This document shows, piece by piece, positions 1 through 64,000 of a stretch of DNA of 64,000 bases. Positions within the stretch are counted from its first letter, which is position 1, and each line of letters begins with the position of its first letter. The position numbers were made by a program, and so were the translations under genes. The notes beneath the pieces are model-generated. The model was not told the origin of the DNA. It worked only from the letters and a program-made list of their open reading frames with translations, and searched no databases. This stretch comes from Bacilli bacterium (GTDB lineage Bacteria > Bacillota_I > Bacilli_A > RF39 > UBA660): NCBI GenBank assembly GCA_017541325.1, contig JAFXZI010000014.1, positions 45,741 through 109,740 on the forward strand. The letters are read 5' to 3'.

Positions 1-305
1 GTATTCATAATATTAGTATTACCATTTAAATTGCTACCATTCATGTTTCTAAAATTATTACCATTAACATTAGTTGTATTCATATTATTTGAATTACCAA
101 TATTATTCATAAATTCTGGATTATTCATAATATTTGTATTATTAATATTATTTCTATCCATCTCTTTCATAGCATTTAAAGTACTATTAACACTATCCAT
201 TGGATTATTCATAACATTTTGATTGTTCATATTATCTGGATTATTCATATTATCCATACCATTCATGTTATTAGTATTATTCATTCCATTCATATCGTTA
301 TCCAT
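1..305 (-). CDS. Asn/Met-rich low-complexity protein, N-terminal part only (ORF runs off the left edge of the window)
   Basis: Absent from the ORF track because no stop lies in the window. My translation from ATG 305-303 (AGGAGG at 311-316, 5 nt spacer) reads MDNDMNGMNNTNNMNGMDNMNNPDNMNNQNVMNNPMDSVNSTLNAMKEMDRNNINNTNIMNNPEFMNNIGNSNNMNTTNVNGNNFRNMNGSNLNGNTNIMNT and stays open to position 1. Confidence 0.55.
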   Translation of the reverse strand, partial: MDNDMNGMNNTNNMNGMDNMNNPDNMNNQNVMNNPMDSVNSTLNAMKEMDRNNINNTNIMNNPEFMNNIGNSNNMNTTNVNGNNFRNMNGSNLNGNTNIMN

Positions 306-338
306 AAATACCTCCTACTTTGCTTTTAATATTATTTA

Positions 339-1325
339 TTAATCATAATAAATACCCGCAGTTTTAAAATAATATTTTCCATCTTTATATGCAAATATAT
401 ATTTTATTTGTGTTGGAAATTCATCAAGATATGCTCCTTTTTTAGTATCAGGAGCTTTACAATTTCCATATTTATTTGTTTCAGAATTATATTCTTTTAC
501 ATAATAATTAGTAGTTATTGTAAGTAAATTATACTCTTGTTTAATATTATCAATTGAATCATCGCACATATCATAACCGCCAAGTACCAACGTTAAATCT
601 GGTGGTTGATAGTGATTTGCTTCATAAAACAATTTTTTATCCTTGTTATATAGTACACCATATATACCAAATTCTTTCACTTCATCATTTAGTTTTTCAT
701 CAAACATTTTTAAATATTGCTTTTCAACATTTTCAAGCGTTGCATATCTAGTTTTAGTATCTATTTTATACTTACAAGGGCCTCCCCATTCACAATTAGT
801 AACAGATAAATCTGATTCATAACATGAACTCATATGTTGTGCAAGTCCATCTTTATTTAATTGTTCTAAATCCTTACAAGCCATTAAATCTTTTTCAAAA
901 CTATTTCTAACAGCATATTCAAGTTTTAATGCTTCTAAATCAGTTTTATCTCCCAAACCAACTTCTTCAACTAATACATGTAGATAATGATCATAATTCT
1001 TAATTCTATATAATTCAAATAATTCTTTAACTTCTTTACTATCCTTAGTTAGTTTTGGTTGTTGAACAGTTTTATCAATCCAATCTTCTATTTTTATTTT
1101 TTTATTATCATTAGATTCTTTTACTGTTTTTTCTTCTGTCTTTTTGTTGTCTTTTGAAGAGTTGTCTGCTGTTTGAGTATCTTTTTTTTCTACTTTAACA
1201 GTATCTTTATTAGAATTCTCTTTTGATTTAGTATTGTTATACGATGTCTTATTATTTATTGTAGTTCCACAAATAATTGAAACAACACCAATTAAAATTA
1301 TAACAATTCCAATTATGCGTTTCAT
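339..1325 (-). CDS. hypothetical membrane-anchored extracellular protein (N-terminal hydrophobic anchor, Lys/Asn/Glu-rich linker, Cys-containing C-terminal domain)
   Basis: 329-aa ORF with hydrophobic N-terminus KRIIGIVIILIGVVSIICG. The second ATG (1325) is better spaced from GGGTGA. No catalytic motif recognised. Confidence 0.6.
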   Translation of the reverse strand: MKRIIGIVIILIGVVSIICGTTINNKTSYNNTKSKENSNKDTVKVEKKDTQTADNSSKDNKKTEEKTVKESNDNKKIKIEDWIDKTVQQPKLTKDSKEVKELFELYRIKNYDHYLHVLVEEVGLGDKTDLEALKLEYAVRNSFEKDLMACKDLEQLNKDGLAQHMSSCYESDLSVTNCEWGGPCKYKIDTKTRYATLENVEKQYLKMFDEKLNDEVKEFGIYGVLYNKDKKLFYEANHYQPPDLTLVLGGYDMCDDSIDNIKQEYNLLTITTNYYVKEYNSETNKYGNCKAPDTKKGAYLDEFPTQIKYIFAYKDGKYYFKTAGIYYD

Positions 1326-1350
1326 CATATCACCCTATAATAATCATATC

Positions 1351-1388
1351 AAAAAATCAAAAAAAGAGATAAATTTTTATTATCTCTT
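1351..1388 (-). terminator. rho-independent terminator after glyQS
   Basis: 9-bp stem 1364-1372/1380-1388 (aagagataa/ttatctctt), followed on the minus strand by a long T-run (plus-strand A-run 1351-1365). Confidence 0.7.
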
Positions 1389-1389
1389 T

Positions 1390-2763
1390 TTAGAAGTTTA
1401 CTTTTTCCTTTACATAGTCTATTACTTCATCTATAGAAAGAGTTATTTGTTCCATTGTATCTCTATCTCTAACTGTTACAGTACCATTATTTAAAGTATT
1501 ATCATCTATAGTTACTGCAAAAGGAGTACCAACTATATCTGATCTATGATATCTTTTACCAATGTTTCCAGCTTCATCATAATCACACATAAAATGTTTA
1601 GATAGTTTTTCATATATCTCTTTAGCTTTTTCAGAATGATATTTTTTAATTAAAGGAAGAACTGTTACTTTATATGGTGCAAGGAATGGATGAAATTTCA
1701 TATATTCTCTTGTTCCTTCTTCTGTTTCTTCTTCAGTATAACTATTAAATAGTAAAGCAAGACAAGTTCTATCAAGTCCATAAGTAGATTCAATAATAAA
1801 TGGAATAAACTTCTCATTAGTTTCAGGATCTAAATATTCTTGAGATATACCACTATACTCTTGATGTCTAGATAAATCAAAGTTAGTACGATTATGAGTA
1901 CCATTTACTTCACCCCATCCAAATGGAAACTTATATTCTATATCACATGCACTTTTTGCATAATGAGCTAGTTTTTCATGATCATGAAATCTCAAATCTT
2001 CTTCTGGAATACCTAAATCCATATAGAACTTTTTACCATATTCTTTAAAGAAATCATATAATTTCATATCTTCTCCTTCTTTACAGAAAGTTTGATATTC
2101 CATTTGTTCAAATTCTATAGTTCTAAAAGTAAAGTTTCCTGGAGTTATTTCATTTCTAAATGCTTTACCAATTTGTCCAATACTAAATGGTAGTTTAGTT
2201 CTCATACTACGAAGTACATTTAAGAAATTAACATATTCTCCTTGAGCATTTTCTGGTCTTAAATAAACAACTGATTTAGAATCTTGTACAACTCCTCTAT
2301 GAGTTTCAAACATTAACTTAAATTGTCTTATATCAGTAAAATCACTTTTACCACATACAGGACATGGTACTTTATTATCTTTTATATATTTTTGTGCTTC
2401 TTCATTAGTTAATTTATCTCCTAGACTACTATTAGTATAATCATTTAATAGATTATCTACTCTAAATCTATTTTTACAATGCTTACAATCCATTAATGGA
2501 TCAGCAAAAGAATCAACATGTCCGCTAGCTTCCCATACTCTAGGATGCATTAATATATCTGCATCAAGTTCATATGCATTAGGTCTTTCTTGAATAAATC
2601 TTTTTCTCCAAGCATCTTTAATATTATTTTTAAATCTACTACCTAAAGGACCATAATCCCAAGTATTGGCAAGTCCTCCATAGATTTCACTACCTTGAAA
2701 AATGAATCCATATTGTTTACAAAAATTAACCATTTTTTCCATATTCATATTATTACTACTCAT
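1390..2763 (-). CDS. glyQS: glycine--tRNA ligase, single-chain (alpha2) type
   Basis: 457 aa. N-terminus FIFQGSEIYGGLANTWDYGPLG and class II aaRS core. AGGAGG RBS, preceded by a T-box leader. Confidence 0.95.
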   Translation of the reverse strand: MSSNNMNMEKMVNFCKQYGFIFQGSEIYGGLANTWDYGPLGSRFKNNIKDAWRKRFIQERPNAYELDADILMHPRVWEASGHVDSFADPLMDCKHCKNRFRVDNLLNDYTNSSLGDKLTNEEAQKYIKDNKVPCPVCGKSDFTDIRQFKLMFETHRGVVQDSKSVVYLRPENAQGEYVNFLNVLRSMRTKLPFSIGQIGKAFRNEITPGNFTFRTIEFEQMEYQTFCKEGEDMKLYDFFKEYGKKFYMDLGIPEEDLRFHDHEKLAHYAKSACDIEYKFPFGWGEVNGTHNRTNFDLSRHQEYSGISQEYLDPETNEKFIPFIIESTYGLDRTCLALLFNSYTEEETEEGTREYMKFHPFLAPYKVTVLPLIKKYHSEKAKEIYEKLSKHFMCDYDEAGNIGKRYHRSDIVGTPFAVTIDDNTLNNGTVTVRDRDTMEQITLSIDEVIDYVKEKVNF

Positions 2764-2895
2764 AATATCCTCCTAAAAACAAAAACTTCTAGAATTTGTA
2801 AGGACGATTTATCGCGGTTCCACCTTACTTATTCTAGAAGAATCTCTCTTTGTATATAGCTCTGGGATTCCACCCCGTCATCGCTTCAATAACTA
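2764..2895 (-). promoter_or_regulatory. T-box leader (Gly), unusually compact
   Basis: Minus-strand RNA carries the T-box motif AAGGUGGAACCGCG (plus 2813-2826). The canonical antiterminator is GUAAGG / 7-nt bulge UGGAACC / CCUUAC. UGGA matches the U73 discriminator of tRNA-Gly. A 10-bp perfect inverted repeat (2831-2840 / 2786-2795) is followed by a U-run (2775-2785), then AGGAGG. GCGAUGA (GA/K-turn-like) lies near the 5' end. Confidence 0.7.
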
Positions 2896-2928
2896 AAGTT
2901 TAATACTTTTTTTTATTTTTGTAAAGAA

Positions 2929-4983
2929 TTAGTGATCAACTACTTCGATATTACCGGCTTGATGTTCAATTGTTCCTGTTTTAAATTTTTGATTTGCAAT
3001 TTGAGCACCTGTAAATGAAGTCCAGTTCCACTCTTTTCCAGTATTATTAATGATTTTAACTAAATAAGGGTCATTTGTTGCTGTTTTTGCAAAAATACCA
3101 TTATTCATACTAGTAACATATTTTGGAATAGATACAGTACCATATGTTCTCCAAGTATATGTACCTGATAATTTAGTTATTTTAGTCCCGTCAGGGGCAG
3201 TTTCTGGAATTACAAGAGTTCCTGTTGTTCCTGGATTAGGTCCAACGAAATCTGATATTTCATTGTATAAAATAGTACCATTTGTAACTTTAAACATAAA
3301 TCCGTTATGAATATATTCACTATTATTTGTAATAACGTTATGATAAAAAGTATTAGTATCAATTGTTAAATTTGGTACATCTGATATAGGAGGCAAGTTT
3401 AATGTTTTAATATTACAACTTAAGAATGCTGCTCCTGAAATTTTTGTTAATGTTACCCCTTCTTTTTTTGCTGGTATAGTTAAAGCATAATTAGCAACTC
3501 TTCCTCCACCATAACTAACAATAGTTGTATAATCCCATTTTCCCTTTCCAGGATTATCTGGATCGGCTATTCTTTTATAGAAAATACCATCTATTCCATC
3601 CATTTTATTTTGAACAAATGCTCCTCCTCCAATTGATGTAACAGTATCAGGAATATCAATAGATGATAATTGATTTCCTCTAAATGCAGTTGAACCAATT
3701 GTTTTTAAATTTGCAGGTAATTTAACACTTGTTAAACTATTACTATAAAAAGCAGAACTATTAATTGTTTCTACTGAATCTGGAATAGTAACAGATCCTT
3801 TTAATCCAGCACTTTGGAAAGCACTACTATCTATAGTTTTTAATTGATATCCGTTTTTCCATTCAGGAATTACTATATTTTCTCTTGTTTCTCCACCATA
3901 ACCTACAATTGTAGTAAAGTCTTTTGATCCATTAGACTTTGTTTTATAAATAAATGCATTAGCATCAGTAAAATTATTGTTTGAGAATGCTGCTCCACCG
4001 ATTGTTGCATTACTATTTATATCGATATCTGATAAACAGTTACCTTGGAACGCATATGATCCAATACTCTTTAATGAAGCCGGAAGAGTTACATTACAAA
4101 TCTTATTACTTGCAAATCCATATGAACCTATTTTTTCTAGTCCTTCAGGAAGAATTAATTGTTGAATTTTTGAATTATAAAAACCAAAATCTTCAATTGT
4201 TTTAACTGACTTAGATAGTTTTACGCTTTTTAAATTATTTCCTTGGAATGCTGCATATCCAATTGTAACAATTCCATCATATGAACGAACACTTGTTATT
4301 CCTTTACCTTTAAACGCCCTATTTCCTATTCGTGTTACTTTTAAATTACCTATTTTAGAAGGTATATCAACATCTAATCCACAACTAGTATTATAGTTAG
4401 TTATTGTTATTGTCTCATCTTCATTTTCTTCCCACTCATAACAATCTTGTCCTTGTTCTAAGGTTATATTTACTGTAGGTTCTGTTTTTTCTTTATTTCC
4501 TTCTTCATCGACAATAACTATATTATCTCTTCCACCTATTGGGAAAGAATTATTAATAGTTTTATCATCAGTTACATAAATTTTACCAATTGATAAATCT
4601 TTTTCTGCAGTTAAATCAATCTTATGTCCTGTTTCATCTACACTTACCCAGTAATATTTAAATTCTTTTTTATTATTAATTACTACTACTACATAAGCCT
4701 CAACCCATTTTCCATAAGGACTATCTTTAACAGCACCATTATCTGTTTCTAGATTCTCTATATTATAATAATATGTAGTATTAGTATCTCTTGCTATTAA
4801 ATCATTTTTAGAAAGCATATTTGCACATATTTGAATGTACTCTCTAGCAGTATTAATATATAGTTTTCTTTTACTCTTGTCTATATAGTTTGATATTCCA
4901 AGAATTGCAATCATTCCCATTATACCTAATAATACAACTACTGCAATTATTTCTATTAAAGTAAATCCTTTTTGATTTTTCAT
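2929..4983 (-). CDS. type IV pilin-like protein fused to a large BspA-type leucine-rich-repeat domain (modular pilin/adhesin)
   Basis: ATG 4983 has AGGTGA 5 nt upstream; the ORF-track start 4992 is an in-frame GTG. N-terminus MKNQKG|FTLIEIIAVVVLLGIMGMIAIL is a class III prepilin signal (Gly-1, Glu+5). About a dozen degenerate ~23-aa repeats of the form IPxSVxxIGxxAFxxNxLxSVxL follow. Confidence 0.8.
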   Translation of the reverse strand: MKNQKGFTLIEIIAVVVLLGIMGMIAILGISNYIDKSKRKLYINTAREYIQICANMLSKNDLIARDTNTTYYYNIENLETDNGAVKDSPYGKWVEAYVVVVINNKKEFKYYWVSVDETGHKIDLTAEKDLSIGKIYVTDDKTINNSFPIGGRDNIVIVDEEGNKEKTEPTVNITLEQGQDCYEWEENEDETITITNYNTSCGLDVDIPSKIGNLKVTRIGNRAFKGKGITSVRSYDGIVTIGYAAFQGNNLKSVKLSKSVKTIEDFGFYNSKIQQLILPEGLEKIGSYGFASNKICNVTLPASLKSIGSYAFQGNCLSDIDINSNATIGGAAFSNNNFTDANAFIYKTKSNGSKDFTTIVGYGGETRENIVIPEWKNGYQLKTIDSSAFQSAGLKGSVTIPDSVETINSSAFYSNSLTSVKLPANLKTIGSTAFRGNQLSSIDIPDTVTSIGGGAFVQNKMDGIDGIFYKRIADPDNPGKGKWDYTTIVSYGGGRVANYALTIPAKKEGVTLTKISGAAFLSCNIKTLNLPPISDVPNLTIDTNTFYHNVITNNSEYIHNGFMFKVTNGTILYNEISDFVGPNPGTTGTLVIPETAPDGTKITKLSGTYTWRTYGTVSIPKYVTSMNNGIFAKTATNDPYLVKIINNTGKEWNWTSFTGAQIANQKFKTGTIEHQAGNIEVVDH

Positions 4984-5018
4984 AATATTCACCTACTTTA
5001 ATAATAACATTTTGTATA

Positions 5019-5049
5019 GTAAAAAAGAGATATTTTTATTGTCTCTTTT
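5019..5049 (-). terminator. rho-independent terminator after the YitT-family gene
   Basis: Stem aaagagata/tgtctcttt (5024-5032/5040-5048) with a T-run on the minus strand. Confidence 0.6.
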
Positions 5050-5073
5050 ATCTATTTTACTTAAAAATGTAAA

Positions 5074-5961
5074 TTATTTAGTTATTTTTCTCTTTTTCTT
5101 TAAAGTATTCTTAGCTTTTGTAGATTTAATATGATTTCCAATAATCTCAGATATATCAGAAACAGTTACAAATGCACTATTATCTTCATCATTTATAATT
5201 CGTCTAAGTTCTGGAAGTTCTAGTCTTGTTAAAACTACATAAATAATATCTTTTTTACCACTTATTAATCCAGAACCTTTCATAATAGTACAAGTTCTTC
5301 CAAGTCTTTCATAGATTAGATTAGATATTTTATCAGAATGATCTGTAATTATCATTATTTCTTTAGCTTGAGTTAATCCTTCACTTACAAAGTCTATTAC
5401 TTTAAAAGTAATTACATATGTAAGAAGTGAATATAAAGCTCTATCTATCCCAAAAATAAATCCAGCAGTTCCAAATATAATCATATTAAATAGTAATACT
5501 ATTTGCCCTACTGAAAAAGAAGTATTTTTACTAATTACAATAGCAACTGATTCAGTACCATCTACACATCCACCAGAACGAATTACAAGTCCAACACCAA
5601 TTCCAAGTAAAGCTCCTCCATAAACAAGTCCTAAAAGAGGATCTCCTGTAAGAGCTGGACTAGATGCGAACATTTCAAGTAGTAGTGAAAATAAAGCAAT
5701 ACTATATAATGCTTTTAATAAGAATTGTTTTCCTAAATTTTTATATCCAACATAAATAAATGGAATATTAATAAGAAATACAAGTAAACCTAAATTAATT
5801 TTAGATAGTTTATGAATAATGATAGAAATACCAGCTACTCCTCCATCTAAAATAGAATTAGGTATTAAGAACTCTTGTAGAGCAAAAGCTGCTAATAAAG
5901 AACCTAAAGTCATTCCTAAAAAATCGATAAATAGTTTTATTTCTTTACTTTTGTATTTCAT
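5074..5961 (-). CDS. YitT-family membrane protein (DUF2179-type C-terminal domain)
   Basis: 295 aa. Multiple TM helices followed by a soluble C-terminal domain (MIITDHSDKISNLIYERLGRTCTIMKGSG...). AGGTGA RBS. Confidence 0.75.
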   Translation of the reverse strand: MKYKSKEIKLFIDFLGMTLGSLLAAFALQEFLIPNSILDGGVAGISIIIHKLSKINLGLLVFLINIPFIYVGYKNLGKQFLLKALYSIALFSLLLEMFASSPALTGDPLLGLVYGGALLGIGVGLVIRSGGCVDGTESVAIVISKNTSFSVGQIVLLFNMIIFGTAGFIFGIDRALYSLLTYVITFKVIDFVSEGLTQAKEIMIITDHSDKISNLIYERLGRTCTIMKGSGLISGKKDIIYVVLTRLELPELRRIINDEDNSAFVTVSDISEIIGNHIKSTKAKNTLKKKRKITK

Positions 5962-5998
5962 ACCATCACCTATTATTAATTATATCACAAAATATGCT

Positions 5999-7144
5999 TT
6001 ATTCACTTTTTTCTCTATTAAATTTTTCTTCTACTAATCTTACTGGTAATGATTTATCTTTTAATATTGAATCTATAGATTGATCATTATGAATATTATA
6101 AATAATTTGTGCAATTAATTTTGAACAATCTGCAATATGTAACCATTTAGCTTTTTTATATTCTTCTGGAATATAAGATAAGTTTGTTGTATAAAGTCCA
6201 TTAAATTTACCAGCATTATAGTATTCTTCAAATTTATCTATTCCTTTTGTAAATAATGCATATGTAGTAGCAAGATAAATATATTTAACACCTAATTTAT
6301 TTAATTCTTCTATTATATCGAACATAGAGTTACCAGAAGAAATCATATCATCAGAAACAATTGCTGTATATCCATCTAAATCTTTCATACCACTATAATC
6401 ATGAGCAATAATTGGATATTTACCATCAACTAAATTATTATAATCTCTTTGTTTATAAAAGCTTCCTGCTTCACGAGTAATCTTTTTAGAATTAAATGAG
6501 TTTAAATAGACATTACGTCTACCAACAGCACCATTATCAGGAGCTACAAAGACTATTTTTTTTAATCTATTCATACTTAAATCATTAATCATTTTTTCAA
6601 GTATTTGATTTGTAGGAAAGAAGTTATCAAATTCCATATTATGAATAGCATGTTCTACTCCTTGATCATGTGCATCAAAAGTAATAAAACTCTTTACTCT
6701 ACTCATCATATCTAGTTCATGAAGCATCATACCACAAGCTAGATTTTCTCTTGTATTTCTTCTATGTTGTCTACCTGCATATAAAAGTGGCATAACTACA
6801 TTAATACTTTTAGCATGACAATTACATGCTCCTATACCATCTTTTAATTGTTGCATTAAGTCATTAGGACTCGTATGATTAATAAATCCATGCATTTTGT
6901 ATTCTAAAGAGTAATTACCAATATCTGTTAACATAAACATATCTTTTCCACGAACAGTTTCATTTATTTCTACTTTCAAATGCCCATCTTCAAAATAGTT
7001 TTGTTTAATCGGAATTAAAAAAGTATTTTTTTCTTTATCAAGATTATACATTTCTAATAAATGTTCATCTACTTTTTTCCCTAATTCTTCTGCACTATCA
7101 AATACCATTAGTCTTAAATTAATTGTTTCATTTTGTTTCTTCAT
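5999..7144 (-). CDS. ribose-phosphate diphosphokinase (PRPP synthetase) family protein, divergent long form
   Basis: 381 aa. Prs-like motifs: FEDGHLKVEINETVRGKD, PLLYAGRQHRR (canonical PYxxYARQDRK), TFDAHD, VAPDNGAVGRR, and the PRPP loop IVSDDMISSGNS. AAGGAG RBS. Confidence 0.7.
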   Translation of the reverse strand: MKKQNETINLRLMVFDSAEELGKKVDEHLLEMYNLDKEKNTFLIPIKQNYFEDGHLKVEINETVRGKDMFMLTDIGNYSLEYKMHGFINHTSPNDLMQQLKDGIGACNCHAKSINVVMPLLYAGRQHRRNTRENLACGMMLHELDMMSRVKSFITFDAHDQGVEHAIHNMEFDNFFPTNQILEKMINDLSMNRLKKIVFVAPDNGAVGRRNVYLNSFNSKKITREAGSFYKQRDYNNLVDGKYPIIAHDYSGMKDLDGYTAIVSDDMISSGNSMFDIIEELNKLGVKYIYLATTYALFTKGIDKFEEYYNAGKFNGLYTTNLSYIPEEYKKAKWLHIADCSKLIAQIIYNIHNDQSIDSILKDKSLPVRLVEEKFNREKSE

Positions 7145-7162
7145 CTTCTTCTCCTTTTCTAC

Positions 7163-7193
7163 ATAAAAAAGAGTAAGCTAAAAACTTACTCTT
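7163..7193 (-). terminator. intrinsic terminator inside the leader of the Prs-like gene (about 20 nt before its RBS)
   Basis: 8-bp stem agagtaag/cttactct (7170-7177/7185-7192), followed on the minus strand by TTTTTT and then AAAGGAG-ATG. Confidence 0.65.
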
Positions 7194-7254
7194 TGTTTAT
7201 ATTTAAATTACTACATAAATTGGATTTGTTAAACATATTACCATCTCCATTTTA

Positions 7255-7263
7255 AGTATATCA
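7255..7263 (-). promoter_or_regulatory. putative extended -10 promoter (TGaTATACT) for the Prs-like gene leader
   Basis: The minus strand reads ttatGATATACTtaaaatgg, lying between the flippase terminator and the leader terminator. Confidence 0.4.
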
Positions 7264-7269
7264 TAAGAA

Positions 7270-7297
7270 ATAAAAAAAAGAATATTAACTTATTCTT
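7270..7297 (-). terminator. rho-independent terminator of the flippase gene (overlaps its stop codon)
   Basis: Stem aagaata/tattctt (7278-7284/7291-7297), followed by an 8-nt T-run on the minus strand. Confidence 0.65.
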
Positions 7298-8823
7298 TTT
7301 CTTTTAAATATTTTTCTAATTATACTCTTCATTAAATCTAAAAAGTATTTAAATTCCTCAGTATTATGAAATAGTATAAAGAATATTAAATTAGGAATTA
7401 ATACACACATTAGACACTTAAATATAAATATTAATAATACTGGTCCAGTAAGTAAACTAAGTAAATAATACATTATATAGGCTAAAGCAATAGTAAAGAT
7501 CATTCTTAGAATATATTCCATATAATATTTAGAAACACTTACTTTAAACCCATCTTTATAAAGAATAAATACTTCTATCCAGAAAGGAAGTGTAAAATAA
7601 CTAATTAAAGTTCCCAAAAATACTCCAAGTACTCCTAATTTTATAGATAGAATAATAGAAATACCAATATTAGCTATTGCTTCATAAATAGTTATATATC
7701 TATCTTTATAAAAGATTCCACTAGCTTCTCTAAATGAATTAACTACTTTTCTCATTACTGTAAAATAGAATATTAATACTAAAACTAAGACTATTTCTAT
7801 ATTAAATATATATTCTTTTCCCGCTATGATTTCAATAAAATCATTAAATAATACCATTAAACATATTGAACAGAAAAAAGCAATCCAGAAAGTAGCTAAA
7901 TTAGCTTTGTTAAATAATTCTATTCTTCTTTTTTCATCTTGGTCTACCCAAAAGTTTCCTACTCCAGGAGTAAGAGATGTATATACTTGATTAATTATCA
8001 TATATAGTGCATACATAACTAAGTAATAGTTAGAATAAAAACCAACCGCTTCCAAACTAACAAATTTAGATATTACAAGGTTATCAGTAGAATTAACTGC
8101 TACTCCACCTACTTTTTTTAGCATTAATGCTTTAGTGTTTTTAATTATTTCTTTAGTATCTTTCTTATCTAATTTCTTAACATTCTTTTCTTTTAAGAAT
8201 GGATACATTTTATCAGCTTTTTTAGATAATGCCCAGTTAGAAATAATAGTTAAGATAACTTGAATAATTAAATATCCAAAATAATCATGTGACATAAATA
8301 AATATATTATTTGTAATACATTCATTAATATATAAAAACTATATCTATAAATAGTTTCTATATGTCTATTTTGATCTGCTAAAATAAGATTTCTCTTATA
8401 TGAAAAGAAATAAGATACTGCAGTATTTGTTACAAATAACATATATATTATTTCTATGCCTTCGATATCAGGCATATCTTTAATAAAAAATGATAAAAAT
8501 GGTGTTAAAAGAAATCCGATTGCAAATATAACTACACCTATTACAGAATATACATGTTTAAATAAAAGCATTAAGGATTTTATCTTTTCATTATCATGTT
8601 TTGCAAGTGGTCTATATAAAGAATAAGTTATTGCAGTTCCAACACCAAGTTCAGTTAATGATAAAATCGTTAAGATATTTGAGAACAATCCATTTAATCC
8701 CAAATAAGTACTATTTAATACTCTAATAAAAACAATACGGACAATAAAACTAGCTATAATACCTAATGTTTGTCCGATAAGTGACCAATATACATTTCTA
8801 ACCATATTATTTGTTCTAGACAT
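7285..8823 (-). CDS. MOP-superfamily oligosaccharide/lipid-linked glycan flippase (Wzx/MurJ/SpoVB-like)
   Basis: 512 aa with about 14 predicted TM helices. The N-terminal pattern NVYWSLIGQTLGIIASFIVRIVFIRVL is typical of polysaccharide-biosynthesis flippases. GAGGTG RBS. Confidence 0.7.
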   Translation of the reverse strand: MSRTNNMVRNVYWSLIGQTLGIIASFIVRIVFIRVLNSTYLGLNGLFSNILTILSLTELGVGTAITYSLYRPLAKHDNEKIKSLMLLFKHVYSVIGVVIFAIGFLLTPFLSFFIKDMPDIEGIEIIYMLFVTNTAVSYFFSYKRNLILADQNRHIETIYRYSFYILMNVLQIIYLFMSHDYFGYLIIQVILTIISNWALSKKADKMYPFLKEKNVKKLDKKDTKEIIKNTKALMLKKVGGVAVNSTDNLVISKFVSLEAVGFYSNYYLVMYALYMIINQVYTSLTPGVGNFWVDQDEKRRIELFNKANLATFWIAFFCSICLMVLFNDFIEIIAGKEYIFNIEIVLVLVLIFYFTVMRKVVNSFREASGIFYKDRYITIYEAIANIGISIILSIKLGVLGVFLGTLISYFTLPFWIEVFILYKDGFKVSVSKYYMEYILRMIFTIALAYIMYYLLSLLTGPVLLIFIFKCLMCVLIPNLIFFILFHNTEEFKYFLDLMKSIIRKIFKRKRIS

Positions 8824-8876
8824 ATCGACACCTCAAAGAAATTATATCATTTCCATATATTTTCTACAATTAGCAA

Positions 8877-8909
8877 TAAAAAAATAGACATTTGTTGGAC
8901 AAATGTCTA
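8877..8909 (-). terminator. rho-independent terminator after the acyl-CoA ligase gene
   Basis: Perfect 10-bp stem 8885-8894/8900-8909 (tagacatttg/caaatgtcta) with a T-run on the minus strand. Confidence 0.75.
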
Positions 8910-10628
8910 AATTTCGTTATCTCTTTTCTTTTTTTCTTCTTCTTCAAGTTTTGTATAAGCTATTTTACCTATTAAAGTTTTAGGTAATTTATCTCTAAAT
9001 TCATATTCATGAGGCCATGAATAACGAGCTAAGTTTCTTTCACATAATTCTTTAATTGAATCTAGTATTTTATCATTTTTAGGAACTCCATCTTTTAAAA
9101 CAATAAACGCTTTTGCAACTTGAACTTTATATGGATGAGGTACTCCAATAACACAAGCACGTAATACATCAGGATGTGATTCAATAATACCTTCAATATA
9201 TTGTGGATAAAGATTATATCCAGATGATACTATCATTCTTTTTAATCTATTCTTAAAGTAAACAAATCCTTCATCATCCATTGAACCCATATCTCCGGTA
9301 TGAAGCCAAATCCTTCCTTCTTTATCTGGTTTTAATACTTTATTTGTTTGTTCTGGATCTTTTAAATATCCTTGCATGACAGATGGTCCACAAATAGCTA
9401 TTTCTCCTTCTTTTCCATGCTTTACTTCTCTATTTGTACCATGTTTAACTATTTTATAAAGTGTTCCAGGATAGGGAATTCCAATAGAACCAGCACGATA
9501 ATCATAATATGGAGTTAAGCAACTAGCACCACTACTTTCTGTAAGTCCATATCCTTCTCTTACTTGAATATTTACTGCACCATGTTCATGTAAGAAGTCA
9601 TCTACTTTTTTCTTTAAAGAAATAGATAAAGTATCTCCTCCAGAAATAAGTAATTTTAAGAAAGATAAATCCATTTGATTTATTTCTTCATTTTTTAAGA
9701 ACGCTTCATATAAAGTTGGTACTCCAATAATAATATTGGGTTTATATTTCTTTAATAAATTATCAAATTCTTTAGCATCAAATTGTGGTATTAAAATACT
9801 AGTACCACCAAAATATTGAACTGTATGAATACATACTCCAAGTCCAAAAGCATGGAATATTGGAAGTATTGCTAAGCACTTATCTCCTGCTTCTAATTTT
9901 CCACAAGCATAGAATGATTGAAGAGCACCACTATTAAAATTATAATTTGATAACATAATTCCTTTAGGGTCTCCAGTTGTACCACCACTATATAGTACAA
10001 CAGCAGTTTCATCTCCATCAAAATCATCTTTAATTTCACCCCAATATCTTAAAGATAATCTCATGAATTTTCTCCATTTTATAATACATTTATTATATTC
10101 AATATTAGTTTTTCTTCCTCTAGTTAATTTATAACCTATCTTTAAAAAGAAAGGCATAGAATCAGCTGGACTTACTAAAATAACATTCTTAACTCTAGTC
10201 TCATCTATAATATGATTAATTTTATTAAATGCAGAATCAAGTGCAACTACATAGTTGCTTTCAGATACATTTAAATAATATTTAATTTCATTTTCAGCTG
10301 AAAGTGGATGAATCATATTAGCTACTGCACCTATTTTATTTAATGCATAAAAACTAATAATAGCTTCAGGAGTATTAGGCATACATATGCTTACATAATC
10401 TCCTTTTTGTACTCCTAATCTTTTAAATGATTTAGCACATTTATTTATTTGTTTTAAAAAAGCTTTAAAAGTTTTCTTTTTACCAAAATAATCATAACTA
10501 ATATAATTTAAATGATCTTGAGCAGATTTTTCTAATAATTTATATATAGAACAGTTAGGATAATCAATATTTAAACTTTCATCATCATAAAACTTTTTCC
10601 ATATTCTTTCATCTGTTTGTTTTTTCAA
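8907..10628 (-). CDS. AMP-dependent synthetase/ligase (long-chain fatty-acid--CoA ligase-like)
   Basis: AMP-binding motifs YSGGTTGDPKG, GYGLTE, TGDMG and KNRLKRMIVSSGYNLYP. The start is uncertain: the ORF track begins at TTG 10646, and I prefer TTG 10628 (GGAG 7 nt upstream). Confidence 0.85.
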   Translation of the reverse strand: MKKQTDERIWKKFYDDESLNIDYPNCSIYKLLEKSAQDHLNYISYDYFGKKKTFKAFLKQINKCAKSFKRLGVQKGDYVSICMPNTPEAIISFYALNKIGAVANMIHPLSAENEIKYYLNVSESNYVVALDSAFNKINHIIDETRVKNVILVSPADSMPFFLKIGYKLTRGRKTNIEYNKCIIKWRKFMRLSLRYWGEIKDDFDGDETAVVLYSGGTTGDPKGIMLSNYNFNSGALQSFYACGKLEAGDKCLAILPIFHAFGLGVCIHTVQYFGGTSILIPQFDAKEFDNLLKKYKPNIIIGVPTLYEAFLKNEEINQMDLSFLKLLISGGDTLSISLKKKVDDFLHEHGAVNIQVREGYGLTESSGASCLTPYYDYRAGSIGIPYPGTLYKIVKHGTNREVKHGKEGEIAICGPSVMQGYLKDPEQTNKVLKPDKEGRIWLHTGDMGSMDDEGFVYFKNRLKRMIVSSGYNLYPQYIEGIIESHPDVLRACVIGVPHPYKVQVAKAFIVLKDGVPKNDKILDSIKELCERNLARYSWPHEYEFRDKLPKTLIGKIAYTKLEEEEKKKRDNEI

Positions 10629-10679
10629 AGTAATCACTCCAAACAAAAAAATTCCTTATTCATAATAACATATAATACA

Positions 10680-10709
10680 AAAAAAATAAAGAAAACTTAA
10701 GTTTTCTTT
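10680..10709 (-). terminator. rho-independent terminator after the 410-aa hypothetical gene
   Basis: Stem aaagaaaac/gttttcttt (10688-10696/10701-10709) with a T-run on the minus strand. Confidence 0.7.
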
Positions 10710-11940
10710 ATATTACTTCTATTGATTCTTCATATGATTTCTTTATTAGATAAAGCATTATAGAAGATGCTGATACATCAACTGATGCATGTTTTCCATT
10801 CTTTTTTATATATCGATAGAAAATATTACGATATAAATTAATGCTTTCAGTATCTTCTAATTTTAGACCATATAAAGTCTTCATAGATACTAAAGTTTCA
10901 TGTATAATTCTTTCTTTTTTTATTTTTATATTAAATTTCTTATTAAAATCTTTATAGTCGTTTAATATCTTTTCAGCTTGTTTATATGTAACTCCATATA
11001 TAATTGAAAAGAATGAAACCTTAAATAATAATAATTGATTATCATCATTCATAAGTGGGAAATCCTTTAATCTATTAAAAGTATTATTACCAATCTTTTT
11101 ATATCCCTCTACTCCAAACATCATTGTATTAACTAAATCTTTATCAGCATTATAATCTTTTTCTAAATTATCTAAACTATTTAGAATAGGAGGTACATTA
11201 TCAGTATAATATCTATTAATCATTAAATTAAATGAATAATCAATAAGCATTTTTAATTTTTGTTTATCAGTATCTCTTTTCTTTTTATAAATATATTCTT
11301 TATAATAATCCCACAATAATCTTCGGTAATTATTATAATTTAACAAAGAAAGTACAACATCAAAGAATTCATTATCACTTGAATAGTTTTCTAAAACATA
11401 ATTATCCATTAAAGAAACCATTTCTATAAATTTATCATTTCTTGATCTAAGTAGAGCTTTTACTACTTTACCTTTATCATCACTTTTAAAGACATTTAAT
11501 AGTAAATTTCTATATGATTCAACACTAAACTTATCAATTACATCTGCTGATAAAAAGTCAGATACTCTAAATTTATTAGACATAATAAGTTCATCGAATA
11601 ATTTTTCTCTTGTTAAAAAGATATAATCAATATATTCTTTTTCAGTATCATATAATATAAATAAATCTTTTAAATTACCTAAGTCATTTTTTTCTAAACT
11701 CATATAAATATATCTATTATTTCTAAAAGATGAAGAAGTTACTATTTGATAAAACTTACTATATTGATTCATATTTTTAATAGTTAGTATTCTTTTTACT
11801 ATAGAACCTGCAATAGATATAGAATATTCATCTGGGTAGTTATTTAAAGCTAAAAGATCTTGATTCATGATGGAAATAAATTCAGTATCACTTAATGATA
11901 ATGTTTCATCAATAGTTAAAGATAAAACTTTCTTCTTCAT
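10708..11940 (-). CDS. hypothetical cytoplasmic protein (helical, Asn/Lys/Tyr-rich)
   Basis: Long intact ORF. ATG 11940 lies after GGGTGA; the ORF-track start 11952 is a GTG. No motif recognised. Confidence 0.55.
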   Translation of the reverse strand: MKKKVLSLTIDETLSLSDTEFISIMNQDLLALNNYPDEYSISIAGSIVKRILTIKNMNQYSKFYQIVTSSSFRNNRYIYMSLEKNDLGNLKDLFILYDTEKEYIDYIFLTREKLFDELIMSNKFRVSDFLSADVIDKFSVESYRNLLLNVFKSDDKGKVVKALLRSRNDKFIEMVSLMDNYVLENYSSDNEFFDVVLSLLNYNNYRRLLWDYYKEYIYKKKRDTDKQKLKMLIDYSFNLMINRYYTDNVPPILNSLDNLEKDYNADKDLVNTMMFGVEGYKKIGNNTFNRLKDFPLMNDDNQLLLFKVSFFSIIYGVTYKQAEKILNDYKDFNKKFNIKIKKERIIHETLVSMKTLYGLKLEDTESINLYRNIFYRYIKKNGKHASVDVSASSIMLYLIKKSYEESIEVI

Positions 11941-11981
11941 AACTTCACCCACTTTCCTATTCTAAAAATATTTTATCATAC

Positions 11982-12010
11982 AAAAATAAAAAAGAGTATT
12001 TCTACTCTTT
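11982..12010 (-). terminator. rho-independent terminator after yebC (end of the murF..tad..yebC gene string)
   Basis: Stem aagagta/tactctt (11992-11998/12003-12009) with a T-run on the minus strand. Confidence 0.7.
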
Positions 12011-12034
12011 AATTATTAAACTAGTTTACACTTA

Positions 12035-12754
12035 TTAAGCATCTAAATTATGATATACATTTTGTACATCATCAATCTCTTCTAAGGCATCAGCTAAAGC
12101 TAATACTTTTTCAGTAGTTTCTTCATCAAGTGTTACAGTATTTTGGGCAATATATGTTATTTCACTTGTTATAAATTCTTCTACTCCAATACCTTCAAGT
12201 GCAGTTTTAACAGCAATAAAGTCTTCTGGAGAAGTATATATTTCATATCCATCATCAGTAGAAACTATATCTTGTGCTCCAGCATCAAGTGCAGTCATCA
12301 TAACTTCATCTTCATCATATTTTGAATCAATCATAATAAAACCTTTACGATCAAACATATATGAAACAGATCCATCTGTACCAAGGTTTCCTCCACGTTT
12401 TGTAAAAGTAGATCTTACAAGCATTGCAGTACGATTACGATTATCTGTTAGGCAATCAACCATGAATGCCACTCCTGATGGACCATATCCCTCATATCTA
12501 ATAGATTCATAGTTTTCACCTTCGTTAGACTTAACTGCTTTATCAATTGCTTTTTGAATATTATCTTTAGGCATATTATTACTTTTAGCTTTTTCAACTA
12601 CTAGTCTTAAATTAGGATTAGTTGCTGGATCTCCATTTGTTCCTTTAGCAGCTACATATAATTCTTTAGCTATCTTTTGGAATATTTTTCCTCTTTCAGC
12701 GTCTAATAATCCTTTTTTTCTGTGAATAGTTGCCCATTTAGAATGTCCACTCAT
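12035..12754 (-). CDS. yebC: YebC/PmpR-family DNA-binding regulator / translation factor
   Basis: 239 aa. The hallmark N-terminus MSGHSKWATIHRKKGLLDAERGKIF is present. It starts only 10 nt after the tadC-like stop. Confidence 0.93.
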   Translation of the reverse strand: MSGHSKWATIHRKKGLLDAERGKIFQKIAKELYVAAKGTNGDPATNPNLRLVVEKAKSNNMPKDNIQKAIDKAVKSNEGENYESIRYEGYGPSGVAFMVDCLTDNRNRTAMLVRSTFTKRGGNLGTDGSVSYMFDRKGFIMIDSKYDEDEVMMTALDAGAQDIVSTDDGYEIYTSPEDFIAVKTALEGIGVEEFITSEITYIAQNTVTLDEETTEKVLALADALEEIDDVQNVYHNLDA

Positions 12755-12764
12755 ATTTTCCTCC

Positions 12765-13460
12765 TTAACTTAGTTTTAAATATTCTATTATTACCGGTGT
12801 AAGAATTAGTAATAATATTAATGGTATATAAAATAATACCGATATAACAGAAACCTTTACAGGTATCTTGTTAATGATTGCTTTTATTTTTAATACTTGT
12901 CTTTCTCTTATATAATCAATTTGAGTATATATATCTTCAATAATATCATTACCTAAAGTATTAGATTCAGATATATGAAGAATAATACTATTTACTTCAT
13001 CTGATGGAATTCTCTCTCTTAATGAATCAAGTGCTTCGTTAAGACCTTTTCCATATTTCATTTCTTCTAAAGTAATTTTAAATTCATTAGATAAATCATT
13101 ATCTACATTTATAGTTGCAACTTCTATAGAATCAACTATGCTTTTTCCTGATTCTAAGGAAAGTGCCATTACTTCAAAGAATTCCATAGCATTATACTCT
13201 AAATTATCTTTTCTTTTATTTATTGGAATCTCAATTAAATAATAAGTAATTAATTTAAAATAAATAAAAGTAATAATCGGACTAAGTAAATATCCCCAAT
13301 CAAGCATATATAATAACATGAAAAATATAATTAGAGAAGAAAAAGTTCTAAAGTTAAGAAAGAATATACTACTCATATTACTTTTTCCCATTTTTAATTT
13401 CTTTTCAAATTCTTCTATTTTTTTTCGAGGATAAATATAATACCAAAATTTATTTTTCAT
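12765..13460 (-). CDS. tadC: Tad/type II secretion F-family inner-membrane platform protein (TadC-like)
   Basis: 231 aa. T2SSF-type soluble domain (FFEVMALSLESGKSIVDSIE...LNEALDSLRERIP) flanked by TM helices. 4-nt overlap with the upstream gene. Confidence 0.75.
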   Translation of the reverse strand: MKNKFWYYIYPRKKIEEFEKKLKMGKSNMSSIFFLNFRTFSSLIIFFMLLYMLDWGYLLSPIITFIYFKLITYYLIEIPINKRKDNLEYNAMEFFEVMALSLESGKSIVDSIEVATINVDNDLSNEFKITLEEMKYGKGLNEALDSLRERIPSDEVNSIILHISESNTLGNDIIEDIYTQIDYIRERQVLKIKAIINKIPVKVSVISVLFYIPLILLLILTPVIIEYLKLS

Positions 13461-14446
13461 AATTTCACCTCGATGTATACTATTTTTCTAATTATTATTA
13501 TATAGAATACATATAACATTATTATTAACACAAATGCTAAAAATCCTATGGTTGTAGTAAATAAAGTTACAAAGTATGCTGGATTAAGTAATAATAAGAA
13601 TAAAACTAATATCGGTGGCATTGAAACTAAAATACGATAAACGAATCTAGCTTGAGAAGAATTACTTTTAAGTTCTTCTCTTAATTTTTTTCGTGCTAAT
13701 GCATTTTTTTCAATAGAATCAAATACAGATACAATGTTTCCACCAGTTTTACTTAATACACTAATTGAACTAGTTAAGTATGTAGCTTCAACACTTTTTA
13801 CTCTTTTACTAAATCTTTTAAAAGCTTCTTCTATATCTAATCCAAATTTAATATCTTCACTTATACGTTTAAACTCTATAGATATAGGTCCTTGCATCTC
13901 TTTAGCAACTAAGTCTATAGCTTGAATAATACTTTTTCCTGATTTAAAAGCATTATTCATTATTACTATTGCTTCTGAGATATCATTATCTAGTCTATTA
14001 TCTTCATATTTTCCAAGTACATATAAATAAATATCATATAAGAAGAATCCTGCTAAGAAAGATATTAGAATATTTACGATAGTTAGAACATTTTCTTTAG
14101 CAAATGAATTACATATAAGTAATAATAAACATAATAATCCTATAAATATTTTTCTACTAATGTAATTCATATTTGTAAGAAGTTTTTTACTACCTGAATA
14201 CTTTATATATTTTTTACTATAATCATCAAATACATGAGTTTTTATTAGTCTCCTAGATAGTTTTTCTTCTATATTTCTATAACTACTTACTAAAACATCA
14301 ACAATAGAAAGAGTATCATTATCATAATCTACAGTATAATTATTAAATCTTTTAGTTAATTTATAACTGTTATATGATTTTATAAATAACCATACCAATA
14401 ATAGAATTAAACATATTAACAATAATACTAATAAATATAATTCCAT
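13457..14446 (-). CDS. tadB: Tad/type II secretion F-family inner-membrane platform protein (TadB-like)
   Basis: 329 aa. T2SSF domain (MNNAFKSGKSIIQAIDLVAKEMQGPISIEFKRISEDIKFGLDIEEAF) with N- and C-terminal TM helices. Confidence 0.75.
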   Translation of the reverse strand: MELYLLVLLLICLILLLVWLFIKSYNSYKLTKRFNNYTVDYDNDTLSIVDVLVSSYRNIEEKLSRRLIKTHVFDDYSKKYIKYSGSKKLLTNMNYISRKIFIGLLCLLLLICNSFAKENVLTIVNILISFLAGFFLYDIYLYVLGKYEDNRLDNDISEAIVIMNNAFKSGKSIIQAIDLVAKEMQGPISIEFKRISEDIKFGLDIEEAFKRFSKRVKSVEATYLTSSISVLSKTGGNIVSVFDSIEKNALARKKLREELKSNSSQARFVYRILVSMPPILVLFLLLLNPAYFVTLFTTTIGFLAFVLIIMLYVFYIIIIRKIVYIEVKL

Positions 14447-14459
14447 ATTTTACTCCTTT

Positions 14460-15812
14460 CTATTTTTTCTTAGTTGTAGTCTTTTTAGTAATTTTATTTT
14501 TTGCTTTAGATTCAAACATATCTAAAACAATTCCTTTATTTTTAATTTTTTCATATATTTTTGGTACATTTTCATAAAGAATAAATTCTCCGTTTACTTC
14601 TTTATTTTCAGTTATACCATGCTTTAAGAATGCAAATATATCTTCAATAATAATATTTTCTCCATCAAATCCAGTTATTTCTGAAATATTAGTAACTTTT
14701 CTTTTACCATCACTTAATCTTTCAACCGATATTACTATATCAATAGCACTATCTATATACCCTCTAATAGCTTTAATAGGCAATTCTACTTCGCTCATAA
14801 GAATCATTGTTTCAAGTCTATTTAATGCATCTTTTACTCCGTTAGCATGTAGAGTGGTTAATGATCCATCATGACCTGTATTCATCGCTTGTAGCATATC
14901 AAACGCTTCTTTACCACGAACTTCACCAACTATTATTCTATCAGGACGCATACGAAGAGAGTTTCTTACTAAATCTCTTATTGTTATTTCTCCTTCTTTT
15001 TCATAGTTTTCAGTTTTAGTCTCAAGTGAAATAACATGTTCTTGTTTAAGACGAAGTTCAACTGCATCTTCAATAGTAATTATTCTCTCATCATTAGGAA
15101 TAGATCCTGAAAGAACATTTAAAAGTGTTGTTTTACCAGAACCAGTTCCTCCACATATTAAGATATTTAATCTTGCTTTAATACAAGCATCTAAGAAAGT
15201 AGCCATATATGGAGTTAATGTACCATTTCCTATTAAACTATCCATATCTTCAACATCATCTCTAAATTTACGAATAGTTACAACTGGCCCCTTTACTGAT
15301 AATGGTGGAATAATAGCATTTATTCTAGATCCATCAGGAAGACGAGAATCTACCATTGGGTTACTACTATCAATAGTTCTACCTAGTGGTTGAATGATAC
15401 GACTTACTGTTCTTATTATATGTTCATCATTAATAAATGAAACATCATAATCACGAGATATTATACCATCTACTTCAATATATATTTCATCAGGAGAATT
15501 AATCATTATCTCTGTTACATTTTTATCTTTTAATAATTCTGTAATAGGTCCAAATCCATTTAATTCATTATTAATAAGATTTTTTAAATAGTCTCTTTGT
15601 TCATTTAAAAGATCATATTCAACTGCAATTCTATCTATTACTTCTTCTATATTTTCTTCTTCTATTTCATGAGAATCAATTAATTCTTGAATAATCTTAA
15701 TACGTAATTTATCAAGTTCTTCTTTATTCTCAAAAATATCATAATCAGTATTAGTATAAGTATTGGAACTATTATCTTCTAAATTGAACTCTTCCATCCA
15801 ACTATTATTCAT
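14460..15812 (-). CDS. tadA: CpaF/TadA-family secretion ATPase
   Basis: 450 aa. Walker [13 protein letters not shown], Walker [13 protein letters not shown], and His box [12 protein letters not shown]. Confidence 0.9.
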
Positions 15813-16563
15813 AATCTTCCTCCTCTACTAAACTACGTATATTATTACTAAATGTTTCATATTCTTTTTTAGCTTCACCAGTAAATATTTCATTAAAATT
15901 AATTATTTTTTCATCCATAACTAATTCATTATAATTATTTATAAATAATTTATTACTTATAGAATAATCTAATTTTTTAATTACTGTTTTTATATCATAA
16001 ATATCATAATTATCTTTAATATCTCGATATGATTTATTTAGTAGTACAACAACATTATCTACTTTCATATTTTTAGTTATAGAAATGAAACTCTTATTAA
16101 TTTCTAAATTATAAGCATCATCTCCAACTATATCTATAATCTTCATACTTTTATCAAAAAGAAGCATATTAAGTGGGCTTAAAGTATTATTTGTATCAAT
16201 TACTATATATTCATATGAATACATTAATAAATCTAAAACTTGAGACAATGCTTTTACATCTATTTTAGATGATAATCTCATATCTATAGGAGCAGGAATA
16301 AAAGATAAGTTATCTCTTACATAATAAGTATATGGAGTAGAACTTTCATATTTTTTATTTCTTAAATCATCACACATATTATAAATAGTCTTTTTAGGTT
16401 TAATACCTAGTGCAAAAGCAAGATTTCCTCCATATAAATCTAAATCTATTAAAAGAGTACTTTTATTTTTACTTAAAATATCTGCAATCATCATTGAAAC
16501 AGTAGTTTTACCTACTCCACCTTTCATAGATGTTACAGTTATTATCTTAGCTTTATTCTTCAT
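15805..16563 (-). CDS. ParA/MinD-type ATPase (CpaE/TadZ-like pilus localisation protein)
   Basis: 252 aa. Deviant Walker A SMKGGVGKTTVS. 8-nt overlap with the ATPase gene. Confidence 0.75.
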   Translation of the reverse strand: MKNKAKIITVTSMKGGVGKTTVSMMIADILSKNKSTLLIDLDLYGGNLAFALGIKPKKTIYNMCDDLRNKKYESSTPYTYYVRDNLSFIPAPIDMRLSSKIDVKALSQVLDLLMYSYEYIVIDTNNTLSPLNMLLFDKSMKIIDIVGDDAYNLEINKSFISITKNMKVDNVVVLLNKSYRDIKDNYDIYDIKTVIKKLDYSISNKLFINNYNELVMDEKIINFNEIFTGEAKKEYETFSNNIRSLVEEEDYE

Positions 16564-17341
16564 CTAACCAACTCCTATTTTTATTATAATTATTTATTAT
16601 ATTATTTTCTGTTAATAACATATCATATGATTTTACATATTTAATATTCTTAGTATTAATAATTAAATCTCCACTTAAATTATCTATTTCTTTTATAAAG
16701 TCTCCATTTAAATATAGACGTGCTTTGTTAGTACCAACTAAATCTATAATATTTCTTTCATTAACTGGACCAATTAAAATATCATTTAAATACAGACTAT
16801 TATTACTTATAAAGAACCTACTATTACCAATCATAAATTGAGTATCATCTAAATTAGTAAAACCAATTTCTAAAGAATAATTTTCTAAATCAAAATTCTT
16901 TATATTAATTACACCATTAATTATGTTGTAGCCTCTACCATCTAAACTATTTACTTCATTATTATTTATTTCAAAATACATTAAAATATTACTTGTATAT
17001 TTTACTTCTTTTTCTGATGTAACAGTATATTTATCCATACCTATAATTTTTCCAAATATAGGTTTTATATCTTTATGCGTTTTTATATAAATAGATCTGT
17101 TTTCTATTTTTACTTCATCTATAACGATATCTTCATCATTTAAACTATATAATAATTTAATATCTTCATTAGAAACATCAATCTTTTTATTTAAACTAGT
17201 TAAAATATCTTTATTAACGTTATCTAAATAATTTTTATTATAAAACATCAAAGATGAATCTATAATAAAAGCTAAAGCAAGTGTAATAATAGGTAGTAAA
17301 AGTAAGAATAATACCAGTACTTGTCCTTTATTATTCTTCAT
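16553..17341 (-). CDS. TadG/TadE-like pseudopilin-type protein
   Basis: 262 aa. N-terminus MKNNKGQVLVLFLLLLPIITLALAFIIDSSLMF resembles the Flp-pilus TadE/G-like N-terminal segment. Overlaps both neighbouring genes by 11 nt. Confidence 0.6.
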   Translation of the reverse strand: MKNNKGQVLVLFLLLLPIITLALAFIIDSSLMFYNKNYLDNVNKDILTSLNKKIDVSNEDIKLLYSLNDEDIVIDEVKIENRSIYIKTHKDIKPIFGKIIGMDKYTVTSEKEVKYTSNILMYFEINNNEVNSLDGRGYNIINGVINIKNFDLENYSLEIGFTNLDDTQFMIGNSRFFISNNSLYLNDILIGPVNERNIIDLVGTNKARLYLNGDFIKEIDNLSGDLIINTKNIKYVKSYDMLLTENNIINNYNKNRSWLDEE

Positions 17342-17684
17342 TATTAATAGTCCTTTCTACTTTAACACTATATGGATCTTTTATTATTCTATTAATTCCT
17401 GGAGTCATTAAATCAACATCTTTAGTAATAATAATTGTTGTAATAGAACCCTTATCAGTAATATCAACATTAATATTTTTGTATCCAATACTAGCTAGAT
17501 ATGACTCTATTTCATCATTATCACTATTCTTTTGATATAGTGAAATAACTTCATTACTAACTCCTTCTAATTTACTATTTTCAAGTATTATTCTTCCTAA
17601 ATCTAAAAATGAAAAGAGAAGTAATATTATTACTGGTAATATAAGAACAAATTCAATAAGTGCTTGACCCTTATTATTCTTCAT
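17331..17684 (-). CDS. TadE-like pseudopilin / candidate pilin subunit
   Basis: 117 aa. MKNNKG|QALIEFVLILPVIILL has Gly-1/Glu+5 and the TadE-type EFxLxxP motif. GGAAGGTG RBS. Confidence 0.7.
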   Translation of the reverse strand: MKNNKGQALIEFVLILPVIILLLFSFLDLGRIILENSKLEGVSNEVISLYQKNSDNDEIESYLASIGYKNINVDITDKGSITTIIITKDVDLMTPGINRIIKDPYSVKVERTINNEE

Positions 17685-17709
17685 AATAACACCTTCCCTA
17701 TCTTACATA

Positions 17710-17718
17710 ATTATATCA
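17710..17718 (-). promoter_or_regulatory. putative extended -10 promoter (TGaTATAAT) ahead of the tad genes
   Basis: The minus strand reads tttgtTTGATATAATtatg, about 25 nt upstream of the TadE-like start. Confidence 0.45.
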
Positions 17719-17746
17719 AACAAATAAAAAAAAGAGAATAACTACT

Positions 17747-18898
17747 TTAAATATCATGAATATTTATTGTAGTATCCTCTTCTGTATCTTTTCTAAATAT
17801 ATCTTCTTTTCTTAACCTATAATTACTAATTATTAACTGCTCTATATTTCTATCTAAAGTTATATAATCTTCTCTATGAAGGGTATTTATTACAAGTCCC
17901 CATATATTAGCTTCTTTAATTGGTTTTGTTTTTAAAGAAAGACTATATATTCCTAAAAGATCCATATTAAATAATTCTTCTAAAGTTCTTTTATCAATAT
18001 CTTTTATTTTTCTTAAAACAAAATCATAACTAGAAGATACAAAATGTTCAAATGCTCCTAGTAATTTATCTTTACCACCAATAGTATTTAATAACTGATT
18101 AATAGTTAAAGCAAAGAAATTATAATTTATCTTTCTAAAAGCTTCATTTTTATATAAAGATTTAGGTAATGAATCACTAGCTGGATCAAAGAAATAAAAT
18201 CCATCTGCTTCATATTTAGAATCTTCTATATAAATTACAGAAACATATTCAGTATCATCTCTTTTAATTGGAACAATATAAACAGGAATATTTAATCTAG
18301 ATAATATTTCTTTAAATAGATTATTAAATCCTAAAGAATTAGTTTTTCTAGTTCTAACTATATCTGGTAATCTATCACTACTAGTTCTATCTAAATCAAG
18401 TAATTTAACAAAATCATATACTTCCTTTACCTTTTCTAGAGGTGACATTTTCTTATCAATAGATAATATTACTATATTAATATATTCCTCCATCATTCTA
18501 TAATTTGGAAGAGTTGTTATTTGATAAGTACCATCTTTATAACTATAAGAAAATTTCCAAGAATCAGGATTTTCATAAGGAAAAGATAATAATTCCTTAA
18601 CTTCATCCGGATTATTATCTCTTAAAACTAATTTTTCGACACTACTATCAGTAATCATAGGAGATAATTCTAAAACATGTTTAATTGTTTCTATATCTCT
18701 AACTTGAACCTGATCTCTAAAAGTAACTTGCGCTACTGTATTTATAGAAAATAGCATTTTCTTTACTTCTTCTAAAGTGTCAGCAGTTATAGGGGTGCTG
18801 AAGTCTAGATTGGTAATTCCAATGTATTTTAGTAGTTCTTCATCAATTGTCCCTAAATCGGATTCGAAACCATTTTCCAACTCAAAACACCCTCTCAT
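17747..18898 (-). CDS. hypothetical protein, possibly a degenerate transglutaminase-like fold
   Basis: 383 aa. The segment RKTNSLGFNNLFKEILSRLNIPVYIVPIK...GFYFFDPASD has the layout of a transglutaminase-like core, but with Ser in place of the nucleophile Cys and no obvious His. No SD; it starts 10 nt after the ddl stop. Confidence 0.5.
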   Translation of the reverse strand: MRGCFELENGFESDLGTIDEELLKYIGITNLDFSTPITADTLEEVKKMLFSINTVAQVTFRDQVQVRDIETIKHVLELSPMITDSSVEKLVLRDNNPDEVKELLSFPYENPDSWKFSYSYKDGTYQITTLPNYRMMEEYINIVILSIDKKMSPLEKVKEVYDFVKLLDLDRTSSDRLPDIVRTRKTNSLGFNNLFKEILSRLNIPVYIVPIKRDDTEYVSVIYIEDSKYEADGFYFFDPASDSLPKSLYKNEAFRKINYNFFALTINQLLNTIGGKDKLLGAFEHFVSSSYDFVLRKIKDIDKRTLEELFNMDLLGIYSLSLKTKPIKEANIWGLVINTLHREDYITLDRNIEQLIISNYRLRKEDIFRKDTEEDTTINIHDI

Positions 18899-18908
18899 AA
18901 TTATTGTT

Positions 18909-20099
18909 TTACTTTAAATTTTTAACCCCTTTAGTACCTTTAGCACCTTTTAATCCACTAAATCCACTTAAAATATTAGTATCAAATGAATTTATTTTAC
19001 CAGTTTTCTTTTTATAATCTTTAACACCTATGTTAATTAATTCATCAAGAAGTTCAGTATAATTCTTTCCAGCTGGTTCCCATAAATAGAAAGCTAAACT
19101 TCCAGGAATTGTATTAACTTCATTAATATATACTTTTTTCTTTTTATTATCGATTAAGAAATCTATTCTTACATCTCCACTTAGGTTAAGAGCTTTGCTT
19201 GCTTTAACAGCAATGTCTCTAACTTCACTAGATAATTTTTCTGATATATCAGCAGGAATCTTACGAGTAGCAGAAAGCATTCCTTTACTTCCACTACCTT
19301 TCTTTCCACCAACATATTTATCTTCATAAGTAAGAAGTTCATTACCAGTTAATACTCTTTCAATTACACTAGTATCATATCCATCAGGATTTCCTACAAC
19401 ACTAATATTAACTTCGCAAAGATTTTTAATTACTTCTTCTACAACAATCTTACTATCATATGTAATAGCTTCTTCTACTGCTTTTTGTAATTCTTCACGA
19501 TTACTTGCAATATTTATACCTACAGAACTACCTAAAGTAGCTGGTTTAACTATTACTGGATATTTTATTTGTTCTATCATCTTTAAAACCTTTTCAGGAT
19601 TATCTTCATATTCAGAATCAAAGAACCATACATATTCAGGAATTGGTAATCCTTCACTACCCCAAATTTGTTTTTGGAATACTTTATCTTGTCCAATAGC
19701 AGCTCCTGCAATGTCACTTCCTACATATGGAATACCAATTGTTTTTAAATATCCTTGTAAAACTCCATCTTCAACATTAGTACCATGAACAATTGGAAAA
19801 GCAATATCTATTTCTTTAACTACTTTTCTAAATCCTTTCTTACTTTGAAGAACAAATGAACCATACTTATTACGATATAGTACTACATTTTTACCATACT
19901 TTCTAAGTAGACTCATATCTTGGAATGTTTCTATTTCATTTAAGAAGCTTCCTGTATACCATTCTCCATTTTTATCTATATAAATAGGTACTATTTCATA
20001 TTTCTCAGCATCCATTTTATTCATAGCTTGAATAGCTGAAATAATACTTACTTCGTGTTCAACACTTTCTCCACCAAATATAACTCCTACTTTTATCAT
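18909..20099 (-). CDS. ddl: D-alanine--D-alanine ligase (long form)
   Basis: 396 aa ATP-grasp protein with MIKVGVIFGGESVEHEVSIISA, PYVGS and INEVNTIPG. The omega-loop EDKY Tyr is retained, followed by a Gly/Lys-rich insertion. Confidence 0.88.
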   Translation of the reverse strand: MIKVGVIFGGESVEHEVSIISAIQAMNKMDAEKYEIVPIYIDKNGEWYTGSFLNEIETFQDMSLLRKYGKNVVLYRNKYGSFVLQSKKGFRKVVKEIDIAFPIVHGTNVEDGVLQGYLKTIGIPYVGSDIAGAAIGQDKVFQKQIWGSEGLPIPEYVWFFDSEYEDNPEKVLKMIEQIKYPVIVKPATLGSSVGINIASNREELQKAVEEAITYDSKIVVEEVIKNLCEVNISVVGNPDGYDTSVIERVLTGNELLTYEDKYVGGKKGSGSKGMLSATRKIPADISEKLSSEVRDIAVKASKALNLSGDVRIDFLIDNKKKKVYINEVNTIPGSLAFYLWEPAGKNYTELLDELINIGVKDYKKKTGKINSFDTNILSGFSGLKGAKGTKGVKNLK

Positions 20100-20111
20100 A
20101 AAAAATCCTCC

Positions 20112-21752
20112 TTATTTTTCGTTATATGTATCAGGTAAATCATTTTCAAATAATGCATATATTTTTTTCTTAGTTTTCATACTATTAAGTATCATATAAG
20201 CTTTAGTAACATCATTTATTATTTCAATATCTGATTCTTTAAAACCTTTTTCTTTTAATCCTTCAAGTATAGGTTTTGTTTGTTTTTCTCCAACTAGTAT
20301 TACATGATCTGCAACTTCTGCTATATCCTTACCAAATTCTTTATTATAGTATTCTTCTTTATCTCCTAATTCTATCATTCCAGGAGTAACAACTACTTTA
20401 TATCCATCCATCATATTAAGGACTTCTAAAGCTCTTTTTGATCCTTCTGGATTAGAATTATATGCATCATCTATAAATACAAATTTTGGAAAATTCTTCA
20501 TACTTAAACGATGTTCAATTGGTTTTAATCTACCAACTGCTCTTTGTAAATGTTCTACATTGATTCCAAGTTCATAACCTAATGCTAAACAAGAAATAAT
20601 ATTATAAACATTATGCTTTCCAAGAAGTCTTGTTTTAAACTCATATTTCTTTTTATCACCTTTAAATTCTACTGTAAATGTTGTTCCTTCATGATTAACT
20701 TTAATCTTACTAGCACGTACATCAACATCATCTTTAGTATCTATTCCTACCCAAAGTAGTTTACAATGATTTTTATTTTTAAATTTATAATTCTTTTGTT
20801 TTTCATCATCTCTATTTAAAACTCCAACTCCATCTTCTGGTAGATATTCAATTAATTCCATCTTTCCTGATTGAATATTTTCTTCACTACCAAATGTTTC
20901 TAAATGAGCTGTACCAATCTTTGTAATTATTCCATATTTAGGATTTACTAGTTTACATAGTCCATTTATTTCACCTTTAACATAAGCACCCATTTCTGCA
21001 ATAAATACTTCATCAAATTTAGATAATGAATTATTTACTGTTATCATAAGTCCATTAAAAGTATTTAGACTTTTTGGAGTAGCTAGTACATTATATTTTT
21101 CACTTAAAATCTCATTTAAAAAGTTCTTAGTACTAGTTTTTCCATAACTTCCAGTTATTCCAACTACTTTTAAATTTTCCATACTAGCTAGTTTTCTTTT
21201 AGCTTTTTTTTCAAAATGTCTATATACAAAATACTCTATTGGTTTATTAATTAAATAAGCAATATATACTACATAATAATTTAGTACTGACATAACAGAT
21301 AATAATATTATAGAATCACATAAACGTGGAAAATCTATTTTAGTATCTACTAAGATAAATTGTACTGTAATACCTAAAGCACAAACAATAAGATGTAATA
21401 ATATTAAAGTAGCTATAAGTCTTTTAATTCTTGCAGTATATACTAATGGTTTCTTATTTTTTTCCTTCTTTTTCTTTTTTTCTTTTAATAGACAATATCC
21501 ATATAAAATAATAATTAAAGCAAGGAAATAGTAAGAAATTAAAGTATCAACACATAAAGCAAATAAAGAAACGAAGATGATTCCATATATATCTATGTTG
21601 GTAAACATTTCTTTTTTATTCTTCCATACCCATTTTAAGTATCTATTGTTCTCATTATATAGATTTTGCTGAAGCATATGTAATGCCCTTCTAGTTTTTA
21701 ACATTGAATAGATAAAAACTATTGCCATTGTCACATAAATTCTAATTAACAT
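20112..21752 (-). CDS. murF: MurF-type Mur ligase (UDP-MurNAc-tripeptide--D-Ala-D-Ala ligase) with an N-terminal polytopic membrane domain
   Basis: 546 aa. Residues 1-~185 form four or more hydrophobic helices. These are followed by the P-loop GITGSYGKTSTK and the MurF C-terminal motif IDDAYNSNPEGSKRAL...PGMIELG. AGGAGG RBS at the first ATG; ddl is adjacent. Confidence 0.8.
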   Translation of the reverse strand: MLIRIYVTMAIVFIYSMLKTRRALHMLQQNLYNENNRYLKWVWKNKKEMFTNIDIYGIIFVSLFALCVDTLISYYFLALIIILYGYCLLKEKKKKKEKNKKPLVYTARIKRLIATLILLHLIVCALGITVQFILVDTKIDFPRLCDSIILLSVMSVLNYYVVYIAYLINKPIEYFVYRHFEKKAKRKLASMENLKVVGITGSYGKTSTKNFLNEILSEKYNVLATPKSLNTFNGLMITVNNSLSKFDEVFIAEMGAYVKGEINGLCKLVNPKYGIITKIGTAHLETFGSEENIQSGKMELIEYLPEDGVGVLNRDDEKQKNYKFKNKNHCKLLWVGIDTKDDVDVRASKIKVNHEGTTFTVEFKGDKKKYEFKTRLLGKHNVYNIISCLALGYELGINVEHLQRAVGRLKPIEHRLSMKNFPKFVFIDDAYNSNPEGSKRALEVLNMMDGYKVVVTPGMIELGDKEEYYNKEFGKDIAEVADHVILVGEKQTKPILEGLKEKGFKESDIEIINDVTKAYMILNSMKTKKKIYALFENDLPDTYNEK

Positions 21753-21761
21753 AAGTACCTC

Positions 21762-22490
21762 CTATACAAATTCATTAATTATATTAGTAACTTGATTTAA
21801 GTTTTCTAAATAAGCATAATGTGTTGAGTTAGGTAGAATTATTAAAGCAGCATCTTTAAATAATTTTTCTGTTTCTTTAGCTTCTTCTATACTAACTTCA
21901 GTATCATTATCTCCCCAAATTAAAAGTGTTGATGCAGAGACCTTTTTAGCACAATCTGATAAGTCTTCATTAACTGTCTTAACAAGAATATCTCTCATCA
22001 TTGGACTTGCAGCTTTATAATCTCTACTTCCAATATGACGTTTTGCAAATCCTTCTAATTTATTTAATCCTGGAACCTTTTTAAGTTTCTTTAAGATTCT
22101 AACTTTTAAACTAAGTTTCTTTTCTTTACGAATACAAGGACTTCCAAAAAGAATTAATTTATCTACATCATTACGTGATGCATAAACTATACTAATCCTT
22201 CCTCCAAATGAATGACCTATCATCGTAGGATTTTTTACTTTTAACTCGTTTAATAATTTTTCTACAACCTCATTGTAATCATAAATATTCATTACTTCTT
22301 TAGGTTCATCAGATCCTCCAAATCCAGGAAGATCAATTATTATTATGTGATATTTATCTTGTAGTCTATCAGCAAGAGGTCTCATCATTTCTATATTTTG
22401 TCCCCAACCATGTAAGAATACTAATGTCTTACCTTTTTTATTACCATATTCTTTATAATTTATGTCTATATCATTAATATTAAGTTTCAT
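21762..22490 (-). CDS. alpha/beta-fold hydrolase
   Basis: HGWGQN oxyanion region and the nucleophile elbow GHSFGG. I place the start at ATG 22490 (GGGTG RBS), because the ORF-track N-terminal extension overlaps a terminator. Confidence 0.8.
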   Translation of the reverse strand: MKLNINDIDINYKEYGNKKGKTLVFLHGWGQNIEMMRPLADRLQDKYHIIIIDLPGFGGSDEPKEVMNIYDYNEVVEKLLNELKVKNPTMIGHSFGGRISIVYASRNDVDKLILFGSPCIRKEKKLSLKVRILKKLKKVPGLNKLEGFAKRHIGSRDYKAASPMMRDILVKTVNEDLSDCAKKVSASTLLIWGDNDTEVSIEEAKETEKLFKDAALIILPNSTHYAYLENLNQVTNIINEFV

Positions 22491-22513
22491 ATTTACACCC
22501 AATATAATTATAA

Positions 22514-22542
22514 ACAAAAAAAGGTTTAAATACAAACCTTTT
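22514..22542 (-). terminator. rho-independent terminator after yqeH
   Basis: Stem aaggttt/aaacctt (22521-22527/22534-22540) followed by a 7-nt T-run on the minus strand. Confidence 0.7.
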
Positions 22543-22550
22543 GACTAAAT

Positions 22551-23552
22551 TTAGATTAAAGAATCTCTTATAAATTCTGAAACATTTAAATCTATATATA
22601 AATCTATTTTTGCTTTAGATACTATTTTAATAAAACCAAGTCCTGGAATTACTAAATCTTCTCTATAATTTATATCCAAAGTTTTCTTAGATAAATCCTT
22701 TAATAAAGTAGATTTATACATATTATATCTTTTTACTTTAATATCATTAGATAAATATAAAGTAAAACTATTTTTAGCACCTTCTACATAATCTATTCTA
22801 AGAAGGTCTCCTATTACAAGACATTGACCAACTTTAATTTGATATGTTTTAGGTTTAATCTCTTTCTTAGGATTAATTTTCTTAAGTAAAGAATTATCTA
22901 CATAATTAATAATATTACCTCTATCAACAAGTCCTGGGGTATCTATTAAAATTAAATCATCACTCATCTTTATACTTATTTTATTTAAAGTAGTAGATGG
23001 CATTGGAGATATAGTTAATTCTCCTTCATATTCAGAATAATTCTTCATAAGTTTATTAATTAAACTACTCTTACCAACATTAGTATTACCTACTACATAT
23101 ACATTTTTACTAGTTTTATATTTCTTTATCATAGATAATAATTCATCTATATTATAATTTTTCAAAGTACTAATAATAATTATATCTTCAAAATCTAAAT
23201 CTAAATTTTTTAAATAAGAAATAATTTTTTCATCTTTAATACTTTTAGGAAGAACATCTCTTTTATTAAGTACCAATATCATTTTATTATTAATATATTT
23301 TCTTATTTCTTTTAAATCTTTTCCTATATTTAAAATATCAACTATATATAAAACTAAATCTTTAGTATTATTAACATCTTCTAATATTTTAATATATTCA
23401 TCATTTGATTTAGTAACGATTTGATATTCACCATAGTTCTTCATGCGGAAGCATCTATTACATATATCATTTTCTAGATTTGAAGTATATCCTTCTAAAG
23501 TAACATTTTCATCTTGTAATTCTACTCCACATCCTAAACATTTCTTACTCAT
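22551..23552 (-). CDS. yqeH: ribosome-biogenesis GTPase YqeH (circularly permuted GTPase with N-terminal zinc finger)
   Basis: CLGCG...CNRCF zinc finger. NKRD (G4) precedes GNTNVGKSS (G1) and DTPG (G3). Confidence 0.85.
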   Translation of the reverse strand: MSKKCLGCGVELQDENVTLEGYTSNLENDICNRCFRMKNYGEYQIVTKSNDEYIKILEDVNNTKDLVLYIVDILNIGKDLKEIRKYINNKMILVLNKRDVLPKSIKDEKIISYLKNLDLDFEDIIIISTLKNYNIDELLSMIKKYKTSKNVYVVGNTNVGKSSLINKLMKNYSEYEGELTISPMPSTTLNKISIKMSDDLILIDTPGLVDRGNIINYVDNSLLKKINPKKEIKPKTYQIKVGQCLVIGDLLRIDYVEGAKNSFTLYLSNDIKVKRYNMYKSTLLKDLSKKTLDINYREDLVIPGLGFIKIVSKAKIDLYIDLNVSEFIRDSLI

Positions 23553-24063
23553 AGTATTTTCCTCTTTCTAAGATTCCTTTCTTTGATAGATGATTAATTA
23601 TTCTATTTTCAATAAAACGATTAACAAAAGTAACTTTTAAATCCTTCTTACCTAAAGGATCTACTAAAATAGTAAAGCACTTATATCTATTACCTCCAAA
23701 GATATCTGTCATTAATTGATCTCCAATAACACACATTTCAGATTTTTTATAATTTCTTTTTCTTTTAATTTGACGGAAACCTTTAGATAATGGTTTTAAG
23801 GCAAAAGATACAAACTCTGCATTAAATGGCTTACAGAATTTTTCAATTCTATCACGATTATTATTAGATACGATATATATATCAAAATCTTTAGATAACT
23901 TACCTATAAAATCTAATACTTTTTTAGGTGGTAAGCCTTCTGATATAAGAGCCAAAGTGTTATCTAAATCAAATAGAAGTGCTCTAATTCCTTCATTTCT
24001 TAATTTTTTATAATCGATATCATATATAGATTTGTAATACCTATTAGGAATAAATACTTTCAT
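23545..24063 (-). CDS. yqeG: YqeG-family HAD phosphatase
   Basis: 172 aa. FDLDNTL HAD motif I and GDQLMTDI motif. 8-nt overlap with yqeH. Confidence 0.85.
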   Translation of the reverse strand: MKVFIPNRYYKSIYDIDYKKLRNEGIRALLFDLDNTLALISEGLPPKKVLDFIGKLSKDFDIYIVSNNNRDRIEKFCKPFNAEFVSFALKPLSKGFRQIKRKRNYKKSEMCVIGDQLMTDIFGGNRYKCFTILVDPLGKKDLKVTFVNRFIENRIINHLSKKGILERGKYYE

Positions 24064-24127
24064 AAAGTCCTCCCTTTAGCAAAAAAATGATAAATAGATA
24101 AAATCTAAGTATCATTTTTTCTATTTA

Positions 24128-25699
24128 TTATAAATTAAGTTCTTTAGTTGTCAACTCTTTAGTTGCTTCAAGTTCAGGATCAGGATCTGGTTCTACTGGC
24201 GGTTCACCATTTCTTCTTCTTTCCCTTCTTGGCTCTACGATTAATTGTTTTTCTTCTTTTTTCTTTTCTACTTTTTCTTCTATTATTTTATCTTCTTTAG
24301 GATTCTTTTCTTCTTTTTTTCTTTTTATCCATAATACAAGTATTACTATTAAAATAGCAAATATTAAGAATAATTCTAATAATAAGAAGAAACTAACTCT
24401 TTTATCTTTTTCAATAACGATTGTATATTTACTAGACTCTCCATCAATTCCTGTAATAGTTATCTCTATTTCATCCCCAACTTTTAAGTCTTTTATTAAT
24501 TCTTTATTATTATTAATATCAGGATTCATAGTAACTGTTACTTCATCTTCCGGACTTACTGTTGTGTAATAAATTTTTAAATCTTCAAATTTCAATCTAT
24601 TATAATTTATCTTATATTGATAATTATTTTTATCAAAACTTATATCATATCCTTTTATAGATAATGATTTTAACATCTTACTAATACTTTTATCTAGATT
24701 GTTAACTATTACTGTATATGTAGCTTTTTCTCCTTTTTCAGAAGTAACTATAATTTTAAATTCATTATCTCCAACAAGTAATTTTTGTGGACCAGTAACT
24801 TCTGCTTTAGCATTAGGATCATTTGTTATCGCTTCTATTTTAACAGTCTCTGCTTTATATTTCTTAATAGTATATTTATATTTATTGGATTTAAATTCTT
24901 CAAGAGCAGTACCATCTATTGTAATTCCTGATAAAGTTGCATCAGTACTTCTTGTATCTTCTCTAGTAATATTAAGAGTATATATTTGTTCAGTACCACT
25001 TTCAGATACAACATTTAATTTAATTGTATTATTTCCATATTCCAAATTAACTGTTCTAGGTCCTAAACCATTTTTAAATGATGCTTTAGAAGATGTAGTT
25101 GTTGCTTCTATCTTAGCATTTGCAATATCACCTGTAACACTAACATCATAAGTTAAATTTTCAGAATGAAATTTTTCTACACTCACACCATTTATTTTAA
25201 TACCAGATAAACTAGCATCACTTGATTTGATGCTGATGGTTTTAGTGATTTTAGTACCCAGTTGTGTCACATCTCCAGCAGCATTTGTTATTTGTGTTGT
25301 ATTAAATGTTAGATTTGCACTATTTGCAGTTGGTTTTGATGTTACTTTGAAAACTAGCCTTCCAACTTCATTAGAGCAATTACCGGTTTTACAATTAAAT
25401 ACTACATCTTTACCAGAAATCCCGGGTTCTGATTGATTTTCCCAATTCCCAGATTGTTTAATAGCTTTAAAAGTAAACACCTTAGAATCATAACTAATTT
25501 GGGTAGTAAATGTAGTACCAGTCGTTGCTTGTATCCCATTAACATAAATTATATATTCAAATTCTTCAGATGGAGATACTGCAGTCGGACCAGTTATATT
25601 AACTTGAGGTTGACTTTGTGCATAAGCAAAAATAGGCATAAAAAATGCTAATATGCTTACTAGAATCCCCTTTACTTTCATCTTTTTTATTCTATTCAT
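24128..25699 (-). CDS. cell-surface protein: signal peptide, Ig/cohesin-like domain, three cadherin-like beta-sandwich repeats, C-terminal TM anchor
   Basis: 523 aa. Signal peptide ends ...FMPIFAYA. Repeats begin DASLSGIKINGVSVEKF, DATLSGITIDGTALEEF and LKSLSIKGYDISFDKNNYQY. TM segment FFLLLELFLIFAILIVILVLWI is followed by a charged tail. Confidence 0.7.
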   Translation of the reverse strand: MNRIKKMKVKGILVSILAFFMPIFAYAQSQPQVNITGPTAVSPSEEFEYIIYVNGIQATTGTTFTTQISYDSKVFTFKAIKQSGNWENQSEPGISGKDVVFNCKTGNCSNEVGRLVFKVTSKPTANSANLTFNTTQITNAAGDVTQLGTKITKTISIKSSDASLSGIKINGVSVEKFHSENLTYDVSVTGDIANAKIEATTTSSKASFKNGLGPRTVNLEYGNNTIKLNVVSESGTEQIYTLNITREDTRSTDATLSGITIDGTALEEFKSNKYKYTIKKYKAETVKIEAITNDPNAKAEVTGPQKLLVGDNEFKIIVTSEKGEKATYTVIVNNLDKSISKMLKSLSIKGYDISFDKNNYQYKINYNRLKFEDLKIYYTTVSPEDEVTVTMNPDINNNKELIKDLKVGDEIEITITGIDGESSKYTIVIEKDKRVSFFLLLELFLIFAILIVILVLWIKRKKEEKNPKEDKIIEEKVEKKKEEKQLIVEPRRERRRNGEPPVEPDPDPELEATKELTTKELNL

Positions 25700-25787
25700 A
25701 AATATAACTCCTTCGTTATAAGAAACTTCTTATTATTAATAATATTATATGATTATTTTTCTTATTTGTCTATAAAACAGATGTTCT

Positions 25788-26636
25788 TTATTTTAAGTAT
25801 TTTTTGATATCTTTTAATCTAGACTTTGTATCACTTACTCCTAAGTCATATTGTTCTTGCATAATATTAGGATCTTTTTCTACTCTACTAATTTTAACAA
25901 GTCTTGTAGGTTTAATTACTAATATACGTCCTTCATCTTCTAATCTATTCATTTCCATTAAAGTATTATTATACATTTTATCTCGATTAATAAACGCTTC
26001 AGCAAACTTAGGATATTTTCTATACATTACTTTAGCATAAGGTCTTCTTTTATGTTTCATACGATAACTATCAACTCTAGTAGTTACTACTATTACTTTT
26101 TCATATCCCATTTCAATTGCTTTTAAAACAGGAATAGAATCTCCTATTGCACCATCTAAATATAAATCATTTCCTATTTTAACTGGTTTTGATAAGCATG
26201 GCATAGATCCACTTGCACGTAGTTTTTCCATATCTTCTTCTTTTCTCATATCTTTTACTAATTTATATTCAGCTTTACCAGTCTTTAAATTTGTTACTAC
26301 AGCATAAAAGTCTACTTTAGAATTTTTAAAAGTATCATAATCAAAAGGATCAAGTTCATTTACTAAAGTATCAAAACAAAATTCTTTATTCATTATATTT
26401 CCTGTTGTAATAAGAGAATGAAATCCCATATATCTCTTATCAGCTCCATATTTTTGATTATAACGAAGTGCTCTTCCTTTTTGTTTTGAACAATAATTAA
26501 CTCCAAATAAAGCTCCAGCAGATACTCCAATAATACAATCAACCTTGATATTTTCTTCCATTAAAACATCTAGTACTCCTGCACTATATATACCTCTTAA
26601 TCCTCCACCTTCTAATACTAAAGCAGTCTTTTTCAT
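25788..26636 (-). CDS. patatin-like phospholipase
   Basis: GGGLRG oxyanion motif, GVSAG nucleophile (GxSxG) and DGA catalytic Asp motif. Confidence 0.85.
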   Translation of the reverse strand: MKKTALVLEGGGLRGIYSAGVLDVLMEENIKVDCIIGVSAGALFGVNYCSKQKGRALRYNQKYGADKRYMGFHSLITTGNIMNKEFCFDTLVNELDPFDYDTFKNSKVDFYAVVTNLKTGKAEYKLVKDMRKEEDMEKLRASGSMPCLSKPVKIGNDLYLDGAIGDSIPVLKAIEMGYEKVIVVTTRVDSYRMKHKRRPYAKVMYRKYPKFAEAFINRDKMYNNTLMEMNRLEDEGRILVIKPTRLVKISRVEKDPNIMQEQYDLGVSDTKSRLKDIKKYLK

Positions 26637-26656
26637 AACATCACCTATTTCATTAT

Positions 26657-26689
26657 AACAAAAAAGACAACTTATTTTAAGTTGTCTTT
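26657..26689 (-). terminator. rho-independent terminator after proS (overlaps the stop)
   Basis: 11-bp stem 26664-26674/26678-26688 (aagacaactta/taagttgtctt) with a T-run on the minus strand. Confidence 0.75.
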
Positions 26690-28369
26690 AATATATTCTT
26701 TGATTTTATTAGTTATATCTGATAGTTGTATATCTTCTGCTTCAGCTTCACTTCTTAATTTAAATTCTACTAAATTATCAGATATCTTTTTACCAACTGT
26801 TACTCTAATTGGTATTCCTACTAAGTCCATATCTTTAAATTTAACTCCAGGACGTTCTTCTCTATCATCATAAATAACTTCAATACCAGCATTTGTTAAT
26901 TCTTCATAGATAGATTCTGCTACTTCTGTTTGTTCTTTATTATTCATATCAATTTGTACTAATGCTACTTGATATGGTGCAATATTAATAGGTAGAATCA
27001 TACCATGTTCATCATTATTTTGTTCAACAATTGATGCAAGTATTCTTCCTGGTCCTATTCCATAAGAACCCATTAATGGATATTGCTCTTTATTATTTTC
27101 ATCTAAGTAAGTAATACCTAAATCACGACAATAGTGATCTCCTAATTTAAATAAATTACCTATTTCAATTCCGTGTTTAAAGTATAATTTTCCTCCACAT
27201 TTAGGACAAACATCTCCTTCAACAACATTTGAAATATCAGCAGCAAGATCATAATTAATATCTTTAACATTTGCATTTATATAGTGATAATCTTCTTTAT
27301 TAGCACCACAACAGAAATTCTTCATTTTTAATACTTCATTATCAACTACTATCTTACATCCACTTAAATTAATTGGACCAGTAAATCCAGGATAAGCATT
27401 AGATTCAGCTATTTGTTCATCATTAGCAAAACCTATTTCTTTTCCACCAACTGCTTTTAAAGCTTTTTCTTCATTTAATTCTCTATCTCCTCTAATAAAG
27501 AAAATAGTTAGTTTACCATCAACATGCATAAGTAATGCTTTTACAGTATGTTTAATATCAAGTTTTAAATAGTTACATACGTCTTCAATAGTATGAGCAT
27601 TTGGAGTATTTACTTCTTCAAGAGTCTTTTCTTCTTCCTCTTCTTCTTCTATTTTAAAATTAGCAACTTCCATATTTGATGCATAATCACATTTATCACA
27701 TAAAACAAGAATATCTTCACCAATATCAGTTAATGCTTGATACTCTTCAGATAAAGTACCACCCATTGCACCAACAGATGCTCTAACTATTTTATAATCA
27801 ATACCCATTCTATTAAAAATATTACAATAAGCATCATACATCTTTTTATAAGAAGAATCTTGCATCTTTTCATCTCTATCAAATGTATAAGCATCTTTCA
27901 TAATAAATTCTTTTACTCTAACTAATCCATAACGAGGACGCATTTCATCTCTAAATTTATCAGCTTGTTGATAAATATTAAAAGGTAAATTCTTATAACT
28001 TTTTAAATACATAGAAGCAGCAATTGCAAATAATTCTTCATGAGTTGGACCTAAAACCATATGAGCGTTTTTTCTATCTCTTAAATTAAACATATTATCT
28101 CCAAATGCTTCTACACGACCACATTTTTCATAATACTCACTTGGTATTAAGGAAGGCATTAATAATTCTTGTGCTCCTGTTTTATCCATTTCTTCTTTAA
28201 TAATATTCTTAATTTTATCTAAAACTCTGTAACCTAAAGGTAGATACATATATATTCCTGCACCTACTTTTTTAATCATTCCACTACGTACTAAAAGATT
28301 TCCACTTTTACTTTCTTCGTCTTTAGCGTCTTCTCTTAAAGTATAAAAATAACTATTACTTATTCTCAT
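26672..28369 (-). CDS. proS: proline--tRNA ligase (bacterial type with editing insertion)
   Basis: 565 aa class II aaRS. N-terminus MRISNSYFYTLREDAKDEESKSGNLLVRSGMI; preceded by a Pro T-box. Confidence 0.95.
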   Translation of the reverse strand: MRISNSYFYTLREDAKDEESKSGNLLVRSGMIKKVGAGIYMYLPLGYRVLDKIKNIIKEEMDKTGAQELLMPSLIPSEYYEKCGRVEAFGDNMFNLRDRKNAHMVLGPTHEELFAIAASMYLKSYKNLPFNIYQQADKFRDEMRPRYGLVRVKEFIMKDAYTFDRDEKMQDSSYKKMYDAYCNIFNRMGIDYKIVRASVGAMGGTLSEEYQALTDIGEDILVLCDKCDYASNMEVANFKIEEEEEEEKTLEEVNTPNAHTIEDVCNYLKLDIKHTVKALLMHVDGKLTIFFIRGDRELNEEKALKAVGGKEIGFANDEQIAESNAYPGFTGPINLSGCKIVVDNEVLKMKNFCCGANKEDYHYINANVKDINYDLAADISNVVEGDVCPKCGGKLYFKHGIEIGNLFKLGDHYCRDLGITYLDENNKEQYPLMGSYGIGPGRILASIVEQNNDEHGMILPINIAPYQVALVQIDMNNKEQTEVAESIYEELTNAGIEVIYDDREERPGVKFKDMDLVGIPIRVTVGKKISDNLVEFKLRSEAEAEDIQLSDITNKIKEYIKDNLK

Positions 28370-28581
28370 AAATACCTCCTATAAATAAAAAAGAATGATA
28401 CCTAAGGAGTGCATAAGCACGGTACCATCCTCTATTTAACTCAAATCTTTAACGGAACTATCCGGAAGCGATTAACTTCTCTTATGGGTAGGAATTAATT
28501 ACTATTAATATTTGGTTCGCACTATCCCAAACTCACTTAATTAAGGAAATAACTAATTATGTCCCATTCATCGATTTAACT
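28370..28581 (-). promoter_or_regulatory. T-box leader (Pro)
   Basis: Minus-strand RNA has UCGAUGA (GA motif), the Pro codons CCU-A/CCC-A in UUCCUACCCAUAAG, the T-box AGAGGAUGGUACCGUG (plus 28418-28432; UGGU matches A73), and a terminator with U-run before AGGAGG. Confidence 0.8.
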
Positions 28582-28587
28582 ACATGT

Positions 28588-28616
28588 AATATAAAACAAA
28601 TATTTAAATTTGTCAA
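28588..28616 (-). promoter_or_regulatory. sigmaA-type promoter of the proS leader
   Basis: TTGACA (28616-28611), a 17-nt spacer, then TATATT (28593-28588). Confidence 0.7.
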
Positions 28617-28658
28617 TTTTCTTTGTATAATAAAAAATATAAAGAAAAGGAGTTATTT

Positions 28659-28877
28659 ATGGATAATATTAAAGAAAAGATTGATGAAATCGTAAACAAA
28701 GTTAAAAACGATAAAGATTTCGCTAGTAAATTTCAAAAAGATCCAGTTAAAGCAGTTGAAAGTGTTTTAGGAGTTGATTTACCAGATGATCAAATTAAAA
28801 ATGTTGTAGATGCTGTTAAAACAAAAGTAAACGTTGATAACGCTGGAAGTTTTTTAAAAGGATTATTAAATAAATAA
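28659..28877 (+). CDS. small hypothetical protein (72 aa, helical, Lys/Asp-rich)
   Basis: ATG 28659 follows AAAGGAG; the ORF-track start 28623 lacks an RBS. No motif recognised. Confidence 0.5.
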   Translation: MDNIKEKIDEIVNKVKNDKDFASKFQKDPVKAVESVLGVDLPDDQIKNVVDAVKTKVNVDNAGSFLKGLLNK

Positions 28878-29288
28878 TCTTTTTTTTTCATTTAAAATAT
28901 CAATTGTTAATTGGTCTAATTCACCATGATAGTACTTATCTAATACTTTTTTATATATTTCTTCATTACTAGCTAAATAAAATAAAGTCATTGAAGATCT
29001 TAATTTTAAAGAATCGACTGTTCCAAAAATATTTATAGGATTTGATGTATCTAACTTCAATAATTCACTACAAATATTTTCTAAATTATTTCTTAAATAA
29101 TCATTATCTAAATACTCTTTAGCTTCATCTAAATCGTTAATTGCATATTCTATAGAAGTAGCTGTTTGTCCAAGGCCTTTTATTTGTGGAAAAATATACC
29201 ACATCCAATGTGTTTCTTTTTTTCCATTTTTAATCTCACTTAAAGCTTGATTATATTTTTGTTTTTGTATTTCTATAAATCTTTCCAT
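28866..29288 (-). CDS. DUF1810-family protein
   Basis: 140 aa. FIEIQKQKYNQALSEIKNGKKETHWMWYIFPQIKGLGQTATSIEYAI matches my memory of the DUF1810 signature (HWMWYIFPQ). Confidence 0.7.
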   Translation of the reverse strand: MERFIEIQKQKYNQALSEIKNGKKETHWMWYIFPQIKGLGQTATSIEYAINDLDEAKEYLDNDYLRNNLENICSELLKLDTSNPINIFGTVDSLKLRSSMTLFYLASNEEIYKKVLDKYYHGELDQLTIDILNEKKRLFI

Positions 29289-29291
29289 ATC

Positions 29292-29963
29292 TTAAATAAA
29301 ACTACTCTTTTTTCTTTCATTTAAGAATAATATTCCTGTATATAATACAGATAAAAGAAATAAAGAAATAATAATTCCACCAATAATATCAGTAAACCAA
29401 TGTACTCCAGATAATGTTCTTCCTACTACAATTAATATCATTACTATTAAAGATATAGTATCTATATATTTTTTTGTTTTTAAATTAGTTATAAAATACT
29501 TACTAGTTAAAAGTGAACTTCCACAAAAACATAAAGCTAAAATAGTATGACTAGATGGAAATGATGCTTCAAGTTCTCCATCTATTATTACTGGTCTATA
29601 GTTAATAGCTAATTTTTCAAATAAAATATATACTAGTAATACTACTACATAAAAACATCCTAATAATATTAACTTCTTATTTACTTTAAATAAACTTTTC
29701 TTTTGAATTAACTCATATAATCCTATTAATGCATACATTACAACTAATAGTATTGGTACTACTCCAAGATATTTAGTTAATTTATATAAAATATCATTAT
29801 AACCAAATACTTTATGAAAAGATTCATTAATTGTACTTAAACCGACACTAGTATTATTTGGTCCGATTGTTCTAACATCAACATTTTTAATTACTATAAT
29901 ATATAAAATAGATATTATAAGTAAAAATAAACTAATAATTAAAAAAACATATTTCTTTTTCAT
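29292..29963 (-). CDS. PAP2-superfamily membrane phosphatase
   Basis: 223 aa with 5-6 TM helices. Motifs KLAINYRP, SFPSSHT and SGVHWFTD. Confidence 0.75.
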   Translation of the reverse strand: MKKKYVFLIISLFLLIISILYIIVIKNVDVRTIGPNNTSVGLSTINESFHKVFGYNDILYKLTKYLGVVPILLVVMYALIGLYELIQKKSLFKVNKKLILLGCFYVVVLLVYILFEKLAINYRPVIIDGELEASFPSSHTILALCFCGSSLLTSKYFITNLKTKKYIDTISLIVMILIVVGRTLSGVHWFTDIIGGIIISLFLLSVLYTGILFLNERKKSSFI

Positions 29964-30011
29964 ATATCCTCCAACTCTAAAATAAGTATATCACAAAATA
30001 ATAAAAAAGAA

Positions 30012-30383
30012 CTAAGAGTTCTTCATATCATTATCAATCCATTTCATTATTAATAAAACTAAATAGTTAATTTGATTATCTGTTAGTTCTACTCCTTTTT
30101 CTATATGATGCCATTTATATAGGCAAGATCTACAACAACATCCGGTAGCATGTTGAGCGATAAATACTGGATGATTTTTCATTGGAGTTTGTTTACCATC
30201 ATTTATAGGATTTTCTGGTTTTAGATTTTTGTTTAAAAAATCATAAGCATGAACACTTATCTTAGAATATCCTTTTTCTTTAACATATTCCTTCATCTTT
30301 TTATTAAGATGAAAACTACTTCTAAATTTAGATTTAGATAATTCTTCTAACTTATTATTAATGATTGCTTCTTTATTATTCAT
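30012..30383 (-). CDS. DUF4186-family protein
   Basis: 123 aa. HPVFIAQHATGCCCRSCLYKWH matches my memory of the DUF4186 Cys cluster. Confidence 0.65.
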   Translation of the reverse strand: MNNKEAIINNKLEELSKSKFRSSFHLNKKMKEYVKEKGYSKISVHAYDFLNKNLKPENPINDGKQTPMKNHPVFIAQHATGCCCRSCLYKWHHIEKGVELTDNQINYLVLLIMKWIDNDMKNS

Positions 30384-30384
30384 A

Positions 30385-30579
30385 TTAACTAATTACTTTT
30401 AAGAATATTAGAATAACAGATAAAACAGCAATTAATCCAGTTAGAATCATAGATATATCAATTCTAATAGATAATCCCTTTTTATTATCTTTATTCTTTT
30501 TAAAATATCTTATAAATTCTAAATAAGATAATAGATTTAATACTATTAAAGTAATAATTACAATCATTAATATTTTCAT
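30385..30579 (-). CDS. small membrane protein (64 aa, two TM helices)
   Basis: Strong AGGAGG RBS 5 nt upstream of the ATG. Two hydrophobic helices. Confidence 0.5.
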   Translation of the reverse strand: MKILMIVIITLIVLNLLSYLEFIRYFKKNKDNKKGLSIRIDISMILTGLIAVLSVILIFLKVIS

Positions 30580-30587
30580 TAGTCCTC

Positions 30588-31526
30588 CTATAGTCTAATT
30601 AATCCTTTTTGAGGATCTTTCTTTTTCTCAAATCCATCTACAGAGTAGTCTCTTTCAGTATCATAATAGAAGAAATATGATTTATCTTTTGCTTTTATAA
30701 CACAAAAATCATCTAATTTTAAATGTTTTTTTCCATAAACAAAACTATCATAATCTTCTTGAGTAAAATCATCTAATAAAACCATATATGGAGCTTTACC
30801 ACAAAAAGAACCAGCCTCGTTATATACATCTACTCCATTAGCCATATCAAGCAAACTATAATCATCTTGTTTATAAGCAGCCATTGAAAAATTATGAACT
30901 TCTCCATCTACTTTTCCACATAAAAAAATAGTAGAAAAATCAAATAGACATAAAATATTAGAAGTCATTGCCGAGTATTCAGTACACATTGCTGCACCAT
31001 TACCTTTATAATCACTTATTCCATGTCCTAGTTTAGGTTCGATATATTTTCCGTCTTTATCAACTAAAACAGTATGCATTTCTTCTCTTGTTATTCCGTT
31101 TATCTTAAAAGCACCCAAATAACTATATAAAAAATCAAATACTATTGGTATCAATTTATATGGACTACTTAAAACTGGTTTTAAATCTCTTAAATAAAGA
31201 CAAAAATCTTTTAGATAGTCTTCACTATCCATATAAAAGTATCTTCCTTTATTACTACCAAAACCACTTCTTCCATCAAGTTCTCCACCATAAACTATTT
31301 TCATACCTTTAGGTATATAATCTATCCAATTATTTATAATATTAAAATTAACTTCTTTATGTTCTGGATCTTTAAATACTTGATGATCAAGCTCTATTTC
31401 ATATCCAATAACATCATAATGTCCATTATAAGTTATAGATGCATTTGTTAATTCTTGTATTCTTGTAGTTAGAATCTCATCTAATTCTTCATCTTTACAA
31501 TTAAGAATCCTTTCCAAAAAATCCAT
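30588..31526 (-). CDS. hypothetical protein with a transglutaminase-like / papain-like Cys-His-Asp arrangement
   Basis: 312 aa. GNGAAMCTEYSAMTSNILCLF...GEVHNFSMAAY...SLLDMANG reproduces the C...H(aromatic)...D spacing of transglutaminase-like cores. GAGGTGG RBS. Confidence 0.5.
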   Translation of the reverse strand: MDFLERILNCKDEELDEILTTRIQELTNASITYNGHYDVIGYEIELDHQVFKDPEHKEVNFNIINNWIDYIPKGMKIVYGGELDGRSGFGSNKGRYFYMDSEDYLKDFCLYLRDLKPVLSSPYKLIPIVFDFLYSYLGAFKINGITREEMHTVLVDKDGKYIEPKLGHGISDYKGNGAAMCTEYSAMTSNILCLFDFSTIFLCGKVDGEVHNFSMAAYKQDDYSLLDMANGVDVYNEAGSFCGKAPYMVLLDDFTQEDYDSFVYGKKHLKLDDFCVIKAKDKSYFFYYDTERDYSVDGFEKKKDPQKGLIRL

Positions 31527-31544
31527 AACCCCACCTCTAAATAA

Positions 31545-31892
31545 TTAGTCTTTTTTCATAAAATTAATTAATTCTAAATCAGGATCATCTTTTTGATGAT
31601 ATTCCTCTCTAGTTTTTTCATATAATCCATTTAATCTTTTACTTATAAAAATATCTATTTGTCTATCAGTTAATCTTTTTTCTTTATTAAGAAGTTTTAT
31701 TTCATCTTCATCCATATCTTCTTCATAAAAACTATCTTTTAATAATCTTTTCATCTCTTCATCAGATAAACCTTTATATTTTAATTTATGTTCTTTACAC
31801 TCTAGAGTTAATTCTTTATGATTCATTTTATTTACTTGATCTCTGTAATCTCTAGCAAGTTTAAGTTCTAGTCCTCCCCATTTATCGTTCAT
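31545..31892 (-). CDS. hypothetical acidic/basic helical protein (115 aa)
   Basis: AGGAGGG RBS and intact ORF. No motif recognised with confidence. Confidence 0.5.
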   Translation of the reverse strand: MNDKWGGLELKLARDYRDQVNKMNHKELTLECKEHKLKYKGLSDEEMKRLLKDSFYEEDMDEDEIKLLNKEKRLTDRQIDIFISKRLNGLYEKTREEYHQKDDPDLELINFMKKD

Positions 31893-31911
31893 ACTATCCC
31901 TCCTAAATCTA

Positions 31912-32574
31912 TTATAAACTATTTTTATTATCTAAAAAACTAAAATAAGTATTATTGCCAATAATTATATGATCTAGTACCGGTATATTTTGTACTTCTC
32001 CAATACCAATAATTGCTTGAGTAAGTTTAATATCTTCTCTTGATGGAGTAACATCTCCACTTGGATGATTATGAATACATATTATTCCTGATGCTGACAA
32101 TAAATAAGCATATTTAAATATTTCTCTAGGATGAACTACACTTTTATTAATAGTTCCAATAAATAATAATTTCTTATCTATTACAATATTCTTATTATTT
32201 AAATAAATACAATAAAAAAGTTCTTGTTTTTGATTATCAAACAAATACTTATAATTATTATAAATATCCATAGATCTTTTTATTTTAATAGAACTAATAC
32301 TAATATCACTATTTATTCTTTTAGATAGTTCTATTATAGCCATTACTTCTATTGCTTTTACTTTACCTATTCCTTTAATAGATAATAATTTGTTATATGT
32401 TAGATCTTTTAAATTACCTAAAAGTAATATTTCATTAGATAAATCTTTAACTGATTTATTCTTAGTACCACATCTAATAATAATAGATAGTAACTCTCCT
32501 GTTGATAATTTATCTATTCCGTCTATTAATGCTCTTTCTCTCGGTCTTTCAAGTATTGGTAATTCTTTTATCAT
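31912..32574 (-). CDS. radC: RadC-family JAB/MPN-domain protein
   Basis: 220 aa. HhH-like N-terminus (LSIKGIGKVKAIE) and JAMM motif HNHPSGDVTPSREDIKLT. Confidence 0.85.
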   Translation of the reverse strand: MIKELPILERPRERALIDGIDKLSTGELLSIIIRCGTKNKSVKDLSNEILLLGNLKDLTYNKLLSIKGIGKVKAIEVMAIIELSKRINSDISISSIKIKRSMDIYNNYKYLFDNQKQELFYCIYLNNKNIVIDKKLLFIGTINKSVVHPREIFKYAYLLSASGIICIHNHPSGDVTPSREDIKLTQAIIGIGEVQNIPVLDHIIIGNNTYFSFLDNKNSL

Positions 32575-32663
32575 AATTCACCTCTATTAGTATTATTATC
32601 TTTAAATACTAATTTTACTTATTTTATTTTTAAAGTATAATATTAGAAAAAGGAGGAATTCTT

Positions 32664-33764
32664 ATGAAAACTATTGGTATTATTTGTGAATATAATCCAT
32701 TTCATAATGGTCATATTTATCATATTAATAAAATAAAAGAATTATTTCCTGATTCTTTAATCGTTTTAGTAGTTACTAACAATTTTACTGAACGCGGAAG
32801 TATAAGCGTTTTAAATAAAAAAGAAAAAACAGAAATTGCTCTTAATCATAATATAGATTTAGTAGTAGAATTACCATTTAAATTTGCTTGTTCTAGTGCT
32901 GATACTTTTGCAGAAGGATCTATAAAAATACTTAAAGAATTAAAAGTAGATTATTTAGTCTTTGGTAGTGAATCAAATAATATAGATAAATTAATTAATC
33001 TAGCTAATATTCAATTAAAAAGCAAAGAGTATTCTAGTTTAGTTAAATCTTATCTAAAAGAAGGAATTAATTATCCAACTGCTTTATCTAAAGCATTAAA
33101 AGAAATAACAAATACAACTGTTGAAGAACCAAATGATCTATTAGGTCTTTCTTATGTTAAAGAAATAATTAAACAAAAAACAAATATTAACGCAATAACT
33201 ATAAAAAGAAGTAATGATTATCACAAAAGTTCTACAGATATTAGAAATAGTTTAAATAAAAATAGTATAAAAGAATTTGTTCCTGATGATGTATACAAAG
33301 TACTTAAGAATAAAAAAGATATTGATTACTTTAAATATATAAAATATAAAATATTAACAGATAAAGATTTATCTATATATTTAGATGTAGATGAAGGTAT
33401 AGAAAATAGATTATTAAAATATATAAATGAGTGTAATAATTTAGATGATTTTATAAAACATATAAAGACCAAAAGATATACTTATAATAAGATTAATAGA
33501 ATGTTAATACATATATTAACTTCTTATACAAAAATAGATAATAATACAAATTTAGATTATATTAGAATACTCGGATTTAATAAATTAGGAAAAGAATACT
33601 TAAATAAGATAAAGAAAGATATTAATGTACCAGTAATAACTAATATAAAAAAGAAAGATGAAGTATTATTAAATACAGATATTAAAGTAGAAAAAATATA
33701 TAGTTTAATAACAAATAATGATCTTAATAGTTATAAAGATCCAGTAATATATTTAGATAAATAA
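32664..33764 (+). CDS. tmcAL: tRNA(Met) cytidine acetate ligase TmcAL (YlbM/UPF0348 nucleotidyltransferase)
   Basis: 366 aa. N-terminus MKTIGIICEYNPFHNGHIYHINKIK (HxGH-type). AAAGGAGG RBS. Confidence 0.8.
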   Translation: MKTIGIICEYNPFHNGHIYHINKIKELFPDSLIVLVVTNNFTERGSISVLNKKEKTEIALNHNIDLVVELPFKFACSSADTFAEGSIKILKELKVDYLVFGSESNNIDKLINLANIQLKSKEYSSLVKSYLKEGINYPTALSKALKEITNTTVEEPNDLLGLSYVKEIIKQKTNINAITIKRSNDYHKSSTDIRNSLNKNSIKEFVPDDVYKVLKNKKDIDYFKYIKYKILTDKDLSIYLDVDEGIENRLLKYINECNNLDDFIKHIKTKRYTYNKINRMLIHILTSYTKIDNNTNLDYIRILGFNKLGKEYLNKIKKDINVPVITNIKKKDEVLLNTDIKVEKIYSLITNNDLNSYKDPVIYLDK

Positions 33765-33796
33765 AAAAAGGAAGTTTAATTACTTCCTTTTTATTA
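33764..33796. terminator. bidirectional terminator between the convergent tmcAL and giant pilin genes
   Basis: Stem aaaggaagt/acttccttt (33767-33775/33782-33790), flanked by an A-run upstream and a T-run downstream. Confidence 0.75.
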
Positions 33797-36700
33797 TTAA
33801 TAGTAAACAGTTGCTCCGTTACATGCTACATCTCCATAAGAAGCTGTACATGAGCTTGTTGGATAATATGTACCTGTTCCTGACCAACCATTCCATATTT
33901 TACATCCCCAAGCTGCACTATAACATGATTTTGCACATGTATCACATACAAACTCGGTTGTAGATTGATAATGACATGTACAGAATTGTTGTGAATCATC
34001 AGTACCTGTTCCTGTATCAGAACAAGAACATACGTGAGGACTACAGAACGCTCTACATCTTGCTTCAGCTCCTGTACCTCTAAAGGCATTGTCTATTGTT
34101 TTTCCAACACAGTTACAATCTTCTGTTCCACATACACTTGAACTTGGTCCACCCCAATTATGTTGATAACATGTATTCTTTTGATACATATATGCTGATG
34201 ATACAGATACAGTACAACTATTTGTTAGCCCTGCACCGTTTGTACATGTATATGTTTTATCAGATGTTTGATTAGTATTTGAGAAAGAAGCTGTTACAAC
34301 ACCACTTGTACCGTCTGCACATGTTGCTCCTGTTGTTACCCCATTTGAATGATATTGATGGGATTTACTTGGTGTACATGACGGAACAGATGCATCTCTC
34401 TTAAATTTTATTGAACATGTATTAGTGTTTCCAGCATTATCTTTTATATGTCCTGTATATGTTACACTTTTTGTATCAGTAGTATGTGATGCTGTTTTGC
34501 TTCCAGTTACTGAATCTATTCCATATGATGCTGTTCCACTTAAGTCATCTCCAGTATTACCTTTTCCACTTACAAAGCTAACACTTACATTTGATGTATA
34601 CCAATTATCATTTCCAACTGTTCCAGATGTAGTTAACTTACAATATGGTTTTGTTTTATCTAGTTTAAACCAAATCTCACATTTATTTGTTCTTCCTGCT
34701 TTATCCTTTATATATCCATAATATGTTATTCCTGATGTTGTTGTATTAGTAGATTGTGTTTTCTTTGTGCTTTTATTATAACTTGGCGTTGCTGATGTTG
34801 TTATATCCCATGATGCTTTATCACTCATTGAATTATCTTTTTTAACATCTTCATATTTTTTAAATGTTACATCTACATTTCCTTCTTTATACCAATTATT
34901 ATCTCCTTTAGTACCAGTAAGTTGTAATTCACATGTAGGATTTTGTGAATCTTTTTTAACTACACTACTACAATCTTTTAAGTTTCCAGCATTATCTCTT
35001 ACATATCCATACCATGTATGACTTGTTGTATCTTTTGTTTGAGTTCCTGTATCATTTCCATTATATTCTAATCCACTTGAATTTTTTAATCCATAGTTTC
35101 TTGTTCCTGATTTTGTATATTTATTTGCAATTTCAGCATTATCATCTTTTGTTAATTTAACTGGAACATTTTCCCAGAAATAATCATTTTCATGTCTTAC
35201 GACTCTATCACTACCAAATGTTATTGTACATTTTGGCTCTGTTTTATCTATATTTGTTATTTCTCTTGTTTCTGGTAAACTTTCATTTCCTGATGTATCT
35301 TTTACTTTCATTATTACTGTTGCAAGAGTTGGATAAGTATAACTATTATCTTTTTGCCATGGATTATTATCAAATTTGTAGTCTCCTCTTCCTGATACTG
35401 AGTCTGTTGCATTTATATATAATGTTACATCTCTATTTGTATAATATCCTACTGTATCATCTCTTGTTAATAATTCTATTCTTGTTACATTATTTAACTC
35501 TGTTGCACTTGCAAATGATATTTCTAAATTACTAAATGAAGTTGGAGTTGCAAAATAGTTTCTTGCCTTTGATGTTGATGTTGGAATTGTTACAGTTAAT
35601 GTTTTATTTTTTACTGTATCTTTTATTGTTGCAGTTCCACCCTTTCCTGATGCCATATATACATATACTCCATATATATTACCGTACTCACCAGTTATGC
35701 TCGTTAAACTAATTTTTGTTGATGTTTTAGAAGCAAGTAAATCAGCTTTATCTTTTTCTGTACCTACTCCATATACTACTGTTCCATAGTCTATTGATTT
35801 AATAACTGGAATTACTGGATCATATGGAATTTCTCTATAACATGTTCCTACATTTCCAGCATTATCTTTTACATATCCATATACTGTTGTTATACCATCT
35901 TGTACTTCATATTCTGTTTCTTTATTAAAGTCGTAATTACTTCTACTAACTCCCATTCCATATGTTGCAATTCCACTTGTATCTCTTTCATCTACTTTTA
36001 ATTTAACTACTGGTCTTGGACTTGCTTTATACCATCCATTTTCCCCCATAGTTCCTTCAACTTCTAATGTACATTTTGGTGGTGTTTTATCAATATAAAC
36101 ATCTACTGGACACGCATTTGTTTTTCCAGCATTATCGGCAATTGTTATTGTTCCAGTTTCTCCTTCTTCAGTGAACTTCTTTGTAAACGTATCTTGAACA
36201 CATCCTGTACAATTATCACTACATCCAATAGTTATAGTTCTATCTTTATTTGTCCACACTTTAGAATCTCCTTGTGCAACACCACAAAGAGGAGGTTCAT
36301 CATCCATTTCTTCAGTACAAACACGTTGTGGTGGAATTCTTTTACTTAAATCTTCACATTTTCCTGATTGATAATCTCCACAAACTAAACATACTTCATA
36401 TGATAAATTTGTTATGTTTGGTCCTTCATTTTTAACTAAAACGAAACTTTGGAAAGGATCACAATCTTTAGAATCATCTTTAGGATCTCTTAACTTATTT
36501 GAATATCCTGTAGATATTAATTCTGATAAAGTTACTTTTTTATACTTATCTACTCCAGGAATGCAAATAGTATCATTTTTTTCTACACATTCAGTCATTA
36601 GATTTTGTGCAGAAACCTTCATATCAGCTTCATACATTTTATAAGTATTATTTCTTGTATCAATTATGTACCTTGAAATAGCAGGGAATAATAAACCCAT

Positions 36701-36943
36701 TAATAAACCTAGCAATACTACTACTGCTAGCATTTCTATCAAAGTAAAACCAAAACCAATTGTACCATTCTTTTTTTCATGTTTCTTTGGAGTTTGGTCT
36801 TTTCTTTTTATATTTGTTTGTAAAACTTTAATATCTTTTTTAGGTTTTTTAGTAGTTTTTGCTTCATTAGTAACCTTTTTTGTAATCTTTTTATTGTTAA
36901 TACTACTACTTTGTCCCCTTTTTTTAGTTTTATTCTCACTCAT
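33797..36943 (-). CDS. giant modular type IV pilin-like protein (65-aa Lys-rich leader, pilin N-terminal helix, tandem Ig-like modules, Cys-rich C-terminus)
   Basis: 1048 aa. AGGTGA (36948-36953) lies 4 nt before the only in-frame ATG. The ...NGTIGFG|FTLIEMLAVVVLLGLLMGLLF prepilin motif starts at residue 66. Four to six ~95-aa modules each begin P-x-C and end [YH][VI][KR]D[NK]AG[NR]xxxC. The last ~125 residues contain 16 Cys. Confidence 0.8.
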   Translation of the reverse strand: MSENKTKKRGQSSSINNKKITKKVTNEAKTTKKPKKDIKVLQTNIKRKDQTPKKHEKKNGTIGFGFTLIEMLAVVVLLGLLMGLLFPAISRYIIDTRNNTYKMYEADMKVSAQNLMTECVEKNDTICIPGVDKYKKVTLSELISTGYSNKLRDPKDDSKDCDPFQSFVLVKNEGPNITNLSYEVCLVCGDYQSGKCEDLSKRIPPQRVCTEEMDDEPPLCGVAQGDSKVWTNKDRTITIGCSDNCTGCVQDTFTKKFTEEGETGTITIADNAGKTNACPVDVYIDKTPPKCTLEVEGTMGENGWYKASPRPVVKLKVDERDTSGIATYGMGVSRSNYDFNKETEYEVQDGITTVYGYVKDNAGNVGTCYREIPYDPVIPVIKSIDYGTVVYGVGTEKDKADLLASKTSTKISLTSITGEYGNIYGVYVYMASGKGGTATIKDTVKNKTLTVTIPTSTSKARNYFATPTSFSNLEISFASATELNNVTRIELLTRDDTVGYYTNRDVTLYINATDSVSGRGDYKFDNNPWQKDNSYTYPTLATVIMKVKDTSGNESLPETREITNIDKTEPKCTITFGSDRVVRHENDYFWENVPVKLTKDDNAEIANKYTKSGTRNYGLKNSSGLEYNGNDTGTQTKDTTSHTWYGYVRDNAGNLKDCSSVVKKDSQNPTCELQLTGTKGDNNWYKEGNVDVTFKKYEDVKKDNSMSDKASWDITTSATPSYNKSTKKTQSTNTTTSGITYYGYIKDKAGRTNKCEIWFKLDKTKPYCKLTTSGTVGNDNWYTSNVSVSFVSGKGNTGDDLSGTASYGIDSVTGSKTASHTTDTKSVTYTGHIKDNAGNTNTCSIKFKRDASVPSCTPSKSHQYHSNGVTTGATCADGTSGVVTASFSNTNQTSDKTYTCTNGAGLTNSCTVSVSSAYMYQKNTCYQHNWGGPSSSVCGTEDCNCVGKTIDNAFRGTGAEARCRAFCSPHVCSCSDTGTGTDDSQQFCTCHYQSTTEFVCDTCAKSCYSAAWGCKIWNGWSGTGTYYPTSSCTASYGDVACNGATVYY

Positions 36944-36962
36944 AGTATCACCTACTATAACA

Positions 36963-36971
36963 ATTATATCA
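36963..36971 (-). promoter_or_regulatory. putative extended -10 promoter (TGaTATAAT) of the giant pilin gene
   Basis: The minus strand reads tatttTTGATATAATtgtt, just downstream of the pyk terminator. Confidence 0.45.
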
Positions 36972-36980
36972 AAAATAGTA

Positions 36981-37010
36981 TAAAAAAAGAAATATAATAT
37001 TATATTTCTT
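36981..37010 (-). terminator. rho-independent terminator after pyk (overlaps the stop)
   Basis: 10-bp stem aagaaatata/tatatttctt (36987-36996/37001-37010) with a T-run on the minus strand. Confidence 0.7.
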
Positions 37011-38412
37011 CTATTTTTATAAAATTAGTTTCATTTGGCTTACCACGTCTATGAATTCCACCTGTAATAATTATTACATCACCTTTTTCTAAGTCTAAAA
37101 TCTTTTGAGAAGTTTTACGTGATATTTCAGTTAATTCATTAAAATCATCAACTACTGGAACCACTACTGGTATAACACCAAAAGCAAGAGATAGTTTTCT
37201 CGCAACATCTTCTGTTGGAGTTGGTGCAACAATAATTGGTTTTGGTTTTAAATTACTCATTACTCTTGCACTATGTCCTCCCATAGTAGGAACTACTACT
37301 GCTTTAGCATCAACTTCTGTAATACTTGCAACAACTGCTTTAGCTACAGCTGCAGTTATAGCTTTATCATGTTCATATTCAAAATAATAATCATAATCGT
37401 AATTATTTTCTGCTTCACGACAAATTCTACTCATATATGAAACTGCTTCAACCGGATGAAGACCTACTGTTGTTTCAGCACTAAGCATTACAGCATCACA
37501 TCCATCTAACACGGCATTAGCAACATCAGTTACTTCTGCTCTTGTTGGACGAGGTGCTTTTTCCATAGAAGCAAGCATTTCAGTAGCAACTATACATATT
37601 TTTCCTTTTTCACGACATTTTTGTACTAACATCTTTTGAATAATAGGTAATCTTTCAACAGGAATTTCTACTCCTAAATCTCCTCTTGCTACCATTATTC
37701 CATCTGATGAATCAATTATTTCATCAATGTTTTCTAGTGCTGTTTCGTTTTCTATTTTAGATATTATTTGCATTGTACTATTATTATTATCAAGAACTTC
37801 TCTAACTTTTAATATATCTTCTTTACTACTTACAAAAGAAAGTGCTATAAAGTCTCCATTTTTACTACAAGCATAAGTAATATCATTAAAATCGTTTTCA
37901 GACATAAACGGAAGATGAAGATCTCTTCCTGGAACTGATACTCCTTTATGAGATGATACTTCTCCACCACTAATTACCTTACATGTTATACCATCTTTTT
38001 CAACAGATACTACTTTTAAAACTATTAAACCATCATTTATTAAAACAGTATCATCTACTTTTATATTTTTAATAACTTCATTATGATTAACTAATAAACC
38101 ATTTTTAGTACCAATTGAACCTTTTTTTACAATACGGATATTTTCTCCTTCTACAAGATTAATACATCCATTTTCAACATCTAATAATCTAAAATCAGGT
38201 CCTTTTGTATCAAATAAAATACCAATTTGTTTTTTAGATTTTTCTCTTACTTTTTCAACTAGTTCTACTACTTTATCATATTCTTCATAAGTACCATGAG
38301 AAAAATTAACTCTTACTACGTCCATTCCTTCATTTACTAAACTTGTAAGAATTTCAACATTTTCAGTAGCTGGTCCAATACTAGCAATTATTTTAGTTCT
38401 TTTAATATCCAT
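37000..38412 (-). CDS. pyk: pyruvate kinase
   Basis: MDIKRTKIIASIGPA...VVRVNFSHG...MVARGDLGVEIP. Start placed at ATG 38412 (AGGTGA RBS); the ORF-track start is 6 codons upstream. Confidence 0.93.
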   Translation of the reverse strand: MDIKRTKIIASIGPATENVEILTSLVNEGMDVVRVNFSHGTYEEYDKVVELVEKVREKSKKQIGILFDTKGPDFRLLDVENGCINLVEGENIRIVKKGSIGTKNGLLVNHNEVIKNIKVDDTVLINDGLIVLKVVSVEKDGITCKVISGGEVSSHKGVSVPGRDLHLPFMSENDFNDITYACSKNGDFIALSFVSSKEDILKVREVLDNNNSTMQIISKIENETALENIDEIIDSSDGIMVARGDLGVEIPVERLPIIQKMLVQKCREKGKICIVATEMLASMEKAPRPTRAEVTDVANAVLDGCDAVMLSAETTVGLHPVEAVSYMSRICREAENNYDYDYYFEYEHDKAITAAVAKAVVASITEVDAKAVVVPTMGGHSARVMSNLKPKPIIVAPTPTEDVARKLSLAFGVIPVVVPVVDDFNELTEISRKTSQKILDLEKGDVIIITGGIHRRGKPNETNFIKIEEI

Positions 38413-38489
38413 ATTATCACCTATTATCATTATATATCATTTATTACAAAAACAATTTAAAAAGAAGAATCTACTTGTAAAAATTGACA

Positions 38490-38516
38490 TAAAAAAGGAC
38501 TTAATCTCTAAGTCCT
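38490..38516 (-). terminator. rho-independent terminator after aspS (overlaps the stop)
   Basis: Stem aggactta/taagtcct (38496-38503/38509-38516) with a T-run on the minus strand. Confidence 0.7.
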
Positions 38517-40234
38517 ATTCCTAATTCTTTTAATTGTTTTTCATCTACTACATTTGGGGCATCACTCATTAAACAATATGCACTAGCAGTCTTAGGGAAT
38601 GCTACAACGTCTTTTATGTTATCAGTATCACATAAAATCATTATTAATCTTTCAAGTCCAATACCTACTCCACCATGAGGAGGTGCACCATATTTAAATG
38701 CATCAATAAAGAATCCAAATTTAGCTTTAGCTTGTTCTTCAGTAAGACCAATCGCTTCAAATACTTTTCTTTGTGTTTCAGAGTCATGTATACGAATTGA
38801 TCCACTTAATAATTCATATCCATTTAAAACAAGGTCATATGCTCTTGAATAACAATTTTCTTTATCTGTTAATAATTTATCAATATCTTCACGTCTTGGT
38901 GAAGTAAAAGGATGATGTGCTGCTTCGAATCTTTGTTCTTCTTCGCTCCACTCATACATTGGGAATTCTGTTACCCATAAGAAATTATATTTAGAGTGAT
39001 CAATTAAATCTAAATCATGTCCAAGTTTTACTCTTAATGCACCAAGTGCAGTTTTAACTATTTTTTCTTTTCCAGCTAAAACAAGTACTAAGTCATTATT
39101 TTCAAGATTAAATTTACTAATTAATCCATTCTTTTCTTCGTCACTCATAACTTTAGCAATTGAACCACTTAACTCTCCATCAGTAAGTTTTAAGTAAGAT
39201 AGTACATTTGCTTTATAAGTTTTTACAAATTCTTGTAATTTATCTATTTCTTTACGAGAATACTTGTCAGCAGCATCTTTTACTACTAAACAGTTAATAA
39301 TTCCTTTTTCTTCTAAAATACCTTTAAATATTTCAAAAGTAGTATTTTTAAATATATCTGTAATATCTTGTAACTCCATTTCAAAACGAGTATCAGGTTT
39401 ATCAGATCCAAATCTATTAATACAATCTACATATTTTAATCTTTCAAACTTAGGAAGATCTATTCCTTTAATATCTTTAAAGATTGCTTTCATTGTACCT
39501 TCTACTACTTCCCAAATATCTTCTTCTTCAACAAAACTCATCTCGATATCTATTTGAGTAAATTCTGGTTGACGGTCAGCACGTAAGTCTTCATCTCTAA
39601 AGCATCTAGCAATTTGGAAATATTTTTCCATACCACCAATCATTAATAATTGTTTATATATTTGTGGAGATTGAGGAAGTGCATAGAATTTACCATTAAA
39701 TACTCTTGAAGGTACTAAATAGTCTCTAGCTCCTTCTGGAGTAGATTTACATAAAATTGGAGTTTCTACTTCAACAAATCCTAAACTATTTAAATAGTTT
39801 CTTACAATTAGAGTAACTTTATTTCTTAATATTAAGTTATTTTTAATATTTTCTCTTCTTATATCTAAATAACGATATTTTAATCTTGTATCTTCTAAGG
39901 CAGTAGTATCTCCATTTATTTCAAACGGAATATCAATACTATTATTAATTAGTTCAAGATCTGATACTATTACTTCGATATCTCCTGTTTTAATTTTAGT
40001 ATTCTTACTTTCCCTTTCAGATACTTTTCCAACAGCTTTTATAACTGCTTCAGTCTTTAAGGAAGATGCTACTTCATTTCCTTCTTTTAGAACTAATTGA
40101 ATAATTCCACTTCTATCTCTTAAATCAATAAATGTAAGTCCACCTAAATCACGTTTCTTTTGAACCCATCCAAAAAGTGTTACTTCTTTTCCAACATCTT
40201 TTATACTTAGATCTGTATTATTAATTGTTTTCAT
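38501..40234 (-). CDS. aspS: aspartate--tRNA ligase
   Basis: 577 aa. OB-fold N-terminus (GWVQKKRDLGGLTFIDLRDRSG) and class II motifs FRDEDLRADRQPEFTQID and GGVGIGLERL. Confidence 0.95.
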   Translation of the reverse strand: MKTINNTDLSIKDVGKEVTLFGWVQKKRDLGGLTFIDLRDRSGIIQLVLKEGNEVASSLKTEAVIKAVGKVSERESKNTKIKTGDIEVIVSDLELINNSIDIPFEINGDTTALEDTRLKYRYLDIRRENIKNNLILRNKVTLIVRNYLNSLGFVEVETPILCKSTPEGARDYLVPSRVFNGKFYALPQSPQIYKQLLMIGGMEKYFQIARCFRDEDLRADRQPEFTQIDIEMSFVEEEDIWEVVEGTMKAIFKDIKGIDLPKFERLKYVDCINRFGSDKPDTRFEMELQDITDIFKNTTFEIFKGILEEKGIINCLVVKDAADKYSRKEIDKLQEFVKTYKANVLSYLKLTDGELSGSIAKVMSDEEKNGLISKFNLENNDLVLVLAGKEKIVKTALGALRVKLGHDLDLIDHSKYNFLWVTEFPMYEWSEEEQRFEAAHHPFTSPRREDIDKLLTDKENCYSRAYDLVLNGYELLSGSIRIHDSETQRKVFEAIGLTEEQAKAKFGFFIDAFKYGAPPHGGVGIGLERLIMILCDTDNIKDVVAFPKTASAYCLMSDAPNVVDEKQLKELGIGLRD

Positions 40235-41554
40235 CTATTCACCTTCTACTATTTCTTCTTCTATTTCTAATTCATCAAATAATTCTTCTGATAGTTTTTC
40301 TTCAAAGTAATATAATATATAATCTACTCCAACTAAAGTTTCTTCTTTAGTTTTATTATCTTTTATTTTAATTTGATCATTCTTTAATTCTTCATCATTC
40401 AAGATAATAAAGAATCTACTATTTAGACGATCTGCTTGTTTAAATTGACTCTTTAGGCTTCTACCTAGATTTTCCATTTCTATTTTATAACCATTCATTC
40501 TTAAATATTGGCATAAAGTAACTGCATAATCTTTTTCTGTATCAGATACATACATAATATAAGCATCAAGTGCTTTATCAACAGGTAGTTCTACTTTTTC
40601 AAGATCTAACGCCATAATAAGTCTTCCCATACCTAAAGCAAATCCTATTCCTGGAGTTGATGGCCCATCTAATTGTTCTGCTAGTCCATTATATCTTCCC
40701 CCACCAGCTAAAACATTATTAGAACCAAATCCATCTACTTTAGCTTCTATCTCAAATACTGTATGGTTATAGTAATCAAGTCCTCTTACTATATTAGGAT
40801 TTACTTCATAATCTACTTCAAGAAGTGATAAATATTTTTTAACTGTTTCAAATCTTTCTTTACTCTCTTCATTTAAATAATCAATAGTTTTAGGAGCATT
40901 TTTTAATATTGGATTATCACAATCTACTTTACAATCAAGAATTCTTAAAGGATTCTTTTTAAATCTTTCTTGGCAGTCTTCACATAAAGTATCAATATGT
41001 GGACGAAAATACTCTACTAAAGCTTCTCTATAATTATTACGAGATTCATTATCACCTAAAGTATTAATATTAACTTTTACTTCTTGTAATCCTAATAATT
41101 TAAATAAATTAACTGGAATAGATATTACTTCAGCATCTATATATGGATCATCACACCCTAATACTTCTACACCAAATTGTGTAAGTTCTCTATCTCTTCC
41201 TGATTGAGGTCTTTCGTAACGATACATTGTACCATTATAGTAAATCTTAACTGGTTGAGCACCATCTCCATACATTTTGTTTTCAATATAACTTCTTACT
41301 ATTCCTGCAGTTCCTTCTGGACGTAGAGTCATATTACGTCCACCTCTATCTACAAAATCATATGTTTCTTTTGTAACTATATCAGTTGTATCTCCTACTC
41401 CTCTATGGAATAATTCACTAGATTCAAAAATTGGTGTACGCATGAAATCATAATTATATTCTTTCATTAAATCATCAATTACTTGATCAACATATTTAAA
41501 TTTTCTAGCTTGATCACCATATATATCATGGCATCCTTTTGGTTTAGTTATCAT
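40235..41554 (-). CDS. hisS: histidine--tRNA ligase
   Basis: 439 aa with KGCHDIYG, MYRYERPQSGRDRELTQFGVE and GGGRYNGL. Its stop abuts the aspS start. Confidence 0.95.
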   Translation of the reverse strand: MITKPKGCHDIYGDQARKFKYVDQVIDDLMKEYNYDFMRTPIFESSELFHRGVGDTTDIVTKETYDFVDRGGRNMTLRPEGTAGIVRSYIENKMYGDGAQPVKIYYNGTMYRYERPQSGRDRELTQFGVEVLGCDDPYIDAEVISIPVNLFKLLGLQEVKVNINTLGDNESRNNYREALVEYFRPHIDTLCEDCQERFKKNPLRILDCKVDCDNPILKNAPKTIDYLNEESKERFETVKKYLSLLEVDYEVNPNIVRGLDYYNHTVFEIEAKVDGFGSNNVLAGGGRYNGLAEQLDGPSTPGIGFALGMGRLIMALDLEKVELPVDKALDAYIMYVSDTEKDYAVTLCQYLRMNGYKIEMENLGRSLKSQFKQADRLNSRFFIILNDEELKNDQIKIKDNKTKEETLVGVDYILYYFEEKLSEELFDELEIEEEIVEGE

Positions 41555-41771
41555 AAATACCTCCTAAAAATGCAAAAAGATGATACCAGTATAAGGACGA
41601 ATCTCTCGTGGTACCACCTTAATTCATAACAATAGTTATCTCAAATATCTTAACGCGATATAACGTTCTATGTTTATATAAAGTGTCTTCAATACATATT
41701 AGCTTAAGTATTTTCACCAACCATACTTTCTCTAAAAGCAATTACATATTTACTCCTCTTTCATAGAAGTT
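41555..41771 (-). promoter_or_regulatory. T-box leader of the hisS-aspS operon
   Basis: Minus-strand RNA has the T-box AAUUAAGGUGGUACCACG (plus 41607-41620). A terminator stem GGUACCA/UGGUAUC with U-run precedes AGGAGG. The candidate specifier context UUGAAGACACUU (plus 41683-41687 = GACAC) overlaps GAC and CAC. Confidence 0.8.
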
Positions 41772-41777
41772 AACCTA

Positions 41778-41806
41778 ATTTTATATCTAAAACACCTTTT
41801 TTTCAA
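41778..41806 (-). promoter_or_regulatory. putative sigmaA promoter of the hisS-aspS leader
   Basis: TTGAAA (41806-41801), a 17-nt spacer, then TAAAAT (41783-41778). Confidence 0.5.
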
Positions 41807-41808
41807 GT

Positions 41809-41840
41809 GAAAAAAATAGAAACATATAAATTGTTTCTAT
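41809..41840 (-). terminator. rho-independent terminator after greA (overlaps the stop)
   Basis: Stem atagaaaca/tgtttctat (41816-41824/41832-41840) with a 7-nt T-run on the minus strand. Confidence 0.75.
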
Positions 41841-42304
41841 TTAATTTCAGTAATCTCTATTTTATAAACTCCGTTTGGACTTTCAACTTCAACAATGTCT
41901 CCAACTTTTTTATTTAAAATTGCTTTAGCAATTGGACTTTCATTAGATATTTTGCTCATAAATGGATCTGCTTCTTGACTACCAACGATTTTATATTCAT
42001 CAGTATCATCATCATCTACATATTTAACAGATACAGTTGACCCAATAGATACTTTATCAGTTTTAACTTCATTGATAATTTCTGCATTTTCTAACATTTT
42101 CTCTATTTTCTTAATGCGTCCTTCGATTTCTGCTTGTTCATTTTTAGCAGCATCGTAGTCTGCATTTTCTGACAAATCTCCTAAAGCACGTGCTTCTTTA
42201 ATAGCAATAATATTTCTTGGACGTTGTACATTAATTAAATCATCTAGCTCTTTTTTTAGTTCATCTAATCCTTCTTGAGTTAAATAGGTTTTCTTTTCTT
42301 TCAT
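41837..42304 (-). CDS. greA: transcription elongation factor GreA
   Basis: 155 aa with YLTQEGLDELKKELDDL and GDLSENADYDAAKNEQ. GAGGTG RBS. Confidence 0.95.
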   Translation of the reverse strand: MKEKKTYLTQEGLDELKKELDDLINVQRPRNIIAIKEARALGDLSENADYDAAKNEQAEIEGRIKKIEKMLENAEIINEVKTDKVSIGSTVSVKYVDDDDTDEYKIVGSQEADPFMSKISNESPIAKAILNKKVGDIVEVESPNGVYKIEITEIK

Positions 42305-42391
42305 AGTAATGCACCTCTTTCAAACACATACTTTTAACAAGATACTACAAATAGGCAAAAAAGTCAAGTTGTTATGGTATGAACTTAACAA

Positions 42392-42416
42392 TAAAAAAAA
42401 GACCTATAAGGTCTTG
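42392..42416 (-). terminator. rho-independent terminator after the NfeD/SPFH pair
   Basis: Stem aagacct/aggtctt (42399-42405/42409-42415) with an 8-nt T-run on the minus strand. Confidence 0.7.
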
Positions 42417-42419
42417 TTT

Positions 42420-43319
42420 TTAACTTTCTTTGTCTTTATGATCCTTAAACATTTCTTCAATAGTTGTTGATAAAGTAGCAATATTTTGTAAATCTGATGG
42501 AACAATAATCTTTGTAGACTTTCCATCTGCTACCTTAGCAAGTGCTTCAAAGCTCTTTAAAGTAAGAACTGATTTATCAGCTTTAGCTTCTTTTAATAAC
42601 TTAATTCCATTTGCTTCAGCCTCTTTAATTCTAAGAATTGCTTCTGCTTGTCCTTCTGCTTCTTTAATAGCAGTTTGTTTAATAGCTTCTGCTCTTAAAA
42701 TAGCACTTTCTTTTTCTCCCTCAGCAATAAGGATTGCAGATTTCTTTTCTCCTTCTGCTTGAAGAATTTTTTCACGTCTTTCACGTTCAGCACGCATTTG
42801 TTTTTCCATTGCTTCTTGAATATCACGAGGTGGAATAATATTTTTAACTTCTACTCTGTTTATTTTAATTCCCCATGGATTTGTAGCTTCATCAAGAATA
42901 GCGCACATTTTTTCATTAATAGCATCCCTACTTGTTAAAGTTTGGTCTAATTCTAGTTCACCAATTAAGTTACGAAGTGTAGTTGCAGTTAAATTTTCAA
43001 TTGCAACAATTGGATTTTCAATTCCGTAAGTATATAACTTAGGATCTGTAATTTGATAATATACGATAGTATCTATTTGCATACTAACATTATCTTTTGT
43101 AATAACTGATTGTGGTAAGAAATCTCTAACAATTTCTTTTAAAGTAATTCTGTTAACAATTCTGTCAACGAATGGTAATTTGAAGTGTAGTCCATTATTC
43201 CATGTTTCTAGATATGAACCAACACGTTCAATAACTACTGCTTCTGCTTGTGATACAACTTTTACACAAGTAAGTATGATAATAACAGCAAGTATTAATA
43301 AAAACCAAAATAATTCCAT
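42420..43319 (-). CDS. SPFH/band-7 (stomatin/QmcA-like) membrane protein
   Basis: 299 aa. N-terminal TM helix, SPFH core (VVIERVGSYLETWNNGLHFKLPFVDRI) and Ala/Glu-rich coiled coil. TAATG 1-nt overlap with the NfeD gene. Confidence 0.9.
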   Translation of the reverse strand: MELFWFLLILAVIIILTCVKVVSQAEAVVIERVGSYLETWNNGLHFKLPFVDRIVNRITLKEIVRDFLPQSVITKDNVSMQIDTIVYYQITDPKLYTYGIENPIVAIENLTATTLRNLIGELELDQTLTSRDAINEKMCAILDEATNPWGIKINRVEVKNIIPPRDIQEAMEKQMRAERERREKILQAEGEKKSAILIAEGEKESAILRAEAIKQTAIKEAEGQAEAILRIKEAEANGIKLLKEAKADKSVLTLKSFEALAKVADGKSTKIIVPSDLQNIATLSTTIEEMFKDHKDKES

Positions 43320-43738
43320 TAATCTTTTTCCTCCTCTACGACTAATTTTACCCCATCAATTCGAAGTATTTTAACTGTAGCACCTACTTCAATCTTTTTA
43401 TCAGCTACAGCAGTCCATCTTTTTCCATCAACTTTAACTTCTCCATTTTCGTTTTTAGTTATTTCTTTAGTAACTACACCAGTCATTTCTAAAACACGAT
43501 CTAGATTAGTTTTGTGTTTAGTTTTATTAAGCCACTTAGTAAGTTGTTTTCTTGTAGTTATTAATAGAACAATACCTAATACTACAAAGACAGCAAATTG
43601 TACTGCGAATGGTATATCAAAGAAAGATAATATCCATGCAACAATTGCACTGGCAACAAACCATACTGTAACTAAATTAATAGTAATTAGTTCAATAAAA
43701 CTTAAAACTAAAATCATTACAAACCAAAAGTACTCCAT
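43319..43738 (-). CDS. NfeD-family membrane protein
   Basis: 139 aa. Three TM helices plus a C-terminal OB-like domain (GEVKVDGKRWTAVADKKIEVGATVKILRIDGVKLVV). Classical partner of an SPFH protein. Confidence 0.85.
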   Translation of the reverse strand: MEYFWFVMILVLSFIELITINLVTVWFVASAIVAWILSFFDIPFAVQFAVFVVLGIVLLITTRKQLTKWLNKTKHKTNLDRVLEMTGVVTKEITKNENGEVKVDGKRWTAVADKKIEVGATVKILRIDGVKLVVEEEKD

Positions 43739-43769
43739 AATCTACCTCCTGGATATATTATACCATAAA

Positions 43770-45404
43770 TTAGTCTTTTTTTGAAGATGGATAATACTCA
43801 TTTATTCTTTTTTCTATACGAGTTTTTCCAAGTATTTTTAAGATGTTATAAAGATTTGGAGTATTATCTTTAGTAGTCATAGATATTCTAATCATATTAG
43901 AGATATCAACAATACTTCCAGGATATGAATCTGGTTCTTCTTTATAGGCTTTCATATCAGTTGCATATCCATATTTAGATGCAAGATCTTTCATCTTATT
44001 AAACCACTCTTCTTCAGTATCAGAACTATCATAATAATTATTAAAATAATCTATTATAATTTCACTATTATCTAAACTCTTCTTTTCTTTAAAAAACAAC
44101 TCATCAAACATGTACCACATATTATCTTTAACTTCACTAAAACTAGAATAATCTTTTCTTGGTTTTTTTCTTTCTCTTTCAATATTAATAAATTCTATAG
44201 AATCATCTTTATATTTAACTAATAAATTGTAAAACTCTGAATCATATTCTTTAGTATATTCTAATAATCTATTATAAAAATCAGATGCACTTAAATAACT
44301 TAAATAATTTTTAGAAATATTAAGTAGTTTTTCCATATCAAAAAGAGAACCACTACTAGAAACTTTTTTAAAATCAAATTTAAATTTATCAATACTTTCA
44401 CGAGGATTAGCATTGTACCATTCCTCAAAATTACTATTAGCTATTGTTAATAAATATAATTTAATTGCTTCTTTTGGAACTCCAAGTTCATGATAGAAAG
44501 AAATTGCTGCTTCTTTATCTTTTCTCTTACTAAGTTTTCTTCTTATTTCTCCATCTTGAATCATTATAGGAGATAAATGGCAATACTTAGGTAATTTATA
44601 TCCTAATACTTTAAATAATTCATAGTGAATTGGAAGAGAACTTAACCATTCATCTCCACGTATAACATGAGTAGTATGCATTAAAGAATCATCTACTGCA
44701 TGAGCAAAATGATATGTAGGAAAACCATCTCCTTTTATTAGTACAACATCTATATTATTTTCTGGAAATTCTAAATCTCCTTTTATTAAATCTTTTATAT
44801 GAATTCTTTTATTTATATCACCTTGTGATTTTAATCTAATAATATATGGTTCTCCATTTTTTATTTTTTTAATTCTTTCTTCATCACTTAAATCTCTATA
44901 TTTAGCAAACGCCCCATAACATCCTATTTCTAGTTTATCTTTTTCTTGAATTTCTCTCATCTCTTCTAATTCTTTTTCAGTTAAAAAGCAAGGATAAGCA
45001 AGATCAATACTCATAAGATAGGAAGCAAAGGACTCATATATTTCTTTACGATGAGTTTGAATATAAGGACCATATATTCCAACCTCTCCATTAGATGTAA
45101 CACCTTCATCTATCTTAATATCAAAATTATCAAGATCTCGAATAATATTTTCTATTCCATTTTCTACTTCACGTTTTTGATCAGTATCTTCTATTCTTAA
45201 AAAGAAAACACCATCAGTATCATGTGCTGCTTTACTTGAAACATATGCAGAAAAAAGTGATCCCATATGAACAAATCCTGTTGGAGATGGTGCAAAACGT
45301 GTAACAACTGCACCTTCTTTTAAATCTCTTTTTGGATATTTTTCTTCATAGTAAGATTTATCTTTTACATTAGGAAATATTAATTTTATTAATTCATCTT
45401 TCAT
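43770..45404 (-). CDS. gltX: glutamate--tRNA ligase
   Basis: VVTRFAPSPTGFVHMGS (HIGH-type) and KLSKRK (KMSKS). Start placed at ATG 45404 (GAGG RBS); the hydrophobic 21-aa ORF-track extension is spurious. Confidence 0.93.
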   Translation of the reverse strand: MKDELIKLIFPNVKDKSYYEEKYPKRDLKEGAVVTRFAPSPTGFVHMGSLFSAYVSSKAAHDTDGVFFLRIEDTDQKREVENGIENIIRDLDNFDIKIDEGVTSNGEVGIYGPYIQTHRKEIYESFASYLMSIDLAYPCFLTEKELEEMREIQEKDKLEIGCYGAFAKYRDLSDEERIKKIKNGEPYIIRLKSQGDINKRIHIKDLIKGDLEFPENNIDVVLIKGDGFPTYHFAHAVDDSLMHTTHVIRGDEWLSSLPIHYELFKVLGYKLPKYCHLSPIMIQDGEIRRKLSKRKDKEAAISFYHELGVPKEAIKLYLLTIANSNFEEWYNANPRESIDKFKFDFKKVSSSGSLFDMEKLLNISKNYLSYLSASDFYNRLLEYTKEYDSEFYNLLVKYKDDSIEFINIERERKKPRKDYSSFSEVKDNMWYMFDELFFKEKKSLDNSEIIIDYFNNYYDSSDTEEEWFNKMKDLASKYGYATDMKAYKEEPDSYPGSIVDISNMIRISMTTKDNTPNLYNILKILGKTRIEKRINEYYPSSKKD

Positions 45405-45459
45405 ATATAAACCTCGATTCATATAAATAATATCATAAAATAAAAATAATAGTATTATT

Positions 45460-45499
45460 AAAATCAAAAAAGCACTTAATTATAATAATTAAATGCTTT
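45460..45499 (-). terminator. rho-independent terminator after the 512-aa secreted protein gene
   Basis: ~13-bp stem aagcacttaatta/taattaaatgctt (one mismatch) with a T-run on the minus strand. Confidence 0.6.
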
Positions 45500-45506
45500 T
45501 AAATAT

Positions 45507-47045
45507 TTATCTTTCTGTTAAGTGAGGACAAGATTGATTTCCTTTGTAAGCTGCAATATATTTTTTTAACATTTCATAATATTTAGATCCATGTCCACCT
45601 GACATTGGTTCAATATCACGACTACATTCTTGAGTATACTCATCAGTAAATGTTCCACCATATAAACATAATGCAGTCCACTCATTCCACCAAGTAACTG
45701 TTACAACCTTTGGATGATATTTAAATGCTGTTTTCCATTGATTATAGAAAGTTTCACCATTTCTTCTACAAACAGCATCAGATGATGACATATAACTTCT
45801 TTGCATGGCAACACTAACACCAATTTGTTCAACAGCTCCGTTTTTATCTCTAGCAGGTTTATCATTATCTACTTCTAAATATGTCCAATCATATCTACTT
45901 ACTCCATTTAATCCCCACATACTTCTAACTGTAATATCTCTTTCTGGATTCCTTGTAGGAGGACTTGTTGTTAAAAAGAACGGTTTGCTATTCCAATAAA
46001 CCCAAATATTCTCATATTTACTATTTTTATAGAAATCATCATATATTGCATTTACACTTTGCCATCCTTCAAATTGGTTATTTCCACCAGAATTACCTGT
46101 CCATACCCAATTCATTACATAAGGAGTTTTTTCTCCTTCACTTCTCATTTCATATACAGTTTCAAGAATAGCTTTTAATGGTGAATCAACATGAGCATTC
46201 CATCCACTAGAATGATGAGCAAAACCAGCATTTGGATTCATATTTGTATAATCTATAATTATAAAATCTACTCCAGCAGCTGCTAACTGCTTCATATGAG
46301 TCCTTATAACATTTTTATCGTTACTATTGTAAAAACCTAACGCAGGTTTTCCCCAATAATATTCAGCACCACCTTCACAAAAACTAGATTGTTGAGAAAT
46401 AATTCTAACTTTACTTTGATTAGGATGATGCCATGTCGTATAGAATATTCCTACTAAATTTTTAGAATTAGCTATATCAAGTTTAGTTCCACCTAATCTT
46501 TTTTGTTCTTCTTCTAAAAGTTTCTTTATAATATCATCATTTTTCTTTTCATTAGCTTCTCTTGCTTTTTCTCTTTTCTTTTCTCTTTCTTCTCTTTCTT
46601 CACTTTCTTTTTTAGCATTTTCAAATTCTTTAGTATTATCTTTTTTTAATTCTTTATCATAATAATTGCATATATCATTATCATTTATAAAGCAATTAAT
46701 ACATTCAATCATTGAATTTTGTTCTAGCATTTTAAATAACAATTGTGCACCAAAAACTACAAAGAATACTGCTGCTGCAGCAATAAATTTAGGTACTACT
46801 TTTCGTCTTAATCTGTCTAAATCTGGATCTTTATTAATTACAGTTTTAAATATATCTATTCCTGCATATAAAACTAGCAAAATTGGAATTAATATTTTTA
46901 TAATATCAACTGATGTCTTTATAACTGCTGGTACAGCAGCTGGTACCCCACTTATATTTCCACACGAAGCAAAATGTTCGGCAAAAACAATATCAGACGG
47001 AAAAACATATAGTATTAAAAATAAATAAACTAATCTTTTTTTCAT
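45507..47045 (-). CDS. membrane-anchored secreted protein with a C-terminal TIM-barrel glycoside-hydrolase-like domain
   Basis: 512 aa. Signal-like N-terminus, two further hydrophobic helices and a Glu/Lys/Arg coiled coil. The catalytic-looking domain (IFYTTWHH, AAGVDFIIIDYTN, VTVTWWNEWTA) recalls the xxNEW motif of GH99/WbsX-like hydrolases. The family assignment is tentative. Confidence 0.55.
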   Translation of the reverse strand: MKKRLVYLFLILYVFPSDIVFAEHFASCGNISGVPAAVPAVIKTSVDIIKILIPILLVLYAGIDIFKTVINKDPDLDRLRRKVVPKFIAAAAVFFVVFGAQLLFKMLEQNSMIECINCFINDNDICNYYDKELKKDNTKEFENAKKESEEREEREKKREKAREANEKKNDDIIKKLLEEEQKRLGGTKLDIANSKNLVGIFYTTWHHPNQSKVRIISQQSSFCEGGAEYYWGKPALGFYNSNDKNVIRTHMKQLAAAGVDFIIIDYTNMNPNAGFAHHSSGWNAHVDSPLKAILETVYEMRSEGEKTPYVMNWVWTGNSGGNNQFEGWQSVNAIYDDFYKNSKYENIWVYWNSKPFFLTTSPPTRNPERDITVRSMWGLNGVSRYDWTYLEVDNDKPARDKNGAVEQIGVSVAMQRSYMSSSDAVCRRNGETFYNQWKTAFKYHPKVVTVTWWNEWTALCLYGGTFTDEYTQECSRDIEPMSGGHGSKYYEMLKKYIAAYKGNQSCPHLTER

Positions 47046-47086
47046 ACAATGGTACCTTTCTTTATTATTATTCTAAATAAATAATA

Positions 47087-47803
47087 TCACATCGTTTTAT
47101 AGAACTCTATTATTTTATCTAAAGTATCAAAATCAATTGTCTCTTTACTGTCACATAAACTTTGACTTGGATCATAATGAACTTCAATTAATAGTCCATC
47201 CGCTCCTGCTGTTAAAGCAGCACAAGACATAGATTCAACCATGTAAGATAGTCCACTAGCATGAGATGGATCAATTATTATTTTATAATCTGTATTATTC
47301 TTTATATATGGAATCGCTTGTAAATCAAGTATATTTCTAGTTTCATTTGAAATAGTATTTCTAACTCCTCTTTCACATAAAATAATATTTGTATTACCTT
47401 CTCTTTTTATATATTCTGCTGCTTTAATCCATTCATTATAAGAAGCTGCAAAATTTCTTTTTAAAATAACTGGAGTTTTTGTTTTTCCTACTTCTTTTAA
47501 CAATTCATAATTATACATATTTCTTGTACCTATTTGAATTATATCTATTTTATCTCCGTACTTTTTAACCTGTTCAATAGTAGTTAACTCAGTAACTATT
47601 TTAATATCTAGTTCTTCTTTTAATTTAAGAAGCATTTCCATACCCTCATCTCTTAACCCTTGAAAAGAATTGGGATCAGTTCTCATTTTAAAAGTTCCAG
47701 CTCGAAAATATTCAATTCCTCTTTCTTTTAAAAGAGATGCTATTTTTTTAATCTCATCATAACTTGCGAAAGTACATGGACCAGCAATAATTATTTTATT
47801 CAT
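47087..47803 (-). CDS. 3-deoxy-7-phosphoheptulonate (DAHP) synthase, class I-beta core / KDO8PS-like
   Basis: 238 aa with AGPCTFAS, FRAGTFKMRTDPNSFQGL, QIGTRNM and IDPSHASG. No other aro genes nearby. Confidence 0.75.
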   Translation of the reverse strand: MNKIIIAGPCTFASYDEIKKIASLLKERGIEYFRAGTFKMRTDPNSFQGLRDEGMEMLLKLKEELDIKIVTELTTIEQVKKYGDKIDIIQIGTRNMYNYELLKEVGKTKTPVILKRNFAASYNEWIKAAEYIKREGNTNIILCERGVRNTISNETRNILDLQAIPYIKNNTDYKIIIDPSHASGLSYMVESMSCAALTAGADGLLIEVHYDPSQSLCDSKETIDFDTLDKIIEFYKTM

Positions 47804-47921
47804 AATATCACCCTCTACATTTTTATTATATCACTATTGTTTTACAATAATATACATTAAAAAGACTAAAATATTTACGTAAACAAATTATATTTGATAT
47901 GATTAAATTGAGATGATAAAT

Positions 47922-48734
47922 ATGAATAAAAACAAATTAATAATAGTTAGTATTATTTGTATCTTATTATTTTCTTTTAGTTTTTATTATATATCTTTTA
48001 ATAAAGAGAAAAATAATAAAGAAATTAATAAAAAAGACGAACCAATTATAAATAATGAAAAAGATGATAATAAGAAAGATGAAGAAACGCAAGTAATAGA
48101 TAGTACAGAAACAAAAGATGATAAACAAGAAGTAACCGAAACAAATACTAATACAACTACAAACAATACTAATACTACTAAAGAAACAACTACTAATACT
48201 AAAAAGAGTAATACAACTTCTACTAGCAAAAGTAATACAACAAAAAAGAGTAATACTAATACTAGTACAAATACAAAAAAACCAACTAGTCAAAATAATA
48301 CTAATCATTCTAGTAGTACTACTCAACAAAATAATAACACAAGCACTAGCAGTAACAACAATAATACAAGTAGTAGTAATAACAACACTTCTACTACACC
48401 ACCAGAAACACCTTCAACACCTACAATTACATATTCTTGTCCTAGTGGATATACTCTAAATGGTACTAAATGTACAATAACTGTAAATGCTAGTTTAGTA
48501 TGTCCAGATAATACAACGGAATCTATTAATGATAGTTGTATCAATCTAAGTGAAGGGTATGAAAGTCAAAGCGAAGAATGTCCAAGTGGATATATTATGA
48601 TTAAAATGATTGGTATTGGTATACCTGATAAATATATGTGTCATCCTGCACACTCAAAAGTATATAGATGTGAAAGTGGTTATACTTTAAGTAATAATAA
48701 ATGTACTAAAACAATTGATGCAACACAAAATTAA
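47922..48734 (+). CDS. membrane-anchored secreted protein: Thr/Asn/Ser-rich stalk plus Cys-repeat C-terminal domain
   Basis: N-terminal anchor LIIVSIICILLFSFSFYYISF and a ~110-aa T/N/S low-complexity region. Three C-x-SGY-x-[LM]-x(4,5)-C motifs (CPSGYTLNGTKC, CPSGYIMIKM, CESGYTLSNNKC). The start is ambiguous between 47913 and 47922. Confidence 0.6.
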   Translation: MNKNKLIIVSIICILLFSFSFYYISFNKEKNNKEINKKDEPIINNEKDDNKKDEETQVIDSTETKDDKQEVTETNTNTTTNNTNTTKETTTNTKKSNTTSTSKSNTTKKSNTNTSTNTKKPTSQNNTNHSSSTTQQNNNTSTSSNNNNTSSSNNNTSTTPPETPSTPTITYSCPSGYTLNGTKCTITVNASLVCPDNTTESINDSCINLSEGYESQSEECPSGYIMIKMIGIGIPDKYMCHPAHSKVYRCESGYTLSNNKCTKTIDATQN

Positions 48735-48764
48735 AACTATTAACTTAATGTTAATAGTTTTTTA
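48735..48764. terminator. bidirectional terminator between convergent genes
   Basis: 10-bp stem aactattaac/gttaatagtt (48735-48744/48750-48759) with T-runs on both strands. Confidence 0.7.
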
Positions 48765-49454
48765 TTTGGTATGATTTCTAATTGTACTTTCAGATTTTAC
48801 TTCAGCAATATCCCTATCTAATAATTGATAATCAGCACGTAATCTTTTTTGACTTTGAAGCGGTAATAAAACATTATCTAATGAAACAAATCCACTCATA
48901 GTATGAATAATACTATAATTATCTTCTTTAAAAGAATTTGTACCAACAAATACTTTTTCATGTTTAGGATCTTTAAAAGATAAATACTTCGTTTTATCCA
49001 AACTATCTAGACTTCGACATATAGTAATAACTTCAGGTCTTGTTTCATATAAAGATTTATCTAGTATTTCAAATCCATAAGTTTTTAATAAATATAGTAA
49101 AAATGGTTTTCTTTGTTTAGGATTAACTCCTAAAAAATCATATCCATTATTAAGACACATATCTATCCATGAAGCAACCAAAAAAGAACCAATATTTAAA
49201 TCGCGAAACTCAGGATTTACTTTTATACCTATAAAATCACTTCTTTTTTGTTCATGATCTAAATAGAAATATAAATATCCTTGCATCACTAATCTGTCTC
49301 CAATAGGTGAAAAAGCATTTATGTAAAATTTAGGGCGATGAGAACCATCATCAAAAGATCTTCTTAAATATAATTTTTGATCATAATTTCCTGAAAATAC
49401 ATCATCTTTATATATTATTTCTTCCCCTTCAGGAATTTGTTTAAAAGTATCCAT
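48762..49454 (-). CDS. GNAT-like (acetyltransferase-fold) protein with a C-terminal extension
   Basis: ~230 aa. IGIKVNPEFRDLNIGSFLVASWIDMCLNNGY...KPFLLYLLKTYGFE resembles GNAT motif A/B with a degenerate RxxGxG. ATG 49454 follows AGAGGTG, which directly abuts the TAA of the upstream gene. Confidence 0.5.
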   Translation of the reverse strand: MDTFKQIPEGEEIIYKDDVFSGNYDQKLYLRRSFDDGSHRPKFYINAFSPIGDRLVMQGYLYFYLDHEQKRSDFIGIKVNPEFRDLNIGSFLVASWIDMCLNNGYDFLGVNPKQRKPFLLYLLKTYGFEILDKSLYETRPEVITICRSLDSLDKTKYLSFKDPKHEKVFVGTNSFKEDNYSIIHTMSGFVSLDNVLLPLQSQKRLRADYQLLDRDIAEVKSESTIRNHTK

Positions 49455-49464
49455 ATGCACCTCT

Positions 49465-52400
49465 TTAATTTCTACTAACAGTTCTATCAGTTGTAAGAGA
49501 ATCTGTTAAGTGTGTTGATCTATCTTGTATTCTTGTTTCTGTACCTTTCATATATTTTCTACAAGCTTCAACCATATTACGGTATCCCTCTTCTCTCATA
49601 TTATCTGATACAAATTCATCAAATCCTTTTCCATAAAAGTTTCTACCAAAGTCATATACTTTATATTTTTCTTTAAATTCTTCAAAAGATACCATTCTTC
49701 CATCAGGAGTTAAAGCAGCTGATAAGAAACTTCTACAAGCGTCAGTAAAACTTCCTCCATTTTGTAAAATCCAGTTTTCTACACCAACTCCACCTAAACC
49801 TCCTGTACTATCTGGAGAATGTGCTGGTTTATAACATTCATTTTCTTTTAAGAACTTTTTAGCAAATATAATATTATCTAGTACTCTCTGATATTTTAAA
49901 GGATCTTGTCGTTTAATATTTTCTAATCTATCTTTTAAACATTCATCTGTACTATAAAAATCCATTTCATCTTTTTTAACGTAAGATATATCTAAATCAA
50001 CCGGTTCTTCAAGTCCTGGAATAACTACTCCTTTTAACCTTAAATTACCATTTGCAAGTACTTGTCCATCTTCTACAGCTTTTTCATAATTAATTCCTAA
50101 TTTAGCACATATAGTTTTACTTAATTCTTCTGGTTTTTCACGTACATCTATTCTCATAATAAAATCAAAGTCACTTGTTATTTCTGTATTAGTTCCTCTT
50201 CCAGTTGAACCTGTATCGATTAAATCTACTCCTCCTAAAGTTAAATCTTCAGATTGAGATGAACTAAATCTTAAACCTCTTTCACTCATAGCTTCAGCAA
50301 CAACTCTATTAATATGAGCTCTTTTGTTATTAGAGTCTTCTATTAATTTTTGATTATTATAATCTGGAACATCATCTAAATGAGATGAGAAAGTATATTC
50401 TTCACATCCATATCTAGATAATCCAGACATTTTACTTCTTATTAAATCATATTCTTCTGGTGTAAATAGTAGTTTCCCAGTATTTTTATCATATACCGGA
50501 ATATAAAAACCATTTAAAGCGATTGCAAATTTAGTATCTTCAACAAGCATTTCTCTTCTTTTTAATTCATCTTCATTTAGATTATCTGTATCACCTTTTT
50601 TTATAGTAGGATCAATTATGACATAGTCTATATCACAAGAACCAAATCCAGTTCTAATTCCCCATTCAATTCCTGTTGAAAAGACTTCTTTTCCATAACA
50701 TACTTCAGAAGACTTCTTAGTATCTGCATCTCTAGTCACTTTAAATCTTCCATCATTTTTAATAACAAACCAAATTGGTCCCCATCCACTAGAATATGAA
50801 TTATCTACTCTATCTTTTACTTTTCTTTCTTTTCCAATTCTTGTAAGATCTGTATCACATGGAGTTTGATCACTTCCAGGAGTCCCTACCCCTAAATATT
50901 CTTTGGCTAGAGAACCATTTTGTAATATATCATATAAGAATTGTGTATCTCCAATTCCTTTTAAGAAATCTCCTTCTTCAAGTGAAATCCCTTCTCTTGC
51001 ATATCTTCTTCCTCTTATATCTGCTCTTGTTTTTGATTCATCCATCATTGTTTTTAGTTGTTCAAAAGATTTAATACCACCCATAAATCCAAACATTCTA
51101 ACAATTCTATCTGGAAGATCATATCTTGAAGTAGTTCCAAACAAAGAATGAAGTTTATTTAAATCTTCTTTAGTATCACCAGATAATTCGACTGGATGTT
51201 CTCTTCCTGCTTTTGATTGATTATAAACCGCCTCTAAATGTTTTAAAAAAGTAGTAAGTATCTTTTTATTTCTATCATCTAAACTCTCAATATCTACTTC
51301 ATTTGATGTTATTAGTAAATATAGAGCATTTCCTCTTTCAATAGTATTTAAATAATTTCTTAAAGATAGATTATTAGATTCTGCAGCTATTCTAATTAAA
51401 TCACCTAAAATAACCATATTTCTTCTTTCATCATCTATATTAGATAATGTTGGACTCATCATATCTTCTTTAACTGTTTCAAAATCAAATTCAGGATACA
51501 TTATTTTATATATTAAAAATCTTTTTGCCATTTCCGGAAGATTATTATGAATAAATACATTTTCTATTTTTGCAAGTTTATCTTCATAATTATCTGGATT
51601 ATTTAAAATTTGTCCTAGTATTTCACAAAAGAATTTATTTAATTCTTTACAATTGGAATTCTCCATATGTTTTTTTAAACACTCGTAAACTTCAATTAGT
51701 TTTGATGCTTTTTTATCATCTATACTAAGGAGTGAACCATCAGAAAATATTTTATCTATTAATACTCCAGCTGAATCATAATTACCTCTTGATATTTTAA
51801 TTAAAACTTCAAACATTGATCTTGAAATACCTAATTTTTCATAATCATATTCATCTAATAAATTCATATTATATTGTTCGATATATTCAAAAACATGTAA
51901 TAGGTTAATTTTACCAATAAACTCTCTAAAATGATCTTCATTAAACATTAATTCCCCTGATTTACTAAGTCTAAATACTTTATTAAAATCTATTGTTTCA
52001 TTTTCTTCATCATGAAAAACATGTCGTCTAAAATCCATAAATAAATAATATGGATAATAAGATGACTCTAATATTTTTAATTCTACTTCTGTTAAATGTT
52101 TTGCAAGTTCTGGTATTACTTTACCATCTTGAATAAATGGCCTTGATGTAGATTCAAACGGATCAATCAATTCATATAACTTATCATTAACTAATAAATA
52201 ATATCCATCAATAGAAAATGCTTCTTTTATATTATTTCTATTTAAACTCCCTTTTTTTAATAAATTCTTAATTAAACTAAAATATTCATCTACATTAGAT
52301 TTTCTTTTATAGTTACCATCTCTAACAACAGTAATAAATTTAGAAACATCTTCTCCAAATAGTTTTTTTATAAAATCACTTGAAAAAGTATTTTTACGAA

Positions 52401-52914
52401 AATAAAAATTTATATTTCCATCAATAAAATAATCAGCACCTTTACTTAATAATAAATCATAGAATTCTGATTTAATTTTATTATTTTCATCAAATATATC
52501 TGAAATAGTTAATCCTTTAAATTTTAATAAATATGTAAGTACACATCCTAAAAGTGCTCTATCATTTGGTTTAAAAGACTTAGTTAATTCTCTAAACGCT
52601 TCTGCTTTTTTTAAATCTTCTTCACTAAAAGAGTTTTCCCAGTTAACACCAAGATTAGATAAGAATTTTTGAACATCAGGTGATAATAAAATAGCCGGAT
52701 TTCCATTAAATGTTCCATTTGAATTAATGAAATCTAATAAATTTTGTGCTGATAAATGTTTTTTATTTAAAATTTTAGAAAAAGAATCTGTAACTGATGA
52801 ATAATCATAATAATGACTAATTGTTTCTCTAAGTTCATCTAATGGTCCTCTTCTTAATAATCTTTTAAATCTTCTTTTACCATATAAAAACCATGTAAAA
52901 GCATTATATCGCAT
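49465..52914 (-). CDS. large cytoplasmic protein (~1149 aa) with a C-terminal Pol-beta-superfamily nucleotidyltransferase plus class-I CCA-adding/PAP-like helical domain
   Basis: ATG 52914 follows GGTGA; the ORF-track start is a GTG 4 codons upstream. NTase signature DLIDTGSTGRGTNTEITSDFDFIMRID (nt 50164-50211) and third acidic strand PVDLDISYV. Next comes FAKKFLKENECY...GGLGGVGVENWILQNGGSF. No TM or signal, and no motif recognised in the first ~850 aa. Confidence 0.65.
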   Translation of the reverse strand: MRYNAFTWFLYGKRRFKRLLRRGPLDELRETISHYYDYSSVTDSFSKILNKKHLSAQNLLDFINSNGTFNGNPAILLSPDVQKFLSNLGVNWENSFSEEDLKKAEAFRELTKSFKPNDRALLGCVLTYLLKFKGLTISDIFDENNKIKSEFYDLLLSKGADYFIDGNINFYFRKNTFSSDFIKKLFGEDVSKFITVVRDGNYKRKSNVDEYFSLIKNLLKKGSLNRNNIKEAFSIDGYYLLVNDKLYELIDPFESTSRPFIQDGKVIPELAKHLTEVELKILESSYYPYYLFMDFRRHVFHDEENETIDFNKVFRLSKSGELMFNEDHFREFIGKINLLHVFEYIEQYNMNLLDEYDYEKLGISRSMFEVLIKISRGNYDSAGVLIDKIFSDGSLLSIDDKKASKLIEVYECLKKHMENSNCKELNKFFCEILGQILNNPDNYEDKLAKIENVFIHNNLPEMAKRFLIYKIMYPEFDFETVKEDMMSPTLSNIDDERRNMVILGDLIRIAAESNNLSLRNYLNTIERGNALYLLITSNEVDIESLDDRNKKILTTFLKHLEAVYNQSKAGREHPVELSGDTKEDLNKLHSLFGTTSRYDLPDRIVRMFGFMGGIKSFEQLKTMMDESKTRADIRGRRYAREGISLEEGDFLKGIGDTQFLYDILQNGSLAKEYLGVGTPGSDQTPCDTDLTRIGKERKVKDRVDNSYSSGWGPIWFVIKNDGRFKVTRDADTKKSSEVCYGKEVFSTGIEWGIRTGFGSCDIDYVIIDPTIKKGDTDNLNEDELKRREMLVEDTKFAIALNGFYIPVYDKNTGKLLFTPEEYDLIRSKMSGLSRYGCEEYTFSSHLDDVPDYNNQKLIEDSNNKRAHINRVVAEAMSERGLRFSSSQSEDLTLGGVDLIDTGSTGRGTNTEITSDFDFIMRIDVREKPEELSKTICAKLGINYEKAVEDGQVLANGNLRLKGVVIPGLEEPVDLDISYVKKDEMDFYSTDECLKDRLENIKRQDPLKYQRVLDNIIFAKKFLKENECYKPAHSPDSTGGLGGVGVENWILQNGGSFTDACRSFLSAALTPDGRMVSFEEFKEKYKVYDFGRNFYGKGFDEFVSDNMREEGYRNMVEACRKYMKGTETRIQDRSTHLTDSLTTDRTVSRN

Positions 52915-52947
52915 TAATATCACCACACTTTATTATTATCTATTTTA

Positions 52948-52956
52948 ATTATAACA
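52948..52956 (-). promoter_or_regulatory. putative extended -10 promoter (TGtTATAAT) of the NTase/GNAT-like operon
   Basis: The minus strand reads agtcgTGTTATAATtaaaa, about 30 nt upstream of the start and downstream of the tRNA terminator. Confidence 0.45.
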
Positions 52957-53002
52957 CGACTAAAGATTTAAATAATTCTATTTGACAACTAATCCGTAAA
53001 AC

Positions 53003-53034
53003 AAAAAACAAAAAAAGTCCTCAAAAAGGACTTT
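53003..53034 (-). terminator. rho-independent terminator of the tRNA operon
   Basis: Stem agtcct/aggact (53016-53021/53027-53032), followed by TTTTTTTGTTTTTTG on the minus strand. Confidence 0.75.
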
Positions 53035-53044
53035 AATAACAACA

Positions 53045-53121
53045 TGGTGACCAGTACGGGATTCGGACCCGTGTATCCTGCCGTGAAAGGGCAGTGTGTT
53101 AAACCGCTTCACCAACTGGCC
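53045..53121 (-). tRNA. tRNA-Glu (anticodon UUC), CCA encoded
   Basis: Hand-folded cloverleaf. Acceptor GGCCAGU/ACUGGUC, anticodon arm CUGCC-CUUUCAC-GGCAG, T arm ACGGG-UCCGAAU-CCCGU, then A-CCA. Confidence 0.9.
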
Positions 53122-53126
53122 ATAAA

Positions 53127-53203
53127 TGGCGCCTCAACTGGGACTTGAACCTAGGACCCCTTGATTAACAGTCAAGTGCTCTAACCAACTGAGCTATTGA
53201 GGC
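53127..53203 (-). tRNA. tRNA-Asn (anticodon GUU), CCA encoded
   Basis: Acceptor GCCUCAA/UUGAGGC, D arm GCUC-AGUUGGUUA-GAGC, anticodon arm CUUGA-CUGUUAA-UCAAG, then G-CCA. Confidence 0.9.
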
Positions 53204-53206
53204 AAC

Positions 53207-53283
<77 letters not shown>

Positions 53284-53323
53284 ATACTTACAACTTCTTC
53301 TCTCAAATCAGTCATACTTCTAA

Positions 53324-53352
53324 ATTGTATAATAAGAAATAGAAAAATGCAA
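53324..53352 (-). promoter_or_regulatory. sigmaA-type promoter of the tRNA operon
   Basis: TTGCAT (53352-53347), a 17-nt spacer, then TACAAT (53329-53324), about 40 nt upstream of tRNA-Ile. Confidence 0.6.
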
Positions 53353-53367
53353 GTATTTTTTTCTTTT

Positions 53368-54012
53368 TTATTTAATGTCAAAGTCTTTTACTTTGCCATA
53401 ATCCTTATATTCTAATTCAACTATTACCTTTCTTGCTGCTTCTCCTCTTGCAATAGCATAATTAGTATAATCAATAGTTACTTTACTTATATGATTATCC
53501 TTATATTTTATTTTAATTGTATTTAGACTTTTATCATTTACTTCAATATCATATGCTAAAGCAAAATTAGTAGTTGAAAGTTTATATATTTTATCTTTTT
53601 TATCATATTCACTCATATTAATTATTTTATTAATTTCATTTATATTAAAATAATCAATATAAAAATAAGGTTTTTTAGTTAATACATAATCATTATCTTT
53701 TTTTATTAAAGCAATATCTTTATATATATAATAATCATTTTCTTCTTTATCTTTAGTTACTCTAAATGATTCTTTATCATTGAATTTTTTTCCTTCATAT
53801 ATATAAGTATCATCATTAATAGTTAACTTATAAGTATAATAATAATTATTTTTAGTAAGATTATCTTCTTTAACAGGATTTTCTTGAATTTTAGAATCAT
53901 TTATTCTTACTATTACTATCATAAAGATAATTATTAATAAATAAATAGCACCAACTACATAATTCTTTATTCTCTGTTCTTTCTCAGTTTCTTTTTTTGT
54001 TTTCTTTTTCAT
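53368..54012 (-). CDS. hypothetical membrane-anchored protein (214 aa)
   Basis: Basic N-terminus and one TM helix (YVVGAIYLLIIIFMIVIV), then a Lys/Asp/Tyr-rich ectodomain. Its start abuts the fmt stop. Confidence 0.55.
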   Translation of the reverse strand: MKKKTKKETEKEQRIKNYVVGAIYLLIIIFMIVIVRINDSKIQENPVKEDNLTKNNYYYTYKLTINDDTYIYEGKKFNDKESFRVTKDKEENDYYIYKDIALIKKDNDYVLTKKPYFYIDYFNINEINKIINMSEYDKKDKIYKLSTTNFALAYDIEVNDKSLNTIKIKYKDNHISKVTIDYTNYAIARGEAARKVIVELEYKDYGKVKDFDIK

Positions 54013-54013
54013 T

Positions 54014-54961
54014 TTATTCCCCTTTATTAAAGATTTTTCCTAATAATTTATCTCCATCATGTCCATTAAAATAATCCTTCATAAGTACTCTTTTACCACC
54101 AGCAAATTTTATATCTGTAATTATTACTTCTCCATCTTTACAAGCAACACCAATTCCATCTTTATATATTTTTCCAATTTCACCTAGTTGTTTTTCTGTA
54201 TAAAAATCATTTGTTTTACGAGAATTATATATCTTTACTATTTCTCCATCTAACACTGCATATCCTCCTGGGAATGGAGATAACGCTCTAATTTGGTTAT
54301 ATACAGTATTAGCATCTTTACTAAAATCAATTAACTCATCATCTCTCGTAATAATTGGTGCAAAAGTAGCTTCACTATCATTTTGTTTAATACTTTCATT
54401 AGTACCATTAATAATATCAGGTAATGTTTTTAAAAGAAGATCTCTACCTACTATAGATAATTTATCATGTAATGTTTCAAAATTATCATCTTCTTTAATT
54501 TCTACTACTTCTTTAGATATCATATTTCCTGTATCCATATGTTCATCCATATACATTATAGTGATTCCAGTTTCTTTTTCTCCATTTAATATTGCTCTTT
54601 GAATTGGAGCTCCACCTCTATATTTTGGAAGTAAAGATGCATGAACATTTATACAACCAAGTTTAGGTGTTTCAAGTATCTCTTTTGGAATTATTTGACC
54701 ATATGCACAAGTTACTATTAAATCTGGTTTTCTCATTGTTACTTCATTATATTCTTTTCTTATTTTTTCAGGTTGAATAACAACTATTCCATATTTTTCA
54801 GCTAATAACTTAACTGGACTTTTTCTTAATTCTTTATGTCTACCTACTTCTTTATCAGGTTGAGTAACAACTGCTATAACATTATAATTATCTATTAAAC
54901 TTTGTAAAATAGGTACACAAAAATCAGGAGTACCCATAAAAATAACATCTATCTTTTTCAA
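54014..54961 (-). CDS. fmt: methionyl-tRNA formyltransferase
   Basis: IDVIFMGTPDF and HASLLPKYRGGAPIQ. I place the start at TTG 54961 (GGTGA RBS), giving 315 aa; the hydrophobic ORF-track extension is unlikely. Confidence 0.9.
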   Translation of the reverse strand: MKKIDVIFMGTPDFCVPILQSLIDNYNVIAVVTQPDKEVGRHKELRKSPVKLLAEKYGIVVIQPEKIRKEYNEVTMRKPDLIVTCAYGQIIPKEILETPKLGCINVHASLLPKYRGGAPIQRAILNGEKETGITIMYMDEHMDTGNMISKEVVEIKEDDNFETLHDKLSIVGRDLLLKTLPDIINGTNESIKQNDSEATFAPIITRDDELIDFSKDANTVYNQIRALSPFPGGYAVLDGEIVKIYNSRKTNDFYTEKQLGEIGKIYKDGIGVACKDGEVIITDIKFAGGKRVLMKDYFNGHDGDKLLGKIFNKGE

Positions 54962-54985
54962 TTTAATCACCAATCTAATTATAAA

Positions 54986-55019
54986 ATAATAAAAACTAAT
55001 AATCAATTAAGATTATTAG
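54986..55019 (-). terminator. rho-independent terminator after the 846-aa gene (overlaps the stop)
   Basis: 9-bp stem ctaataatc/gattattag (54996-55004/55011-55019) with a T-rich run on the minus strand. Confidence 0.6.
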
Positions 55020-57556
55020 TTTAATTCTGTAGGTGGTTCTTCCAAAGCTTGTTCACCATCTAATTCTCTTTTTTCTCCAATTGTTGTTGTATTTACTTCT
55101 GTCATCATAACTTTAACAGTTTCTCCCTCTTTATCTGGTGTAACATTAGAGGTTTTATGTGATCTATATCTTTTTGCAGTTGTTGAATTATCATAAGTAG
55201 TCTTACTACTTGAATAATCTTTTTCAGCAATTTCTGCAGCTTTTGATTTTACTTGCCACTCAGTATAAGCATTACTTCTTCTCTCGTTATATGCTTCTGT
55301 TGATTCTCCTTCATATTGACCAGTTTCAATTACTTCACGATATTTATTCTCTGCAGCTTGTGCAGCGACAATAGCATTTTTCAAATTATCTCTACTTGTT
55401 TCCAGTGCCTTTCCACCTAAATTAGTTTTTCTATATTGAGCATCAGCTCTACTTTTGTTAACACTATTTTGGAAGGCTCTATTTACACTTCCTTTTAATC
55501 TATTAGCATCTAATTGAGTCTCACTATCAATTGTATTCCAAGCATTTCTTAATTGGTCGTTCGCAGCACTTCTATATCTTTCGTTCATACCACGAACACC
55601 TTCTTTAAGACTTCCTCTAATTCCAGCACCACTAGCAAGTCCTGATACTAAACCAGATCCAAATCCTAAAACACCACCAGTTACATTTCCTAAGAAACTA
55701 CCATTATGTGTATCAAGTCCAAAGAATTTATTTAAGTATTTAGGTGACTGATAAACAAATAGTAATAAGCCAACTATTAAGAATGATTTTAAATATAAAA
55801 GTCTAAGTGGCGTTATACCAGTACCTTCTGCACCTTCCCAAGTAATAAATAAATCATTTATTTTTATTTCAGAAGCTAAATATAAAATCATATACATTAA
55901 GCCAATTTTAATAAATAAATCTACAAATGTAATTGCTGTTTCTTTTAACCATTCTTTTAATGGATCATTTTCATCTCTATATGGACTAATATTAAGAAGG
56001 ATTGGAATTGGTGCTAACATTTCTAATACTAAAAGTCTAAAGAACCTAACTCCAGCACTTACTGTTATTCCAACAAGAAGGAATAATGTAATCATTCCAA
56101 CTATAGTAGATAATAAATATCTATATTCATAACTATATCCAGGATTTTTACCATCTCTTCCAAATGGACTTACATCATTTATATGTTTTACAAAATCATC
56201 AATTGATGCAATATCTTTACTTCCATCAATAGATGCAAATTCTTGTTTTTTATTAGTATAATTTGGATGAAAGAATGGAGATAATACAACTACTGCTAAA
56301 TCATCCGATATTTTTTCTATATCTTTCTGCGCTTCATCTTCGTTTTGACCCAATAATACTTTTGGAACTATTGGTATAAAAGTATATTGAATTCTATATG
56401 CAAGTTCAAATAAACCAGGAGTCATTAATAAAAGTATTAACATTGCAATTGTTTTAAATATTAAAGTTCTACTTCCTTTAAATCTATCCGTTAATTCATC
56501 TGGATTAAACATATATCTTATAAATGTTAAACTAAGTCTAAATAGCATTATAATACCTAAAACTACATATATCTTATTTCTAACATTACTAACAATATCT
56601 GTATATATTCTAAGTCTTGCTATATCGAATAAACCTTGAATTACCCAAATAATAGATGAATATATATAATAATCTAAAGTAAAGAATACACTTCTTACAA
56701 CATTAACAAATTTATATCCTTTAAATATTGTTAATTCTGTAGATTGAACATTTATATTTCCTAGAACTGCACTGCTATATATTTCTCCAGTTTCATAAAG
56801 TAATAACGCTTTATTTTCTGATACAGTAAGAGATACTAAGTTATTATTACCAACTTTCATTTCATTAGATATATAATATGTTTTTTTATGTTTTCCTCTT
56901 AAATCAAATATATATATTACATTTCCATTTTTCTCAACAGAATCAAATATCTTTTCTCCAGTAGAATTATGAGTTATTAAATAAACATATCCCGTACTAT
57001 AACTTAAATCATTTCTAGTACCTCTAATATCTACATCAAAATTATTTTCTAACTTTTTCTCTTCGCTATAGACACTACCTTTTTTACCATCGTATGTAAA
57101 ATATCTATTAAATCTATTAGAAAAAGCAATATGACTACCAGATAAATTTATAGTACTTGTCTCAGTTAAAGTTTCCATATCAATAACTGAATATTGTCCA
57201 CTGCCTTTACTTGCTAATAAAGTATTAGTATTAGGATCATATGAAATACTTGCACTACTACTTAAATTAAATCTTTTTTCTTCTAAAACACTATATGTAT
57301 TTTTATCTAAAAACATAAGTGTACCATTACCTCTAGATACAACTAAATAATCTCTAGTTGAAGCAATAGATTTAAAAGTACTATTACCACCTAAGCCATC
57401 AGTCTTAGATAGTTTTTTTTCTAAACTAATATCTATTACTTCTGTAAGTCTTTTTTTAGATAATCCTCTTAAGTTATTTTTAATATCTTCAACCGCAAAA
57501 ACACTTACAGGAATCATAAGTAATAATAAAATTAATACTAAATATCTTCTCCTCAT
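55016..57556 (-). CDS. large polytopic membrane protein: signal peptide, beta-propeller-like ectodomain, VirB6/TrbL-like multi-TM core, Gly-rich segment, coiled-coil/disordered tail
   Basis: 846 aa. Signal peptide ends ...MIPVSVFA. Repeated strand-like blocks (YLVVSRGNGTLMFLD, LLASKGSGQYSVID, VIYIFDLRG, ALLLYETGEIY). About 8 TM helices (res ~285-640), then GNVTGGVLGFGSGLVSGLASGAGIRGS. AAGGTGG RBS. The family assignment is tentative. Confidence 0.55.
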   Translation of the reverse strand: MRRRYLVLILLLLMIPVSVFAVEDIKNNLRGLSKKRLTEVIDISLEKKLSKTDGLGGNSTFKSIASTRDYLVVSRGNGTLMFLDKNTYSVLEEKRFNLSSSASISYDPNTNTLLASKGSGQYSVIDMETLTETSTINLSGSHIAFSNRFNRYFTYDGKKGSVYSEEKKLENNFDVDIRGTRNDLSYSTGYVYLITHNSTGEKIFDSVEKNGNVIYIFDLRGKHKKTYYISNEMKVGNNNLVSLTVSENKALLLYETGEIYSSAVLGNINVQSTELTIFKGYKFVNVVRSVFFTLDYYIYSSIIWVIQGLFDIARLRIYTDIVSNVRNKIYVVLGIIMLFRLSLTFIRYMFNPDELTDRFKGSRTLIFKTIAMLILLLMTPGLFELAYRIQYTFIPIVPKVLLGQNEDEAQKDIEKISDDLAVVVLSPFFHPNYTNKKQEFASIDGSKDIASIDDFVKHINDVSPFGRDGKNPGYSYEYRYLLSTIVGMITLFLLVGITVSAGVRFFRLLVLEMLAPIPILLNISPYRDENDPLKEWLKETAITFVDLFIKIGLMYMILYLASEIKINDLFITWEGAEGTGITPLRLLYLKSFLIVGLLLFVYQSPKYLNKFFGLDTHNGSFLGNVTGGVLGFGSGLVSGLASGAGIRGSLKEGVRGMNERYRSAANDQLRNAWNTIDSETQLDANRLKGSVNRAFQNSVNKSRADAQYRKTNLGGKALETSRDNLKNAIVAAQAAENKYREVIETGQYEGESTEAYNERRSNAYTEWQVKSKAAEIAEKDYSSSKTTYDNSTTAKRYRSHKTSNVTPDKEGETVKVMMTEVNTTTIGEKRELDGEQALEEPPTELN

Positions 57557-57575
57557 GGCTTACCACCTTATTATA

Positions 57576-57584
57576 ATTATATCA
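57576..57584 (-). promoter_or_regulatory. putative extended -10 promoter (TGaTATAAT) of the 846-aa gene
   Basis: The minus strand reads tctatTTGATATAATtataataaggtgg, downstream of the Bat-like operon terminator. Confidence 0.45.
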
Positions 57585-57609
57585 AATAGATAAGCATTAT
57601 TAAACAAAA

Positions 57610-57641
57610 TATAAAAAAAGAAAAAGACTTTACAAGTCTTA
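57610..57641 (-). terminator. rho-independent terminator after the TPR gene (end of the MoxR/VWA operon)
   Basis: Stem aagact/agtctt (57624-57629/57635-57640) followed by a long T-rich run on the minus strand. Confidence 0.65.
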
Positions 57642-58310
57642 ATAGTTTTTTCCTTTATATTGATATCTAGTATCTTCTTTTCTATTGATGTCGTCTCTTT
57701 CTCTATCATTTCTATCTTGTTGCGTTTGTTTTTGTTGTTCTTTTATTTGTTCTTCTAATTCTTTTTCTTTAGAATCATCATCATTATTATTATTTTGATT
57801 TTCTTTATTATTATCTTTATCTCCAGTACTTCCACCTTTTGAAGATTTTTCTTGTTTTAATTTTTCTAACTCATTATATATTTCTTGTGAATTACTATCT
57901 TTACCACTTACTAAGTCTTTTGCAGCACAATTATTAACTAAAAGAATATCTTGAATATATTCTATATCATCTATTAAATCTTCTTTAGTTAAGTTAAGTA
58001 TTTTCATATATGAAAGTGATAAATTATTTCTAACTTTGCATTCTCTTTTTTTAGATACTGTTTTTAAAGCTTTTTCATATTCTAAAATAGCATCACTATA
58101 TTCTCCTAAATTATATAAATTATTTCCTTTATTATAGTATGCTATATAACTTTCAGGAAAATTTAAAATAAATAATTGTTCTACTAAACTACTATTATAA
58201 TAACCTTTATTACTTTTAGAAATATATGCTTCATTAATTACATATCTAATTGATAAATGAAATAAGAATAAAGACATAATTACTAGTACAAATATTATTA
58301 TTTTTTTCAT
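57639..58310 (-). CDS. TPR-repeat membrane-anchored protein (BatC-like) with an acidic/basic low-complexity tail
   Basis: 223 aa. N-terminal TM helix, TPR-like AYYNKGNNLYNLGEYSDAILEYEKALK, and a C-terminal D/E/K/Q/N-rich region. ATGA overlap with the upstream gene. Confidence 0.65.
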   Translation of the reverse strand: MKKIIIFVLVIMSLFLFHLSIRYVINEAYISKSNKGYYNSSLVEQLFILNFPESYIAYYNKGNNLYNLGEYSDAILEYEKALKTVSKKRECKVRNNLSLSYMKILNLTKEDLIDDIEYIQDILLVNNCAAKDLVSGKDSNSQEIYNELEKLKQEKSSKGGSTGDKDNNKENQNNNNDDDSKEKELEEQIKEQQKQTQQDRNDRERDDINRKEDTRYQYKGKNY

Positions 58311-59245
58311 AATCTTACCTTCCTATAATTATATAATTCTATAAGTAAAAGAATACCTATTAAAGGAGTTATAAAATAATATGTATCTTTATAAATATAC
58401 TTTTTTTGATCTCCCTTAACACTATTTTTTTCTTTACTAATTTCATTTATACTTTTATCTACTTCATTTGTACTAGTCATATGAATATAGTCAATTCCAA
58501 GATCTAATGCAATATTTTTCATATTATCTTCATCTATTTTAGAGAATGCTTTTGTACTTCTATAATTTTCATCATAATAATATAAATCTTCTGCTTCTCC
58601 GTAATAAGTATCTATCTTTATAGTAGATCCTTTTGTCGTTCCATATCCTAAAACTGCTCCACCATCTATATATTTTTTTAAATGATTTAGACTATCTTCT
58701 CCAGAGTCACTTGTATTTTCTCCATCTGTAAAAATATATACTATTACTTTATGATCAGTATCTTTTTCTTTTTCTAACATTTTTTCAAGTTGATTTCTAA
58801 ATAAAGTTACTTTTGTACCTCTTGCATAATATTTATTGATTACAGTTATAGAATCAACCGATGCTGAAATAGCATTAGCATCTTTTGTCATAATCATTCT
58901 TGTATAGGCATTATTATCAAAAGTTATAGTAGCATAACTTGCTCCTGCAGTTTTATCAATTATATAATTAATATCTTTTTTTACTTGATCAAGTCTAGTA
59001 GGTTTAACATCATTCGCAGCCATACTAAGAGTTGAATCAACAATAAATATAATATCTAAATTGTTTTCAAATACTGTTATATCTCCATTAGGTAGCATTA
59101 TTCTTAAATTAACGATAAATAATATTACTAATAATAAAAATCTAATTAGTTTTTTTATTCCTGTACTATAAATTAATACCATCAATAGTATAAATATAGA
59201 TAAAGGAATCATTATCCATAAAGATATAATAGGATTAATTATCAT
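58307..59245 (-). CDS. von Willebrand factor A domain membrane protein (BatB-like)
   Basis: 312 aa. Two N-terminal TM helices, MIDAS IIFIVDSTLSM, and a C-terminal TM helix. Confidence 0.75.
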   Translation of the reverse strand: MIINPIISLWIMIPLSIFILLMVLIYSTGIKKLIRFLLLVILFIVNLRIMLPNGDITVFENNLDIIFIVDSTLSMAANDVKPTRLDQVKKDINYIIDKTAGASYATITFDNNAYTRMIMTKDANAISASVDSITVINKYYARGTKVTLFRNQLEKMLEKEKDTDHKVIVYIFTDGENTSDSGEDSLNHLKKYIDGGAVLGYGTTKGSTIKIDTYYGEAEDLYYYDENYRSTKAFSKIDEDNMKNIALDLGIDYIHMTSTNEVDKSINEISKEKNSVKGDQKKYIYKDTYYFITPLIGILLLIELYNYRKVRL

Positions 59246-60231
59246 CTAATCAACTCCTTATCTATAAATAGTAAAACAACAAAAGAAATCATTAATAGAA
59301 TAAATGGTACTTCTGGTTGATCATACTCTACTTCTTGCTTTTTTCCTTCTAATAAGCTTGTTTCTTTTTTATTTATTTCATTAACAATTACACTAACATC
59401 ATCTGTTTGAATATATGATTTACCTCCAGTTGTTTTAGCTGCTTCTTGAAGTATACTAATATCCTTTTTAAAAGCAAAAGTAGGTGCGATAGTATAAAGA
59501 GTTATATCTTTCTTTTTAGCTAATTTAGAAGCTTCAGTAACATCTATTAATTCTTTTCCTAATACATCGTTATCTGTAACTAAAATAATTGATCTAGTTC
59601 TTTTCTCATCTAATTTTGGAAAAGCAAAAATACAAGAAGCTAATCCATCTCCTATTAAAGAAGAACCTCTACTTCTATCAGTTAAAGTACCATCTGTTAC
59701 ATACATATCATGAGTTGTAAACATACATGTTAAATCATTACGGCAAGTTAATGACTTATTCATTTTAGTTAATACTTCTTTTAAATAATCATAATCTTCT
59801 GTAAGAGGTGCTAATAAGTAAGAAGTACTATTAAAAATAGAAATACCAATTCTTTCTCCTTTTAATCCATCTATTAATTTTATATATTCATCTATAAACT
59901 CTATATTTAACTGATCAGTTGATGATGAAACATCTAAACATAACATAATATCTCTATTATATTTTTCTTCTTTTATAATGCTTCTATTAACAATTCTAGA
60001 AGATAATACTGAAGATGAGATAATTCCTAAAAATAAGACACCATAAATAAGATATAGTAATACTCTATATCTAAACAAAATATTTTTATAATACGCTGTT
60101 CTTTTTACTATATTAGTATTAGCAATTTTAATATTATTTTTCTTTTTTTCTTTTTTTAATCTACTAATAAAAAATACAATAATAAAAAGAACAATGAATA
60201 TAAATATAAATGCTGGATATCTTATTTCCAT
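59242..60231 (-). CDS. von Willebrand factor A domain membrane protein (BatA-like)
   Basis: 329 aa. N-terminal TM helices, MIDAS IMLCLDVSSSTD, and a C-terminal TM helix. Confidence 0.75.
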   Translation of the reverse strand: MEIRYPAFIFIFIVLFIIVFFISRLKKEKKKNNIKIANTNIVKRTAYYKNILFRYRVLLYLIYGVLFLGIISSSVLSSRIVNRSIIKEEKYNRDIMLCLDVSSSTDQLNIEFIDEYIKLIDGLKGERIGISIFNSTSYLLAPLTEDYDYLKEVLTKMNKSLTCRNDLTCMFTTHDMYVTDGTLTDRSRGSSLIGDGLASCIFAFPKLDEKRTRSIILVTDNDVLGKELIDVTEASKLAKKKDITLYTIAPTFAFKKDISILQEAAKTTGGKSYIQTDDVSVIVNEINKKETSLLEGKKQEVEYDQPEVPFILLMISFVVLLFIDKELIR

Positions 60232-60677
60232 TCTTCTATTACCTTCCTTGTTTTATTAATGGAAGAAATAATGTCTCCCTTATTATTCTTTGAAAATTCT
60301 GGTTCATAATACTCTTTAATTAGATCATATAAAATACCAGTATCTTTTTCTTTTATTTCCGATAAACTACTTTTAAGTAAATCTATATCTGTAGCATCTA
60401 ATACAAAACTTCTTATTAAAACACTCAATCTATTATAAGCAGTTCTACTTTTTATTTTATTAGAATTTATTTCATTATAAAGACTATCTATTTGATATAG
60501 ATATTTCTTTTTTATTATTAAAATATCTTTAGTTATAATATTATTCTTTGGGGTTGGTTTATGTTTAAAAAGTACATATAAAAAATATGCTACTAAAGAT
60601 ACAAGTAATATTATAAAAAGAATAAAACCAACGATATTATAACTAAATTGTCCTTCTAAACTAACTTTTGACTGCAT
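60222..60677 (-). CDS. small single-pass membrane protein of the MoxR/VWA operon (position of DUF4381-type proteins)
   Basis: 151 aa. One TM helix (IVGFILFIILLVSLVAYFLYVLF). Overlaps both neighbouring genes. Confidence 0.5.
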   Translation of the reverse strand: MQSKVSLEGQFSYNIVGFILFIILLVSLVAYFLYVLFKHKPTPKNNIITKDILIIKKKYLYQIDSLYNEINSNKIKSRTAYNRLSVLIRSFVLDATDIDLLKSSLSEIKEKDTGILYDLIKEYYEPEFSKNNKGDIISSINKTRKVIEEWK

Positions 60678-61536
60678 GATTATGCCTTTCTAATAAATCA
60701 ATAATTTTATTAACTATTTCATTTTTGCTATTAATTGTTGTAGAACTTACTCTGTACTTAGTAAATAAATAAGATTGTTCTTCAATTAATTCTTGTTTTA
60801 TATTTTCTTCTACTTGTTTTAAAGCATAATTCTTAGAAAATAATTTAGGTACATTATTTTTAGAATCCAAATCATATAAATCATCACCAAATAAAGATGC
60901 ATCAGATATATTTATAAATAATAAATCATGAGATGCAGTAACATTTTTTAATAATTGATTATCTATACTTTCCATTCCCGAAATATCAGAAATAATTACA
61001 AAAATCATCTTTCTTTTAGAATTATCCATACAATAATTAATTCTATCTAAAAGAGTATAATTATTCTCTTCTGTTACATGGTTTTCTAAGTCATTTAGAG
61101 TTAATTCTACATTTAATATACTTTCTTTAAAACTAGTCATATATAAAGTATTTTCTTTTACATAAGAAGTTGCGACCTCATCTCCATTTTTACAAACTAA
61201 ATAAGCAAGAGTTCCATATACGTACATTAGAACATCTCTTTTGTGTTCATAACTTGAAGTAACTCCATCCATCTTTATATTGTTATCAATTATAAAAACA
61301 ACATTATGTCTTTTTAATGCTTCATACCTTCTAACTAAAAGAGAACCATTTCTAATAGATGATTTCCAATCTATATCTTTACTTTCATCTCCTAAAGTAT
61401 AATCTCTTAAATCATCAAAATCCATACTACGACCTTTATAAATAGAACGATATAGCCCATTTAATAAAGCGATTGCTTTTTTAGATGAATTAATAGATAT
61501 ATTTGCTTTTATTTTTTCTATATATTTTGTTTTCAT
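60661..61536 (-). CDS. DUF58-family protein (VWA-like, MoxR partner)
   Basis: 291 aa. The signature FDDLRDYTLGDESKDIDWKSSIRNGSLLVRRYE is present. Confidence 0.85.
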   Translation of the reverse strand: MKTKYIEKIKANISINSSKKAIALLNGLYRSIYKGRSMDFDDLRDYTLGDESKDIDWKSSIRNGSLLVRRYEALKRHNVVFIIDNNIKMDGVTSSYEHKRDVLMYVYGTLAYLVCKNGDEVATSYVKENTLYMTSFKESILNVELTLNDLENHVTEENNYTLLDRINYCMDNSKRKMIFVIISDISGMESIDNQLLKNVTASHDLLFINISDASLFGDDLYDLDSKNNVPKLFSKNYALKQVEENIKQELIEEQSYLFTKYRVSSTTINSKNEIVNKIIDLLERHNHAVKS

Positions 61537-62516
61537 GGAGTATCTATTGCTCCTACAATAGCATCTATAATTTGTTCTGTAGTAATTCCATCAGCAACAG
61601 CAGCATAATTAAGTTCAATTCTATGTCTTAAAATACTATGAATCATCTCTTTACAATCATCTGGTGTAACATAATTACGACCATTTAAAATAGCTAGAGC
61701 CTTACTAACATTCATAATAGCAATACTTCCTCTAGGAGATGCTCCAATTTCTATATAATTAGCTAAATCTTCATGAATAAATTCATGTGGATGACGTGTT
61801 GCATAAATAATTCTAGAAATATAACTCTTTATAGTTCCATCTACATAAACTTTCTTTGTTAATTCTTGTAAATATTTAATAGCACTTATATCTAATATTT
61901 TAGGATTATCAATAATTACTCCACTTTCTACTCTATTTAATATTTCTATTTCTTCTTCTATAGTTGGATAATTAATAACTTCTTTTAGCAAAAATCTATC
62001 TAATTGTGCTTCTGCAAGTAAATAAGTACCTTCTTGTTCAATAGGATTTTGTGTTGCAATAACTATAAAAGGATCTGGTACATTATAAGTTACACCAGCA
62101 ATAGTTAATTTCTTTTCTTGCATAACTTCAAGCATAGCACTTTGAGTTTTTGCACTAGATCTATTTATTTCATCTAATAGAACAAAGTTAGCATTAACTG
62201 GTCCAATTATAGTTTCAAATTTATTAGTAGAATAATTGAATATTTGTGTTCCAACTATATCACTAGGAAGTAAATCAGGTGTACATTGAATTTTACTAAA
62301 TTTAGCAGAAAAAGCATCTGTTAATACTTTAGCAGCAGTTGTTTTTGCAAGTCCTGGAACAGACTCAAGTAAAATATGCCCTTCTGTCATTAAAGCTACT
62401 AGTAGTGCCTTTTTTAAATTACTTTGCCCAACTATTCTATAATCATAATATGCTGATATCTTATTTATAATTGTAGCTGCTTCATTTAATTCTTCTTCTC
62501 TTAATTCATTATTCAT
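61533..62516 (-). CDS. MoxR-family AAA+ ATPase
   Basis: IVGQSNLKKALLVALMTEGHILLESVPGLAKTT (Walker A) and FVLLDEINR (Walker B). Start placed at ATG 62516 (AGGTGA RBS). Confidence 0.9.
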   Translation of the reverse strand: MNNELREEELNEAATIINKISAYYDYRIVGQSNLKKALLVALMTEGHILLESVPGLAKTTAAKVLTDAFSAKFSKIQCTPDLLPSDIVGTQIFNYSTNKFETIIGPVNANFVLLDEINRSSAKTQSAMLEVMQEKKLTIAGVTYNVPDPFIVIATQNPIEQEGTYLLAEAQLDRFLLKEVINYPTIEEEIEILNRVESGVIIDNPKILDISAIKYLQELTKKVYVDGTIKSYISRIIYATRHPHEFIHEDLANYIEIGASPRGSIAIMNVSKALAILNGRNYVTPDDCKEMIHSILRHRIELNYAAVADGITTEQIIDAIVGAIDTP

Positions 62517-62536
62517 ATACACTTCACCTATTATAA

Positions 62537-62545
62537 ATTATACCA
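62537..62545 (-). promoter_or_regulatory. putative extended -10 promoter (TGgTATAAT) of the MoxR operon
   Basis: The minus strand reads ttatTGGTATAATttataatagg, immediately after the LemA terminator. Confidence 0.45.
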
Positions 62546-62571
62546 ATAAAAAAAGACTAAAAGTAGTCTTT
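62546..62571 (-). terminator. rho-independent terminator after the LemA gene
   Basis: Stem aagacta/tagtctt (62553-62559/62564-62570) with a 7-nt T-run on the minus strand. Confidence 0.7.
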
Positions 62572-62577
62572 TATTTA

Positions 62578-63123
62578 TTAAACGTCAACCTTTACATCTG
62601 CTTTTTTCTTTTCATCTGCTTCAAAAAATTCTTTTTTAGTTAAACCTTTTGAGTTAGCAATAACACTTTTTGGAAATGTAACTAGCATTTGATTAAAATG
62701 AGAAACATTTGCATTATACATTCTTCTAGCAGCTTGTAAATGTTCTTCTGTATCAGCAATTGCTTGTTGTAATGTTTTATAATTTTCACTAGATTTAAGT
62801 TCAGGATATGATTCTGCTAAAACATTAATTTTTTCAAAGTTAGCATCCATTTTTTCACTTTCTTTAGCTTTTTCATCAACACTCATACCTTTTCTTAAAT
62901 TAATAACTTCAAATAAAGTTTCTTTTTCATGTTTAGCATATCCTTTAACTACATCAATCATTTTTGTTAAAACATCATATCTTTTTTCTAAAGCTACATC
63001 TATTCCAGATTCTGCTTCTTCAATTTTAACTTGTGCTCTATTTAAACTATTAGAAATTGAAATAACACATAATATAATTATTAAAACTACTGCAACAATT
63101 ATTCCGACATATAATAGATCCAT
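62578..63123 (-). CDS. LemA-family membrane protein
   Basis: 181 aa. N-terminal TM helix, then the LemA pattern NSLNRAQVKIEEAESGIDVALEKRYDVL...YPELKSSENYKTLQ...RMYNANV. GAAGGAGGTG RBS. Confidence 0.88.
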   Translation of the reverse strand: MDLLYVGIIVAVVLIIILCVISISNSLNRAQVKIEEAESGIDVALEKRYDVLTKMIDVVKGYAKHEKETLFEVINLRKGMSVDEKAKESEKMDANFEKINVLAESYPELKSSENYKTLQQAIADTEEHLQAARRMYNANVSHFNQMLVTFPKSVIANSKGLTKKEFFEADEKKKADVKVDV

Positions 63124-63165
63124 AAGTTCACCTCCTTCATATCATGATTTAATTATAACAAATTA

Positions 63166-63978
63166 CTATTCATTTTTAAATAATTCTTTATTATCTTCTA
63201 TTTCATCTGAAATACTTTTTATAAAACTAATTTGATCAGATAATTCTTTTATAGCAGTTTCTGAATTATTATGTATTTTATTTAGATTAAATAAATTATT
63301 AGAACTTTTTAAAAGAACATGCATCTTATCTGATTCAAAAATTACACATATAGGACACTTAGCACGATTTTTTATTCTTTTAATTTGTTCAATAACGGTT
63401 GGAGTTAAAACATAAAAAACTTCTTGTTCATCGCTGCCACTAATATTAAAATTTTCCATAAAACTAGCATCTTCTATTTTATACTTTTCTCCTATGGCTC
63501 TCATTCTTTTATCACAAACATATATTTCACTTTTTATTTCTTTATAAAAATCAAAAACTAACCATTGGCCAGTAAACTCGGAAGGAAAATTCTGATCACT
63601 ATTATCAAAGTAAAAGACATCATATATTTCTATTGTTTTATTATTATATTTTCCTTTAAAATAATCATTTATAATATTAAAATGAAACACAAACTTCTTT
63701 GTATTAAGATATAATTCCATGTCTTCTATCAGATTATCATCATGACGGAATACATTGTTACCGAATTCTTTTTCTAATAACTCTTTAACTATTGTATCTT
63801 TTATTTCTTTAGATTTATCATCCATCATAGATAAAATGCAAAAGAATAATACAACTCCAATACCATATGTAACAAAATATGCAATAAAATTAGGATATTG
63901 AATATTCGTCTTAAAAATAGCATTAATAATCATTAGAATAAATGGGGAAAAGAATAAAATAAACATAACAGTCCACAT
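63166..63978 (-). CDS. membrane protein, probably DUF3137-type (common LemA neighbour)
   Basis: 270 aa. Two N-terminal TM helices and a soluble C-terminal domain. The assignment rests on architecture, LemA adjacency and my recollection of the family. No SD before the ATG. Confidence 0.45.
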   Translation of the reverse strand: MWTVMFILFFSPFILMIINAIFKTNIQYPNFIAYFVTYGIGVVLFFCILSMMDDKSKEIKDTIVKELLEKEFGNNVFRHDDNLIEDMELYLNTKKFVFHFNIINDYFKGKYNNKTIEIYDVFYFDNSDQNFPSEFTGQWLVFDFYKEIKSEIYVCDKRMRAIGEKYKIEDASFMENFNISGSDEQEVFYVLTPTVIEQIKRIKNRAKCPICVIFESDKMHVLLKSSNNLFNLNKIHNNSETAIKELSDQISFIKSISDEIEDNKELFKNE

Positions 63979-64000
63979 AAGAATATACTGAATATTTATT

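What the first reader, a model, noticed from the sequence alone, without database searches (positions are those of the whole stretch)
33797..36943. 1048-aa modular 'giant pilin' with a 65-residue lysine-rich leader, tandem Cys-bracketed Ig-like modules and a 16-Cys tip
Seen in the sequence:
- A canonical type IV prepilin cleavage and assembly motif, G|FTLIEMLAVVVLLGLLMGLLF (Gly-1, Glu+5), begins only at residue 66.
- The only in-frame ATG with an RBS (AGGTGA at 36948-36953) lies 65 codons upstream, which gives a leader with about 22 Lys/Arg residues (nt 36749-36943). As far as I know, prepilin leaders are normally about 5-30 residues.
- After a pilin-like head, the protein has four clear ~95-aa modules plus two degenerate ones. 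Each opens with P-x-C (TPPKC, TEPKC, QNPTC, TKPYC, SVPSC), contains G-[DE]-N-[GN]-W-Y, and closes with [YH]-[VI]-[KR]-D-[NK]-A-G-[NR]-x(3)-C. This suggests one disulfide per module. The pattern resembles the bacterial Ig-like/OmpL47-type 'GNNGWY ... DxAGN' domains.
- The last ~125 residues (nt 33800-34198) hold 16 Cys.
- The gene has its own promoter and terminator and sits among housekeeping genes, with no pilus machinery adjacent.

Established knowledge: modular pilins with grafted adhesin modules are described in, for example, Streptococcus sanguinis, but they are far smaller.

Inference: this could be a filament-tip or surface-anchored adhesin. The long basic leader might not be a cleaved signal at all; it could be a cytoplasmic anchor or regulatory tail.
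Basis: partly seen in the sequence, partly recalled or inferred. Interest (0 to 1): 0.65.

Follow-up and report, generated by a model that had tools for sequence, protein, structure and literature searches.

The report
Giant modular pilin, 65-residue basic leader
This gene from an uncultured gut bacterium encodes a very large surface protein with the N-terminus of a type IV pilus subunit, a stalk of antibody-like domains, a sugar-binding-like domain and a fast-evolving cysteine-rich tip; it is a new, oversized variant of the known "modular pilins", and its cleavable leader is unusually long.

Summary
ORF 33797-36943(-) encodes 1048 aa. It has a canonical class III signal peptide (G65|FTLIE, Glu+5) after a 65-residue leader of net charge +16.

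The long leader is real. The extended -10 promoter, the RBS and the ATG are homologous to those of the closest homologues, which have 5-aa leaders (MNKKG|FTLIEM). The window carries an in-frame insertion of about 55 codons, and no other canonical start lies upstream of Gly-1.

Leaders of 30-85 aa, rich in Lys, occur in about 7% of a large family (479 clusters at E<=1e-30; proteins up to 3792 aa).

Mature protein, from the base outwards:
- a 54-residue helix and a small pilin-like head
- an Ig-like Cys-rich module
- five Ig-like modules, four of them bracketed by a Cys pair
- a 16-Cys tip that is hypervariable

Best reading: a modular type IV pilin adhesin, displayed on a filament tip or anchored in the membrane by its pilin helix.

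No prepilin peptidase or PilB/C genes were seen. A Tad-type locus lies 17 kb away. A paralogous family has the same head on an ordinary membrane anchor.

This is a new variant of a known kind, of moderate interest.

The parts
36963..36971 (-). Extended -10 promoter element TGATATAAT
   Evidence: Read. The same TTTTTGATATAAT block precedes the start of the 58%-identical homologue in L002. A TGATATACT variant is present in L001 and TGATATAAT in L010. The simple scan did not rank it, because no -35 element matches.
36948..36953 (-). Ribosome-binding site AGGTGA, 4 nt before the ATG
   Evidence: The homologous GTAGGTGA(C/T) lies before the ATG in L002 and L001.
36749..36943 (-). 65-codon Lys-rich leader (M1-G65; 19 K, 2 R, 2 D, 3 E). 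Residues 1-10 (MSENKTKKRG) correspond to the ancestral short leader; residues 11-65 are an in-frame insertion.
   Evidence: and comparison. The reading frame is not open by chance. The sequence is identical in three other assemblies.
36791..36797 (-). CCAAACT, deleted in one assembly (L004). The deletion frameshifts the leader away from the pilin body.
   Evidence: The intact allele is found in L011 (plus 10 similar places), L012 and L013.
36299..36748 (-). Pilin module, residues 66-215: hydrophobic alpha1N with Glu+5, one continuous 54-residue helix (residues 68-121), and a small disulfide-rich beta head
36092..36298 (-). Cys-rich Ig-like module ('cysA'), residues 216-284
35828..36091 (-). 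Ig-like module M1, residues 285-372, Cys291 and Cys368
35492..35827 (-). Galactose-binding-like / CBM32-CBM6-like jelly-roll domain, residues about 373-484, no Cys
35264..35491 (-). Degenerate Ig-like module M2', residues 485-560, no Cys
   Evidence: 19 bits, partial match to the module HMM.
34400..35248 (-). Three tandem Ig-like modules: M3 (566-663), M4 (665-760) and M5 (762-848). Each has one N-terminal and one C-terminal Cys.
   Evidence: DNA repeats spaced 264 and 291 nt apart, 61-72% identical.
33800..34399 (-). Distal end: small Cys module M6 (849-915) and the 16-Cys tip (916-1048)
   Evidence: Only 26-30% identity to homologues that are 74-86% identical in the basal modules. No Pfam family matches.
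33765..33792 (.). Bidirectional intrinsic terminator shared with the convergent tmcAL-like gene

Best explanation
The gene encodes a giant modular type IV pilin that serves as an adhesin.

Shown:
- Transcription starts from a conserved extended -10 promoter, and translation starts at ATG 36943.
- The product has a class III signal peptide.
- In the mature protein a pilin helix and head carry a stalk of seven beta-sandwich-type modules, one of which is a lectin-like jelly-roll, and a hypervariable Cys-rich tip.

Inferred:
- The Lys-rich leader stays in the cytoplasm (positive-inside rule) while the hydrophobic alpha1N spans the membrane.
- A prepilin peptidase cuts after Gly65.
- The 983-residue mature protein is then lifted out of the membrane by a type IV filament machine. 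Being too bulky for the filament body, it sits at the filament tip, where it presents its glycan-binding domain and its variable tip to host or food-particle surfaces.
- The long leader is an in-frame, low-complexity expansion of a segment that is discarded after cleavage. Such a segment is constrained only to stay hydrophilic, basic and free of stops.
For: The start and the leader are real:
- The promoter, RBS and ATG are homologous to those of short-leader homologues.
- The insertion is visible in the protein alignment.
- There is no alternative start codon.
- The open frame is not due to chance.
- The 1048-aa gene is identical in independent assemblies.

The pilin features are conserved:
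- The pattern [GAS]-1 ... Glu+5 was found in 206 family members. The members without it either belong to the branch with a different N-terminal anchor or are truncated.
- A charged residue inside a plain membrane anchor would not be kept without a function. The paralogous branch that has an ordinary anchor has lost the motif.

Adhesin features:
- A CBM32/CBM6-like domain.
- Ig-like stalk modules.
- Identity to the closest homologue falls from 74-86% at the base to 26-30% at the tip.
- A homologue's tip is a TSP1 domain scoring above Pfam's cut-off.

Other support:
- Tip display of modular pilins is the published model (PMC8179133).
- Long basic leaders recur with good ribosome-binding sites in other members. 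This lineage therefore tolerates them.
Against: - No prepilin peptidase (GxGD motif) and no PilB/PilC-type genes were found in the 64-kb window, in 10 kb beyond its left end, or in the loci of nine homologues.
- The only filament machinery seen is of the Tad type, which normally assembles short Flp pilins.
- Family genes are scattered among housekeeping genes, often several per genome. They are not in pilus operons, where minor pilins usually lie.
- As far as I know, cleavage of a 65-residue leader has never been demonstrated for any prepilin.
- One assembly carries a frameshifted allele.
Confidence: 0.45

Rival explanations
1. The protein is a membrane-anchored surface stalk and not a filament subunit. 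The pilin helix, cleaved or not, simply holds the protein in the cytoplasmic membrane. The chain of seven beta-sandwich-type modules carries the lectin-like domain and the Cys-rich tip through the peptidoglycan to the cell surface.
For: - A paralogous family of about 760 aa has the same alpha1C, head and Ig modules on an ordinary N-terminal membrane anchor without Gly-1 or Glu+5 (hhalign probability 96%, E 3e-9; N-termini).
- Family genes are orphans, present in several copies per genome and away from pilus genes.
- The organism makes peptidoglycan: Ddl and a Mur ligase are in the window. A long stalk would therefore be useful.
- No PilB, PilC or PilD genes were seen.
Against: - Glu+5 and Gly/Ala-1 are kept throughout the pilin-type branch but lost in the branch with the ordinary anchor. 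This argues that processing and/or assembly is under selection in the pilin-type branch.
- The genome was not searched completely for pilus machinery.
Confidence: 0.33
2. The leader is not removed. The 65 Lys-rich residues persist as a functional cytoplasmic tail, for example one that binds anionic lipids or nucleic acid, or that delays or regulates processing. The protein would then be a bitopic membrane protein.
For: - Leaders of 30-85 aa with about 38% K/R and no internal Met recur in 15 of 206 family members, in different branches.
- Two neighbouring genes in one organism have leaders of 65 and 48 aa behind strong ribosome-binding sites.
- Leader length is not tied to proxies of overall AT-driven amino-acid bias.
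- The residues just before Gly65 (GTIGFG) are unusual: they are uncharged.
Against: - The closest homologues manage with 5-residue leaders.
- The long leaders share no visible motif. By composition they look like low-complexity expansions that keep the charge density of the short leaders.
- Gly-1 is retained next to the hydrophobic stretch in all of them.
Confidence: 0.15
3. The long leader is an annotation artefact or the gene is decaying. On this view the true start lies near the motif (TTG at L68, as one gene call has it), or the gene is a pseudogene.
For: - One assembly (L004) has a 7-nt deletion in the leader.
- There the gene caller produced a 65-aa ORF plus a 981-aa ORF starting at TTG L68.
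Against: - A TTG start at L68 would remove Gly-1, Phe+1 and Thr+2.
- No ribosome-binding site or canonical start lies between M1 and L68.
- The promoter, RBS and ATG are conserved with homologues.
- The intact 3147-nt ORF is identical in L011 (plus 10 similar places), L012 and L013.
- An open frame of 1048 codons at 26% G+C does not fit decay.
Confidence: 0.05

Closest known systems
Modular type IV pilins, e.g. Streptococcus sanguinis PilB (vWA module) and PilC (lectin module) (PMC8179133, PMC9934059)
   Same: [quoted passage not shown] A lectin-like module and a monoderm host are shared. The presumed role is adhesion, with display at the filament tip.
   Different: - The mature protein has 983 residues, against 454 for PilB.
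- It carries seven beta-sandwich-type modules plus two Cys-rich distal parts (M6 and the 16-Cys tip), not one grafted module.
- The leader has 65 residues, against 7.
- The gene is an orphan among housekeeping genes, not part of a pil cluster.
- The modules are not recognised by curated domain models.
Large minor pilins with extra structural domains: ETEC CofB, V. cholerae TcpB, Thermus ComZ, T2SS GspK (as discussed in PMC8179133)
   Same: A pilin module carries additional beta-rich domains, and the proteins are thought to sit at the filament tip.
   Different: Those proteins are encoded in their pilus or secretion operons, have one or two extra domains and have ordinary leaders. I found no sequence or fold match to them other than the pilin helix and head.
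Type IVb prepilins and S. sanguinis PilE1/PilE2, the pilins known for long leaders (PMC10191384)
   Same: The leader is hydrophilic and basic, ends in Gly, and is longer than the usual 5-10 residues.
   Different: From my own knowledge, those leaders are about 13-30 residues. Here the leader is 65, and up to 85 in the family.
Stalk-and-tip surface adhesins of Gram-positive bacteria built from tandem Ig-like domains (MSCRAMMs, Rib/alpha-like proteins; PMC6936399, PMC5817068)
   Same: A long rod of tandem Ig-like domains projects a variable binding region away from the cell. Covalent stapling of the domains is also comparable: Cys pairs here, isopeptide or thioester bonds there (the latter from my own knowledge).
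   Different: There is no Sec-type signal peptide and no C-terminal LPXTG sortase signal; the protein ends in ...ATVYY. Anchoring is N-terminal, through a pilin-type helix.
Tad/Flp pili (type IVc)
   Same: A Tad-type ATPase, platform proteins, TadE-like pseudopilins and an Flp pilin are encoded nearby. Their subunits also have Gly-1 and Glu+5.
   Different: Flp pilins are about 60 residues long with G|xxxxE[YF]. This protein has the G|FTLIE signature of type IVa, Com and T2SS pilins and is 17 times larger.

Membership tests
Type IV pilin (class III signal peptide; TIGR02532 / PF07963 / IPR012902) | Hydrophilic leader ending in Gly/Ala, followed by about 20 hydrophobic residues with Glu at +5 | tested here: met
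   G65|FTLIEMLAVVVLLGLLMGLLF. TIGR02532 scores 17.6 bits against a cut-off of 16.3. Pfam N_methyl scores 15.6, below its cut-off of 21.2.
Type IV pilin (class III signal peptide; TIGR02532 / PF07963 / IPR012902) | Short leader (about 5-30 residues in characterised pilins; the range is from my own knowledge) | tested here: not met
   The leader is 65 residues. The family median is 9.
Type IV pilin (class III signal peptide; TIGR02532 / PF07963 / IPR012902) | N-terminal helix of about 50 residues packed on a beta-sheet head ('lollipop') | tested here: met
Type IV pilin (class III signal peptide; TIGR02532 / PF07963 / IPR012902) | Leader removed by an A24 prepilin peptidase encoded in the genome | not testable with these tools
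   No hydrophobic ORF with a GxGD motif occurs in the window, in L005 or in homologue loci. The rest of the contig of about 324 kb and the rest of the genome could not be read.
Type IV pilin (class III signal peptide; TIGR02532 / PF07963 / IPR012902) | Polymerised by a type IV filament machine (assembly ATPase plus platform protein) | tested here: inconclusive
   A TadA/CpaF ATPase, two T2SSF platform proteins and a ParA/TadZ-like protein are encoded at 12765-16563. No PilB/ComGA-type ATPase was seen. Whether the Tad set handles this protein is unknown.
Modular pilin in the sense of Raynaud et al. 2021 (PMC8179133) | A pilin module fused to one or more modules that are not specific to pilus biology | tested here: met
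   A CBM32/CBM6-like jelly-roll and Ig/FnIII-like modules follow the pilin module.
   The whole protein gives no such Pfam or NCBIfam hit at E<=1. Module M5 alone scores 15.4 bits for HYR against a cut-off of 21.7. The generic Ig/FnIII relationship is weak: the module profile matches the FnIII domain of chitinase A1 at E 0.0015.
CBM32 / F5-8 type C / CBM6 (galactose-binding-like fold) | Beta jelly-roll fold superposable on solved family members | tested here: met
CBM32 / F5-8 type C / CBM6 (galactose-binding-like fold) | Sequence-level membership and a conserved sugar- or metal-binding site | tested here: not met
   No Pfam hit and no credible sequence match in the PDB. Binding-site residues were not examined.
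Thrombospondin type 1 repeat (for the Cys-rich tip) | Pfam TSP1 family score above cut-off | tested here: not met
   The target's tip has no hit. The tip of homologue P0010 scores 26.6 bits for TSP1_ADAMTS against a cut-off of 23.8.
Sortase-anchored Gram-positive adhesin or pilin | C-terminal LPXTG motif, hydrophobic stretch and basic tail | tested here: not met
   The C-terminus is ...CNGATVYY, with no LPXTG.
Flp/Tad pilin | Protein of about 50-80 aa with G|xxxxE[YF] | tested here: not met
   The protein has 1048 aa and G|FTLIEM. A genuine Flp (MRNNKKG|QALVEY) is encoded elsewhere.

The most novel reading that the evidence does not exclude
In a lineage of uncultured, AT-rich gut Firmicutes the type IV pilin has become a general chassis for giant glycan- and protein-binding adhesins. 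These are encoded as scattered orphan genes. A recurring subset carries polylysine-like cytoplasmic leaders of 30-85 residues, two to three times longer than any characterised prepilin leader. On this reading the leaders are functional: they act as a regulated pro-region that controls when the prepilin peptidase releases the adhesin for assembly. The proteins might be assembled by the only filament machine seen nearby, a Tad-type system, which is not known to handle G|FTLIE pilins.
Probability: 0.12. Interest if true: 0.7.

Novelty: new variant of a known kind. Interest (0 to 1): 0.45.

Why it matters
- **Modular pilins.** Modular pilins are a recent explanation of how simple type IV filaments gain new binding functions. 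This family extends the idea to proteins of 1000-3800 residues with long stalks and fast-evolving tips, in uncultured gut bacteria for which no adhesins are characterised.
- **A test substrate.** The 65-residue leader (up to 85 in relatives) could be used to ask whether prepilin peptidases care about leader length at all.
- **Anchor swapping.** The sister family, with the same head on an ordinary membrane anchor, offers a natural experiment on what the pilin motif adds.
- **Limits.** None of this overturns current understanding. It enlarges a known category and gives concrete constructs to test.

Tried and rejected
Alternative starts:
- An out-of-frame ATG sits in 'cATGAAAAAAAGAATGG'. With one extra A in the A7 run it would give an 11-residue leader. 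I rejected this: the A7 run is identical in all assemblies and the upstream ATG is the conserved one.
- TTG at L68 is the gene caller's choice in L004. I rejected it because it removes Gly-1.
- ATT at I63 has no ribosome-binding site.

Origin of the leader insertion: blastn against the window gave only A-rich, low-complexity noise.

Leader length as a by-product of AT-driven amino-acid bias: there is no association with FYMINK or GARP content.

Disulfide pairing from Cys co-occurrence:
- The within-module association and the association between adjacent modules are both strong, so this does not discriminate.
- Only the parity argument in the target favours pairs within a module. M1 and M3 each have two Cys and are flanked by Cys-free domains.

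Searches that led nowhere:
- Foldseek of the head model against the PDB found nothing significant.
- The profile of the central domain against PDB sequences gave only spurious hits.
- A search with the tip alone returned nothing, not even the protein's own cluster, so it is uninformative.
- The scan of genome contigs gave a single truncated relative in an 'uncultured Clostridium sp.' MAG.
- The look-up of the ORF at the window's right end, meant to extend the view, found no record.
- Regex scans for a prepilin peptidase and for PilB found nothing. These scans are weak tests.
- The literature searches found no description of this family or of leaders this long.
Full report
**1. What is at the coordinates**

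The ORF listing gives a single 1048-codon ORF at 33797..36943 on the minus strand. The window has 26% G+C.

The neighbours are housekeeping genes:
- Upstream on the same strand lie a T-box leader, hisS, aspS and pyk.
- Downstream lies a convergent HIGH-nucleotidyltransferase (tmcAL-like) gene.
- Ddl and a Mur ligase are also in the window, so the organism makes peptidoglycan.

The exact AspRS and CpaF proteins of the window are on record as MBR4262874.1 and MBR4262850.1 from a 'Bacilli bacterium' MAG, on a contig of about 324 kb. The same strain turns up in many gut metagenome assemblies.

**2. The pilin motif and the leader**

Residues 65-86 read G|FTLIEMLAVVVLLGLLMGLLF. This passes NCBIfam's cut-off for the prepilin-type cleavage/methylation domain and falls just short of Pfam's.

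The 65 residues in front hold 19 Lys, 2 Arg, 2 Asp and 3 Glu.

- The closest homologues (58% identity by BLASTP) begin MNKKG|FTLIEM.
- Their upstream DNA is homologous to the window's. The window reads TTTTTGATATAATTGTTATAGTAGGTGATACTATG. L002 reads TTTTTGATATAATTTGTATAGTAGGAATAGTAGGTGACGATATG (L001).
- The window therefore uses the ancestral extended -10 promoter, RBS and ATG.
- Its first ten residues (MSENKTKKRG) correspond to the ancestral leader. About 55 codons have been inserted in frame before FTLIEM.

Further support for the long leader:
- No in-frame ATG, GTG or TTG lies between M1 and L68.
- Only 0.12% of composition-matched shuffles of the leader remain free of stops.
- The intact 3147-nt gene is identical in L011 (which stands for 10 more similar places) and in L012. 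The 150 nt of the gene present in the partial locus L013 are also identical.

One assembly, L004, lacks 7 nt (CCAAACT, between CCAAA repeats). This splits the gene into a 65-aa ORF and a 981-aa ORF that the gene caller starts at TTG L68. That is the origin of database entry P0001. I treat it as a lone null allele or an assembly error.

**3. Long leaders recur in the family**
- Among 99 pilin-type hits of the first search, the median leader is 9 residues.
- A profile of the head region against 1.84 billion representatives finds 479 proteins at E<=1e-30 and 3888 at E<=1e-10. The 129 newly returned proteins among the 150 best hits are 204-3792 aa long.
- Across both sets, 15 of 206 members (7%) have leaders of 30 residues or more. 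The longest are 85, 65, 65, 62, 59 and 58 residues. Most are strongly basic and most have no internal Met.
- For P0067 I checked the DNA. A terminator, TGATATAAT, GGGGTGA and the ATG are followed by 65 codons with no other start. The next gene is another pilin-type protein with a 48-residue leader behind GGAGGTG.
- Leader length shows no association with proxies for AT-driven amino-acid bias. K/R density is the same in long and short leaders.

The expansions are therefore repeated and tolerated. They keep the one property a prepilin leader needs: positive charge on the cytoplasmic side (PMC10191384).

**4. Anatomy of the mature protein**

*Pilin module and first Ig-like module.* An AlphaFold2 model of residues 60-292, built on 29 homologues, has pLDDT 90.
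- It shows one continuous helix (residues 68-121), a small beta head and then a beta-sandwich.
- A sequence profile of this region matches solved type IV pilins over alpha1: geopilin at 1e-8 and S. sanguinis PilE1 at 6e-7.
- Foldseek found nothing significant.

*Ig-like modules.*
- A module HMM built within the family finds five copies in the target. Relatives have between 1 and 14.
- The module profile weakly matches an FnIII domain and antibody constant domains.
- No curated Ig-like family is reached.
- Four modules have one Cys near each end. Across the family, 385 modules have both Cys, 28 have neither and 17 have only one.
- In the target, M1 and M3 each carry two Cys and are flanked by Cys-free domains.

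*Distal end.* The last 125 residues hold 16 Cys.

*Gradient of divergence.* Against the closest homologue, identity by region is as follows:

| Region | Identity to P0002 |
|---|---|
| alpha1 + head | 74% |
| cysA Ig-like module | 86% |
| M1 | 84% |
| CBM-like domain | 60% |
| M2' | 80% |
| M3 | 69% |
| M4 | 41% |
| M5 | 44% |
| M6 | 26% |
| tip | 30% |

In the more distant homologue P0010 the tip is a thrombospondin type 1 domain scoring above Pfam's cut-off.

**5. Genomic context and machinery**
- The gene has its own promoter and a bidirectional terminator.
- The window holds a second pilin-type gene at 2929-4992 (687 aa, 9-residue leader, BspA leucine-rich repeats).
- It also holds a Tad-type locus at 12765-17684: two T2SSF proteins, a TadA/CpaF ATPase, a ParA/TadZ-like protein and two TadE-like proteins.
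- An Flp pilin gene lies 7.5 kb beyond the window's left end.
- I found no A24 peptidase motif and no PilB-type ATPase in the window, in that extension, or in nine homologue loci.
- Homologues sit in unrelated housekeeping neighbourhoods, sometimes four within 23 kb, and several lie next to spoIIGA-sigE.
- A family of about 760 aa shares the alpha1C, the head and the Ig modules, but has an ordinary N-terminal membrane anchor (hhalign probability 96%; context).

**6. Interpretation**

The protein fits the published category of modular pilins (PMC8179133). That paper reports more than 1200 such proteins and notes that many more escape detection because their modules lack signatures. I found no paper describing this family or leaders of this length.

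I favour a processed pilin displayed on a filament tip. The reason is that Gly/Ala-1 and Glu+5 are kept throughout the pilin-type branch and lost in the sister branch that has an ordinary anchor.

The membrane-anchored stalk model is nearly as good, given the orphan genes and the machinery not seen here.

A retained, functional cytoplasmic tail cannot be excluded.

The mis-annotation and pseudogene reading is rejected.

**7. Verdict**

This is a new, oversized variant of a known kind with one departure from the norm: its leader length. Interest is moderate.

Noticed in passing
window 2929-4992 (-): A second pilin-type gene. It encodes 687 aa with a 9-residue leader (MNIMKNQKG|FTLIEI) and BspA-type leucine-rich repeats, and it resembles HupY/LrrG adhesins weakly. 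It is another modular pilin in the same genome.
   Followed up: partly
window 12765-17684 (-); L005 18481-18672: A Tad-type locus: TadC-like and TadB-like proteins, a TadA/CpaF ATPase, a ParA/TadZ-like protein and two TadE-like pseudopilins (262 aa and 117 aa, MKNNKG|QALIEF). No prepilin peptidase is present. The Flp pilin gene lies about 7.5 kb outside the window, separated from the machinery by some 20 kb of housekeeping genes.
   Followed up: partly
window 36791-36797 vs L004: One metagenome assembly lacks the 7 nt CCAAACT, which lies between CCAAA direct repeats. The deletion frameshifts the leader. The stop of the resulting 65-aa ORF overlaps a TTG (TTGA) at L68. All other assemblies checked are intact.
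   Followed up: yes
P0077 and about 40 similar hits; L017 10001-12304: A family of about 760 aa starts MY(T/N)(D/E)EEE(R/K)RGLPIKTF..., followed by a membrane anchor. It shares the pilin alpha1C, the head and the Ig modules but lacks the cleavage/assembly motif. P0077 is followed by a 1525-aa ORF and then spoIIGA-sigE.
   Followed up: partly
L007, L008, L009 (genes at 10001 onwards): Three pilin-type homologues lie just downstream of spoIIGA-sigE (Peptidase_U4 plus a sigma factor). L007 carries four giant pilin-type genes within 23 kb. A link to sporulation is possible but untested.
   Followed up: no
P0010 residues 938-988: A bacterial pilin-type protein whose Cys-rich tip scores above Pfam's gathering cut-off for the thrombospondin type 1 domain (TSP1_ADAMTS, 26.6 bits; motif SWSSCSAACGAGTQTR).
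   Followed up: partly
L010 3438-4232: The gene next to P0067 is another pilin-type protein, with a 48-residue basic leader behind a strong RBS. Long leaders therefore cluster in that organism.
   Followed up: yes
window 57639-62522 (-): A cluster encoding a MoxR-type AAA ATPase, a DUF58 protein and two vWA proteins (Bat-like). It is followed by an 846-aa membrane protein at 55016-57556 with no family match.
   Followed up: no
window 24128-25699 (-): A 523-aa protein with a signal peptide, three cadherin-like beta-sandwich domains and a C-terminal membrane anchor. It is another candidate surface protein.
   Followed up: no
window 41590-41770 and 53048-53283 (-): A T-box leader upstream of hisS-aspS, and three tRNA genes.
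   Followed up: no
(tool behaviour): The word-indexed protein search with the 197-residue C-terminal piece returned no hit at all, not even the cluster that contains the identical sequence (P0001). The negative result says nothing about homologues of the tip.
   Followed up: no

Follow-up and report, generated by a model that had tools for sequence, protein, structure and literature searches.

The window analyzed here, a 64,000-nucleotide stretch of Bacilli DNA, contains two closely spaced genes on the minus strand beside a tRNA cluster. This arrangement raises the question of whether the two genes form one functional unit and what the larger of them encodes. The sequence-only reading had proposed a toxin-antitoxin or defense module, in which a nucleotidyltransferase (NTase) of about 1150 residues and a GNAT-like partner act jointly on tRNA acceptor ends. 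Both open reading frames are present, at 1149 and 230 aa, and are identical to database proteins P0001 (over 1149 aa) and P0010, respectively. The features of the locus are the following.

48726..48768, strand not assigned: AT-rich hairpin between convergent genes (perfect 12-bp stem, about -13 kcal/mol)
48762..49454, minus strand: resident GNAT-family acetyltransferase-like gene, 230 aa
49458..49464, minus strand: AGAGGTG, the GNAT gene's Shine-Dalgarno sequence, immediately following the large-gene TAA
49465..52914 (including stop codon), minus strand: large gene, 1149 aa, an accessory single-gene insertion
49468..50355, minus strand: predicted Pol-beta-type NTase with PAP/OAS-type helical domain, aa ~854-1149 (AlphaFold2, Foldseek, motif conservation)
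50410..50991, minus strand: predicted ADP-ribosyltransferase (ART)-fold domain, aa ~642-835 (structure prediction)
50992..51585, minus strand: all-helical domain, aa ~444-641 (conserved in alignments A2, A3 and A4)
51586..52914, minus strand: N-terminal region, aa 1-443, a minor class of family N-termini without a recognizable domain
52948..52956, minus strand: extended -10 promoter TGTTATAAT (from sequence; also in loci L092 and L093)
53014..53034, minus strand: intrinsic terminator of the tRNA cluster (found by scan; also in L092)
53045..53283, minus strand: tRNA-Ile(GAT), tRNA-Asn(GTT) and tRNA-Glu(TTC) cluster, a neighbor and not part of the unit

The start of the large gene is placed at the ATG at 52914, rather than at the GTG at 52926 given in the program-made list of reading frames, because homologues begin at an aligned methionine. 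Residues earlier numbered D919 and D921, counted from the GTG, are thus D915 and D917. The extended -10 promoter is found where it had been proposed, and terminators flank the two genes on both sides. TGTTATAAT is not listed by a consensus promoter scan because it lacks a properly spaced -35, and the hairpin at 48726-48768, probably a bidirectional terminator, is not reported by the terminator scan because it has too few G-C pairs. At the junction, the TAA of the large gene (49465-49467) is followed directly by AGAGGTG and then by the ATG at 49454, leaving a gap of 10 nt between the genes.

Comparison with L092 is revealing of how this junction arose. The two flanks of the window share 86-87% DNA identity with L092 and are colinear with it apart from the large gene, which is cleanly missing there, 51 nt standing in place of 3551 nt. 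In L092 the GNAT gene lies directly behind the matching tRNA cluster and TGTTATAAT, and the same promoter is directly upstream of the GNAT gene in L093, which also lacks the large gene. Thus, the tight spacing arose incidentally, when a gene-sized segment was inserted into the GNAT leader; the ribosome-binding site does abut the TAA as first described, but the functional coupling that had been read from it does not hold. Ancestrally, TGTTATAAT served the GNAT gene; it now drives both genes. Across 85 loci of the large-gene family, no GNAT homologue is found within 6-10 kb and no neighbor of any kind is conserved, the neighborhoods being variable. In reciprocal fashion, GNAT homologues were inspected at 12 other loci, representing 8 distinct contexts, and none has a family member beside it. 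Downstream of the large gene's closest relatives lies a His_Phos_1 gene, in the place of the GNAT gene. The two genes are therefore not co-conserved, an outcome that had been named beforehand as one that would refute the module. The large gene is a single accessory gene lying between the promoter and start codon of an unrelated resident GNAT gene, and the two are co-transcribed only through an accident of position.

The GNAT gene is functionally independent of the large gene. Its GNAT-like character is borne out by 21 of 30 family members matching Pfam Acetyltransf_1 (best E 2.4e-6) and by a match of the family profile to the PDB entry for Naa50 (E 9e-4). The GNAT family comprises at least 217 proteins that are 51-85% identical, as expected of a lineage-resident gene. 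In one other lineage a small NTase gene of the PF06042 type comes after a GNAT homologue, and its product has no detectable homology to the NTase of the large protein. The tRNA cluster, which had been taken as meaningful context, is likewise not a conserved companion: no tRNA genes were found near the large gene's relatives at the seven other family loci checked.

The product of the large gene is a putative enzyme not described before, in which an ART domain is joined to a predicted NTase. The AlphaFold2 model of residues 425-1149 (pLDDT 90.5, pTM 0.89) indicates a fixed arrangement of three domains, such that the C-terminal core of about 700 aa is predicted to be a rigid unit of a conserved helical domain, the ART domain and the NTase. 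The first of these is confidently helical in the model, carries the motifs NNLPxxxK, SPxL and DLxxxxxSNNxS, and has no structural match in Foldseek. The second was absent from the earlier reading, and its presence alters the mechanistic picture. That some 850 preceding residues fit no family remains true by sequence, but not by structure prediction, which places an ART fold at ~642-835. Its candidate active-site residues, assigned by strand positions in the model and by conservation, are K652 (K or R in the family), D687-T688-D689, E743 and R754, and its nearest structural neighbors are Tpt1, which acts on RNA phosphate ends, and DarT, which acts on ssDNA.

As for the third domain, the Pol-beta NTase signature (GS...DxD...D) reported in the last ~250 residues is present, intact and conserved in the family. 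Its key residues are G902-S903, D915-x-D917 and D973/D975 in VDLDIS, together with the helix motif GGLGGVGxENWxLQNGGSF. The top Foldseek matches are class I CCA-adding enzymes (3ouy, 1r89), PAP (1fa0, 1f5a), OAS1 (4rwp), CdnC (6p8v_G, TMt 0.51) and Cid1, with E 2e-3 to 5e-3 and probability 1.0. Model and structural search thus agree with the kinship first noted, and the C-terminal domain is predicted to be a Pol-beta-type NTase of the class I CCA / PAP / OAS kind. Both predicted active sites are conserved family-wide. More specifically, the G-S and D-x-D of the NTase are invariant in 137 family members, and K652, E743, R754 and D975 are kept in at least 90% of them.

The N-terminal region (aa 1-443) is far more restricted, matching only P0001-P0004 in phmmer and belonging to a 12-member class among 149 representatives (blastp single linkage); Pfam gives nothing beyond sub-threshold DUF3899 and DUF2247. 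An RRHVFH (Rx4H) string in the large protein is rejected as a motif, being attributable to chance and not kept even in the closest homologues. A hydropathy scan agrees that the large protein has no signal peptide or transmembrane helix, and none of 155 family representatives has an N-terminal one.

An exhaustive profile search with the core, clustered at 50% identity, recovers at least 1214 clusters at E<=1e-3, of which 824 also pass E<=1e-30. Almost every representative covers the whole profile (positions ~5-705). Protein lengths range from 650 to 6114 aa. Nearly all members belong to uncultured gut Bacilli and some to Saccharibacteria and Clostridia, and one metagenome-assembled genome carries two copies (L016 and L037). 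Its distribution among relatives is patchy, as had been anticipated. In keeping with the earlier claim, Pfam, NCBIfam, PADLOC and PHROGs contain no description of the family, and no PDB entry is related to it in sequence. No family library matches the core significantly. Searches of 50,697 phage records, 72,556 plasmids and IMG/VR contigs turned up no relatives.

Tentatively, and with somewhat less than an even chance of being right, the large protein may act on nucleic acid as a self-contained accessory enzyme and is probably a one-protein conflict system. It would be cytoplasmic with two enzyme activities. The ART domain would use NAD+ to ADP-ribosylate a substrate, most probably a nucleic acid given that its nearest structural neighbors are Tpt1 and DarT, and the NTase would add nucleotides without a template to a ribose hydroxyl. 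The two domains probably share a substrate, or one may prepare or regulate the other, while the N-terminal region, of which the family has distinct classes, may set specificity or hold the enzyme off until a trigger. A role in phage defense or a similar conflict, rather than in housekeeping, is suggested by the gene being patchy, diversified, sometimes duplicated and without fixed neighbors. Counting against this reading, the locus lies among fmt, gltX, DAHP synthase and VWA/TPR genes rather than in a defense island, the large protein reaches only E 0.014 against a PADLOC oligonucleotide-cyclase model, the base composition of the gene does not differ from that of the surrounding genome, and the [K/R]...D-T-D...E configuration of the ART is neither the canonical H-Y-E nor the canonical R-S-E triad. 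A potentially toxic ART without an adjacent antidote would also need autoinhibition, which is hypothetical.

Alternatively, the protein might repair RNA ends, in particular those of tRNA, in a maintenance or counter-defense role. The Tpt1-like ART would remove or ADP-ribosylate the 2'- or terminal phosphate left by RNA cleavage, after which the CCA/PAP-like NTase would restore the 3' end. Tpt1 and class I CCA-adding enzymes are indeed the top structural matches, but Tpt1 is matched in its NAD lobe only, its RNA lobe is not recognizable and a Pfam match to its family is absent. The NTase region, at ~295 aa, lacks the tRNA-holding body and tail domains, the TMt to CCA enzymes being only 0.33-0.37. 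KptA/Tpt1 and template-independent NTases are described in the literature as components of RNA repair systems (PMC9503650), but across the 85 loci none of the conserved neighbors expected of such a system, whether an RNA ligase, a 2H phosphoesterase or another repair gene, is present. The large gene does lie beside a tRNA cluster in the window, but such adjacency is missing at 7 of 7 other family loci checked, and the tRNA-Glu of the window encodes its own CCA end. This alternative appears rather unlikely.

A protein-modifying effector or toxin, modeled on polyvalent proteins or on the SidE, CteC and DrrA effectors, is a doubtful candidate; its target, modified by both ADP-ribosylation and nucleotidylation, would be a protein of a competitor, phage or host cell. 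ART structural matches include CteC, SopF, OspC3, TreX and SidE/SdeC, the N-terminal regions are very long and variable, some family members are giants of 3000-6100 aa, and BFVD gives weak matches to polyvalent-protein-associated domains. ART, GNAT and Pol-beta NTase domains do occur together in the polyvalent proteins of phages and conjugative elements (PMC5512222), but the ARTs there belong to the H-Y-D type and the NTases are minimal, unlike the domains of the large protein. The lack of relatives in the phage, plasmid and viral collections also argues against an effector, as does the absence from the family of any signal peptide, secretion-system gene or immunity gene. The two-gene module is very improbable and already contradicted by the comparative data: the common promoter, 10-nt gap and flanking terminators favor it, as does the PF06042 gene behind a GNAT homologue, but the genes do not co-occur at the 85 family loci or at the 12 other GNAT loci examined, the L092 GNAT stands alone behind an identical promoter, His_Phos_1 follows the closest relatives of the large gene, the PF06042 protein is not detectably homologous to the NTase, and the GNAT family is as conserved as a lineage-resident gene would be.

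The large protein resembles several known systems in part. With class I (archaeal) CCA enzymes, PAP, OAS1 and CD-NTases, the best Foldseek matches to its NTase, it has in common the catalytic fold (GS...DxD plus a third Asp) and a helical domain with a G-[FL]-[SG]-G...E-x-[WL]...GSF-like helix. However, Pfam and PDB sequence matches to these are never better than E 0.4, so there is no sequence-level membership, and its NTase is fused downstream of an ART domain, lacks tRNA-binding body and tail domains at ~295 aa, and, unlike in CBASS, has no Cap-type effector gene nearby. Tpt1/KptA and DarT, minimal ARTs directed at nucleic acid, share only 8-15% sequence identity with it and give no sequence-profile match; its family has Lys/Arg rather than His at the first active-site position, and neither the Tpt1 RNA lobe nor a nearby DarG-type macro-domain antitoxin gene accompanies it. 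SidE-family effectors likewise carry an mART and a second phosphoryl- or nucleotidyl-processing domain in a single polypeptide, but the Foldseek matches to SdeC and SidE are weak (probability 0.04), no Dot/Icm-type secretion system is nearby in the producing organisms, and the large protein has an NTase as its second domain where those effectors have a phosphodiesterase. Polyvalent proteins (Iyer et al. 2017, PMC5512222) are also very large; they combine enzymes of unrelated kinds in one chain, ART and Pol-beta NTase among them, and have uncharacterized "large polyvalent-protein-associated" regions. Their ART and NTase subtypes are not alike those found here, and their domains are shuffled, whereas the large-gene family is chromosomal and keeps its three-domain core fixed.

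The two open reading frames, their coupled spacing, the promoter and the flanking terminators described by the sequence-only reading were all located in the window where it had placed them. The features of the locus are:

49465-52914, minus strand: large gene, 1149 aa, start codon ATG at 52914
48762-49454, minus strand: partner gene, 230 aa, product identical to database protein P0010
Junction of the large and partner genes: TAA, AGAGGTG and ATG in that order, the ATG 10 nt past the stop
53045-53283, upstream of the large gene: tRNA-Ile, tRNA-Asn and tRNA-Glu
53014-53034, upstream of the large gene: canonical terminator
52948-52956, upstream of the large gene: extended -10 element, TGTTATAAT
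48726-48768, downstream of the partner gene and between convergent genes: AT-rich hairpin with a perfect 12-bp stem

The ATG at 52914 is the true start of the large gene, since homologues begin at an aligned Met and a database protein (P0001) is identical across all 1149 residues. Rfam matched only the three tRNAs and no other RNA over 47500-54500, and a leader RNA or riboswitch is thus absent from this interval. The genes surrounding the large gene in the window are housekeeping genes (fmt, gltX and DAHP synthase). The fmt gene is adjoined by a gene for an 846-aa protein (55016-57556, minus strand) whose N-terminus is signal-like, which has several hydrophobic segments and whose last third is charged and resembles a coiled coil; Pfam gave no significant match for it. 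The minus strand carries 48 of the 51 window ORFs of at least 150 aa, and GC skew stays negative throughout the profiled 40-60 kb, which is consistent with a single replichore in a low-GC (~27%) Bacilli genome. The product of the sole plus-strand gene among these ORFs in its part of the window (47913-48734) has a hydrophobic segment at its N-terminus, a long low-complexity stretch rich in Thr, Asn and Ser, and Cys repeats at its C-terminus (C.SGY.L....C); a weak cEGF-like match was the only one obtained.

The claim that the two genes form a nucleotidyltransferase (NTase) and GNAT module was refuted by their distribution. A tblastn search of 85 large-family loci with 6-10 kb flanks found a partner homologue at none of them, the large gene is present at none of the 12 other partner loci examined (8 distinct contexts), and clustering of all neighbours of the large family revealed no conserved neighbour across the 85 loci. 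In the nearest relatives of the large gene (P0002 in locus L001 and RUG11788 in locus L013; 57-68% identity), a histidine-phosphatase (His_Phos_1) gene lies 9-12 nt downstream; at L001 3936-4577 and L013 3833-4474 it takes the slot held by the GNAT gene in the window. Most decisively, the closest partner homologue (85% amino acid identity) stands in a relative without the large gene (locus L092), whose two flanks are colinear with those of the window (86-87% DNA identity) and which bears out a patchy distribution of the large gene. In L092 a 214-aa gene is followed by the same tRNA trio, by the terminator, by TGTTATAAT as promoter and by the partner gene, with 51 nt at the place where the window has 3551 nt. 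At another partner locus, L093, TGTTATAAT likewise sits immediately before the partner gene; thus the promoter belongs to the partner.

The large gene, present or absent as a gene-sized unit, lies between the TGTTATAAT promoter and the partner start codon. Because the more distant partner loci also lack it, parsimony favours an insertion in the lineage of the window. Neither direct nor inverted repeats were found at its flanks, and no integrase was found nearby. A compositional island at the large gene is ruled out by a homogeneous GC content (0.23-0.31), and the base composition of the gene is the same as that of the genome. Thus the large gene is no recognisable mobile element; it is solitary and accessory.

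The 230-aa partner is a divergent GNAT, as proposed from the sequence: PF00583 is matched by 21 of 30 partner-family members (best E 2.4e-6), and the family profile matches Naa50 (E 9e-4). In its motif A, R-x-x-N-x-G, an Asn replaces the first Gly. TacT and AtaT are small GNAT toxins with an adjoining antitoxin gene and a patchy distribution. A toxin of this type was rejected for the partner: its homologues number at least 217, keep a constant length and share 51-85% identity with it, and the gene is usually monocistronic with varied neighbours. These neighbours differ, for example, among L007 8001-10359, L011 4939-8693, L094 1735-4693 and L096 4001-5300. Ku/LigD end-joining genes adjoin the GNAT-family gene in two distinct contexts, as does a divergent LtaS gene in two contexts, and one lineage has a gene for a small nucleotidyltransferase (PF06042) 14 nt downstream. 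A recurrent GNAT-NTase link through this PF06042 neighbour (L096) was rejected, the hhalign probability to the large-protein NTase being 0.5%.

Single-sequence scans of the large protein, which has neither a signal peptide nor a transmembrane segment, gave no significant match in Pfam, NCBIfam, PADLOC, PHROGs or the PDB. A word-indexed homologue search recovered only nine relatives, whose alignment shows conservation beginning near residue 425; the same search with the N-terminal 424 residues gave zero matches, missing even the large protein itself. A family profile of residues 425-1149, exhaustively scored against 1.84 billion representative proteins, showed the family to be large: 1214 proteins matched with E<=1e-3, and 824 of these with E<=1e-30. 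Nearly every match spans the whole profile in proteins of 650-6114 aa, revealing a constant C-terminal core of ~700 aa behind variable N-termini. At 50% identity the family divides into no fewer than 1200 clusters. Its N-termini fall into two main classes, the major one with 122 of 149 representatives and that of the window protein with 12 of 149; phmmer detects the window protein's own N-terminus in its three closest relatives only. The major class (among P0130-P0275) carries a repeat whose motif is similar to P..F...YP..FL....P.E...KFY. Scanned against Pfam, 32 long members of the family gave zero matches. A C-terminal hydrophobic anchor is present in 7 of 155 representatives, eight representatives extend more than 100 aa beyond the core, and one giant member (4932 aa) has a transglutaminase core. 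A scan of one genome per species yielded 412 family matches, overwhelmingly in uncultured gut or rumen Bacilli MAGs, with some in Candidatus Saccharibacteria and Clostridia; in one MAG the gene is present twice.

The core (residues 425-1149) was modelled with AlphaFold2 from a 62-sequence alignment (pLDDT 90.5, pTM 0.89). In core numbering, which starts at residue 425, the model consists of a helical domain (1-217), an alpha/beta domain (220-410) and an NTase with its own helical domain (430-725). The NTase signature noted in the sequence-only reading is present (G902-S903, D915, D917, D973/D975), with G-S and D-x-D invariant across 137 sequences. The assignment is upheld by Foldseek against the PDB, where the top matches of the core model (E 1.7e-3 to 5e-3, probability 1.0) are archaeal class I CCA-adding enzymes (3ouy, 1r89, 1uet), poly(A) polymerases (1fa0, 1f5a), OAS1 (4rwp), CdnC (6p8v_G, TM 0.51 to target) and Cid1, with ~300 aligned columns for 3ouy, 1r89, 1f5a, 4rwp and 6p8v_G; a PAP/OAS-type helical domain follows the catalytic alpha/beta fold. 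Curated Pfam and NCBIfam models for the PAP/OAS/class I CCA group did not match the NTase, and a PDB profile search reached only OAS2 at E 0.44. By motif and fold, the domain is a member of the Pol-beta superfamily.

The ~850 residues preceding the NTase had been assigned to no family; this agrees with the absence of annotation in the libraries, but it overlooked an ADP-ribosyltransferase (ART) domain. An RRHVFH string, read as a possible Rx4H (HEPN-like) motif, is not conserved and was dropped for that reason. The alpha/beta domain of the core has the split beta-sheet ART fold, with structural matches listed to CteC (6.5), SopF (6.2), OspC3 (5.7), LT (5.3) and PARP1 (5.2); the nearest ART structures are Tpt1 and DarT, both nucleic-acid-directed. 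A profile of the domain matched no ART among PDB sequences and at the sequence level it fits no known ART, so the relationship is visible at the fold level only. The canonical ART triad, H-Y-E or R-S-E, occupies strands 1, 2 and 5. By strand order in the DSSP assignment of the predicted model, together with conservation and not superposition, K652 (K or R in the family) ends strand 1, D687-T-D689 starts strand 2 and E743 starts strand 5, with a further conserved residue, R754, in a GIRTG motif. K/R652, D687-T-D689 and E743 are thereby candidate active-site positions in a non-canonical pattern. The helical domain before the ART (50992-51585, minus strand) matched no solved structure; it is conserved as strongly as the catalytic domains, with motifs NNLPxxxK, SPxL and DLxxxxxSNNxS, and may form a functional site of its own, the third in the protein.

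Three domains (helical, ART and NTase) make up the core as a fixed unit, in which both predicted catalytic signatures are conserved. The protein would be a dual enzyme, using NAD+ in its ART domain and NTPs in its NTase domain. Its substrate is most likely nucleic acid, given that the nearest ARTs are Tpt1 and DarT and that the NTase belongs to the group extending 3'/2'-OH ends of RNA or nucleotides; the class-specific N-terminus would confer specificity or autoinhibition. A conflict-type role is favoured by the patchy distribution, the absence of the gene from a close relative, the paralogues and the high diversification of the family. Taken as a whole, a dual ART-NTase enzyme, likely nucleic-acid-directed and with such a role, is advanced tentatively, at slightly less than an even chance. 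An RNA-end repair enzyme, for which the same Tpt1-like and end-extending relatives could speak, appears unlikely. The genes of polyvalent proteins reside in phages, prophages or conjugative elements. A protein-modifying effector of a similar kind is distinctly unlikely, as the phage, plasmid, IMG/VR and BFVD collections contained no family relatives; membership among the polyvalent proteins themselves was rejected on the missing phage, plasmid and IMG/VR matches and the housekeeping neighbours in the window. The two-gene module has the coupled spacing on its side and is highly improbable in view of the co-occurrence counts; close operon spacing can result when a gene-sized segment inserts into the leader of another gene, and it need not imply shared function.

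The rigid ART-NTase core may also perform coupled chemistry not yet described, a suggestion that is improbable in either of two versions. OAS-type enzymes are able to adenylate NAD+. In one version, the NTase would extend or cap a moiety derived from NAD+ or ADP-ribose, or an ADP-ribosylated nucleic-acid end; in the other, a nucleotide signal made by the NTase would turn on the ART of the same polypeptide, making it a one-protein analogue of CBASS-like defence. In both, the class-specific N-terminus would be the sensor of the trigger. Nucleic-acid ARTs (DarT, Tpt1, CmdT-like toxins) and NTases (CD-NTases, MenT) each have a central place in bacterial-immunity research. Their hard-wiring into one protein could bring to light a new modification of nucleic acids or a new single-protein defence design. 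The family occurs mainly in uncultured gut Bacilli, often with small genomes, and in Saccharibacteria, organisms in which most large proteins have no assigned function.

Comparison with known systems separates the large protein from each of them. MenT/AbiEii toxins are small NTases co-occurring with a cognate adjacent antitoxin, and this identity was rejected for a multidomain protein of 1149 aa whose adjacent gene does not co-occur at 85 loci. CBASS pairs a CD-NTase gene with an adjoining effector gene that senses the cyclic nucleotide; a CBASS CD-NTase was rejected by context, with the PADLOC Cyclase model at E 0.014 and no neighbour kept across the 85 loci. Class I CCA-adding enzymes (~440 aa) have four domains, head, neck, body and tail, gripping the tRNA acceptor/T arm, whereas the large protein has only ~295 aa after the ART, and thus no body or tail, and its TM-score normalised to CCA enzymes is 0.33-0.37; this architecture was likewise rejected. 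DarTG consists of a DarT (DUF4433) toxin and an adjoining macro-domain antitoxin, DarG, whereas the large protein has no DUF4433 match and no conserved adjacent gene, the downstream gene being a GNAT in the window and His_Phos_1 in the closest relatives. Tpt1/KptA has two lobes, with an Arg-His-Arg-Arg catalytic tetrad on the N-terminal RNA lobe; in contrast, the large protein matches just the 120-residue NAD lobe of 7yw4 and has no match to the Pfam family. The ART is therefore a superfamily member by fold that lies outside the Tpt1 and DarTG families. A fixed core of an ART and a PAP/OAS-type NTase is not described in the literature searched or in curated family libraries. The nearest published concepts to such a fusion are the polyvalent proteins (PMC5512222) and KptA-plus-NTase RNA repair (PMC9503650). 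The large protein thus joins known folds in a fixed arrangement, so far undescribed, that a large family shares.
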